Below are positions 1 through 41,235 of a DNA stretch of 41,235 bases, piece after piece. The stretch comes from an uncultured Dictyoglomota bacterium (GTDB taxonomy: Bacteria; Dictyoglomota; Dictyoglomia; Dictyoglomales; Dictyoglomaceae), in assembly GCA_964654465.1 (NCBI GenBank), contig CAZZIO010000049.1, positions 1-41,235 of the forward strand, written 5' to 3'. The stretch's first letter is position 1. The number at the start of each line of letters is the position of its first letter. The position numbers and the translations under genes were made by a program. Under the pieces are notes generated by a model. It made no database searches, had not been told where the DNA came from, and saw only the letters and a list, made by a program, of their open reading frames with translations.

Positions 1-342
1 GGAGAGTTTGAGATACTAATAGGAAGATCATCCAGGGATATAGTACTCAAAGATACAGTATTTGTGAAATCTACAAAACAAATTAAGAGAAAGTATCATA
101 TTAATTCCACTATTGGTGATATCTTAGATGATCCTGTGGCATGGGAAAAACTTCAAAAATTTTTATTGGAACTTGAAAACAGATTTTCTATACCATCATA
201 TATATCTGCAATAAATAGGCCAGAAAATTATTTAAGAAATGATTGTTTGAGAAGAATGATATTCTATTATGTAAGAAGAGGGGCAGATCCAGAAGAGGTA
301 GAAAAACTTTTTTATAAATTAGTAGAGGACCTTAATAGCTGA
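1..342 (+). CDS. C-terminal end of a GH3 beta-glucosidase (Fn3-like domain plus tail), 5'-truncated by the window
   Basis: Frame 1 is open from base 1: [22 protein letters not shown]..., resembling the GH3 Fn3-like C-terminal motif G.Y/F.I.VG.SS.DI. The GTG at 64 is internal. Confidence 0.75.
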
Positions 343-429
343 TTGAAGGAGTATTTGGGAGGGAGAGGGGAAAAATTATAAGGAGTATAATAGGTTATTG
401 AACATATAATTTTAAAGGGGGAATATTTT

Positions 430-1740
430 ATGAGAAGATATATTATCCTTATTCTTTCTCTTATTACTATTATAACTATGACCTTTGCTCAAGAAGAGAT
501 ATCCATAGCCAAGGATTTTGTATATCTTATGTCTCAAGGTGATTATGAAAAGACGGTAGGATATTTTGATTCTTCAGTATCTGCTGTTATCTCTTCTTCG
601 TTGAAAGAGATATGGGAGAGTCTAATAAAAGGAGTAGGAAATTATGAGGGTATAATTGAGGAAAGAACTGAAGAATCTGGAAATTATAAAATTATATACT
701 TAACAACAAAATTTTCTAATGCTTATATAGATATCAAGATGGTTTTTCTAAATAAAAATATTGTTGGTTTATTCTTTTTACCCGCCCAAATAAAAAGCTT
801 TAACACTCCACCACCATATGTAAATCTTGAGGCTTTTGAAGAAAAGGATTTAAAAATTGGTAAAGATTTTGTTCTCCCTGGAAAGCTTACTATACCAAAA
901 GGAGAAGGGCCATTCCCAGTAGTCATATTTGTCCATGGAAGTGGTCCAAATGATATGGATGAGACGATAGGACCTAATAAGATATTTAGGGATTTGGCAT
1001 GGGGGCTTTCAAGTTTTGGGATTGCTACTTTGAGATATGATAAAAGAACAAAGGTATATCCTCAAGAATTTTCTAAGTATGAAGATGGTTTCACAGTAAT
1101 GGAAGAAGTGATAGAAGATGTTCTTTATGCCATAGAGTTTGTTAAGACTCAAGAAGAAATTGATAAATCAAAGATATTTATTTTAGGACATAGCTTAGGA
1201 GGAATGCTTGCACCAAGAATAGCAAGCCTAAGTAAGGATGTGAAGGGAATTATTATCATGGCAGGACCTACAAGACCATTAGAAGATTTAATATGGGAAC
1301 AAATTAATTATATTGCTAATTTAGATGGCAAAATAGATGAGAAGGAGAAGGAGCAACTTGAATTGATAAAAAAGGAAATTGAAAAATTAAAGGATCCAGA
1401 AATAGCAACAAAATACCCTTTATCCATGAATATATTAGGTGCTCCTGTTAAATACTTTTTGGATTTAAAAAATCATGACCCAGTTAAAACTCTTTCTGAA
1501 TTAAATATTTCTGCCATAATTATGCAAGGAGAAAGGGATTATCAAGTAACTATAAAAGACTTTGAGGGTTGGAGTGTATTATCTAACAAAGAGAATATTA
1601 CATTAAAGTTATATCCTAAATTAAATCACTTATTCATGGAAGGTACGGGAAAAAGTACGCCAGATGAATATAACAAGGTAGGGAACATACCAGAATATGT
1701 AATTAAAGATATAGCTTTGTGGATAAAAGATCAAAAATAA
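430..1740 (+). CDS. Secreted alpha/beta-hydrolase (esterase) with N-terminal DUF3887-like domain
   Basis: Signal peptide, HGSGP oxyanion motif, GHSLG nucleophile elbow, QGERD acid and NHLF His; SD AAGGGG upstream. Confidence 0.85.
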   Translation: MRRYIILILSLITIITMTFAQEEISIAKDFVYLMSQGDYEKTVGYFDSSVSAVISSSLKEIWESLIKGVGNYEGIIEERTEESGNYKIIYLTTKFSNAYIDIKMVFLNKNIVGLFFLPAQIKSFNTPPPYVNLEAFEEKDLKIGKDFVLPGKLTIPKGEGPFPVVIFVHGSGPNDMDETIGPNKIFRDLAWGLSSFGIATLRYDKRTKVYPQEFSKYEDGFTVMEEVIEDVLYAIEFVKTQEEIDKSKIFILGHSLGGMLAPRIASLSKDVKGIIIMAGPTRPLEDLIWEQINYIANLDGKIDEKEKEQLELIKKEIEKLKDPEIATKYPLSMNILGAPVKYFLDLKNHDPVKTLSELNISAIIMQGERDYQVTIKDFEGWSVLSNKENITLKLYPKLNHLFMEGTGKSTPDEYNKVGNIPEYVIKDIALWIKDQK

Positions 1741-1859
1741 ATGTATATTTCTATAGAATTTGTGAAATTTAATAAGTGTTGTATTATTGAAATGCTATAA
1801 TTTCTATTGTAATATATGTATTGTTAAATTTTTAACAATATTAAAGGAGGGATTTTAGA

Positions 1860-2096
1860 ATGGATGTAAAACCTAATTATACCTTGGATGTCAGAGGAGA
1901 AGTTTGTCCTGTACCAGATGTGGAAACAAAGAGAAAGTTAAAGACGATGCAATCTGGAGAGGTTCTTGAAGTACTTATCGATTACGCTCTTTCAAAAGAA
2001 AGAATTCCTCAAGGGGTAAAAGAGGTTGGAGGGGAAGTCCTTACAATTGAAGAGATAGGTCCCAGTGAATGGAGAATTCTTATTAAAAAACTATAG
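1860..2096 (+). CDS. TusA/YeeD-family sulfur carrier
   Basis: LDVRGEVCPVP (CPxP) motif, 78 aa, SD AAGGAGG. Confidence 0.9.
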   Translation: MDVKPNYTLDVRGEVCPVPDVETKRKLKTMQSGEVLEVLIDYALSKERIPQGVKEVGGEVLTIEEIGPSEWRILIKKL

Positions 2097-2105
2097 AAGG
2101 AGGTT

Positions 2106-3110
2106 GTGAGATTTATGATTTGGCAAGGGCTTTTAGTAGGAATACTTTTTGGAGTTGTTTTACAGAGATCAAGAATGTGTTTTAATTCTGCTTTTAGAGA
2201 TGTTAAATTTAGTAAGGATAATTATCTACTTAAAATGGCAGCATTAGCTATATTAGTAGAAACTATAGGATTTCATTTGGTAGCTTCCTTAGGATTTATT
2301 AAACTTAATCCCTTACCCTTTATCCCACTTGCTCAGATTGTAGGTGGATTCTTATTTGGAATGGGAATGGTACTGGCTGGTGGTTGTGCAAGTGGTGTTA
2401 CATATAGAATTGGAGAGGGTTATATAACCTCTATATTAGCAGGTCTTTCCTTTGGAATAACAGCTTCTGCTGTAAGAGGAGGAAAATTAAATTTTGTGAA
2501 TTCATGGTTTGGTAAGCCCATAACTGTTAACTTACAAGATCCAGGTATATATAATGCAGTAGATGGAAAGGTAAATCCTACTCTTGCAACTCTTTTGGGG
2601 ATTAATCCATGGATTATAGCTATAATTTGGGCAATTATTTTAGCTATCTATATATGGGGTACCAAGACTACTGAAAGACAAACTACAGGGCTTAATTATA
2701 TTACAGGTGGTATAGCTCTTGGAATAGTAGGAATCATTGGTTATCTTTCTCAAAAGACATATGCTTTAGGTATTACTGGAGGATGGATCAATTTGTTAAG
2801 GGCAACGACAACAGAAACAAGCTATAATTGGATAGGAATGGAAGTTCTCGGCATAATTGTTGGAGCATTTATATCTACTTTAGCTTATAAGGAGTTCAAA
2901 TTAAGGGTTCCAAAAGATCCTAAGACTTATGTTCAGGTTATAGCGGGTGGTATTTTAATGGGATTTGGAGCAGGAGTTGCTGCAGGGTGTAATATAGGTC
3001 ATGTTCTTTCTGGTCTTCCTCATCTTGCTTTAAGTTCTATTTTGGCTACTATTTTCTTTGTTTTAGGAAATTGGTTTATGTATTGGTATCTATATCAAAG
3101 GAAACAATGA
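2106..3110 (+). CDS. YeeE/YedE-family sulfur compound (thiosulfate) transporter
   Basis: Multi-TM protein with three conserved Cys motifs: RSRMCF, AGGCASG, AGCNIG; GTG start with SD. Confidence 0.9.
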   Translation: MRFMIWQGLLVGILFGVVLQRSRMCFNSAFRDVKFSKDNYLLKMAALAILVETIGFHLVASLGFIKLNPLPFIPLAQIVGGFLFGMGMVLAGGCASGVTYRIGEGYITSILAGLSFGITASAVRGGKLNFVNSWFGKPITVNLQDPGIYNAVDGKVNPTLATLLGINPWIIAIIWAIILAIYIWGTKTTERQTTGLNYITGGIALGIVGIIGYLSQKTYALGITGGWINLLRATTTETSYNWIGMEVLGIIVGAFISTLAYKEFKLRVPKDPKTYVQVIAGGILMGFGAGVAAGCNIGHVLSGLPHLALSSILATIFFVLGNWFMYWYLYQRKQ

Positions 3111-3129
3111 GTGAGGTGAATAAAATACT

Positions 3130-3483
3130 ATGCATATTGCTATACAAGTAAATGTTCCCCCCTATACATATGAGGATTTAGATACAGCAATCCATTTAGC
3201 AGAAGCAGCTTTGAATAGAGGGCATAAAGTATCCATATTTCTTTTTGCTGATTCAGTTCTTTCTGTAAATTCAAAAGTTAAACCTCTTAGAGTAGATAGA
3301 AATATTCCTTTAAAGATGAAAGAGTTGTCAGAAAAAGGGGTAGAGATTCATATTTGTGGATTGTGTGCTGATTATAGAGGTTTATCTTCTGAGAATACTG
3401 TTGAAGGTCCTAAATTTTCTGGGGTTCCTGAAATGGCATCTTTAATTTTTAATGCAGATAGATATATAAATTTGATGCCGTAG
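3130..3483 (+). CDS. DsrE/TusD-family sulfurtransferase subunit
   Basis: PPY motif, GHKVSIFLFADSV, HICGLCADYRG active-site Cys region. Confidence 0.85.
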   Translation: MHIAIQVNVPPYTYEDLDTAIHLAEAALNRGHKVSIFLFADSVLSVNSKVKPLRVDRNIPLKMKELSEKGVEIHICGLCADYRGLSSENTVEGPKFSGVPEMASLIFNADRYINLMP

Positions 3484-3494
3484 GAGGAATAGAA

Positions 3495-3854
3495 ATGAAA
3501 AAGGTTTTATTGGTCGTATATCAAAGTCCAGGAGGATCTATTTGGGTAAACGAAGCTCTTCGTAGTGCTTTTGGTATGTATGGTGAAGATTTAGAGCCTT
3601 CTATTCTATTAATGGAAGATGCTGTGGTTGCAGTCAACCAAAATACTCACCCTGAGAATCTTGGATGTCTTTCTCTTTCTCTCTCTTTTAAATATTTGGA
3701 GAGGTATGGAACTCCTGTATATGTAGTGAAGGAAGATTTGGAGAGTAGAAAGGTAAAGGAAGAAGATCTGGAACCTAAATGGAAGGTAAATATCATTTCA
3801 AAGGATAATCTTTCTGATTTTATACATTCTTTTGATAGAGTAATTTTCTTCTAA
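3495..3854 (+). CDS. DsrF/TusC-family subunit
   Basis: MKKVLLVV..SP..S...EALR, EDAV, VYVVKEDL..R pattern; lies between DsrE- and DsrH-like genes. Confidence 0.8.
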   Translation: MKKVLLVVYQSPGGSIWVNEALRSAFGMYGEDLEPSILLMEDAVVAVNQNTHPENLGCLSLSLSFKYLERYGTPVYVVKEDLESRKVKEEDLEPKWKVNIISKDNLSDFIHSFDRVIFF

Positions 3855-3869
3855 ATGAGGTGGTAAAAA

Positions 3870-4148
3870 ATGGCACTTATAGTAATTAAGAAAAGTCCTG
3901 TTGAAAATATAAGCAAAAGGATGTGGGAAATTACAAAACCAGGAGATGTTATTATTTTGGTGCAAGATGGGATATTTTGGGCTATAAATGAAAAAAGTAA
4001 AGAATATTTAAAAGATGGTGTTTCTGTGTATACATTAAAGGAAGACTTAGAAGCCAGGGGATATAGGGAAGAAGATAGCATATACAGTTGTATAGATTAT
4101 AATGGTTGGGTAGAATTAATTGAAAAGAACGAATTGATTATATCTTAA
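3870..4148 (+). CDS. DsrH/TusB-family subunit
   Basis: D.IILVQDGI, EDLEARG and IDY.GWVEL motifs typical of TusB/DsrH. Confidence 0.85.
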   Translation: MALIVIKKSPVENISKRMWEITKPGDVIILVQDGIFWAINEKSKEYLKDGVSVYTLKEDLEARGYREEDSIYSCIDYNGWVELIEKNELIIS

Positions 4149-4162
4149 GGAGGCCCAAGTAA

Positions 4163-5554
4163 ATGGAAAAGTATGATGTAATTTTTTTAGGCGGAGGCTC
4201 TGGAGGTTATGTAGGAGCAATTAGAGCAGCAGATTTAGGAAAGAAAGTATGTGTGATAGAAGAAAGAGATTTAGGGGGAACTTGCTTAAATAGAGGTTGT
4301 ATACCTACAAAAGCTCTTTTAAAGAGTGCAGAGATTTATAACAGTATTAAAGAAGGACATATACTTGGAATAAAGGTTGATTCTTTTGGATATGATGTGA
4401 ATGGAATATATGATTGGAAAGAAAATGTAGTTAAGAAATTAGTAACAGGTATAGAATACCTATTCAAGTCAAGAAAAATTACTTTGAAAAAAGGAAAGGG
4501 GAAAATTCTTGATAATACCACAGTAGAAGTAGAAACAAAGGAAGGAAAAGAATTAATTAAAGGAGATAATATTGTTATTGCTACAGGATCAGAGCCTGCT
4601 ATAATTCCATCTTTTAAGATTGATGGTGTAAATGTACTCACATCCGATGATGCTTTAAGATTAAGAGAAATCCCTAAGGATATACTCATTGTAGGGGCAG
4701 GAGCTATCGGTATAGAGTTTGCAAACTTTTATAATGCTTTTGGTTCCAAAGTAACTATTGTGGAAATGATGCCTCAAGTAGTACCTACTTTGAAGGATAA
4801 GAAGATTGCTGCTCTTCTACAAAGAATTTTAAGTAAAAAGGGAATTGAGATTAAGACAGGGGCAAAAATAGAGAATATAGAGGTTAAGGATAGTAAAGTA
4901 TATTCTACTTTATCCACAGGAGAAACTATAGAAAGTGAGAAAGTGCTTGTCTCTATTGGAAGAAAATTAAATTCGGATAATATAGGTCTTGAAAATGTAG
5001 GAATAAATACTGAAAAAGGTAGAATAGTAGTTAACGAATATCTAAGAACAAATGTGGATAATATATATGCTATTGGAGATGTGATAGGTGGTCTTTTACT
5101 TGCTCATAAGGCCATGAAAGAAGGAGAAGTAGTTGCTGAGATTATTGCAGGGGAAGAAAAGAAAATGGATTATAGAGTACTACCATGGGCTATATTCTCT
5201 AATCCAGAAATTGCAGTTTGTGGTTTAACTGAGGAAGAAGCAAAGGAACAAGGTATGGAAGTGCTAATAGGAGAATTTCCATTTACTGCTAATGGTAAGG
5301 CTGTTACCATGAATGCTACTGATGGACTTGTAAAGGTGGTTGCAAGAAAAGAGGATAAGGTACTTATAGGAGCTCAAATAGTGGGTCCAGAAGCCTCTGT
5401 AATGATAGCAGAACTTGCTCTTGCTATTAAGAACAATCTTACTCTTGATGATGTGGCAGATACCATACATACCCATCCTACTCTTCCAGAGGCTATTATG
5501 GAGGCAGTAAAGGTACCTTTAGGAAGTGTAGTACATATTGCTTTAAGAAGATAG
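4163..5554 (+). CDS. lpdA: Dihydrolipoamide dehydrogenase (E3)
   Basis: GGGSGG FAD motif, GGTCLNRGCIPTK redox disulfide, GAGAIG NAD motif, HPTLPE catalytic dyad. Confidence 0.93.
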   Translation: MEKYDVIFLGGGSGGYVGAIRAADLGKKVCVIEERDLGGTCLNRGCIPTKALLKSAEIYNSIKEGHILGIKVDSFGYDVNGIYDWKENVVKKLVTGIEYLFKSRKITLKKGKGKILDNTTVEVETKEGKELIKGDNIVIATGSEPAIIPSFKIDGVNVLTSDDALRLREIPKDILIVGAGAIGIEFANFYNAFGSKVTIVEMMPQVVPTLKDKKIAALLQRILSKKGIEIKTGAKIENIEVKDSKVYSTLSTGETIESEKVLVSIGRKLNSDNIGLENVGINTEKGRIVVNEYLRTNVDNIYAIGDVIGGLLLAHKAMKEGEVVAEIIAGEEKKMDYRVLPWAIFSNPEIAVCGLTEEEAKEQGMEVLIGEFPFTANGKAVTMNATDGLVKVVARKEDKVLIGAQIVGPEASVMIAELALAIKNNLTLDDVADTIHTHPTLPEAIMEAVKVPLGSVVHIALRR

Positions 5555-5562
5555 AGAAATAT

Positions 5563-5591
5563 AAGGAGGAAGGCTTTTTGCCTTCCTCCTT
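5563..5591. terminator. Bidirectional intrinsic terminator between convergent lpdA and Clp1-like gene
   Basis: AAGGAGGAAGGC-TTTTT-GCCTTCCTCCTT, perfect 12-bp stem. Confidence 0.85.
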
Positions 5592-6457
5592 TATTGTGTT
5601 TCTTTAATAATTTTAAGTTTTATTCCTCCAATTTCAATTCTTTTTACTTCTTGAGGATTTTTTAAAGGTGTAAATATATATATGATTCTTTTTTCCAGAT
5701 CTATGTTCTTCACAATTCCTAAGGAAAGTAATTTCTCCCTTTTATCTAAAAGACCTACCAACCTTTCTCTATAATCTTCTTTTGTGAAATCCACATATTT
5801 GTCTATTGAGTAAACTAAGAAAAGAGGAAAAACTAAGATTTTGCTATCTTGAAAATATTTTTCATATCTTTTTTCCCTGAATTCTTTTCTTTCTTCTGGC
5901 CCTCTTTCTCTTGCATATGGACTTCTTGGTACTTTATAAACCTTTTTGGCAAATCTTCCTATAATTTTTAATAATGAGTCTAATTCATTTAAAAAGTATA
6001 TTCCTACAATAAAATCTGGATTAATAAGAGAGGTTTTGTAGTATTTTAAAATTTTTCCTAATCTTCCTTGTACAAGGCCACAGGTATTTATAATTATCAA
6101 ATCTGCCTTTTCTTTTGCTTCATCAAGAAGCTTTCTTACTCCTGTTATTACTTGTAAAAATTTTCCTACAGGGGTAATTTCCCCTACAAAGTACCAACTA
6201 TCTACAAATATATTTTCTGAGCTTGATAGTTCTCCTTCTGGATAGATAAGAGAAATGGTACCTGGTAAACCAATATCCGCTTGTCCTAAATCGGAATTAA
6301 TTACTGCTACTTTTAATCCATTCTGAATTCCCAAATCTGCAAGATATTTTACAAATGTACTTTTACCAGCATTTGTGAGTCCTAAGACAAGAATAGTACC
6401 CTTCTTATTTAGGAGCTCTCTTGCGGTCTCTTCCCATTCTATAGGGATATGAAACAT
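5591..6457 (-). CDS. Clp1/Grc3-family polynucleotide 5'-hydroxyl kinase-like P-loop protein
   Basis: Walker A GLTNAGKST, DLGQADIGLPG motif, IINTCG, and R..EERK.FRE..Y lid motif. Confidence 0.8.
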   Translation of the reverse strand: MFHIPIEWEETARELLNKKGTILVLGLTNAGKSTFVKYLADLGIQNGLKVAVINSDLGQADIGLPGTISLIYPEGELSSSENIFVDSWYFVGEITPVGKFLQVITGVRKLLDEAKEKADLIIINTCGLVQGRLGKILKYYKTSLINPDFIVGIYFLNELDSLLKIIGRFAKKVYKVPRSPYARERGPEERKEFREKRYEKYFQDSKILVFPLFLVYSIDKYVDFTKEDYRERLVGLLDKREKLLSLGIVKNIDLEKRIIYIFTPLKNPQEVKRIEIGGIKLKIIKETQ

Positions 6458-6470
6458 TTAATCTCTTATT

Positions 6471-6824
6471 CTAAAATTCTGTTATTTTCGGTAGATTCTG
6501 GTAAAGTTCCTCAAGACCATAAAACTCTCTTGCTCTGGGAGAGAAAATATGAACTATGAAATCGTAGTAATCAAGAAGGGTCCATCCAGTACCTTCTCTT
6601 CCTTCTACTCCTCTTGGTGTAAATCCAAGTTTTTCCATTTCTTCTTCTATAGTTCTCTGAATTGCTTTTCTTTGAAGTGGAGTAGCACCTGTGCATATTA
6701 TTATAAAATCGGTTATACCTAATGCTTTTGAGACATCAATAATTACTATATTCTCTCCCTTTTTCTCCGATACAATCTGAGCAACTCTTAAGGCTTTTTC
6801 TCTGCTTTCCAAGAAATTCATCAC
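6471..6824 (-). CDS. rsfS: Ribosome silencing factor
   Basis: KKGENI..IDV, EG...WTLLDY.D..VHIF...REFYGLE.L motifs. Confidence 0.93.
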   Translation of the reverse strand: MMNFLESREKALRVAQIVSEKKGENIVIIDVSKALGITDFIIICTGATPLQRKAIQRTIEEEMEKLGFTPRGVEGREGTGWTLLDYYDFIVHIFSPRAREFYGLEELYQNLPKITEF

Positions 6825-7744
6825 CCCTCCTTTGTATTATTAACTCTAAAATATTGATTTAATATCTCATCTAACTTGTTTCTATCGGGAATTATATAAC
6901 TTATTCCATTAATATTTTCTGGAGTTCCAGGCATTAGAAAAGTATTAATATCTTCTTCAGTTATATCCAAGAACTTACTTGCTATCACTAAACCCTCCAT
7001 AAGAGAGATATTGGTAGAAAGAATAGAGCCAGCAAGTGATATGTAATAGGGAAGATTAATAAGGTTTACCTTCTCTTTTGCTTGTTTAAATAAGGCTTTT
7101 AAAAATTTTTGTTGTCTTTCTATTCTTCCTAAGTCTCCCATTAAATCATGTCTAAATCTCACATATCCTAAAGCCTCTTTACCATTTAAATGATGAAGAC
7201 CAGGATTAAGATCTACAAGGAATTTATCTGTTTTATCCCTATAATACATCCTTTTTTCTACTTCTATATCTACACCGCCTATGGCATCTATAAACTTTTC
7301 AAATTGCTGAAAGTTTACCTTTACATAGTAATGTATAGGAATACCGATAAATTCTTCAATGGTTTTCAGAGATAGATCAATTCCTCCATAAGCATAGGCA
7401 TGATTAATCTTTGTATATCCATAATTAGGTATATTTACCCTTGTATCTCTTGGAATAGATAGTATATATACCTTTTTATTTTTAAGATCTAAGGAAGAAA
7501 TCATTATGGTATCTGATCTTCCAGGATCATCTTTCCTTTCATCTACACCGAGCAGAACCACATTTATTTTATCCACATGATTTAGAGCTACATCTAAGAG
7601 ATCTACTTTATCCAAAGAAGGATAATTTTTAGTAGGAGTGTAGTTATAACTTCCTTGGATATAATAATATCCACCAACTCCTACTGCTATAAGTACTAAT
7701 AGGAGTATTAGAATTCCTATTGAAAATATTTTCCACTTCTTCAT
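6821..7744 (-). CDS. LytR-CpsA-Psr (LCP) family cell-wall polymer ligase
   Basis: N-terminal TM; LLGVD, RSDTIM, SIPRD, KINHAY, YVRFRHD..GDLGR..RQQ motifs. Confidence 0.93.
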   Translation of the reverse strand: MKKWKIFSIGILILLLVLIAVGVGGYYYIQGSYNYTPTKNYPSLDKVDLLDVALNHVDKINVVLLGVDERKDDPGRSDTIMISSLDLKNKKVYILSIPRDTRVNIPNYGYTKINHAYAYGGIDLSLKTIEEFIGIPIHYYVKVNFQQFEKFIDAIGGVDIEVEKRMYYRDKTDKFLVDLNPGLHHLNGKEALGYVRFRHDLMGDLGRIERQQKFLKALFKQAKEKVNLINLPYYISLAGSILSTNISLMEGLVIASKFLDITEEDINTFLMPGTPENINGISYIIPDRNKLDEILNQYFRVNNTKEG

Positions 7745-7797
7745 ATATGTCTCTTACCTCCAATTTTTACTTCTTTTATTAATATTATTATATACCT

Positions 7798-7835
7798 AAA
7801 TAAAAGACCCCTCCTTTGGGAGGGGTCTTTTATTT
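7798..7835 (-). terminator. Intrinsic terminator after the RRM gene
   Basis: AAATAAAAGACCCCTCC-TTTG-GGAGGGGTCTTTTATTT, 17-bp perfect inverted repeat with T-tails both ways. Confidence 0.85.
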
Positions 7836-7857
7836 TAATATTTTAGATTAGTCTAAA

Positions 7858-8139
7858 CTATTGACCACGATTTCTTCTTTCGCGTGGTCTTTCTTCCCTT
7901 GGTTTTGCTTCATTAACAACAATTTTTCTTCCTTTTACTTCTGTGTTGTTAAGTTCAGCTATCATTTTTGCAGCAGAATTGTCATCTACTTCAACAAATC
8001 CAAATCCCTTAGATCTTCCCGTATTTCTGTCAGAGATAATTCTTGCAGAATATACAGTCCCGTGATTTGAGAATATAGATTTTAGCTCTTCTTCTGTTGT
8101 AGACCAAGGTAAATTACCAACATACAAAGTCTTACTCAT
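7858..8139 (-). CDS. Single-RRM RNA-binding protein
   Basis: RNP2 LYVGNL, RNP1 KGFGFVEV, VNEAKPR plus Arg-rich tail; SD GAGGTG. Confidence 0.95.
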   Translation of the reverse strand: MSKTLYVGNLPWSTTEEELKSIFSNHGTVYSARIISDRNTGRSKGFGFVEVDDNSAAKMIAELNNTEVKGRKIVVNEAKPREERPRERRNRGQ

Positions 8140-8383
8140 TTTTTCACCTCATGGAAAGTTTTAGATTTTTTAAATTGGGAAAGCTTTTTACGGGAGCGTT
8201 TCCAGAACCCCTGAGAACTTGGAACAATAGGATACTGCTCGGTACACTTCACCTCTCTTTCTGGAAAATAAAAATGCTTGAGAACTCATTTGGTGGGTCC
8301 AAAGGATTCTCAAGCATTTTCTTTTACTTTTGTCTTCTTTTTTCAAAAATCTAAACATATAGATAACCTTAATTGCAGGATTA

Positions 8384-8412
8384 ACTATACCATATAAATT
8401 TATAAATGTAAA
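8384..8412 (-). promoter_or_regulatory. Sigma70-type promoter for the RRM gene (implies ~240-nt leader)
   Basis: Minus strand TTTACA-17nt-TATAGT with TGn extension. Confidence 0.6.
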
Positions 8413-8462
8413 GTATATGATATAATTATCTTCAAGTTTTAGATAAAAAAGGAGGAAGGCTT

Positions 8463-9356
8463 ATGAAGATTGCCAATTGTAAGGCTGGAGAGAGAAATTT
8501 TGTTGGCCTTTTTTATGAAGATAAAATGTTAAACATTTCTAAAGCTATCCATATATATTCATCCATATATGAAAAGACTTCTAAGAATGTGGATAAAATT
8601 GATGATCTTCTTTATATAGATGATCTTCGTGAATATTTGAGGAAAGTGTTTGATTTTATTCTTGAGCATAATTTTATTTATACCCTTACAGAAGAAAAAT
8701 TTAAGTACCTTCCTCCCATATTAAAGCCTCAAAAAATTCTTGCCTTAGGCAGAAATTATTCTGAACATGCAAAAGAGTTAGGACATAAAATACCTAAGGA
8801 GCCTGTCTTTTTTAGTAAAGCACCATCTTCCCTTATTGGACACGAGGATAAAATAGTTTATCCCTCATTCCTTACAAGGGTAGATCCTGAAGTAGAATTA
8901 GGAGTGATAATAAAGAAGAAAGGTAAATATATTAAAGAAGAGGATGCTTGGGACTATGTTCTTGGCTATACTATAGTAAATGATGTTACTGCTAGAGACA
9001 TGCAGGCAGAAGATTTTCAAAATACTAATCCTTGGTTTAGATCCAAAAGTTTTGATACTTTTTGTCCTATAGGCCCTTTTTTAGTATTCAAAGAGGATTT
9101 AAAAGAACCTCATAACCTAAATATAGAACTTAGGGTAAATGGGGAAGTAAGACAGAAGGATAATACTAAAAATATGCTCTTTAAAATTCCCCAAATTATT
9201 TCTTACATTTCCAAACATCTAACCTTAGAGGCTGGAGATATTATAGCTACTGGTACACCTTCAGGTATTGCTCCTATAAATCCTGGAGATGTGGTGGAGT
9301 GTTTAGTAGAAAAAGTAGGTGTATTAAGGAATAAAGTAGTAGAGGAAAAATTATAA
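8463..9356 (+). CDS. Fumarylacetoacetate hydrolase (FAH) family protein
   Basis: GRNYSEH, PVFFSKA, DPEVELGV, NDVTARD, KSFDTFCPIGP, GDIIATGTPSG. Confidence 0.92.
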   Translation: MKIANCKAGERNFVGLFYEDKMLNISKAIHIYSSIYEKTSKNVDKIDDLLYIDDLREYLRKVFDFILEHNFIYTLTEEKFKYLPPILKPQKILALGRNYSEHAKELGHKIPKEPVFFSKAPSSLIGHEDKIVYPSFLTRVDPEVELGVIIKKKGKYIKEEDAWDYVLGYTIVNDVTARDMQAEDFQNTNPWFRSKSFDTFCPIGPFLVFKEDLKEPHNLNIELRVNGEVRQKDNTKNMLFKIPQIISYISKHLTLEAGDIIATGTPSGIAPINPGDVVECLVEKVGVLRNKVVEEKL

Positions 9357-9358
9357 CG

Positions 9359-9817
9359 TTATTTCTTTTCTATCAGTTCGTCTAATTTACTGAGTACCTC
9401 TTCTACGTGTCCATCTACTTTTACATTTTTCCATGAATATACAATCTCTCCCTCTGGAGAGATAATAAAGGTGCTTCTTATTGGGCCTTCCGTCTCTTTA
9501 CCATACATTTTCTTCTTTCCCCATGCCCCATATAGTTTAATTACCTCTACATTTGGATCAGAAAGGAGAGTAATTTTTAAATTATTTTTTTCCACAAACT
9601 TTTTATGACTTTCTATAGAATCTTTGCTTATTCCCACGACTTCTACATTCCTTTTATTGAATTCTTCGATCTTTTCTGAGAAATTTACAGCTTCTTTTGT
9701 ACAACCTGATGTCATATCTTTTGGATAAAAATACAGTACTACCCATTTACCCTTAAAGTCTGAGAGACGCCAATCTTTTCCATTTTGATCTTTTAATGTA
9801 AAATCTATAGCTTTCAT
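9359..9817 (-). CDS. bcp: Peroxiredoxin BCP/PrxQ (single Cys)
   Basis: YFYPKD.TSGCTKEA peroxidatic motif, RSTFII; only one Cys in the protein. Confidence 0.9.
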   Translation of the reverse strand: MKAIDFTLKDQNGKDWRLSDFKGKWVVLYFYPKDMTSGCTKEAVNFSEKIEEFNKRNVEVVGISKDSIESHKKFVEKNNLKITLLSDPNVEVIKLYGAWGKKKMYGKETEGPIRSTFIISPEGEIVYSWKNVKVDGHVEEVLSKLDELIEKK

Positions 9818-10887
9818 AAATTCTCTTCCGCCTCTTTTACTAATTCATTAATCAGATCTTTTACACTTACAATTTTGTCAACCCTGTAAGCATTAGCTCC
9901 TGCAAAAGCAAATCCTGCTTTTAAGTTTCCCTTTTTGGCATTTAGTAATGCCAAGGCTATGCAATATGGAGTATTTTTATAATCACATGTCCTTATGCAT
10001 TGAAATACACATTTGTATGGTTTCTTTTCTCCCCTTTCAACTGCCTCTAAAAACTCATTTTTTATGGCTCTTCCAGGAAGCCCTACTGGACTTTTTATAA
10101 TAACTACGTCCTCTTTTTTAGCCCTTAAGTATTCTTGTTTGAATTTTTCATCCGCATCGCATTCATAGGTAGCTACAAACCTTGTAGCTATCTGTACGCC
10201 ACTCGCCCCTAATTTAATGAATTTTGCTATATCTTTTCCATCATATATACCACCACCTGCAATTACAGGAATTTCTTTATCATATTTTTCTTCTAAGATT
10301 TTTATCTCATCTAATACTTCTTTTAATCTATTCTCTAAGGTTACATTAGGGTCTTCTAATTCTTCCTTCTTAAATCCTAAATGACCCCCTGCTAATGGCC
10401 CCTCTACTACAAAGGCATCAGGTACATAATTGTACTTTTCAATCCAGCTTTTGGCTATGATTTTAGCTGCCCTTGCCGAGGAGACAATTGGGACCAATTT
10501 TGTAACTGCTCCTTTTATAAGATATTTAGGAAGGTCTAAAGGAAGACCGGCCCCTGAAAAAATAATATCTACCTTTTCTTCTATTGAAGTTTTTACCATA
10601 TCTGCAAAATTAGAAAGGGCTACCATTATATTTACTCCAATTATACCCTTTGTTTTTTCTTTTGCTTTTCTTATTTCATTTCTTAACGCTCTAATATTAG
10701 CTTCAATAAAATTTTCAAAAAAATCTGGTTCATCCATACCAATACCTGCTGTACCAATTACGCCTATACCTCCTGCCTCTGCTACAGCTGATGCAAGTCC
10801 TGAAAGAGATATTCCAACAGCCATACCTCCTTGTACTATTGGTATTTTGGCTACTAAATCCCCAATTCTAAGTTCTGGTAATTTCAT
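9814..10887 (-). CDS. FabX/UfaA-like FMN enzyme of the FabK/nitronate monooxygenase family with C-terminal 4-Cys cluster
   Basis: PIVQGGMAVGIS, VEGPLAGGHLG, KSPVGLPGRAI, CVFQCIRTC..PYCI and GANAYRVDKIVSV match the H. pylori FabX-type subfamily as I recall it. Confidence 0.75.
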   Translation of the reverse strand: MKLPELRIGDLVAKIPIVQGGMAVGISLSGLASAVAEAGGIGVIGTAGIGMDEPDFFENFIEANIRALRNEIRKAKEKTKGIIGVNIMVALSNFADMVKTSIEEKVDIIFSGAGLPLDLPKYLIKGAVTKLVPIVSSARAAKIIAKSWIEKYNYVPDAFVVEGPLAGGHLGFKKEELEDPNVTLENRLKEVLDEIKILEEKYDKEIPVIAGGGIYDGKDIAKFIKLGASGVQIATRFVATYECDADEKFKQEYLRAKKEDVVIIKSPVGLPGRAIKNEFLEAVERGEKKPYKCVFQCIRTCDYKNTPYCIALALLNAKKGNLKAGFAFAGANAYRVDKIVSVKDLINELVKEAEENL

Positions 10888-10905
10888 TTATTTCCTCCTC
10901 AAAAT

Positions 10906-11670
10906 TTATATACCCATAATATTGTATCCTGCATCTACATAGAGAACTTCTCCTGTAATTCCAGATGCAAGATCGCTTAAAAGAAAAACTGCAGAATCTC
11001 CTACTTCTCTATGTTCAATATTTCTTTTTAAAGGTGCTTTTTCTCTGTGATATTCAAGCATGTCACTAAATTTAGCTATACCTCTTGCAGCTAAGGTGTT
11101 TAATGGTCCTGCTGAGATAGCATTTACCCTTATATTTTCTTCTCCTAAATCATAGGCTAAATATCTAACTGAAGCTTCTAATGCTGCTTTTGCAACTCCC
11201 ATCACATTATAATTAGGAACTACCTTTTCAGCCCCATAATAGCTTAGGGTAATTATACTGGCAGGTTTGTTTAATATTCTTTTGAATATTCTGGTCATAG
11301 CTACAAAGGAATATACACTTATTTCTATGGCAGTTAAGAAAGCATCTTTAGAGGTTTCAACAAAGGGATTTTTTAAAGCATCTGATGGTGCATAGGCTAT
11401 AGAATGTACAAATCCATCTATCTTCCCTACATTTTTCTCAATTTCCTCAGCTACCTTTTCAATATTTTCATCTTTTGATACATCACATTCTACAATAAGT
11501 GGTTTTGGATTTAAGCCAGCTATTAATTCTTCTACATTTTCTCTTAATCTTTCATTTTGATACCCAATAATTACCTCTCCTCCAAATTTCATTATAGATT
11601 GAGAAATAGCCCAAGCAATACTTTTCTTATTTGCTACATTAAAAACAGCAAATTTTTTCCCCTCTAACAT
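10906..11670 (-). CDS. fabI: Enoyl-ACP reductase
   Basis: NKKSIAW, VHSIAYAP, YNVMGVAKAALEASVRYLA, GEVLYVDAG. Confidence 0.93.
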   Translation of the reverse strand: MLEGKKFAVFNVANKKSIAWAISQSIMKFGGEVIIGYQNERLRENVEELIAGLNPKPLIVECDVSKDENIEKVAEEIEKNVGKIDGFVHSIAYAPSDALKNPFVETSKDAFLTAIEISVYSFVAMTRIFKRILNKPASIITLSYYGAEKVVPNYNVMGVAKAALEASVRYLAYDLGEENIRVNAISAGPLNTLAARGIAKFSDMLEYHREKAPLKRNIEHREVGDSAVFLLSDLASGITGEVLYVDAGYNIMGI

Positions 11671-11736
11671 AAGACATACTCCTTTCTTTTTAGGGTTTAT
11701 TTTAAAAAATTATACCATAGTGGGGTTATGGGTTTA

Positions 11737-12510
11737 TTATTCTTCGGGATGTACAGTTATAACTTCTATTCCTTCTTTTTTAAGCTCTTCTATATAATGG
11801 GGTGGAACATTATCATCAATGATAATTTTATGCATAACATTTGTGGGTGCTACGAATGAGAAACATTCCTTTCCAAATTTACTATGATCTGCTACTCCTA
11901 TAATTTCTCTTCCCATCTCTATGATTAATTTTTTAATTTGGGATTCAGCTATACTTGCTGTATACATACCTTTTGAAGGTATAATTCCAGATATACCTAA
12001 AAATACCTTATCAACTCTAAATTCTCTTAAAACCCTTTCTGCCAATGGTCCAATGAGAGCAATAGTCTCTTTTCTAAGAACACCGCCTGTTAGTATTACT
12101 TCTACGCCTCTTGCGTTCAGAAGTTCTCTTGCTACTTCTATTGAATTGGTAAGCACTGTAAGATCATGTTTATTTTTTATATTTTTTGCTATTTGTAATG
12201 TAGTACTTCCTGCTTCAATAAATATGGATTCACCATCGTTTATGATCTCTGCAGCCTTTTTCCCAATTGCCATTTTTTCTTTAAGGTTTTGTCTTTTTTT
12301 AGTAGTAAAAAGAGGTTCAAAGGAAAAACTATGAGGTAGTATTGCTCCACCATGTGTTCTCTTAAGAAAACCCTCTTTTTCTAAGGCTTCAAGGTCTCTT
12401 CTTATTGTAGCTCCTGTTACATTAAATAATTTAACTAAGTCGTTAACTTTGATACTTCTTTCTTTTTCTAAAAGCTCAAGTATTTTGGATCTTCTTTCAT
12501 CAGGAAGCAT
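11737..12510 (-). CDS. DeoR/GlpR-family transcriptional regulator (candidate rhamnose/fucose repressor)
   Basis: HTH VTGATIRRDL..LE, RTHGGA, GSTT, TNS and DHSKFG sugar-phosphate sensor motifs. Confidence 0.92.
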   Translation of the reverse strand: MLPDERRSKILELLEKERSIKVNDLVKLFNVTGATIRRDLEALEKEGFLKRTHGGAILPHSFSFEPLFTTKKRQNLKEKMAIGKKAAEIINDGESIFIEAGSTTLQIAKNIKNKHDLTVLTNSIEVARELLNARGVEVILTGGVLRKETIALIGPLAERVLREFRVDKVFLGISGIIPSKGMYTASIAESQIKKLIIEMGREIIGVADHSKFGKECFSFVAPTNVMHKIIIDDNVPPHYIEELKKEGIEVITVHPEE

Positions 12511-12541
12511 AATTTATATCACCTAATTATTTTATTTCTGG

Positions 12542-12571
12542 ATAATAACATAAAAAATTGGTGATTGTCAA
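12542..12571 (-). promoter_or_regulatory. Promoter for the DeoR gene
   Basis: Minus strand TTGACA-18nt-TATTAT with TGn extension. Confidence 0.55.
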
Positions 12572-12797
12572 AAAAGGGGAAATTCCCTCACGTATCAGAT
12601 TCTTCTTAACCTTTAGCCATATTTTTCTGGAATAAATTATAAAAAGTTTTTGTTCAAAAGTTATATAATTTCATCTTGTATATTTAGATGTATAGGTCCC
12701 ATCTAAGTTATGCTTTATGGAGAATAATATTTATCTTTGTTATAGCTTTAAATAAGCTATATTTAAGGATTCGCTAATTTTTAATTTTTTAATCTTA

Positions 12798-12826
12798 TTG
12801 ACGATTTTTAATTTTTATAGTATTAT
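12798..12826 (+). promoter_or_regulatory. Promoter of the lacI-fucI-ABC operon
   Basis: TTGACG-17nt-TATTAT. Confidence 0.7.
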
Positions 12827-12840
12827 GTTACCGTTAACAT
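12825..12840. promoter_or_regulatory. LacI-family operator
   Basis: Near-palindrome ATGTTACCGTTAACAT with central CG, overlapping the -10 and TSS directly upstream of the LacI gene. Confidence 0.75.
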
Positions 12841-12871
12841 AAAAGTAGTAAATGAATAGGGGGATCTAAGA

Positions 12872-13894
12872 TTGGTAACTATTAAAGATGTGGCTAAAAG
12901 GGCTGGAGTATCAGTAATGACCGTTTCAAGGGTTATTAATGGGAGTAAAAATGTAAGTGAAAGTACCCGAAAGAAGGTCTTAAAAGCTATTGAAGAATTA
13001 GGCTATGTTCCTAATTCTGTTGCAAGAAGCTTGGTATTAAAGAAAACTTCTACTATAGGACTTGTGATCTCTGATATAACAAACCCATTTTTTACAACAA
13101 TTGCTCGTGGTGTAGAGGATACTGCAATTTCTGAACATTACACAGTAATAATATGTAGTACAGATGAAAATCCTGAAAAAGAATTAATGTATGTAGAAGT
13201 TTTGGCTAAAAGTAAAGTAGATGGTGTTATCTATGCCTCTGCGTCTGGGAAAAAAGCTCCCTTAAAATCTTTATTCCTTAAAAATATACCTATAGTCTTG
13301 ATTGATAGAACGATTGAAGGTGTTAATGACTTAGATATTGTAAGAGGAGATAGTGTATATGGGGCATATTTGTTAACAAAACATTTAATTGAATTAGGGC
13401 ATAAGAGAATAGGAATTGTGGTTGGAAGTACATTTATTTCTACAGCAAGAGATAGAGTAGAAGGATATAAAAAGGCTTTGAACGAGGCAAAAATTCCTAT
13501 TGATGATAGTTTAATAAAAATTAGCGAGAGATCTAAATTCTCTAAGGAAGATGGATATAGATTAACAAAAGAGTTATTAGAGATAAAAGATCCTCCAACA
13601 GCTGTTTTTGGGGGTAACAATTTAATGGCTATTGGTGCTATGTTGGCAATTAAAGAAAAAGGATTGGAAATTCCAGATGATATTTCTCTTGTTTCTTTTG
13701 ATGATATTGAGAGTTTGTCTGAGGTATATCCTTTTCTTACTGTAGTAAAACAGCCAGCCTATACAATGGGAGTTTTGGCTGCGGAACTTTTAATAAGGAG
13801 AATAGAGAATATAGATAAGATACAAGAAAAAAGAGAGATTATGTTGACTCCTGAATTAATTATAAGGAAGTCTACAGCTCCACCTAAGAATTAA
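12872..13894 (+). CDS. LacI-family transcriptional regulator
   Basis: TIKDVAKRAGVSVMTVSRVIN HTH, YVPN..ARSL hinge; TTG start with SD GGGGG. Confidence 0.95.
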   Translation: MVTIKDVAKRAGVSVMTVSRVINGSKNVSESTRKKVLKAIEELGYVPNSVARSLVLKKTSTIGLVISDITNPFFTTIARGVEDTAISEHYTVIICSTDENPEKELMYVEVLAKSKVDGVIYASASGKKAPLKSLFLKNIPIVLIDRTIEGVNDLDIVRGDSVYGAYLLTKHLIELGHKRIGIVVGSTFISTARDRVEGYKKALNEAKIPIDDSLIKISERSKFSKEDGYRLTKELLEIKDPPTAVFGGNNLMAIGAMLAIKEKGLEIPDDISLVSFDDIESLSEVYPFLTVVKQPAYTMGVLAAELLIRRIENIDKIQEKREIMLTPELIIRKSTAPPKN

Positions 13895-13916
13895 TTAAGA
13901 GGGGAGGATATTTTCT

Positions 13917-15737
13917 ATGAGTAGATTATTTCCTATTAGAGTTGGTGAAAAAAGGTTTATAGAGGATTACCCTAAGGTAGGAATTCGTCCAACTATAGAT
14001 GGAAGATATGGGGGTGTAAGAGAGACTTTAGAAGATCAAACTATGAATCTTGCAAAGGCAGTTGCAGAGTTTATTGAAAATAATGTTTATCTTCTCAATG
14101 GAGAAAAAGTTAAATGTGTAATCCCAGAAAGATGTATTGGAGGAGTTGCAGAAGCAAGAATGGCAGATGAGCTCTTTAGAAAAGAAGGAGTGGGAGTATC
14201 TATAACTGTTACTCCTTGTTGGTGTTATGGAGCGGAAACAATGGATATGAGTCTTGATATTCCAAAGGCTGTTTGGGGATTTAATGGTACAGAAAGACCA
14301 GGAGCAGTTTATCTTGCAGCAGTTTCAGCTGCTCACAATCAAAAAGGGCTTCCAGTATTTAAGATTTATGGAAAAGACGTTCAAGATAGAGATGATTACA
14401 CTATCCCCTCTGACGTAAAAGAAAAGATAATTAAGTTTGTAAAGAGTGCTTTAGCAGTAGCTATTATGAAAAACAAGTCTTATCTTTCTATAGGTAGTGT
14501 CTCTATGGGAATTGCAGGATCTATTGTTGATCCTGACTTCTTTGAGGATTATTTAGGGATGAGGGTTGAGTATGTTGATATGACAGAAATAATTCGTAGG
14601 ATTGAAAGAAAGATTTATGATGAAGAAGAATTCAACAGAGCAATGGAGTGGGTTAAAAAATATTTGAAAGAGGGGGAAGATCCTAATCCACCTGAAAAAA
14701 GGGTTGATGAGAAGAAAAAGCAGGAAGTATGGGAATTTGTAGTGAAGATGACGTTAATAATCAGAGATTTAATGGTTGGAAATAAAAAGTTAGAAGAACT
14801 TGGTTATCCTGAAGAAAGTTTAGGACATAATGCTATTGTAGCGGGATTTCAAGGGCAAAGACAATGGACAGATCATTTTCCAAATGGTGATTTTCCAGAG
14901 GCTATTTTAAATTCATCTTTTGATTGGAATGGATTAAGACAACCTTATATATTGGCAACAGAGAATGATAGTCTCAATGGAGTATGTATGTTATTTGGTC
15001 ATCTTCTAACTAACACTGCTCAGATTTTTGCTGATGTTAGAACTTATTGGAGCCCTGAAGCAATATATAGGGTTACAGGATGGAAGCCTGAAGGTTTAGC
15101 CCAAAATGGAGTAATTCATTTAATAAATTCTGGACCTGCTGCTCTTGACGGTACAGGAGAACAAGAAATAGATGGAAAACCAGCTATAAAGCCATTCTGG
15201 GAGATAACTGATGAGGAAGTTTTGAAATGTATTAATGTCACTAAATTCTGTTATGCTAACCTTGGATATTTTAGGGGTGGTGGTTTTTCTACGGACTTTA
15301 CTACAAGAGGAGGCATGCCAGTAACTATAAGTAGATTAAATATAGTTAAGGGGCTTGGCCCTGTTTTACAGATTGCAGAGGGTTACACAGTGGAACTTCC
15401 TCCCCATGTTCATGATATTCTGGATAGAAGAACAGATCCAACTTGGCCAACTACATGGTTTGTGCCTAAGCTTACTGGAAAGGGTGCCTTTAAAAGTGTT
15501 TACTCAGTAATGGAAAATTGGGGGGCAAATCACTGTGCTATTACTTATGGGCATGTGGGTGATCTTTTCATAACCCTTGCTTCCATTTTAAGGATTCCTG
15601 TTTGTATGCATAATGTGGAGGAAGATAGAATATTTAGACCAAGTGCTTGGTCTATGTTTGGTACTCAAGATTTAGAAGGAGCTGATTTCAGAGCCTGTTT
15701 AAACTTTGGACCACTCTATAAAAAAGTAAGAGGATAA
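13917..15737 (+). CDS. fucI: L-fucose isomerase
   Basis: [54 protein letters not shown]. Confidence 0.95.
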
Positions 15738-15788
15738 TAAATTTTAAATAAGGGGGATGAAACTATAAATACTGAAACCTTAGTCTTA

Positions 15789-17291
15789 ATGGAAAATATA
15801 AATAAAAGCTTTCCTGGGGTACAAGCTTTAAAGAATGCTTATTTTGAGCTGAAACGTGGTGAGGTACATGCATTGGTTGGAGAAAATGGAGCGGGGAAGT
15901 CTACATTAATGAAGATATTAGTTGGAGCTTATAGAAAGGATTCAGGAAGGATTGTATATAAAGGAAAAGAGGTAGACATTCCTAATCCTCGTGTTGCACA
16001 AGAGATGGGTATAAGTATGGTTTTCCAAGAATTAAATTTAATGCCTCATCTCACAGTAGCTCAAAATATTTTTATAGGTAGAGAACCAAAAAAGAAAAAT
16101 ATACCAATATTCTTAGATGATGACGAGATTAATAAAAGAACAAAAGAACTTTTAGATATGCTTCATTTAAAAGTGGATCCAAAAGTAAAAGTTTCAGAAT
16201 TAACTGTTGGTAAACAGCAAATGGTTGAAATTGCTAAAGCCTTATCATTTAATTCAGAGGTAATAATTTTTGATGAGCCAACAGCTGCTTTAAGTGAAGC
16301 GGAAACAGAAGAGTTATTTAGTATCATAAGAAAGTTAAAATCTCAAGGAATAGGGATAATTTATATTTCCCATAGATTGGAAGAATTAAAACAAATAGCT
16401 GATAGAGTAACTGTAATGAGAGATGGACAATATATAGGAACAGAAAACATAGAAAATGTGACCATTGATAAGATTATAAGCATGATGGTGGGTAGAGAGA
16501 TTTATGAGACTCTTAGAGAAAAAGAAGTAGAGGAAGGGGCTGAAATTGTCTTAGCTGTTAGAAACTTAAGAAGAGGAAAGATATTAAAAAATATTAATTT
16601 TGAATTAAGAAAAGGGGAAATCTTAGGATTTGCAGGATTAATAGGAGCTGGAAGGACAGAGTTAGCAAGAGCAATATTTGGTGCCGATCCTATCAATTCC
16701 GGAGAAATATACGTAAAATCTAAAAAAGTTAATATTAAAAATCCATGGGATGCTATAAAGCACGGTATTGGATATCTATCTGAGGATAGGAAAAGATATG
16801 GTTTAATGCCAAATTTGGATGTGAAGACAAATATAATTTTGCCTTCTATGAGTGAATTTTTAAAAGCATTAGGTTTTGTTGATGATAAAAAGGCAGAGAA
16901 AGTTTCAAATGAATATGTTCAGAGGTTAAAGATAAGGACACCATCTATTAGGCAAAAGGTTATGAATTTATCTGGAGGAAATCAACAAAAGGTTGTAGTC
17001 GCAAAATGGCTTTTAAGAAATTGTGACATACTCATCTTTGATGAACCTACGAGAGGTATAGATGTGGGAGCGAAAAATGAAATATATAAGCTTATTAATG
17101 AATTAATAAAAGAAGGAAAATCAATTATAATGATCTCCTCGGAGCTTCCTGAAATATTAAGAATGAGTCATAGAATTGCGGTTATGTGTGAAGGCAGAAT
17201 AACAGGGATTCTGAATTCTGAAGAAGCCACTGAGGAGAAAATATTGAAATATGCTACCATGTATGAAGACCAAAAGGAGGTTTTAATTTAA
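15789..17291 (+). CDS. Sugar ABC transporter ATPase (RbsA/MglA type, two NBDs); the true start may be the in-frame ATA at 15765
   Basis: GENGAGKST, DEPT, LSGGNQQK, DEPTRGIDVGAK. Confidence 0.93.
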   Translation: MENINKSFPGVQALKNAYFELKRGEVHALVGENGAGKSTLMKILVGAYRKDSGRIVYKGKEVDIPNPRVAQEMGISMVFQELNLMPHLTVAQNIFIGREPKKKNIPIFLDDDEINKRTKELLDMLHLKVDPKVKVSELTVGKQQMVEIAKALSFNSEVIIFDEPTAALSEAETEELFSIIRKLKSQGIGIIYISHRLEELKQIADRVTVMRDGQYIGTENIENVTIDKIISMMVGREIYETLREKEVEEGAEIVLAVRNLRRGKILKNINFELRKGEILGFAGLIGAGRTELARAIFGADPINSGEIYVKSKKVNIKNPWDAIKHGIGYLSEDRKRYGLMPNLDVKTNIILPSMSEFLKALGFVDDKKAEKVSNEYVQRLKIRTPSIRQKVMNLSGGNQQKVVVAKWLLRNCDILIFDEPTRGIDVGAKNEIYKLINELIKEGKSIIMISSELPEILRMSHRIAVMCEGRITGILNSEEATEEKILKYATMYEDQKEVLI

Positions 17292-18278
17292 ATGGTTAAT
17301 AAATTATCAACTATTTTCTCTAAGAGTGGACTAAGACAAATTTTAATGTTTGCAAGTCTCTTTTTGCTTTTTACCTTTTTCTCAATTGCATCACCTAATT
17401 TTTTGACTTATGAAAATGTGGTTGCGATTTTGCTTGCTACTTGTGTAAATGGTCTTCTCGCTCTTGGTGTAACCTTTGTTATTATAACAGGTGGTATTGA
17501 CCTTTCTATAGGTACTGTTATGACTATATCCTCTGTGATGAGTGGTGTTTTTATATCTTTTTGGAAATTACCAGTATTTATTGGTGTTTTAGGGGGAATA
17601 TTAACAGGTACCTTAGCTGGTTTTATTAATGGGTTTGTTATATCAAAAATGAAATTACCTCCTTTTATTGCAACTCTGGGTATGATGATGATTGCAAAAG
17701 GTTTGGCTTTGGTTATATCAGGCTGTAAACCAATTTACTTTATGGATGCTCCTATATTTAATAAGATTGCTATGGGTTCTATTATAGGAAAAATAATACC
17801 AGGTATCGGAGAATTCCCTAATGCGATTTTGTGGTTTATCCTTTTCATAATTATTGCGAATATTCTTCTCAACAGAACCGCTCTTGGAAGATATACCTTT
17901 GCTATAGGAAGCAATGAAGATGCAGCAAGATTATCAGGTCTGAATGTTGATAAATGGAAGATAATAATATACTCCTTATGTGGAACTTTTGTGGGTATTG
18001 CTGGTGTCATAATGGCTTCAAGATTAAATTCTGCACAACCAGCTTTAGGTCAAGGATATGAATTGGATGCTATTGCAGCTGTAGTAATAGGAGGCACATC
18101 ATTGAGGGGTGGAGAGGGCTCTATAATAGGAACAGTCATAGGTGCATTAATTATGAGTACTTTAACTAATGGTTTAAGAATTCTCTCTGTACCTCAAGAA
18201 TGGCAGATTGTAGTAAGTGGAATTATAGTTATTGGTGCTGTTTATCTTGATATGATGAGAAGGAGCAGAGAGATATGA
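17292..18278 (+). CDS. Sugar ABC permease (RbsC type)
   Basis: GGIDLSIG, GSNE.AA.LSG, YELDAIAAVVIGGTSL.GG.G. Confidence 0.93.
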   Translation: MVNKLSTIFSKSGLRQILMFASLFLLFTFFSIASPNFLTYENVVAILLATCVNGLLALGVTFVIITGGIDLSIGTVMTISSVMSGVFISFWKLPVFIGVLGGILTGTLAGFINGFVISKMKLPPFIATLGMMMIAKGLALVISGCKPIYFMDAPIFNKIAMGSIIGKIIPGIGEFPNAILWFILFIIIANILLNRTALGRYTFAIGSNEDAARLSGLNVDKWKIIIYSLCGTFVGIAGVIMASRLNSAQPALGQGYELDAIAAVVIGGTSLRGGEGSIIGTVIGALIMSTLTNGLRILSVPQEWQIVVSGIIVIGAVYLDMMRRSREI

Positions 18279-18346
18279 TAATCTGGGTAATATTTGCCCA
18301 AAAGGCAAATATTATAAAAAATCCTTTAACGGGGGAGGTTTAAAAA

Positions 18347-19285
18347 ATGAAGCGCTTCCTAATTGTATCCTTAATGTTCATTTTCCTTATTGGTCTTTCC
18401 ATTACGTCCGCCCAAAGACCATACATTGCTATGGTCTCCAAAGGGTTCCAGCATCAGTTCTGGCAAGCAGTAAAAAGTGGTGCTGAAAAAGCAGCAAAGG
18501 ATTTAGGCGTAACTATAACCTTTGAAGGTCCAGAATCTGAAGCAATGGTAGATAAACAGATTGAAATGCTTCAAGCAGCTCTTGCTAAGAAACCTGCAGC
18601 TCTTTGTATTGCAGCTCTTGATAGCAAAGCAGTTATACCATATCTTGAGAAAGCACGTCAAATGGGTATTCCTGTAATTGGATTTGACTCTGGAGTAGAT
18701 AGTGATATTCCTGTAACAACAGTTGCAACAGATAATATAAAGGCTGCGGGTCATGCTGCTGATAAGATGGCAGAATTTATAGGAAGGATTGGTGAAGTTG
18801 CTTTAGTAGTACATGACCAAACAAGTAGAACTGGAATTGATAGAAGAGATGGATTTGTAAATAGGATTAAACAAAAGTATCCATTAATAAAAATAGTTGA
18901 TATTCAATATGGTGGTGGTGATCATCTTAAATCTACAGATCTAACAAAAGCTATTATACAAGCTCATCCAAGATTGAAGGGTATTTTTGGAGCGAATGAA
19001 GGGTCTGCTATTGGAGTAATTAATGCAGTTAGAGAGATGAATAAGGTAGGAAAGATAGTAGTGATAGGATATGACTCTGGAAAACTGCAGATTGAAGCAA
19101 TTAAATCTGGTTTAATGAAAGGTGCTATAACCCAAAATCCAGTTGGAATGGGTTATATGGCTGTTGAGGCTGCTGTAAAAGCGATTAAGGGTGAAAAGTT
19201 ACCAAAATTCATAGACAGTGGTTTCTATTGGTATGATAAGACAAATATTGATGATCCTAAGATAAGAGAGTGTCTATACGAGTAA
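18347..19285 (+). CDS. Sugar ABC substrate-binding protein (RbsB-like; candidate L-fucose binder)
   Basis: Signal peptide; KGFQHQFW, FDSG, ATDN, GYDSG, QNP..MGY; lies in the fucI operon. Confidence 0.9.
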   Translation: MKRFLIVSLMFIFLIGLSITSAQRPYIAMVSKGFQHQFWQAVKSGAEKAAKDLGVTITFEGPESEAMVDKQIEMLQAALAKKPAALCIAALDSKAVIPYLEKARQMGIPVIGFDSGVDSDIPVTTVATDNIKAAGHAADKMAEFIGRIGEVALVVHDQTSRTGIDRRDGFVNRIKQKYPLIKIVDIQYGGGDHLKSTDLTKAIIQAHPRLKGIFGANEGSAIGVINAVREMNKVGKIVVIGYDSGKLQIEAIKSGLMKGAITQNPVGMGYMAVEAAVKAIKGEKLPKFIDSGFYWYDKTNIDDPKIRECLYE

Positions 19286-19301
19286 GAGATAGAAAAAGGT
19301 A

Positions 19302-19343
19302 AATAAAGAAGGGGAAGGCTTTTTTGCCTTCCCCTTCTTTATT
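19302..19343. terminator. Bidirectional intrinsic terminator
   Basis: AATAAAGAAGGGGAAGGC-TTTTTT-GCCTTCCCCTTCTTTATT, 18-bp stem between convergent genes. Confidence 0.88.
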
Positions 19344-19354
19344 ACTATCTTTTT

Positions 19355-19849
19355 TTAGAGATTTATTTTTATTTTATTAGGCAAATCTACAATTTCAATA
19401 TCTTTTTCTACTGTTGGCTTTTTTAATACCAATATAAATCTTAGCTCAGGAGTAATAGGATAAGGTAACCAGTGCCATACTCCCTCATTAAGGACAAAAG
19501 ATACTGTGCTGTCTATCCAGAAAGCTTCTATGGAATTTAAATCAGGTATATTTTTCCCATGAGTTGCAGGAGCAAGGCAAATTATTCCAACTCCCGATAT
19601 AGGAATAAAGGCTTCCAAGGTTTGCTTATGTCTTTCTATTTTTTCTAAGATAAAATCTCTATTGAAATCTCTTCTGATTTCTAAATATCCTAAACATCCC
19701 TCACTTCCGAGAGATGAAATGTCAGCGATGTTGTGATAATAGTTAAAGACTTCTGATTTTGCTGCAGGAGGATTATTAAAAGGAGGAACTATTAAGGTTC
19801 CAAATTTTTTGAAATTCTCTTGATTAGGGTATTTAACTTTAATCTCCAT
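19355..19849 (-). CDS. Ureidoglycolate lyase (AllA)-like cupin protein
   Basis: ENF..FG, ERH..T.EAFIP and GVWH..P motifs; ATG at 19849 has SD GGAGG, preferred over the GTG at 19861. Confidence 0.75.
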   Translation of the reverse strand: MEIKVKYPNQENFKKFGTLIVPPFNNPPAAKSEVFNYYHNIADISSLGSEGCLGYLEIRRDFNRDFILEKIERHKQTLEAFIPISGVGIICLAPATHGKNIPDLNSIEAFWIDSTVSFVLNEGVWHWLPYPITPELRFILVLKKPTVEKDIEIVDLPNKIKINL

Positions 19850-20056
19850 TTTTCCCTCCACAATATTTTTTTTATATATTTTGAATTATTTTTAATTATA
19901 CTGTTTATTTAATATCATTTTTAACTTATTTTGTCAATGAATATAAAAACTTTATAGATAAAATAGATAAACTAATCTAAATGTTTTTTTCCTTTTCTAT
20001 GAAAAATATATTCTTATTGTTAAGATTCTTACTGTTTTTTGATGTCTTTCAATTTT

Positions 20057-20085
20057 TTGACAAAAATACATATTATATGTAAAAT
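20057..20085 (+). promoter_or_regulatory. Promoter of the rhamnose ABC operon
   Basis: TTGACA-17nt-TAAAAT. Confidence 0.7.
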
Positions 20086-20216
20086 AAAAAATAAAAATAA
20101 ATGAAAGAAAAAGATAAAAGAAGATGAAAATTTATGCTAAAGAGGGGAGGTGAGTAGTTAAGTATCTAAGATTTCATGCGGATATATAAAAATCTTTTAA
20201 TTAGGGGGGATTATTT

Positions 20217-21218
20217 ATGAAAAAGTTTTTGACCGTTTTATTAATTGTTCTTCTTACCTTAGGTACACAAGGATTTTCTCAAAAAAAATTTGTTATTGGG
20301 TTAGTATGTAAAACTGCTGGTAACCCATTTTTTGAAGCAGTAAATAAAGGAGCTCAAGAGGCTGCAAAAGAATTAGGAATTACTGTTTTATATCAATCTC
20401 CAGCTGCGTCAAGCGTTCAAGGGCAAATTGATATTATTAACTCAATGATTGCTCAAAAAGTTAGTGCAATTTGTGTTTCTGCCAATGATCCCGATGCTTT
20501 AGTTCCAGTGTGTAGAAAGGCTCAACTCAGAGGTATTCCAATTGTGACTTTTGATTCTGCTGTGAAACCTCAAGGAAGAAAGCTTTTTGTAAATCAGGCA
20601 GATATGGAGCAAATAGGAAGAATTCAAGTTCAACTTTTAGCTAAGATGATAAATTATGAGGGCGAAATTGCTGTACTAAGTGCTGCCTCTACCATGGCTA
20701 ATCAAAATACGTGGATAGAATGGATGAAAGAAGAACTCAAAAAACCAGAATATAGTAAGATGAAGCTTGTGGCCATAGTGTATGGAGATGATATTAGAGA
20801 GAAAAGTTATAATGAAGCAATGGGATTATTTAAATCTTATCCAAACTTAAAGGGAATAATTGCACCAACGACAGTGGGTATTGCAGCTGCTGCTCGTGCT
20901 ATTGAAGATGCAGGACTCTCTGGAAAAGTGCAGTTGACAGGTCTTGGTTTACCAAGTGAAATGGCTGAATATGTGAAGAGGGGAACATGTAAAGCTTTTG
21001 CTTTATGGAATCCTATAGATTTAGGTTATGCAACAATATACGCTACTTATCGTTTGTTAACAAAAGAGATAAAGGGTAATGTAGGAGAGAAAGTTAATTT
21101 GGGTAGGCTTGGAGAAAGAAAAATAGTTGATGAAGGCAATGGTGGAAGAATGATAATTCTTGGACCTCCATTTGTATTTGATGCATCTAATATAGATTAT
21201 TGGTCAAAAGTATACTAA
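20217..21218 (+). CDS. L-rhamnose ABC transporter substrate-binding protein (rhizobial RhaS type)
   Basis: K..GNPFF, SANDPDAL, LSAASTMANQNTWI, YGDD...KSY.EA, PTTVGI, TGLGLPSEM, ALWNPIDLGY. Confidence 0.85.
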   Translation: MKKFLTVLLIVLLTLGTQGFSQKKFVIGLVCKTAGNPFFEAVNKGAQEAAKELGITVLYQSPAASSVQGQIDIINSMIAQKVSAICVSANDPDALVPVCRKAQLRGIPIVTFDSAVKPQGRKLFVNQADMEQIGRIQVQLLAKMINYEGEIAVLSAASTMANQNTWIEWMKEELKKPEYSKMKLVAIVYGDDIREKSYNEAMGLFKSYPNLKGIIAPTTVGIAAAARAIEDAGLSGKVQLTGLGLPSEMAEYVKRGTCKAFALWNPIDLGYATIYATYRLLTKEIKGNVGEKVNLGRLGERKIVDEGNGGRMIILGPPFVFDASNIDYWSKVY

Positions 21219-21224
21219 TTAAAA

Positions 21225-21250
21225 AGGAGGGGGAGAATCTCTCCCCTTCT
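21225..21250 (+). terminator. Hairpin after the binding-protein gene (partial terminator or mRNA stabiliser)
   Basis: GGGGAGA-ATC-TCTCCCC stem followed by a T-rich tract. Confidence 0.55.
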
Positions 21251-21285
21251 TATATTTTTATTGAAAGAAGGGGTTAATAAAGCAT

Positions 21286-22797
21286 ATGAGCGATTATGTA
21301 TTAGAGGTTTTTGGAATATATAAAACTTATACAGGAACAAAACCAGTTTTACAAAATGTTGATTTTAATTTAAAAAGAGGAGAAATTCATGCTTTATTGG
21401 GAGAAAATGGGGCTGGAAAGTCTACTTTGATTAAAATTATAAGTGGTGTATTGCAACCTGATAGTGGAGAGATTATTTTAGAAGGAAAGAAAATCCATCT
21501 GAAAAATTCTATGGATGCTCAAAAATATGGTATTGCTGCTGTTTTCCAGGAGCTTGCCTTATTTCCGGAATTGAGTGTGGCTGAGAATATATTTATAGGC
21601 CATTATAAATATAGTCCATTTTTTAAAAATATTGATTGGAAGAACCTATATAAAGAAGCTGAGAATTTATTAAACTCCTTAGGGATAGAATTGAATCCTA
21701 AGGTTCCTGTAAAAAATCTCAGTATAGCTGAAAGGCAATTGGTAGAAATTGCAAGAGTTTTATCCATAAATCCTAAGATTTTAATTATGGATGAACCTAC
21801 TTCTTCCTTGACCTTAGAAGAAACCCAAAGACTTTTTAATATTATAAGAAATCTTAAGCATAAGGGCACTTCTATTATATTTATTTCTCATAGGTTGGAA
21901 GAGGTTTTTGAAATAGCTGATAGAGTAACAGTACTAAGAGATGGACAGTATATAGGAACAAGAGATGTAAAAGATACAAATATGGATGAGTTGATTCAAA
22001 TGATGGTAGGAAGAAAATTAGAGGATATGTATCCTAAGGTAGAGGCTAAAAAGGGTAATATTCTGCTTAAGGTAGAAGGATTAACAAAACATGGGGAATT
22101 TTATGATATTTCCTTTGAACTTTATGAAGGAGAGGTTTTAGGAATAGCAGGACTCGTAGGTTCTGGAAGAACAGAGGTTGCTCAAACTTTATTTGGAATA
22201 AGAAAAAAAGACAGAGGTAGGATATATATAAGAGAAAAAGAGGTAGAAATAAGTAGTCCTAAAGATGCTATAACTCATGGAATAGTCTATGTTCCTGAAG
22301 ACAGGCATCAGCATGGACTACTTTTACCTATGGATATTGTATGTAATGTTACTCTTCCTATTTTACAAAGTTTAGCCAATAAAGGAGTTATTAATAAACA
22401 AGAAGAAGAAACTCTTACAAAAAGATACTATGAATTGTTAGATATTAGAGCTACTGGATTCAGACAAAAAGTTATGAATTTATCTGGAGGAAATCAACAA
22501 AAGGTTGTCCTTGCTAAGTGGCTTGCTACAAATCCAAGGATTCTTATTTTGGATGAACCTACAAGAGGTGTAGATGTGGGAGCTAAAGTAGCTATTTATA
22601 ACCTAATCAATAAATTGGTTAAAGAAGGTTATGGAATAATACTTATTTCTTCAGAAATGCCTGAGGTAATAGGTATGAGTGATAGGATTTTGGTGATGCA
22701 TGAGGGAAGATTAGTGGGAAGTCTTTCAAGAAAGGAAGCAACTCAAGAAAAGATTTTGTCATTAGCTCTGGGAAGAGGACATCTGGTAAAGAGTTAA
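21286..22797 (+). CDS. Sugar (rhamnose) ABC ATPase, two NBDs
   Basis: GENGAGKST, DEPT, VPEDR, LSGGNQQK. Confidence 0.93.
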   Translation: MSDYVLEVFGIYKTYTGTKPVLQNVDFNLKRGEIHALLGENGAGKSTLIKIISGVLQPDSGEIILEGKKIHLKNSMDAQKYGIAAVFQELALFPELSVAENIFIGHYKYSPFFKNIDWKNLYKEAENLLNSLGIELNPKVPVKNLSIAERQLVEIARVLSINPKILIMDEPTSSLTLEETQRLFNIIRNLKHKGTSIIFISHRLEEVFEIADRVTVLRDGQYIGTRDVKDTNMDELIQMMVGRKLEDMYPKVEAKKGNILLKVEGLTKHGEFYDISFELYEGEVLGIAGLVGSGRTEVAQTLFGIRKKDRGRIYIREKEVEISSPKDAITHGIVYVPEDRHQHGLLLPMDIVCNVTLPILQSLANKGVINKQEEETLTKRYYELLDIRATGFRQKVMNLSGGNQQKVVLAKWLATNPRILILDEPTRGVDVGAKVAIYNLINKLVKEGYGIILISSEMPEVIGMSDRILVMHEGRLVGSLSRKEATQEKILSLALGRGHLVKS

Positions 22798-22816
22798 CGA
22801 TAAAAGGAGGCTGTTT

Positions 22817-23821
22817 ATGACAGAGTTAGATACTATGAGTGGAATAAAGAAAGATAGTAATATATCAAGGTTGAGAGAGATAGGCATAATATTTCCTCTT
22901 TTCTTTTTTGGTCTAATTATAGCCATAAGAAATCCATATTTTGTGACCTGGGAGAATATTCGTTATATTCTTCTTGATGCATCTATATTGAACATTGTGG
23001 CTATAGGAGAAATGATGGTAATTTTGACTGGGGGAATAGATCTTTCTGTTGGCTCTAATCTTGCCTTGACAGGTATGATTGTCTCTATGCTATATAGAGA
23101 TTTGCCTAATCTTCCGGTTATTTTAGCACCAATTTTAGGTATTATTATTGGGGGTATATGTGGGGCTATAAACGGTTTATTTGTAGCAAAAGGTAGGGTA
23201 ATCCCGATTATAGCCACTCTCTCTACCATGTATATTTTTAGAGGACTTGTTTATATTATAAGTCAGGGAAAGTGGGTTAATGCTCATGAAATGCCTGAAG
23301 GTTATAAGCTCTTAACAAGGGTGGAAGTTTTTGGTATTCCTATATTGATTATTTATGCTTTTATAGTTTTTCTTCTTTTTTACTATATACTTAACTACAA
23401 ATCTATAGGAAGAAGTATATATGCAGTAGGTAATAATCCCCAATCTGCGGTCTATATTGGTATAGATAAAACAAAAGTGCTTTTTTTAGTCTATCTAATA
23501 TCAGGAATTTTATCAGGTCTAAGTGGTGTTTTATATACATCAAGATTTGCCTCTGCCGAAAGTAGTGCTGCTGTAGGGTTTGAATTATCTGCTATTTCGG
23601 CTGTAGTTATAGGTGGAGCAAAAACTACTGGAGGATCAGGAAAAATAGGAGGGGTTGTTTTAGGGGTATTATTGTTGACCATGATAGTAAATGGATTAAA
23701 TATTATGAGAATTTCTCCCTTCTATAAGCTTGCTCTACAAGGACTTATGTTTTTGACTGCAATAGTAATAGATTCCTTGATAGCAGAAAGAACTCAAAAA
23801 AGGTATAGGAGGAGATCATGA
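22817..23821 (+). CDS. Rhamnose ABC permease (RhaP type)
   Basis: GGIDLSVGS, G.WVNAHEMP motif, GFELSAISAVVIGG. Confidence 0.88.
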   Translation: MTELDTMSGIKKDSNISRLREIGIIFPLFFFGLIIAIRNPYFVTWENIRYILLDASILNIVAIGEMMVILTGGIDLSVGSNLALTGMIVSMLYRDLPNLPVILAPILGIIIGGICGAINGLFVAKGRVIPIIATLSTMYIFRGLVYIISQGKWVNAHEMPEGYKLLTRVEVFGIPILIIYAFIVFLLFYYILNYKSIGRSIYAVGNNPQSAVYIGIDKTKVLFLVYLISGILSGLSGVLYTSRFASAESSAAVGFELSAISAVVIGGAKTTGGSGKIGGVVLGVLLLTMIVNGLNIMRISPFYKLALQGLMFLTAIVIDSLIAERTQKRYRRRS

Positions 23822-24774
23822 AGTTAAAAATTAAAATTACTTGGGAAATAATCTTACTTATATTGATTATATTAGTATTTGTAATAAGCAGTATTTTGTC
23901 TCCTTATTTTTTAGATATAGTAAACCTACTTGATAACACCACTAATTTTATGGAGAAAGGATTAATCTCCCTTGCTATGGCGTATATTATTATTAGTGGA
24001 AATATAGATATCTCAGTAGCATCAAATATGGGAATGACATCTGCTTTTATGGGTGTCCTTCATAGAGCAGGTACTAATATTTGGATTTGTGTTTTAATAG
24101 GGCTACTAATAGCTACTTTAGGAGGATTTTTAAATGGTTATCTGATTGTTAGATTTAGGTTACCTGCTATAGCAATAACTCTTGGTACTTATGCTCTCTA
24201 TAGAGGAATAGCTTATATTTTATTACAAGACACAGCAGTAGGAATTGAATCTGAAAGTTTTATGTACTTAGGACAAGGGTACATAGGAAACACTCCCATC
24301 CCCTTTTCATTAGTAGTATATATTATTTTTGCTTTTATTTTTGGCTTTATATTACATAAAACCACTTTGGGAAGATACATATATGCTACAGGGAACAATG
24401 AGCAAGCATGTAAATTTTCAGGTATACCAGTAGAAAAAATAAAAATAATATTATTCACTCTTATAGGTTTTATGTCAGGTTTAGGAACTATATTTTTAAC
24501 ATCAAGATTAAGCAGTATAAGGCCTGACATAGGTAGTGGTTTAGAACTTGAAGTTATAGCAACGGTGGTTTTAGGGGGAGTAAGCATATTGGGTGGATCT
24601 GGAAATATGATTGGGGTTGTACTTTCTCTATTCTTACTTGGATATCTCACTTATAGTCTTAATCTTTTAAATATACCAAGCCAAGTGATAACTATTATAC
24701 TTGGATTATTATTAGTATCAACGATTTTAATTTCTAACTTTATAGAGCAAAGAAGAAAACTTGTAAAATCTTGA
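23818..24774 (+). CDS. Rhamnose ABC permease (RhaQ type)
   Basis: [38 protein letters not shown] overlap with the previous gene. Confidence 0.88.
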
Positions 24775-24790
24775 AAGGGGTGTTTAATAA

Positions 24791-25165
24791 ATGGAGAGAG
24801 AACTTGGTGCTAAGATTTGGCTTATACCAGATGCATATTTACCGGGTGTGGGTGATGTTAATTTACCAAGTCATGAGTCTACATGTATTTTAAATGTAAA
24901 TGATAAACCTGCTACTGTTAAATTCACCTTCTATTTTGAAGATAGAGATCCAATAGAGTCAAAGGAGATAGTTGTGCCTGCAAAGAGAACATGGCATGTA
25001 AGATTGGATAGATCAGAAGAAATTCTTGGGGTGAAGCTAGAAAGAGATGTACCTTTTGCAATTAAAGTGGAGAGTAATGTAAAAATTGTAGTGCAACATT
25101 CAAGATTAGACACAAGACAACCCAATCTTGCCTATATGACTGCTATTCCTTGGAATATCGATTAA
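24791..25165 (+). CDS. Anabaena sensory rhodopsin transducer (ASRT)-family beta-sandwich protein
   Basis: G.K.W.IPD.Y.P, SHES.CILN, FYFEDR.P, V.AKRT.HVRL, S.V.IVVQHSRLD motifs. Confidence 0.8.
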   Translation: MERELGAKIWLIPDAYLPGVGDVNLPSHESTCILNVNDKPATVKFTFYFEDRDPIESKEIVVPAKRTWHVRLDRSEEILGVKLERDVPFAIKVESNVKIVVQHSRLDTRQPNLAYMTAIPWNID

Positions 25166-25191
25166 TTAATATTTCTTTAATGTTTTTATGC

Positions 25192-25219
25192 TTGACATTT
25201 AAGGGGGTAATGTTAATAT
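25192..25219 (+). promoter_or_regulatory. Internal promoter for the E1/lipoyl/E2/SorE/SrlD operon
   Basis: TTGACA-16nt-TAATAT with TGn extension, followed by an A-rich tract. Confidence 0.6.
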
Positions 25220-25286
25220 AAAAGAAAAAGAAATGAAAATAAAAAATAAAAATAAATAAAAGAAAAATAAAAAGGAGGTGCTAAAG

Positions 25287-27662
25287 TTGCCAAAAGAGAT
25301 AAAAGTATTCCCAGAGTTTGAACCAGGATATATTGAGGTTGGTGGGAAAGTCCCAAAGTTTCAATATAATAAATCCCTTAAGGATGAATTAAAAGAGGGA
25401 ACAATAACAAGGGAAGAAAGCATTGATCTTTTTAAATGTATGCTTATGATTAGAAACTTTGAAGAGATGATATATGAATTGAGGGCAAATAAGGGTAAGT
25501 ATGGGAATATACGCTATTTATATATAGGAGCCACTCATCTATCTATAGGACAGGAAGCAGTACCTACGGGTGGAATATCAGTTATTAAGAAGGATGATTA
25601 TATAACAAGTACTCATAGAGGACATGGGGATGCAATAGCTAAAAGTTACTTTGGATTAAAAGATATGTCAGAAGAGGAGCTTTTTTCTTTTATAGAAAGT
25701 AACAAAGAGATTGCCAATTTTTTAGGTTATGCCTGGAAGAACAAAAATAAAAATATTTTATATCAATACGCTCTTGATATAGAACTCTTTAAGGCTATAG
25801 GAGAACTATTTGGAAAGGAATGGGGGGCATGTAAGGGAAGAGGAGGATCCATGCATATTGCGGACTTCAGTGTAGGTCATTTAGGGGCGAATGCCATAGT
25901 TGGAGGTAGTATGGGAATTGCAGTAGGATCTGCTATGGCGTCAAGATATATGGAGGATGGAAAAGTAACCCTATGTTTTATTGGAGATGGGGCTATGAAT
26001 ACGGGTATAGCTCATGAGGCATTGAATATGGCTTGTATGGCTCAATTCACTAATGGATTGATGGAGAAAAAGTTTGGTGTACCAGTCATATTTATGGTTA
26101 TGAATAACCAATATGGAGAATCAGGTCAACAAAAGGGAGAGGTCACGGGAATAGATTATATTGCAGAAAGAGGATTTGCTTATAACAAAAAGGGAATGCA
26201 TGCTGAAGTTGTAAATGCTATGAATGTGCTTGCTGTAAGAGATGCGGTAAAAAGAGCAGTGGAAAAGGCAAGAAATGGTGATGGACCTATTTTGCTTGAG
26301 TTTTGGGGATATAGATTTGTGGGACATTCTTTAAGTGATACATTGGAAAAACCAGAAGATGGTACATATCGTACATATGATGAGCTTCAAGAATGGAAAA
26401 AATATGATCCTATAGAAAATTTTGCAAAGGAATTGATAAGGGCTGAGGTACTTACAGAAGAAGAAGTAGAAAATCTCAAGAGAGAGGCTCGCAAAAAGAA
26501 TGAAGAAATAGCAGGAAAGGTAATAGAATCTCCCAATCCTGATCCTAAACAAATGACTCTATATGTATTTAATGATGCTCCTATTGATGATTATGTGCCT
26601 GAAAAGTTTGGAAACGTTACTGTGTTAAAAGAACCAGCCTTTAAAGATAGGGATCCAGAGATAGAGATAAATTATAAAGAGGCTATAATTGAAGCCTTGT
26701 ATCAAGAAATGAAGAGAGATGCAAGGATACTCATGTGGGGAGAGGATATTGCGGATTATGGTGGTTCTTTTGGAGAAACAAAAGGTTTATTGGAAATATT
26801 TGGGAGAGATAGGATATTTAACACTGCTATATCAGAAGCTGCAATAGTAGGAACAGGAATTGGTGCTGCTATGAGAGGATTGAGACCTATTGTTGAGATC
26901 ATGTATATTGATTTTATTTTAATTGCTTTAGATCAAGTGGCAAACCAAGCTGCTAAGATGCGTTATATGACTGGTGGTCAAGCAGAAATACCTCTTACTA
27001 TAATAACTACTATTGGTGGTGGTAAAGGATATGCTGGACAACACTCTCAAAGTATTGAGTCCATATTAACCCATTTTCCAGGATTGAAAATTGTTGCTCC
27101 ATCAGATGCTTATGATGCAAAGGGGCTTTTAATATCAGCTATAAGGGATAAAAATCCTGTGATTTATATAGAGCATCAAAATCTTCTTCAAGATCCATTA
27201 CTTCTATCTCTTTCGAAAAGAAAAGTACCGAAAGAAGAATATATCATTCCATTAGGGAAGGCAGATATTAAAAGAAAAGCTAAGAATTACGATAAAAGTG
27301 TAACGGTAGTTTCATGGTCAGCCATGTTATATGCGGTTTTAAAGGCATCAGAAGAGTTAGAAAAGGAAGGAATTGAATTGGAGGTTATAGATTTAAGAAG
27401 TCTCTATCCTTTGGATATGGATACTATAATAGATTCGGTAAAAAGGACAAGAAGATTTGCGATTGTAACTCAAGCAGTAGAGTTTATGTCATTATCAGCT
27501 GAAATAATTACTCAACTTTTTGAAAAAGCAAATTCATATTTGGAGAGACCACCATTGAGGATAGGGGCTCCTTATTGTCCCCCCCCAGCCTCTCCAGTTC
27601 TTGAAAAAGCTTACCTTCCCAATGATAAGAGAATAATAGATGAGATTAAACAGTTATTTTAG
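25287..27662 (+). CDS. Fused ThDP-dependent dehydrogenase E1 alpha+beta (acetoin/2-oxoacid dehydrogenase family)
   Basis: Alpha half: HLSIGQEA, STHRGHG, GRGGSMH, GDG..NN ThDP motif, YRF.GHS. Beta half: GED, ISEAAIVG, EIMY.DF, QHSQ, DLRSL.PLD. SD GGAGGTG favours TTG at 25287 over GTG at 25278. Confidence 0.9.
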   Translation: MPKEIKVFPEFEPGYIEVGGKVPKFQYNKSLKDELKEGTITREESIDLFKCMLMIRNFEEMIYELRANKGKYGNIRYLYIGATHLSIGQEAVPTGGISVIKKDDYITSTHRGHGDAIAKSYFGLKDMSEEELFSFIESNKEIANFLGYAWKNKNKNILYQYALDIELFKAIGELFGKEWGACKGRGGSMHIADFSVGHLGANAIVGGSMGIAVGSAMASRYMEDGKVTLCFIGDGAMNTGIAHEALNMACMAQFTNGLMEKKFGVPVIFMVMNNQYGESGQQKGEVTGIDYIAERGFAYNKKGMHAEVVNAMNVLAVRDAVKRAVEKARNGDGPILLEFWGYRFVGHSLSDTLEKPEDGTYRTYDELQEWKKYDPIENFAKELIRAEVLTEEEVENLKREARKKNEEIAGKVIESPNPDPKQMTLYVFNDAPIDDYVPEKFGNVTVLKEPAFKDRDPEIEINYKEAIIEALYQEMKRDARILMWGEDIADYGGSFGETKGLLEIFGRDRIFNTAISEAAIVGTGIGAAMRGLRPIVEIMYIDFILIALDQVANQAAKMRYMTGGQAEIPLTIITTIGGGKGYAGQHSQSIESILTHFPGLKIVAPSDAYDAKGLLISAIRDKNPVIYIEHQNLLQDPLLLSLSKRKVPKEEYIIPLGKADIKRKAKNYDKSVTVVSWSAMLYAVLKASEELEKEGIELEVIDLRSLYPLDMDTIIDSVKRTRRFAIVTQAVEFMSLSAEIITQLFEKANSYLERPPLRIGAPYCPPPASPVLEKAYLPNDKRIIDEIKQLF

Positions 27663-27680
27663 AAAGGAGGAAGGATAAGG

Positions 27681-27941
27681 ATGGTGAAGAACATTGTTAT
27701 GCCAAAGGTTAGTGATGTAATGGAAAATGGAACTGTCACTACTTGGCTTAAGAAAGAAGGAGAAAAAATACAGAAAGGAGAACCATTATTAGAGATAGAG
27801 GTGGAAAAGGCAATAATGGAGATAGAGAGTGAATATGATGGTTATTTAAGAAAAATATTAGTAAAAGAAGGAGAGACAGTTCCTGTAGGTACTGTTCTTG
27901 CTTATGTTACTGATACCTTAGATGAGGAAATTCCAGAGTAA
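27681..27941 (+). CDS. Stand-alone lipoyl domain protein
   Basis: MPKVSDVMENGTV..WLKKEGE.I..GEPLLEIEVEKAIMEIES lipoyl-Lys turn; own SD and stop. Confidence 0.9.
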   Translation: MVKNIVMPKVSDVMENGTVTTWLKKEGEKIQKGEPLLEIEVEKAIMEIESEYDGYLRKILVKEGETVPVGTVLAYVTDTLDEEIPE

Positions 27942-27954
27942 GGGGGCATAAATT

Positions 27955-28650
27955 TTGAGTGGAGATAATGAGATTAAAAAGATACTTTTGGGTACTACAA
28001 GAAGGACTATAGCTGAGAGACTTTTGAAGAGTAAGCAAAATATACCTCATTTTTATGCTGAGTTAGAGACGGATGCTACAAACTTAGTGAATGTGAGAGA
28101 AGAGTTTATAAATAAAAATAATGTAAAAATATCTTATGATGATTTTATTATCAAGGCTGTAGCATCCTCTATAAAGGATTTCCCTTTAATAAATTCTCGT
28201 TTTAAGGAAACAGAAATAGAACTTTTAGAGGAGATAAATGTTGGTTTTGCGGTCGCTTTAGGGGATGAAGGTGTAGTGGTGCCTGTAATTAAAAATGCTG
28301 ATAAGAAAAATATTCTTCAGATATATGAAGAAAGGATTTTATTGATAGAGAAGGCAAGAAATAGAAAACTGAGAGTTGAAGATATATCTAATAGAAGTAT
28401 AACAGTAAATAATGTAGGAGTTTTTGGAATAAAGTCCATATTAGCTATAATTAATCCACCTGAAGTTGCTATAGTTACTTTTGGGGCTATTCAAGATAGA
28501 GTGGTTCCTGTAAATGGTGAGATAATGATTAGGAAAATGATGGATATTACACTTTCAGCAGACCATAGAGTAATAGATGGGGCTTATGGTGCTAAATTTC
28601 TTGTAAAGATAAAAGAATTTCTTGAGAATCCTAATCTGTTATTAACTTAG
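27955..28650 (+). CDS. Dihydrolipoamide acyltransferase (E2) catalytic domain only
   Basis: R..IAERL..SKQ.IPHFY, IINPPEVAI, DHRVIDGA (HxxxDG); TTG start with SD AGGGGG; no lipoyl or E3-binding domain. Confidence 0.9.
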   Translation: MSGDNEIKKILLGTTRRTIAERLLKSKQNIPHFYAELETDATNLVNVREEFINKNNVKISYDDFIIKAVASSIKDFPLINSRFKETEIELLEEINVGFAVALGDEGVVVPVIKNADKKNILQIYEERILLIEKARNRKLRVEDISNRSITVNNVGVFGIKSILAIINPPEVAIVTFGAIQDRVVPVNGEIMIRKMMDITLSADHRVIDGAYGAKFLVKIKEFLENPNLLLT

Positions 28651-28663
28651 GAGGATAATAAAA

Positions 28664-29935
28664 ATGGAAACCATAGCTTTAAGAATGTATGGAAAGATGG
28701 GTCTTAGGCTTGAAAAATTTGGGCTTCCCGATATTAAAGAAGATGAAATACTTGCAGAGATAATTTCAGATACCAGCTGTCCATCTACTTATAAAGAGAT
28801 AGTGCAGGGGTCAGAGCATCCGAGAGTACCAAAGGATATTGATAAAAACCCTGTTATTGTGGGACATGAAATGGCAGGTATTATTTTAAAAATTGGAGAA
28901 AAATGGAAAGATAAATATAAAGAAGGACAAAAGTTTACTATTCAACCTGCCCTTTTATATGAAAAAGGTCCTGTAGGTGTATTAAGTGCTCCTGGTTATT
29001 CATACAAATATTTAGGGGGGCTTGCTACAAGGGTCATTATTCCTAATGAAGTGATGGAACAAGATTGTCTTTTAATATATGAAGGAGATGCTTTCTATAA
29101 GGCATCCTTAGTGGAACCTCTGTCTTGTGTGGTTGGTGCTGTTAATGCTCAATATCATACAAAGGAAAATTCATATGAGCATATAATGGGTATAAAGCCT
29201 GGAGGTAAAACTGCGATTTTAGGTGGAGCAGGTCCTATGGGTCTTGCTTTTCTTGCTTATCTTATTTATGGTCCTCAAAATCCTGGATTGTTAATTATTA
29301 CTGATATTGATGATTCTAAGCTTCAAAGGGCTGTTAGAGCTTTTCCTGTAGATAAGATTAAAGAAAAGGGCATAGATATTAGATTTATTAATCCTACAAA
29401 AGATCAATCATATAAAGAAGTGAAATATGATGATATCTTTGTATTATATCCCAGTCCTAAATTAGTTGAGGAAGCAGACTCTCTACTTGACAGAGATGGA
29501 TGTCTAAACTTTTTTGCAGGACCAACAGACCATAATTTTACCGCATGTGTTAATTTCTATAAGGTTCATTATGATAAGCATCATTTTGTGGCTACATCTG
29601 GGGGAAATGCTAATGATATGAAGATAGCTTTAGATCTTATTCAGAAAGGCATTATAGATCCTTCTCCTATGATTACACATGTTGGGGGTTTGAATGTGGC
29701 AAGGGATGTGCTTTTAAATTTTCCCAATATTCCTGGAGGAAAGAAATTAATCTACACCCACATAAAGTTTCCTTTGTCAGATATTGATGATTTTGAAAGA
29801 TTAAGCATTGAAGGTCCTACCGAATTAAGAGATATTTATAGAGATCTATATCAAATTGTTAAAGAGAATAATGGATGGTGGTGTAAAGAAGCAGAAGATT
29901 ATATATTGAAAAAGGGGGAGAAAATAGATGTGTGA
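28664..29935 (+). CDS. L-sorbose-1-phosphate reductase (SorE)-like Zn-dependent MDR
   Basis: ALRMYGK..LRLE, GHE, IPNEVMEQDCLL.YEG, SLVEPLSCV.GA, GG.GPMGL, PGGKKLIY closely follow enterobacterial SorE as I recall it. Confidence 0.85.
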   Translation: METIALRMYGKMGLRLEKFGLPDIKEDEILAEIISDTSCPSTYKEIVQGSEHPRVPKDIDKNPVIVGHEMAGIILKIGEKWKDKYKEGQKFTIQPALLYEKGPVGVLSAPGYSYKYLGGLATRVIIPNEVMEQDCLLIYEGDAFYKASLVEPLSCVVGAVNAQYHTKENSYEHIMGIKPGGKTAILGGAGPMGLAFLAYLIYGPQNPGLLIITDIDDSKLQRAVRAFPVDKIKEKGIDIRFINPTKDQSYKEVKYDDIFVLYPSPKLVEEADSLLDRDGCLNFFAGPTDHNFTACVNFYKVHYDKHHFVATSGGNANDMKIALDLIQKGIIDPSPMITHVGGLNVARDVLLNFPNIPGGKKLIYTHIKFPLSDIDDFERLSIEGPTELRDIYRDLYQIVKENNGWWCKEAEDYILKKGEKIDV

Positions 29936-30725
29936 TTGCCAAAGATTAAAAGATAGAGTAGCAATTGTTACTGGAGCAGCTCAAGGGCTTGGTGAGGCTC
30001 TTGCTTATAGGCTTGCTAAGGAAGGTTGTGATGTTACTGTTGCTGACATAAAAATAGATAAGGCTCAAGAAGTGGTAAGAAGAATTGAAGAGGAATATAA
30101 AAGAAGGGCATTAGCTATAAAATGTGATGTAACTAATGAGGAAGATGTGAAAAATATGGTAGAAAAGACGGTTGAGGTTTTTGGAAAACTTGATATAATG
30201 GTTGCTAATGCTGGAATATTGATAGCTCATGATATTACTGAATTTCCTCTTGAGGATTGGAAAAAGGTTATTGATGTAAATTTGACAGGCTATTTTCTCT
30301 GTGCGAGAGAGGCGGCAAAGGTTATGGTGAGACAAAGATCAGGTGTCATAATACAGATTAATTCAAAATCAGGTAAAAAAGGGAGTTTTAGGAATTCTGC
30401 TTATTCTGCATCTAAATTTGGAGGAATAGGTTTTACTCAGAGTATTGCATTAGATTTGGCTCCATATAATGTAAGAGTGATAGCTGTTTGTCCTGGAGAT
30501 CTTCTGGATTCACCTTTGTGGAAAGAAAGTCTATATGATCAATATGCAAAGAGATTAGGGATAAGCAAAGAAGAGGTAAGAGAAAGGTATTTAAAACAGG
30601 TTCCCCTTGGAAGAGCATGTACTTATGATGATGTGGCAAATGTGGTAGTATTTCTTGCCAGTGATGAGGCATCCTATATTACTGGAGATGCTGTTAATGT
30701 TAGTGGTGGGGTAGAGATGAGGTGA
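29928..30725 (+). CDS. srlD: Sorbitol-6-phosphate 2-dehydrogenase (SrlD)-like SDR
   Basis: VNLTGYFLCARE, IIQINSKSGKKGS..NSAYSASKFGG.G.TQS.ALDLA, QYA..LGI, VPL.R.C.Y.DV. Confidence 0.85.
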   Translation: MCDCQRLKDRVAIVTGAAQGLGEALAYRLAKEGCDVTVADIKIDKAQEVVRRIEEEYKRRALAIKCDVTNEEDVKNMVEKTVEVFGKLDIMVANAGILIAHDITEFPLEDWKKVIDVNLTGYFLCAREAAKVMVRQRSGVIIQINSKSGKKGSFRNSAYSASKFGGIGFTQSIALDLAPYNVRVIAVCPGDLLDSPLWKESLYDQYAKRLGISKEEVRERYLKQVPLGRACTYDDVANVVVFLASDEASYITGDAVNVSGGVEMR

Positions 30726-30729
30726 AGAA

Positions 30730-31719
30730 ATGAGAGTACATATAGATATTGGTGTTAATGGAGCCTTTTTAACAAGAAGGTGGGAAGAACCTGAAAATTT
30801 TATAAGGCTTACAAAAGAACTTGGGTATGATTACCATTCTTTCTGTAGTGATGTTTTAGATCCCTTCTTTAGTGGCGATAAGGAATATCAAATAGAGACA
30901 GCAAAGAAAATAAAGGAGTATTCAGAAAAATATGATGTAGATATATGGGACTACTATACAGGGATGGCAACCCATAGGTTCCATGGTTTGTCTCATAGTG
31001 ATGAAAGAGTTAGAAAGAAAATGAAAGAATGGATCATATCTGCCATGGATATTGTAAGGGAGATGGGGGCAAAATATCTTGGAGGACATTGGGATGCTAT
31101 TTCTGTAGAAGTATTGCAAGATAATAGCAAAAAAAGAGAAAGAATTAATTACGTTTATAATACTTTTAAGGAACTTGCTAAGATTGCTAAAGATAAGGGG
31201 CTTTTAGGCATTTCTAATGAACAGATGTATATACCAAGTGAAAAACCATGGACATTAAAAGAGGCTGAAGAATTTCTTATTGAAGTAAATAAAGATAATG
31301 AAGGGGTTCCTGTTTACTTAACTATTGATGTGGGCCATCAGGCTGGTATGCATTACGGACTTACAGGAGACGATCTTTCCTACGAAGAATGGTTAAGAAG
31401 ATTTGCTTGTTTTTCTCCCATTATTCATTTACAACAGACAAAGCCAGATTCAAGTAGTCATTGGCCATTTACAGAAGAATATAATTCTATTGGACATGTC
31501 AAAATTGAGAAGGTGCTTTCTGCAATAAAGTCGTCTTTTGAAAATTATAAAGAAAATCCTGTATCTAAATATTTAAACCCAGTAGATAAAATAGTACTTA
31601 TAGTTGAAGTTATTCCACCTTCCACAAAAACTGAGGAAAAGGTATTAGAAGAGCTTAAAAAGACCTCTGATTATCTACGAAATTATATTCCTAAGGGAGG
31701 AATTTATTATGAATTCTGA
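30730..31719 (+). CDS. Xylose-isomerase-like TIM-barrel sugar-phosphate epimerase (EryC-like)
   Basis: G.N..F.T.RW.EP, metal ligands E.MY, DVGH, HLQQ, HWPFT..N..G and C-terminal E; resembles the EryC ketose-1-phosphate 3-epimerase group. Confidence 0.65.
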   Translation: MRVHIDIGVNGAFLTRRWEEPENFIRLTKELGYDYHSFCSDVLDPFFSGDKEYQIETAKKIKEYSEKYDVDIWDYYTGMATHRFHGLSHSDERVRKKMKEWIISAMDIVREMGAKYLGGHWDAISVEVLQDNSKKRERINYVYNTFKELAKIAKDKGLLGISNEQMYIPSEKPWTLKEAEEFLIEVNKDNEGVPVYLTIDVGHQAGMHYGLTGDDLSYEEWLRRFACFSPIIHLQQTKPDSSSHWPFTEEYNSIGHVKIEKVLSAIKSSFENYKENPVSKYLNPVDKIVLIVEVIPPSTKTEEKVLEELKKTSDYLRNYIPKGGIYYEF

Positions 31720-32377
31720 TGTGGCAAAACTTAAAAAAGAACTTATAGAGATAGGAAAAAGAATTTCTATGGAAAGCTTAGTTGTTGGGCCTGGAGGAAA
31801 TATAAGTGCAAGGCTTGGAGATAGAATATATATAAAAGCAAGTGGATCTTCCTTTGAAGATGCTATAGAAGAGGACTATATAGGAGTAGAAATAGATTCT
31901 GGAAATGTTGTAGACGGTGATAAAAGGCCTTCCTCAGAAATTTGGATGCATCTTGAGTGCTATAAGCAAAGGGAAGATGTAATGGCAGTGATTCATACCC
32001 ATCCTGTATATGCTATTGCATATGCTTTTCAAGATGAATCTCTAAAACCTTTTACTCCTGATATGGTTGCTCTCCTTGGAGGAGAGATTCCAGTAATTGA
32101 GTATGTAGTTCCTGGAGGTAAAGAGTTTGCTGAGGCAGTAGGTGAGATTATAAAAAATCATAATGGGGTTTTAGTAAAGAATCATGGTCTTGTTACAGTT
32201 GGAAGTAATTTAAAAGAGGCGTTATATAGAACTTTACTTATTGAATCTTCAATTAAAGTAATTTTTGTAGCAAAACTTTTTGGAAAGATGCGCTTCTTTA
32301 CAAAAGAACAAATAGATGAAATTGATAATTTAGAAGTTGAAAAATATAGAAAAAAATTATTAAAGGATAAATTTTAA
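31709..32377 (+). CDS. Class II aldolase/epimerase (FucA-like)
   Basis: GGNIS, PSSE..MH, HTH and NHG Zn ligands. Confidence 0.88.
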   Translation: MNSDVAKLKKELIEIGKRISMESLVVGPGGNISARLGDRIYIKASGSSFEDAIEEDYIGVEIDSGNVVDGDKRPSSEIWMHLECYKQREDVMAVIHTHPVYAIAYAFQDESLKPFTPDMVALLGGEIPVIEYVVPGGKEFAEAVGEIIKNHNGVLVKNHGLVTVGSNLKEALYRTLLIESSIKVIFVAKLFGKMRFFTKEQIDEIDNLEVEKYRKKLLKDKF

Positions 32378-32378
32378 A

Positions 32379-33104
32379 CTATTTCCAAGGAATATTATCT
32401 CTTCGTCTTACTTGGATTTCGTCAATAACTGCATTATTTCTAAATCTTAATAGAAATACAATAATTTCTGCAATTTCATAGGGTTGTATGAGGAATGATT
32501 TTTTAAGATCAGGTCTAACTTTGTTAACAAGATCAGTGGCAACTCCCCCTGGAGATATTAAATGTACCCTTATATCATATTCATGCACTTCTTGAGCAAG
32601 GACTTTTGTGAATCCGTGAAGTGCATGTTTAGATGCAGTATAGGCACTTTGATTTACATATCCTTTGTAGCCTACTACTGAAGATATATTTATAATAGTT
32701 GGAATTTCTGAGTTTTTCAAATAAGGTATGGCATATTTACATAAAAAATAAGGAACCTTTGCATTAATTGTCATTAAATTATCCCATTCTTCCTCTGACG
32801 TTTCTAATAAAGGTTTGGAAAGAGCTGTTCCAGCATTATTTATTAATATATCTAATCCCCCAAAATATTTAGTTACTTTATCAATAACAAACTTTGGAGC
32901 ATTATTCTCTGTCAAATCTATTGGCAAAATAAATACATCAATATTTTCTTTTGATAATTCATCTTTTATTTTTTTTAATTTATTTTCATCTCTTGCTATA
33001 AGAGCAAGATTAACCTTTTCCTTTGCAAGCCTTCTTGCAATTTCTTCTCCAATCCCTCTACTTGCTCCTGTTATTAATGCTATCTTTTTAGCAAGGTTAA
33101 CCAT
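32379..33104 (-). CDS. SDR family oxidoreductase
   Basis: TGASRGIG, NNAG, SS and YTASK catalytic motif. Confidence 0.9.
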   Translation of the reverse strand: MVNLAKKIALITGASRGIGEEIARRLAKEKVNLALIARDENKLKKIKDELSKENIDVFILPIDLTENNAPKFVIDKVTKYFGGLDILINNAGTALSKPLLETSEEEWDNLMTINAKVPYFLCKYAIPYLKNSEIPTIINISSVVGYKGYVNQSAYTASKHALHGFTKVLAQEVHEYDIRVHLISPGGVATDLVNKVRPDLKKSFLIQPYEIAEIIVFLLRFRNNAVIDEIQVRRRDNIPWK

Positions 33105-33143
33105 GGCTTTATTATATCATGACATTGATAATGAAAAAAAATC

Positions 33144-33172
33144 TTGACAGAAATGAAAAATAAAAATAGAAT
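33144..33172 (+). promoter_or_regulatory. Promoter of the CUT1 ABC/GH4 operon
   Basis: TTGACA-17nt-TAGAAT. Confidence 0.72.
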
Positions 33173-33273
33173 ATAGACGTAAAAATATACAAAATCTTTG
33201 CATAATATTAAAGGGGGGTGATCTGTAAATTTAAAAAATCTCTCCTAAATAATATTAAAAGGGGGTTAGATTT

Positions 33274-34542
33274 ATGAAGTTTAAAGGGGTTTTAGTTTTT
33301 TTGTTACTTCTTCTCATCGTTTTGACAGTTAATTATTCTCAACAGCCTATAAATTTAAGGGTTGCTTGGTGGGGAAGCCAAACCAGACATAATCAGACTC
33401 TTGAAGTAATCAAGCTGTTTGAAAAAAGATATCCCAATATTAAAATAACGCCAGAATATACATCATGGAGTGATTACTGGACGAAACTTAATACACAGGC
33501 TGCAGCTGGAAACTTACCTGATGTAATACAACATGATTATCAATATATTACTGAATGGGTAAATAGAGGATTACTTTTACCTCTTGATGATTTTGTTAAG
33601 GATAATGTAATAAATCTAAAAGATGTGGCTACTAATTATATAAAGCCTGGAATAGTAAATAGTAGACTTTATGGTATAAATCTTGGTGTTAATGCTCTTG
33701 GTCTTGTTTATGATCCTGAATTATTCAAACAAGCTGGTTTTCCTCTTCCAAAAAATGATTGGACTTGGGAGGAATTTAAAAATACAGTTATACAAATAAA
33801 GAAAAAACTTTGTATTTATGGTGTTGAAGGCTTTACAGGTCAAATAGAATGCTTCAAAATTTGGTTAATTGAGAATGGAGAATGGTTATATTCTCAAGAT
33901 GGTAAGTCCATAGGTTTTAGTAAAGACACATTTGTAAAATGGTGGAAAATGATGCTTGATATAGAGAATGCGGGTGCTGCTCCAGATGTAACAGTGGATG
34001 TTTCAAGGACAGGTCTTGGAGTTGAAGATCAATTTATTGTTAAAAAGAAATCTGCCATGTCTCTTGCTTGGAGTAATCAGCTTATTGCTATATCAAAAGC
34101 TGCTGGCAGACCTTTAAAGATGGTTCTTTTCCCAAGGCTTGATAAAAAATCAAAATCTGGTACCTATCTTAAAGCTTCCATGTTTTTCTCTATTTATTCC
34201 AGGACAAGATATCCTAAAGAGGCAGCTATGTTTATTGATTTCTTTACTAACAATTTAGATGCTCATAAGATTATGAAAGCAGAAAGAGGAGTTCCTATTT
34301 CAAGTAGAGTACAAACTTTCTTAAAACCATATATTGAGGCTTCTCAGAAAGAGGCTTTTGCTTTTGTAAGACTTGCTGAAAAAGAAGGATCGCCTACACC
34401 TCCTCCTGATATTCCTAAACATGCAGAGATATCAAATAATGTTATAGCTCCTATATGGGAGCAAATTAGATACAAGAAGATTGGATTAGAGGAGGCCTAT
34501 GATACTCTTAAGAAAGAAGCAGAGAAAATATTGAATAGGTAA
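33274..34542 (+). CDS. Oligosaccharide ABC substrate-binding protein (CUT1; YesO/TogB-like)
   Basis: Signal peptide, WWGS..R, W.DYWTKL.TQAA.GNLPDV.Q, ERGVP. Confidence 0.85.
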   Translation: MKFKGVLVFLLLLLIVLTVNYSQQPINLRVAWWGSQTRHNQTLEVIKLFEKRYPNIKITPEYTSWSDYWTKLNTQAAAGNLPDVIQHDYQYITEWVNRGLLLPLDDFVKDNVINLKDVATNYIKPGIVNSRLYGINLGVNALGLVYDPELFKQAGFPLPKNDWTWEEFKNTVIQIKKKLCIYGVEGFTGQIECFKIWLIENGEWLYSQDGKSIGFSKDTFVKWWKMMLDIENAGAAPDVTVDVSRTGLGVEDQFIVKKKSAMSLAWSNQLIAISKAAGRPLKMVLFPRLDKKSKSGTYLKASMFFSIYSRTRYPKEAAMFIDFFTNNLDAHKIMKAERGVPISSRVQTFLKPYIEASQKEAFAFVRLAEKEGSPTPPPDIPKHAEISNNVIAPIWEQIRYKKIGLEEAYDTLKKEAEKILNR

Positions 34543-34552
34543 TTAATGTTTT

Positions 34553-34583
34553 AGGGGGAGAATAATAAAATTCTCCCCCTTTT
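34553..34583 (+). terminator. Hairpin after the binding-protein gene
   Basis: AGGGGGAGAAT-6nt-ATTCTCCCCCT followed by TTT. Confidence 0.6.
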
Positions 34584-34611
34584 ATACTTTATAAGGGGAG
34601 TAGATAATATT

Positions 34612-35520
34612 ATGAGGCTATCTAAGAAAAAAAGATCCAATATCTTAGCAGGATATTTTTTTATTTCTCCATGGATTATAGGTTTTTTAGCATTTATTTT
34701 GTTTCCACTTGTGGCTTCTTTTCTTTTATCTTTTACTAAGTATGATGTATTAAGTACTCCTAAATTTATAGGTTTTGATAATTGGTATAGAATGTTTTTT
34801 GAGGATAGGCGTTTTTATAATGCACTGAGAGCAACTCTTAAATATGTGGTCTTTGCTGTTCCTTTTAGATTACTGTTTGCTTTTATCGTTGCTTTGGTAT
34901 TAAATCTTTCAGAACATAAGATAATTAGATTATATAGGGCTATATATTATGTACCTTCTCTTGTTGGGGGAAGTGTTGCAGTAGCAGTAATGTGGAAACA
35001 AATTTTTGGTATGGATGGACTTGTAAATTATATATTACAGAATATTTTGGGGTATTCAGAAAAGATTATGTGGCTTGGTGATCCTCGTTTTGCAATATGG
35101 ACTTTAATTTTACTTGCAATGTGGCAATTTGGATCTCCTATGCTTATATTTTTAGCAGGGTTAAAACAGATACCTGTAGAACTATATGAGGCTGCAAGTA
35201 TAGATGGGGCAGGATTTTGGAGACAGATATTTAAAATAACATTGCCCCTTTTAAGTCCTGTTATATTTTTTAATCTTGTTATGCAAACAATTGGAGGATT
35301 TATGGTTTTTACACAAGCTTATATTATAACAGGAGGAGCACCTTTAGATACTACTCTATTTTATGCTCTTTATGTATATCAAAAGGCTTTTAGAGATTAT
35401 GATATGGGATATGCATCTGCAATGGCTTGGTTCTTATTAGTTGTGGTAGCAGTCGTGACTTTTATTTTGTTTAAAACTTCTAAAAAATGGGTATATTATG
35501 AGGCAGGGGAGGTTAAGTAA
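34612..35520 (+). CDS. Carbohydrate ABC permease (MalF-like)
   Basis: LYEAASIDGA EAA motif, MGYASAMAW. Confidence 0.92.
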   Translation: MRLSKKKRSNILAGYFFISPWIIGFLAFILFPLVASFLLSFTKYDVLSTPKFIGFDNWYRMFFEDRRFYNALRATLKYVVFAVPFRLLFAFIVALVLNLSEHKIIRLYRAIYYVPSLVGGSVAVAVMWKQIFGMDGLVNYILQNILGYSEKIMWLGDPRFAIWTLILLAMWQFGSPMLIFLAGLKQIPVELYEAASIDGAGFWRQIFKITLPLLSPVIFFNLVMQTIGGFMVFTQAYIITGGAPLDTTLFYALYVYQKAFRDYDMGYASAMAWFLLVVVAVVTFILFKTSKKWVYYEAGEVK

Positions 35521-35523
35521 TTT

Positions 35524-36369
35524 ATGATAAAGAAAACTTTAACTTTTTATGTAATTTATTATATCCTAATTAGTATTTTTGCCTTTGTAATGATTTATCC
35601 ACTACTTTGGTTGATAGGTTCGTCATTTAAAACGCATCAGGAGATATTTTCAGATATGACATCACTTATTCCTAAAAAATTTACGATTGAGAATTATATA
35701 GAGGGATGGGAAGGATTTGGAGGTATAACCTTTGCTACTTTTTTTAAAAATTCTTTTATTTTATCCACTGGAGTAACTATTGGTATAGTTATATCATCAA
35801 CCATGATTGCCTATGGACTTTCAAGAATCGCTTTTCCGGGAAGAAATTTTTGGTTTACAACTATAATGTTAACCTTACTTCTTCCAGGACAAGTTCTTAT
35901 TGTTCCACGATATATACTTTTTTATAAACTTGGTTGGGTTAATTCCTTTAAACCCTTAATTGTTCCTGCCTTTTTTGGGGGTCCTTTTTTTATTTTTTTG
36001 ATGATGCAGTTTATAAGAGGAATTCCCTATGAATATGATGAGGCTGCATCTATTGATGGGGCTAGTAAATATCAAATATTTTGGTACATTATCTTGCCAG
36101 GATTAAAACCTGCTTTAATCACCAGTGTAATCTTTGCTTTTTATTGGACATGGGATGATTTTATGGGACCCTTATTGTATTTAAATAAACCAGAGTTGTA
36201 CCCTGTAGCTCTTGCTTTAAAGGCTTTTGCTGATCCTACAACTATTACAAATTGGGGAGCTGTTTTTGCTATGTCAGTTCTGTCGCTTATTCCTATTTTT
36301 ATTATTTTTATATTTTTCCAAAAGTATATGGAGACAGGTATTGCTACTACCTCTGTATCAAAGTTATAG
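35524..36369 (+). CDS. Carbohydrate ABC permease (MalG-like)
   Basis: YDEAASIDGA EAA motif, WDDF.GPLLYL. Confidence 0.92.
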   Translation: MIKKTLTFYVIYYILISIFAFVMIYPLLWLIGSSFKTHQEIFSDMTSLIPKKFTIENYIEGWEGFGGITFATFFKNSFILSTGVTIGIVISSTMIAYGLSRIAFPGRNFWFTTIMLTLLLPGQVLIVPRYILFYKLGWVNSFKPLIVPAFFGGPFFIFLMMQFIRGIPYEYDEAASIDGASKYQIFWYIILPGLKPALITSVIFAFYWTWDDFMGPLLYLNKPELYPVALALKAFADPTTITNWGAVFAMSVLSLIPIFIIFIFFQKYMETGIATTSVSKL

Positions 36370-36381
36370 AATTCTTAATAA

Positions 36382-37794
<1,413 letters not shown>

Positions 37795-37840
37795 GAGTTA
37801 GTAAGTACTTATTTCTTTACCATAAAAAGGCCACTTAAGT

Positions 37841-37890
37841 ACCTTGGTAATCCTTCTCGGCAATTTAGAGGAGGGTTACCAAGGTTTTTT
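37841..37890 (+). terminator. Intrinsic terminator after GH4
   Basis: ACCTTGGTAATCCTTCTC...GAGGAGGGTTACCAAGGT stem (with G-U pairs) followed by TTTTT. Confidence 0.8.
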
Positions 37891-37977
37891 CTGAATTCAT
37901 AGTTTTTATACTCTCAACAATAGAAAAATGATGGCAATATTACACAAATCTACATCAAAGATTGATTTTATTTATTA

Positions 37978-38006
37978 TTGACCATAACTTTTTTTTGTGA
38001 TAAAAA
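37978..38006 (+). promoter_or_regulatory. Putative promoter of rhaI-rhaB
   Basis: TTGACC-17nt-TAAAAA with TGn extension; the -10 is imperfect. Confidence 0.45.
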
Positions 38007-38086
38007 TAAAACATAAAAACAATAAAAAATGAAAATTAAATTTGAAAAAATAAATAGAAAAATAAAAATATATAGGGGGTAATACT

Positions 38087-39280
38087 ATGATAAATTATGA
38101 AAAAAGGTATGAGATTTTAAGGAATATGTTAGAAGATGAAGGTATAGATGTAGAGGGGGTTGAGAGGAAGTTAAAGAATTTTAGGGTCGAAACTCCTTCT
38201 TGGGGTTATGCTGATTCTGGAACCCGATTTGCTGTATTTAAGCAAAAAGGATCTGCAAGAAATGTAAAGGAAAAGTTGCAAGATGCTGCTATGGTGCATA
38301 AATTAACTGGAATATGTCCTACAGTTGCTCTTCATATACCATGGGATATGTATGATGATTGGGATGAACTATTAAAATATGCTGAATCTCTTGGAGTTAA
38401 ACCAGGTGCAATTAATCCAAATCTATTTCAAGATGATGAGTATAAGTTAGGAAGTTTAACTCATGTTGATAAAAAAGTAAGGGAGAAGGCTATAAATCAT
38501 ATTAAAGAATGCATAGAAATAGCTAAAAGACTTGGATCTAAAGATATTTCCCTTTGGCTTGCTGATGGTACTAATCATCCTGGGCAAGATGACTTTAGAA
38601 AGAGAAAACATAGATTAGAAGAAAGCTTAAGAGAAGTATATTCTTATTTGGATTCCGATATGAGGCTTCTTATAGAGTATAAGTTTTTTGAACCTGCTTT
38701 TTATCATACGGATATTCCTGACTGGGGAACAGCAATGATTCTTTCAAGAAAGCTTGGAGATAGGGCTTATGTACTTGTAGACTTAGGACATCATCCTCTC
38801 GGGACAAATATAGAGCAGATTGTTGCTATTCTTGTAGATGAAGGAAAACTTGGGGGATTCCATTTTAACAATAAAAAGTATGCAGATGATGATCTTACTA
38901 CTGGCTCTATAAATCCTTATGAATTATTTTTGATATTTAATGAACTGGTTTCTGCGGAAGAAGATGGTTTAAAGATGAATATTGCATATATGATAGATGA
39001 ATCTCACAACCTTAAGAACAAAATAGAAGAGATGATACAAAGTGTTGAAAATATATTTAAAACTTATGCAAAAGCTTTAATTGTAAACAGAAAATTGTTA
39101 AGAAAATATCAAGAGGAATGTGATATTGTCATGGCAGAAAATACCTTGGTAAAAGCCTTTGATACTGATGTTATGCCATTAATTTATAAAGTAAGAGAAG
39201 AAATGGGAGTTCCTCTTGATCCATTGAAGACTTTTCGAGAAAGTGGTTATATGGAAAAGGTTGTTAAAGAGAGAGTATGA
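38087..39280 (+). CDS. rhaI: L-rhamnose isomerase (RhaI type)
   Basis: [58 protein letters not shown]...YADDDL. Confidence 0.92.
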
Positions 39281-39290
39281 GGTGATAAAT

Positions 39291-40769
39291 ATGAAAGAGA
39301 GAAGGTTTATTGCTATTGATCTTGGGGCAGAAAGCGGAAGAATTATGTTGGGAACCTTGAAGGATAATAGAATAACTCTTGAAGAGATTCATAGGTTTGT
39401 AAATAGGCCTGTTGATATTCTTGGGAGACTTTACTGGAATGTTACACAGATGTTTCAAGATATTAAAGAGGGTTTGAGTAAGGCTTTTTCTAAATATAAA
39501 GATATAGAAAGTATAGGGATAGATACATGGGGTGTAGATTTTGGATTGGTTACGAAGGAAGGTTATTTAGCAGGGATTCCTGTATGCTATAGGGATCATA
39601 GGACAGATGGGATTCTTGAAAAGGCTTTTAGAGTAATGTCTAAAGAAGAAATTTATAAATTGACAGGAATACAAATAATGCAAATTAATACCTTATTTCA
39701 ACTCTATAGTATGGTGCATGAAAAATCTTCTCTCTTTAATTCTGCTCATAAACTGTTATTTATGCCTGATCTATTTAATTTTATGTTGACGGGAGAGATG
39801 ATAACTGAGTTCTCTATTGCAACTACTTCTCAGATGTATAATCCTTTTAAAGATGATTGGGAAGAAGAAATCTTGAATAAATTTAATATTCCTAAGTACA
39901 TAATGCCCACTATAGTTCCTTCTGGTACAGAGATAGGTAAGTTATACAGAGGGATTCAAGAAGAATTAAATGTTAAGGATGTTTCTGTAATTGCCCCTTG
40001 TGAACATGATACGGGATGTGCTGTAGTGGGAGTTCCTGGAAAAGGTGAAGATTGGGCATATATTAGTTCAGGAACATGGTCATTGATGGGGGTTGAACTT
40101 AAAGAACCTATTATAAATGAAGAATCTTTTAAGGCAAATTTTACTAATGAAGGTGGTTATGGTAAGACTTATAGATTTTTGAAAAACATAATGGGACTTT
40201 GGCTTTTACAGAGAGTAAAAAGAGAATGGGCTAAAGAAGGGTGTGACCTATCATATTCTGAGATTACTAAATTGGCTGAAGAGGAAGAACCCTTTAAATA
40301 TTTTATAAACCCTGATGATGTATCGTTTTTAAATCCACCGAGCATGGTAAAAGCAATTCAAGATTATTGCTATAAAACCCATCAAGGTATACCTGAGAAA
40401 AAAGGAGAAATAGCAAGATGTATATTGGAATCTCTTGCTTTTAGGTATAAAGAGGTCTTTGATGATCTTGAGAGAATTTTAAAGAAGAAGATCAAAGTTT
40501 TACATATTGTGGGAGGAGGCTCACAAAACCAATTACTTTCACAATTTACTGCTGATGTTCTTGGTATACAAGTTATTACTGGACCTGTTGAAGCAACTTC
40601 TTTAGGGAATATAGTAGTACAAGCTATAACAAAGGGAGCAATAAAAGATATAAAAAAAGCAAGAGAAATTATTGAATCCTCTTCTGATATGAAAACTTAT
40701 TATCCAAAGGATACTGAGAAATGGCAAAAAATGTATGAGAGATATAAGGAGATTACAAATATAATTTAA
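39291..40769 (+). CDS. rhaB: Rhamnulokinase (FGGY family; possibly also fuculokinase)
   Basis: AIDLGAESGR, IGIDTWGVDF, YRD.RT, HDT..AV, SSGTWSL.G.E, TNEGG, KNIMGLW; ATG at 39291 follows SD GAGGTG. Confidence 0.92.
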   Translation: MKERRFIAIDLGAESGRIMLGTLKDNRITLEEIHRFVNRPVDILGRLYWNVTQMFQDIKEGLSKAFSKYKDIESIGIDTWGVDFGLVTKEGYLAGIPVCYRDHRTDGILEKAFRVMSKEEIYKLTGIQIMQINTLFQLYSMVHEKSSLFNSAHKLLFMPDLFNFMLTGEMITEFSIATTSQMYNPFKDDWEEEILNKFNIPKYIMPTIVPSGTEIGKLYRGIQEELNVKDVSVIAPCEHDTGCAVVGVPGKGEDWAYISSGTWSLMGVELKEPIINEESFKANFTNEGGYGKTYRFLKNIMGLWLLQRVKREWAKEGCDLSYSEITKLAEEEEPFKYFINPDDVSFLNPPSMVKAIQDYCYKTHQGIPEKKGEIARCILESLAFRYKEVFDDLERILKKKIKVLHIVGGGSQNQLLSQFTADVLGIQVITGPVEATSLGNIVVQAITKGAIKDIKKAREIIESSSDMKTYYPKDTEKWQKMYERYKEITNII

Positions 40770-40852
40770 GAAACCTTTTTCTTTTAGATTGAAATCCCTC
40801 TCAAAAAGATATAAAATAAAATATAATAATTTTAAGTTGGGAGGGATAAATT

Positions 40853-41235
40853 ATGGAAAAATTGAAGGAACTTTTACAAGAAGCCGACTGGACAAGAGAA
40901 AAACATGTTCCTGTGATAGATATACTTGAAAAGGATAGAGAAAAAGGGGTTAAAGTAAGGGTTTCTGTAGGAAAAGAGATTCCACATCCCAATACATCTT
41001 CTCATTTTATTGCTTGGATTGAAGTATATTTCTTGCCAGAGGGAGAGAAGTATCCATATCAGCTTGGAAGATTTGAATTTACATCTCATGGGGCATCCAC
41101 ACAGGGTCCAGATACAAGTACTGTTTACACAGATCCAATAGTAGAATTTGTTTTTAAGACTCAAAAAGATGGAAAGATTTTTGCTTTATCCTATTGTAAT
41201 ATTCACGGACTTTGGGAGGGTTCTGCAGAATTAAA
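40853..41235 (+). CDS. Superoxide reductase (neelaredoxin, 1Fe-SOR), 3'-truncated by the window; absent from the ORF track
   Basis: Translation MEKLKELLQEADWTREKHVPVI...EIPHPNTSSHFIAWIE...SYCNIHGLWE carries the EKHVP, HP...H and CNIHG iron ligands; SD GGAGGG. Confidence 0.92.
   Translation, partial: MEKLKELLQEADWTREKHVPVIDILEKDREKGVKVRVSVGKEIPHPNTSSHFIAWIEVYFLPEGEKYPYQLGRFEFTSHGASTQGPDTSTVYTDPIVEFVFKTQKDGKIFALSYCNIHGLWEGSAEL

Follow-up and report, generated by a model that had tools for sequence, protein, structure and literature searches.

Gene content of the locus

The window analysed here, i.e., the whole stretch of 41,235 nucleotides from an uncultured Dictyoglomota bacterium, carries an operon whose last gene codes for a class II (FucA-fold) aldolase-type enzyme, together with genes of rhamnose and fucose metabolism. 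The relevant features, with their positions in the window, are as follows.

4163-5554, + strand: dihydrolipoyl dehydrogenase (E3), candidate third component, about 20 kb upstream (TIGR01350, 555 bits; cut-off 409)
11737-12510, - strand: DeoR-family regulator, whose orthologs (78-84% identity) lie immediately upstream of E1 in other genera
12872-13894: LacI regulator beside fucI (Pfam domains)
13917-15737, + strand: L-fucose isomerase, fucI (NF008220, 1102 bits)
15789-19285: ABC transporter beside fucI (Pfam domains)
24791-25165, + strand: ASRT-family protein, 124 aa, between a rhamnose-type ABC transporter and E1 (PF07100, 143.7 bits)
25278-27662, + strand: fused E1 alpha-beta thiamine-diphosphate enzyme, 794 aa (E1_dh, Transket_pyr and Transketolase_C domains)
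27681-27941, + strand: separate lipoyl-domain ORF, 86 aa, upstream of the E2 core in a different frame (from the stop-to-stop ORF listing)
27955-28650, + strand: E2 acyltransferase catalytic domain, 231 aa (PF00198, 250.9 bits)
28664-29935, + strand: atypical Zn-ADH (MDR), 423 aa, weakly assigned as a putative SorE-like ketose-1-phosphate C2 reductase (ADH_N, 30.7 bits)
29928-30725, + strand: SDR of sorbitol-6-phosphate-dehydrogenase grade, 265 aa (NF009050, 403.7 bits; cut-off 307)
30730-31719, + strand: xylose-isomerase-like TIM barrel, 329 aa, putative ketose-1-phosphate 3-epimerase (PF01261, 58 bits)
31709-32377, + strand: class II (FucA-fold) aldolase-type enzyme, 222 aa, without internal stops
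38087-39280, + strand: L-rhamnose isomerase of RhaI type, rhaI (TIGR02635, 676 bits; cut-off 531)
39243-40769, + strand: rhamnulokinase RhaB, the one FGGY kinase of the window (TIGR02627, 538.4 bits; cut-off 528)

The operon runs in the order fused E1, lipoyl protein and E2 core, Zn-ADH, SrlD-grade SDR, EryC-like TIM barrel and aldolase, and the end of the TIM-barrel gene overlaps the start of the aldolase gene by 11 nt. A scan of positions 24600-33400 for promoters and terminators returned the same counts as shuffled sequence and is thus uninformative. The E1 and E2 components resemble the heterotetrameric lipoyl type of pyruvate dehydrogenase (PDH) and acetoin dehydrogenase, yet they differ from known lipoyl systems in that E1 alpha and beta are fused and, in this genus, E2 has no attached lipoyl domain. 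The fused E1 falls under the PDH equivalog cut-offs; its beta half resembles the E1 beta of Geobacillus PDH (275 bits), and its alpha half is divergent. The split between lipoyl domain and E2 also occurs in a complete genome (G003), and two other genera code for both in one protein of 320-324 aa (Biotin_lipoyl and 2-oxoacid_dh domains). The ASRT-family protein accompanies the module in genomes G003, G004 and G006.

The enzymes encoded between E2 and the aldolase recall known sugar-phosphate enzymes. The SrlD-grade SDR is in keeping with the route of sorbose-1-P reductase and glucitol-6-P dehydrogenase, and its best PDB match is SrlD itself (5o3z, 4.3e-68; next best 5.7e-48). Unlike known ketose reductases, the Zn-ADH is atypical, in that it matches ketose reductase 1e3j and the sorbitol dehydrogenases over its N-terminal ~95 residues only. 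Of the SorE/SrlD/E1 route that the preliminary description had proposed, the operon has an SDR of SrlD grade and E1/E2, whereas the SorE component is a weak assignment. The best solved relative of the TIM barrel is Brucella EryC (4k3z, 4.5e-17, residues 62-267), a tetrulose-4-phosphate racemase (PMC5992420). In contrast to the sorbose route, EryC and the acetoin systems, all of these components here share an operon that is linked to genes for rhamnose and fucose.

Profile searches recovered everything that had been reported for the window, namely fucI, rhaI, one FGGY kinase and one FucA-like protein with the motifs PSSE, HTH and NHG. No RhaD-type aldolase occurs there, as had also been stated: the RhaD model NF002963 matches only the aldolase ORF, with 54.8 bits, far below the cut-off of 170. 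The whole genome (1.91 Mb, from a hot-spring bacterium of the Dictyoglomaceae) was searched for aldolases, kinases and alcohol dehydrogenases, and no rhaD, fucK or fucO gene was found over its model cut-off; the sole NF002963 match is again the aldolase ORF (52.6 bits). PF00596 genes number two in this genome, the second being an AraD (PRK06557, 271.6 bits; cut-off 251) that is part of a gene cluster for arabinan/arabinose (contig C22) and is 35% identical to the aldolase ORF. Six FGGY kinases exceed the Pfam cut-off (GlpK, XylB, AraB, RhaB and two without assignment), none of the six reaches the FucK cut-off, and RhaB is the only kinase of RhaB/FucK type. Lactaldehyde-reductase models, whose cut-offs are 523-537, give the three full-length Fe-ADHs 155-226 bits, which leaves the genome with no FucO-grade gene, and its sole match to the ALDH family is a weak 78-bit ORF, with no gene of AldA grade. 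For the sugar phosphates that arise from rhamnose and from fucose alike, the aldolase ORF is the single candidate enzyme of this genome. According to PMC3245297, L-fuculose is also a substrate of E. coli rhamnulokinase, and PMC5167688 reports the use of rhamnose by D. turgidum, without growth on fucose.

The aldolase-fold protein and its known relatives

Residues 11-184 of the protein match PF00596 with 164.2 bits (cut-off 22.2), which settles its family, and the catalytic residues are readily located in P74-S75-S76-E77, H96-T97-H98 and N158-H159-G160. The zinc ligands (H96, H98 and H159), the FucA-type Glu (E77, aligned with Glu73 of E. coli FucA) and the DHAP-phosphate pocket (G30-N31, S45-G46 and S75-S76) are all invariant among relatives in the alignment. 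Every NCBIfam equivalog cut-off lies above the scores of the protein. Its best match is the AraD-type subfamily PRK06557 (143.7 bits; cut-off 251), and the FucA equivalogs PRK06833 (129.9 bits against 264), PRK08087 (98.2 against 264) and TIGR01086 (88.3 against 400) and the OtnC model NF043034 (117.2 against 250) are likewise not reached. Among solved structures, FucA is the top sequence match (1e-28); it also supplies the closest folds to the AlphaFold2 model (pLDDT 91.5), with TM scores of 0.84-0.90, while AraD is lower (0.79).

FucA shares with the protein its fold, the three His zinc ligands, the catalytic Glu and the Gly-Asn/Ser-Gly/Ser-Ser phosphate pocket, yet identity is 26-34% and Tyr113 of FucA has no Tyr counterpart. 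This residue, which the neighbouring subunit contributes to the aldehyde site, or its S. pneumoniae equivalent, pairs with D118 (phmmer against the PDB), P117 (MAFFT and the family HMM) or T116 (hhalign), none of which is a Tyr. Moreover, the partner of FucA is FucO, whereas the genomic partners of the protein are dehydrogenases and E1/E2. AraD has the same fold, and the inversion at C4 proposed here would follow its retro-aldol/aldol mechanism, but both E. coli AraD (Asp76) and the AraD encoded elsewhere in this genome have Asp in place of E77. D118 and Y213 are invariant in the clade; their register against the acid/base pair Asp120' and Tyr229' of AraD differs among the three methods, and hence no equivalence to Asp120 is claimed. 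The E. coli residue numbers used here (Glu73 and Tyr113' of FucA; Asp76, Asp120' and Tyr229' of AraD) are the customary ones. Some of them are named in PMC3870299 and PMC5434028.

RhaD and RhaE would share a substrate with the protein, whose gene lies near rhaI and rhaB, as in the rha loci covered by PMC3870299. According to that source, T. maritima uses a canonical RhaD, which is absent from the present genome, and RhaE forms a fusion with an SDR and carries Asp at the position of the Glu, whereas the protein studied here stands alone and keeps its Glu. The earlier remark that a FucA-type Glu leaves ordinary aldol cleavage possible holds, since E77 is present; judged by sequence, an epimerase and a plain aldol-cleaving enzyme cannot be told apart, and no residue marks the protein as an epimerase.

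Distribution of the operon and of the aldolase clade

The operon is well conserved within the phylum. The order E1-E2-ZnADH-SrlD-TIM-aldolase is present in all six further Dictyoglomota genomes inspected, which represent three genera, and an aldolase ortholog of at least 70% identity occurs in nine of the ten remaining genomes of the phylum; the one without it is 72% complete. One genus has a mannitol-1-P-dehydrogenase-family (MtlD-family) gene added inside the operon. Parts of the operon recur in unrelated uncultured lineages, beside a rhamnulokinase and a rhamnosidase. A locus of another phylum (L018) reads ZnADH-SrlD (71%)-TIM-aldolase (58%)-E1a-E1b, and three more outside the Dictyoglomota comprise rhamnulokinase-ZnADH-SrlD (69%)-PHP-like-aldolase (57%)-GH106 rhamnosidase-RhaI-like (L138), ZnADH-SrlD-PHP-like-aldolase-E1a-E1b-E2-E3 (L185), and E1, E2 and E3 plus a lipoate ligase (L141). 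With the SrlD-like gene as seed, four holders were found among 121 genomes of the phylum of L018; the aldolase (57-60% identity) is present in three of them, and the fourth is a 0.8-Mb fragment. A second FucA/RhaD-type gene was sought in one module-bearing MAG, where only an AraD-like gene was found, so that this redundancy test gives no leverage.

Several lineages have an unrelated PHP-like protein in place of the TIM barrel. In modules of the L138 type, this protein has no match in Pfam or, by sequence, in the PDB, and BLAST finds it to be dissimilar to the barrel; the Atlas offers no more than a PHP lead for it.

The operon looks like an undescribed route from rhamnose and fucose to acetyl-CoA. 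The article texts searched contain no description of a route of this kind and no mention of an aldolase from Dictyoglomus. One simpler reading of the neighbours, leading from lactaldehyde through lactate and pyruvate to PDH, was rejected, as the SDR is SrlD-grade and not RhaW-like (~190 bits on RhaEW models), and as the EryC-like and MtlD-family genes would be left idle.

The aldolase itself falls, with strong support, in a distinct clade of 35 rows that excludes E. coli FucA. About half of the clade members from outside the Dictyoglomota have no module gene within 10 kb; counted at loci flanked by 4 kb or more on each side, such genes occur at four of nine loci of 50-65% identity and at four of ten of 44-50%. 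In the 39-43% band, 8 of the 12 loci flanked to the same extent are fucI-aldolase-kinase operons, and plain operons of the type LacI-fucI-aldolase-FGGY, with or without a small ORF, are found in Paenibacillus, Cohnella and Bacillus. Homologs of the protein carry the source label 'L-fuculose-phosphate aldolase', a putative assignment. Among 50 positions conserved in both the module-linked and the fucose-operon homologs, 45 are identical, including every pocket and metal residue. The remaining five (16, 49, 56, 57 and 219) include no known catalytic site, and group-specific residues were accordingly dismissed as a sign of changed reaction. The shared catalytic residues suggest that the chemistry of the clade may simply be FucA-type cleavage.

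Proposed role and competing explanations

Textbook catabolism of rhamnose and fucose ends in lactaldehyde, and anaerobes lose half of the sugar as 1,2-propanediol. A known route leads from L-sorbose-1-P through D-glucitol-6-P to D-fructose-6-P. In the Fischer configurations derived here, L-rhamnulose is 3R,4L,5L, L-fuculose 3R,4R,5L and L-sorbose 3L,4R,5L, and C3 and C4 are thus the positions at which L-rhamnulose-1-P departs from the 6-deoxy analogue of L-sorbose-1-P. The only enzyme in the operon able to act at C4 is the aldolase-fold protein. Inversion at C4, from L-rhamnulose-1-P to L-fuculose-1-P, is tentatively taken as its most likely job in the operon, although our confidence stops somewhat short of even.

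In this model, which is hypothetical for the whole E1 route and proposes each substrate as well as the sequence of the steps, a zinc-dependent retro-aldol enzyme of FucA fold would bind 6-deoxy-L-ketohexose 1-phosphates through its FucA-type DHAP pocket. It would break and then re-make the C3-C4 bond, by way of the DHAP enediolate and L-lactaldehyde, which would stay on the enzyme or be set free for a short time. The EryC-like TIM barrel may then invert C3 of L-fuculose-1-P, giving 6-deoxy-L-sorbose-1-P, the Zn-ADH may reduce C2 of this compound, and the SrlD-like SDR may oxidise C5, yielding 1-deoxy-D-fructose-6-P. This methyl ketone would be cleaved by the lipoyl E1/E2/E3 system to acetyl-CoA and D-erythrose-4-P. 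Fucose would join at L-fuculose-1-P after the RhaB kinase, so that both sugars could share one enzyme set.

The C4-epimerase reading of the preliminary description hence fits its context, given the conserved operon and the coherent stereochemistry, and latent 4-epimerase activity of class II aldolases is described in PMC5434028. The enzyme itself gives it less: FucA is the best structural match, and the retained E77, where the true epimerase AraD has Asp, would count against a C4-inverting role. The reported failure of D. turgidum to grow on fucose, the PHP-like replacement of the TIM barrel and the module-free loci of the clade also count against it. In addition, C4 becomes the aldehyde carbon, and inversion is therefore needed for erythrose-4-P only if the dehydrogenases are glucitol-specific. 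The Glu of FucA protonates the enediolate and lets DHAP go.

An ordinary catabolic aldolase, with DHAP and L-lactaldehyde as end products from rhamnulose-1-P and perhaps L-fuculose-1-P, is a serious possibility, if one to which well under even confidence attaches. A generic Fe-ADH, of which the genome has three, could reduce the lactaldehyde, and the dehydrogenases and E1/E2 would act on some other substrate or in a branch that runs alongside. The nearest solved structures and folds, the retention of Glu77 and of the entire DHAP pocket, the relatives in fucI-aldolase-kinase operons, and the position of the protein as sole candidate aldolase in a genus for which growth on rhamnose is reported all speak for such an enzyme. 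It would, however, drain the sole plausible substrate of the co-transcribed sugar-phosphate enzymes and leave the EryC-like, SrlD-like and E1/E2 genes without an explained role, in a genome with no FucO-grade or AldA-grade enzyme for lactaldehyde; the operon association is, moreover, kept across phyla, also when seeded from the SrlD-like gene. Cleavage of rhamnulose-1-P could also be followed by recondensation of DHAP and L-lactaldehyde by the glycolytic FBP aldolase, which is known from synthetic chemistry to make 6-deoxy-L-sorbose-1-P from these two compounds, and the product would enter the reductase, dehydrogenase and E1 route. Such a scheme inverts C3 and C4 in one step and keeps the FucA-type Glu meaningful, yet the conserved EryC-like barrel would have nothing to do, lactaldehyde would have to be present in free form at 70 °C or more, and no locus examined has an FBP aldolase gene in its module; the scheme is highly improbable. 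A different substrate with a DHAP-like end, through decarboxylation of a 3-oxo-acid 4-phosphate (as by OtnC/YgbL) or a tetrulose-phosphate step after E1 cleavage, is improbable as well, though less so. The OtnC score of 117 bits is near those of the FucA models but below its cut-off of 250. E. coli YgbL (94 bits on the family profile) has a common local motif at residues 114-118 and is likewise paired with a TIM-barrel isomerase, YgbM, and the best solved relative of the barrel acts on tetrulose phosphate, such that the EryC-like barrel might act on the same four-carbon compounds. Against this, no DUF1537-type kinase is found among the annotated ORFs of the window, the extra isomerases needed are absent from the module, and the nearest context-defined relatives are fucose-operon enzymes.

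Were the operon to work along the lines of this model, the lost half of the sugar would be recovered by anaerobic thermophiles, and by many bacteria as yet uncultured, as acetyl-CoA and a pentose-phosphate-pathway intermediate. An organism that is strictly fermentative would be using a lipoyl enzyme system, the two deoxysugars would merge at the aldolase-fold protein, and nature would provide a case of the 4-epimerase activity that engineers have tried to coax from class II aldolases. That the protein is a dedicated L-rhamnulose-1-P/L-fuculose-1-P 4-epimerase, opening a widespread, undescribed 6-deoxyhexose pathway without lactaldehyde or 1,2-propanediol, is rather unlikely. If so, the class II aldolase fold would gain its first natural 4-epimerase for ketose 1-phosphates, and all six carbons would be delivered as acetyl-CoA and erythrose-4-phosphate via 6-deoxy-L-sorbose-1-P and 1-deoxy-D-fructose-6-P. 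For a plain aldolase, one enzyme must still serve both sugars in this phylum, and the label of its homologs would still be only putative.

A dedicated 4-epimerase would also bear on the Paenibacillaceae, whose fucose-operon homologs might then be epimerases feeding RhaEW. No lactaldehyde genes were seen beside fucI-aldolase-kinase-small ORF in these operons, a finding compatible with either reading. A ~700-aa ORF with a PF00596 domain is present in five of five inspected genomes with fucose-operon homologs. RhaEW scores above the cut-off in three of five further homolog-bearing genomes, and the other two also lack fucI near the homolog; this co-occurrence is suggestive only.

The aldolase gene and the sugar enzymes of the genome

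The features of the window that bear on the argument are the following.

11737-12510, minus strand: DeoR regulator
13917-15737: fucI
19355-19861, minus strand: ureidoglycolate-lyase family gene (PF04115), between two sugar ABC transporters
24791-25165: ASRT (Anabaena-sensory-rhodopsin-transducer) family gene (PF07100), between a rhamnose-type ABC transporter and E1
25278-27662: fused E1 alpha-beta, 794 aa
27681-27941: free-standing lipoyl ORF, 86 aa
27955-28650: E2 catalytic core, in a separate frame from the lipoyl ORF
31709-32377, plus strand: class II aldolase/adducin-domain protein (PF00596, 164 bits)
32379-33104, minus strand: generic SDR, convergent, its stop codon facing that of the aldolase
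38087-39280: rhamnose isomerase, RhaI-type
39243-40769: rhamnulokinase, the only one in the window

The preliminary description had reported two isomerases, one FGGY kinase and one FucA-like protein, and all of these were recovered: the aldolase frame is open over 222 aa and carries PSSE (74-77), HTH (96-98) and NHG (158-160). The genome search that it proposed, for rhaD, fucK and fucO, covered the whole 1.91-Mb assembly (99.97% complete), a Dictyoglomaceae genome by the source names of close homologues, and makes this picture sharper. No E. coli-type RhaD exceeds its cut-off there, and the only other PF00596 gene is a genuine AraD within an arabinan/arabinose cluster. None of the genome's FGGY kinases (GlpK, XylB, AraB, the window's RhaB and two without assignment) is FucK-grade. 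Against lactaldehyde-reductase models, whose cut-offs are 523-537 bits, the three Fe-ADHs reach 155-226, and the genome holds no AldA-type aldehyde dehydrogenase. According to PMC3245297, E. coli RhaB takes L-fuculose, and RhaB and FucK are barely separable.

The aldolase itself reaches no NCBIfam equivalog cut-off, its top score being to an AraD-type subfamily (143.7 vs 251), followed by FucA (129.9 vs 264), OtnC (117 vs 250) and RhaD (55 vs 170). The closest solved structure by sequence is S. pneumoniae FucA (1e-28), with further matches to B. thuringiensis DrdA, E. coli FucA (6e-20), YgbL and AraD (4.5e-12). FucA structures also match its AlphaFold2 model best (pLDDT 91.5; TM 0.84-0.90, vs 0.79 for AraD). 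Alignments with E. coli FucA, AraD, RhaD and YgbL (from NC_000913) show that it keeps all three zinc-binding histidines, the phosphate pocket and the Glu of FucA and RhaD type, at which AraD has Asp. FucA Tyr113 has no Tyr counterpart; its partner is T116, P117 or D118, depending on the method, and D118 is clade-invariant.

The operon and its distribution

The aldolase is the last gene of a same-strand run comprising the ASRT-family gene, fused E1, lipoyl ORF, E2 core, Zn-ADH, SDR and TIM barrel, and its start overlaps the end of the barrel gene by 11 nt. An E3 gene lies 20 kb upstream. The 423-aa Zn-ADH matches ketose reductase and sorbitol dehydrogenases in its N-terminal part only. At 404 bits the SDR passes the equivalog cut-off (307) for sorbitol-6-phosphate dehydrogenase, with SrlD as its closest solved relative by a wide margin. 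For the TIM barrel the closest solved relative is 4k3z (4.5e-17), Brucella EryC. EryC is described in PMC5992420, citing Barbier 2014, as a tetrulose-4-phosphate racemase; its chemistry is epimerisation at the carbon beside a carbonyl that itself adjoins CH2OP.

An aldolase ortholog of at least 70% identity occurs in nine of the ten other genomes of the phylum, the remaining genome being 72% complete, and the order E1-E2-ZnADH-SrlD-TIM-aldolase is kept in all six genomes whose flanks were fetched (three genera). In two other genera (contigs L115, L116 and L118) a DeoR ortholog stands directly upstream of E1, and the flanks hold rhaI, or a rhamnose-type ABC transporter with an ASRT-family gene, and no fucI. 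In the window, DeoR and E1 are ~13 kb apart with LacI-fucI and two ABC transporters in the gap, and the arrangement suggests that an older rhamnose locus later received a fucose block. One Dictyoglomaceae genus has an extra mannitol-1-phosphate-5-dehydrogenase-family gene between Zn-ADH and the SrlD-like SDR (L116 12878-14056, genome G006; 302 bits, cut-off 356), and gaps of equal size occur in L115, L119, L130, L131 and L137.

The module also occurs outside the phylum. Locus L018, from an uncultured bacterium, reads ZnADH-SrlD(71%)-TIM(41%)-aldolase(58%)-E1alpha-E1beta, while L138 and L135 carry a rhamnulokinase-like FGGY gene, ZnADH, SrlD (69%), a PHP-like protein and the aldolase (57-59%), followed in L138 only by a GH106 rhamnosidase and a RhaI-like barrel. 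E1, E2 and E3 are also present in L185, L141 and L152, accompanied in L141 by a lipoate ligase and a radical-SAM gene. Of 80 metagenome loci, 28 have flanks of 4 kb or more on each side; among these, module genes occur no further than 10 kb away in 8/8 at ≥65% aldolase identity, 4/9 at 50-65% and 4/10 at 44-50%. With the SrlD-like protein as seed, four of 121 genomes of L018's phylum were found to carry it; the aldolase is present as well in three of these, the other being a MAG of 0.8 Mb.

Several details accompany these loci. The E1 has ~165 N-terminal residues without match to any solved E1, and its alpha half is far more divergent than its beta half. The E2 split, considered together with L110 15918-16896, recurs in another member of the genus whose genome is complete and is thus not an assembly error; two sister genera have a fused lipoyl-E2 of 320-324 aa. 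In several uncultured lineages the PHP-like protein (394-444 aa; L138 8798-9982, L185 6171-7505, L152 8760-9959) takes the place of the TIM barrel, after the SrlD-like gene and before the aldolase. It gave no Pfam or PDB sequence match, Atlas offering a PHP-domain lead only, and the L185 and L138 copies are 45% identical. In two metagenomic versions (L152 10678-13282, L185 194-1483) glycolytic genes flank the module, namely PGK, enolase and a GAPDH that bears a ~95-aa N-terminal extension.

A candidate deoxysugar route and the plain-aldolase alternative

L-sorbose-1-P is converted to D-glucitol-6-P and then D-fructose-6-P by a Zn-ADH reductase and a SrlD-type dehydrogenase. The configurations derived in Fischer notation (C1 on top; hydroxyl right, R, or left, L) are 3R,4L,5L for L-rhamnulose, 3R,4R,5L for L-fuculose and 3L,4R,5L for L-sorbose. 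In the proposed route the aldolase would invert C4 of L-rhamnulose-1-P to the fuculose configuration by retro-aldol/aldol, C3 staying fixed, and the EryC-like barrel would epimerise C3 of L-fuculose-1-P, giving 6-deoxy-L-sorbose-1-P. Analogously to the sorbose route, this would become 1-deoxy-D-glucitol-6-P and then 1-deoxy-D-fructose-6-P, an acetoin-type methyl ketone that the lipoyl E1/E2/E3 could split to acetyl-CoA and D-erythrose-4-P. Since the FucA fold fixes C3 and can vary C4, no operon member other than the aldolase suits the C4 step, and PMC5434028 shows latent 4-epimerase activity in class II aldolases. Such a model would account for every operon gene, for the SrlD-grade SDR and for retention of the aldolase in rhamnose-only contexts.

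Context and stereochemistry thus tentatively favour the C4 inversion of the preliminary description, here feeding a new E1-dependent route; the protein may serve in this way, with the chances somewhat short of even. A plain FucA-type aldolase is nearly as likely, a credible though lesser prospect. It agrees with the fucI and RhaB-like kinase genes beside the homologue in 8 of 12 adequately flanked loci on genome contigs (38-44% identity; Paenibacillus, Cohnella, Bacillus), usually ordered LacI | fucI-aldolase-FGGY-small ORF. Moreover, 50 positions are conserved both among 18 module-linked and among 11 fucose-operon proteins, and 45 of them are identical between the groups, all pocket and metal residues included, so that sequence cannot separate an epimerase from a FucA-type aldolase. 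The kept Glu would permit DHAP release, C4 is lost at E1 cleavage, so that inversion matters only with glucitol-specific dehydrogenases, and the PHP-like protein in place of the barrel in some lineages counts against the model. In a quick IQ-TREE of 54 rows, with long branches flagged, module-linked and fucose-operon proteins share a strongly supported 35-row clade, within which a 13-row core module clade is nested; clostridial fucI-linked FucA-type proteins are the sister group, and E. coli FucA, YgbL and AraD fall outside. Most Paenibacillaceae genomes with the fucose-operon homologue have RhaEW, which leaves room for that homologue being an epimerase feeding RhaEW.

Rodionova 2013 (PMC3870299) assigns a canonical RhaD to Thermotogales and also describes RhaEW, and the D. 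turgidum genome paper (PMC5167688) states cleavage to DHAP and lactaldehyde, naming no gene there, and growth on rhamnose and not on fucose. A literature search of main texts, supplementary tables aside, found no description of the operon or of a rhamnulose-1-P/fuculose-1-P epimerase. The operon is more novel than the aldolase itself.

Some neighbouring genes deserve mention. The ASRT-family gene, at a position at which one would look for a rhamnose mutarotase, co-travels with the rhamnose-type ABC transporter and E1 in other genomes, and a 76% identical PF04115 copy adjoins rhaI/rhaB in another genus (L131, L137 near 13447). In the other genera examined, the generic SDR was not detected next to the aldolase; it is kept at the same spot in three further closest-relative records (genomes G003 and G004, metagenome contig L127) and could act on an operon product.
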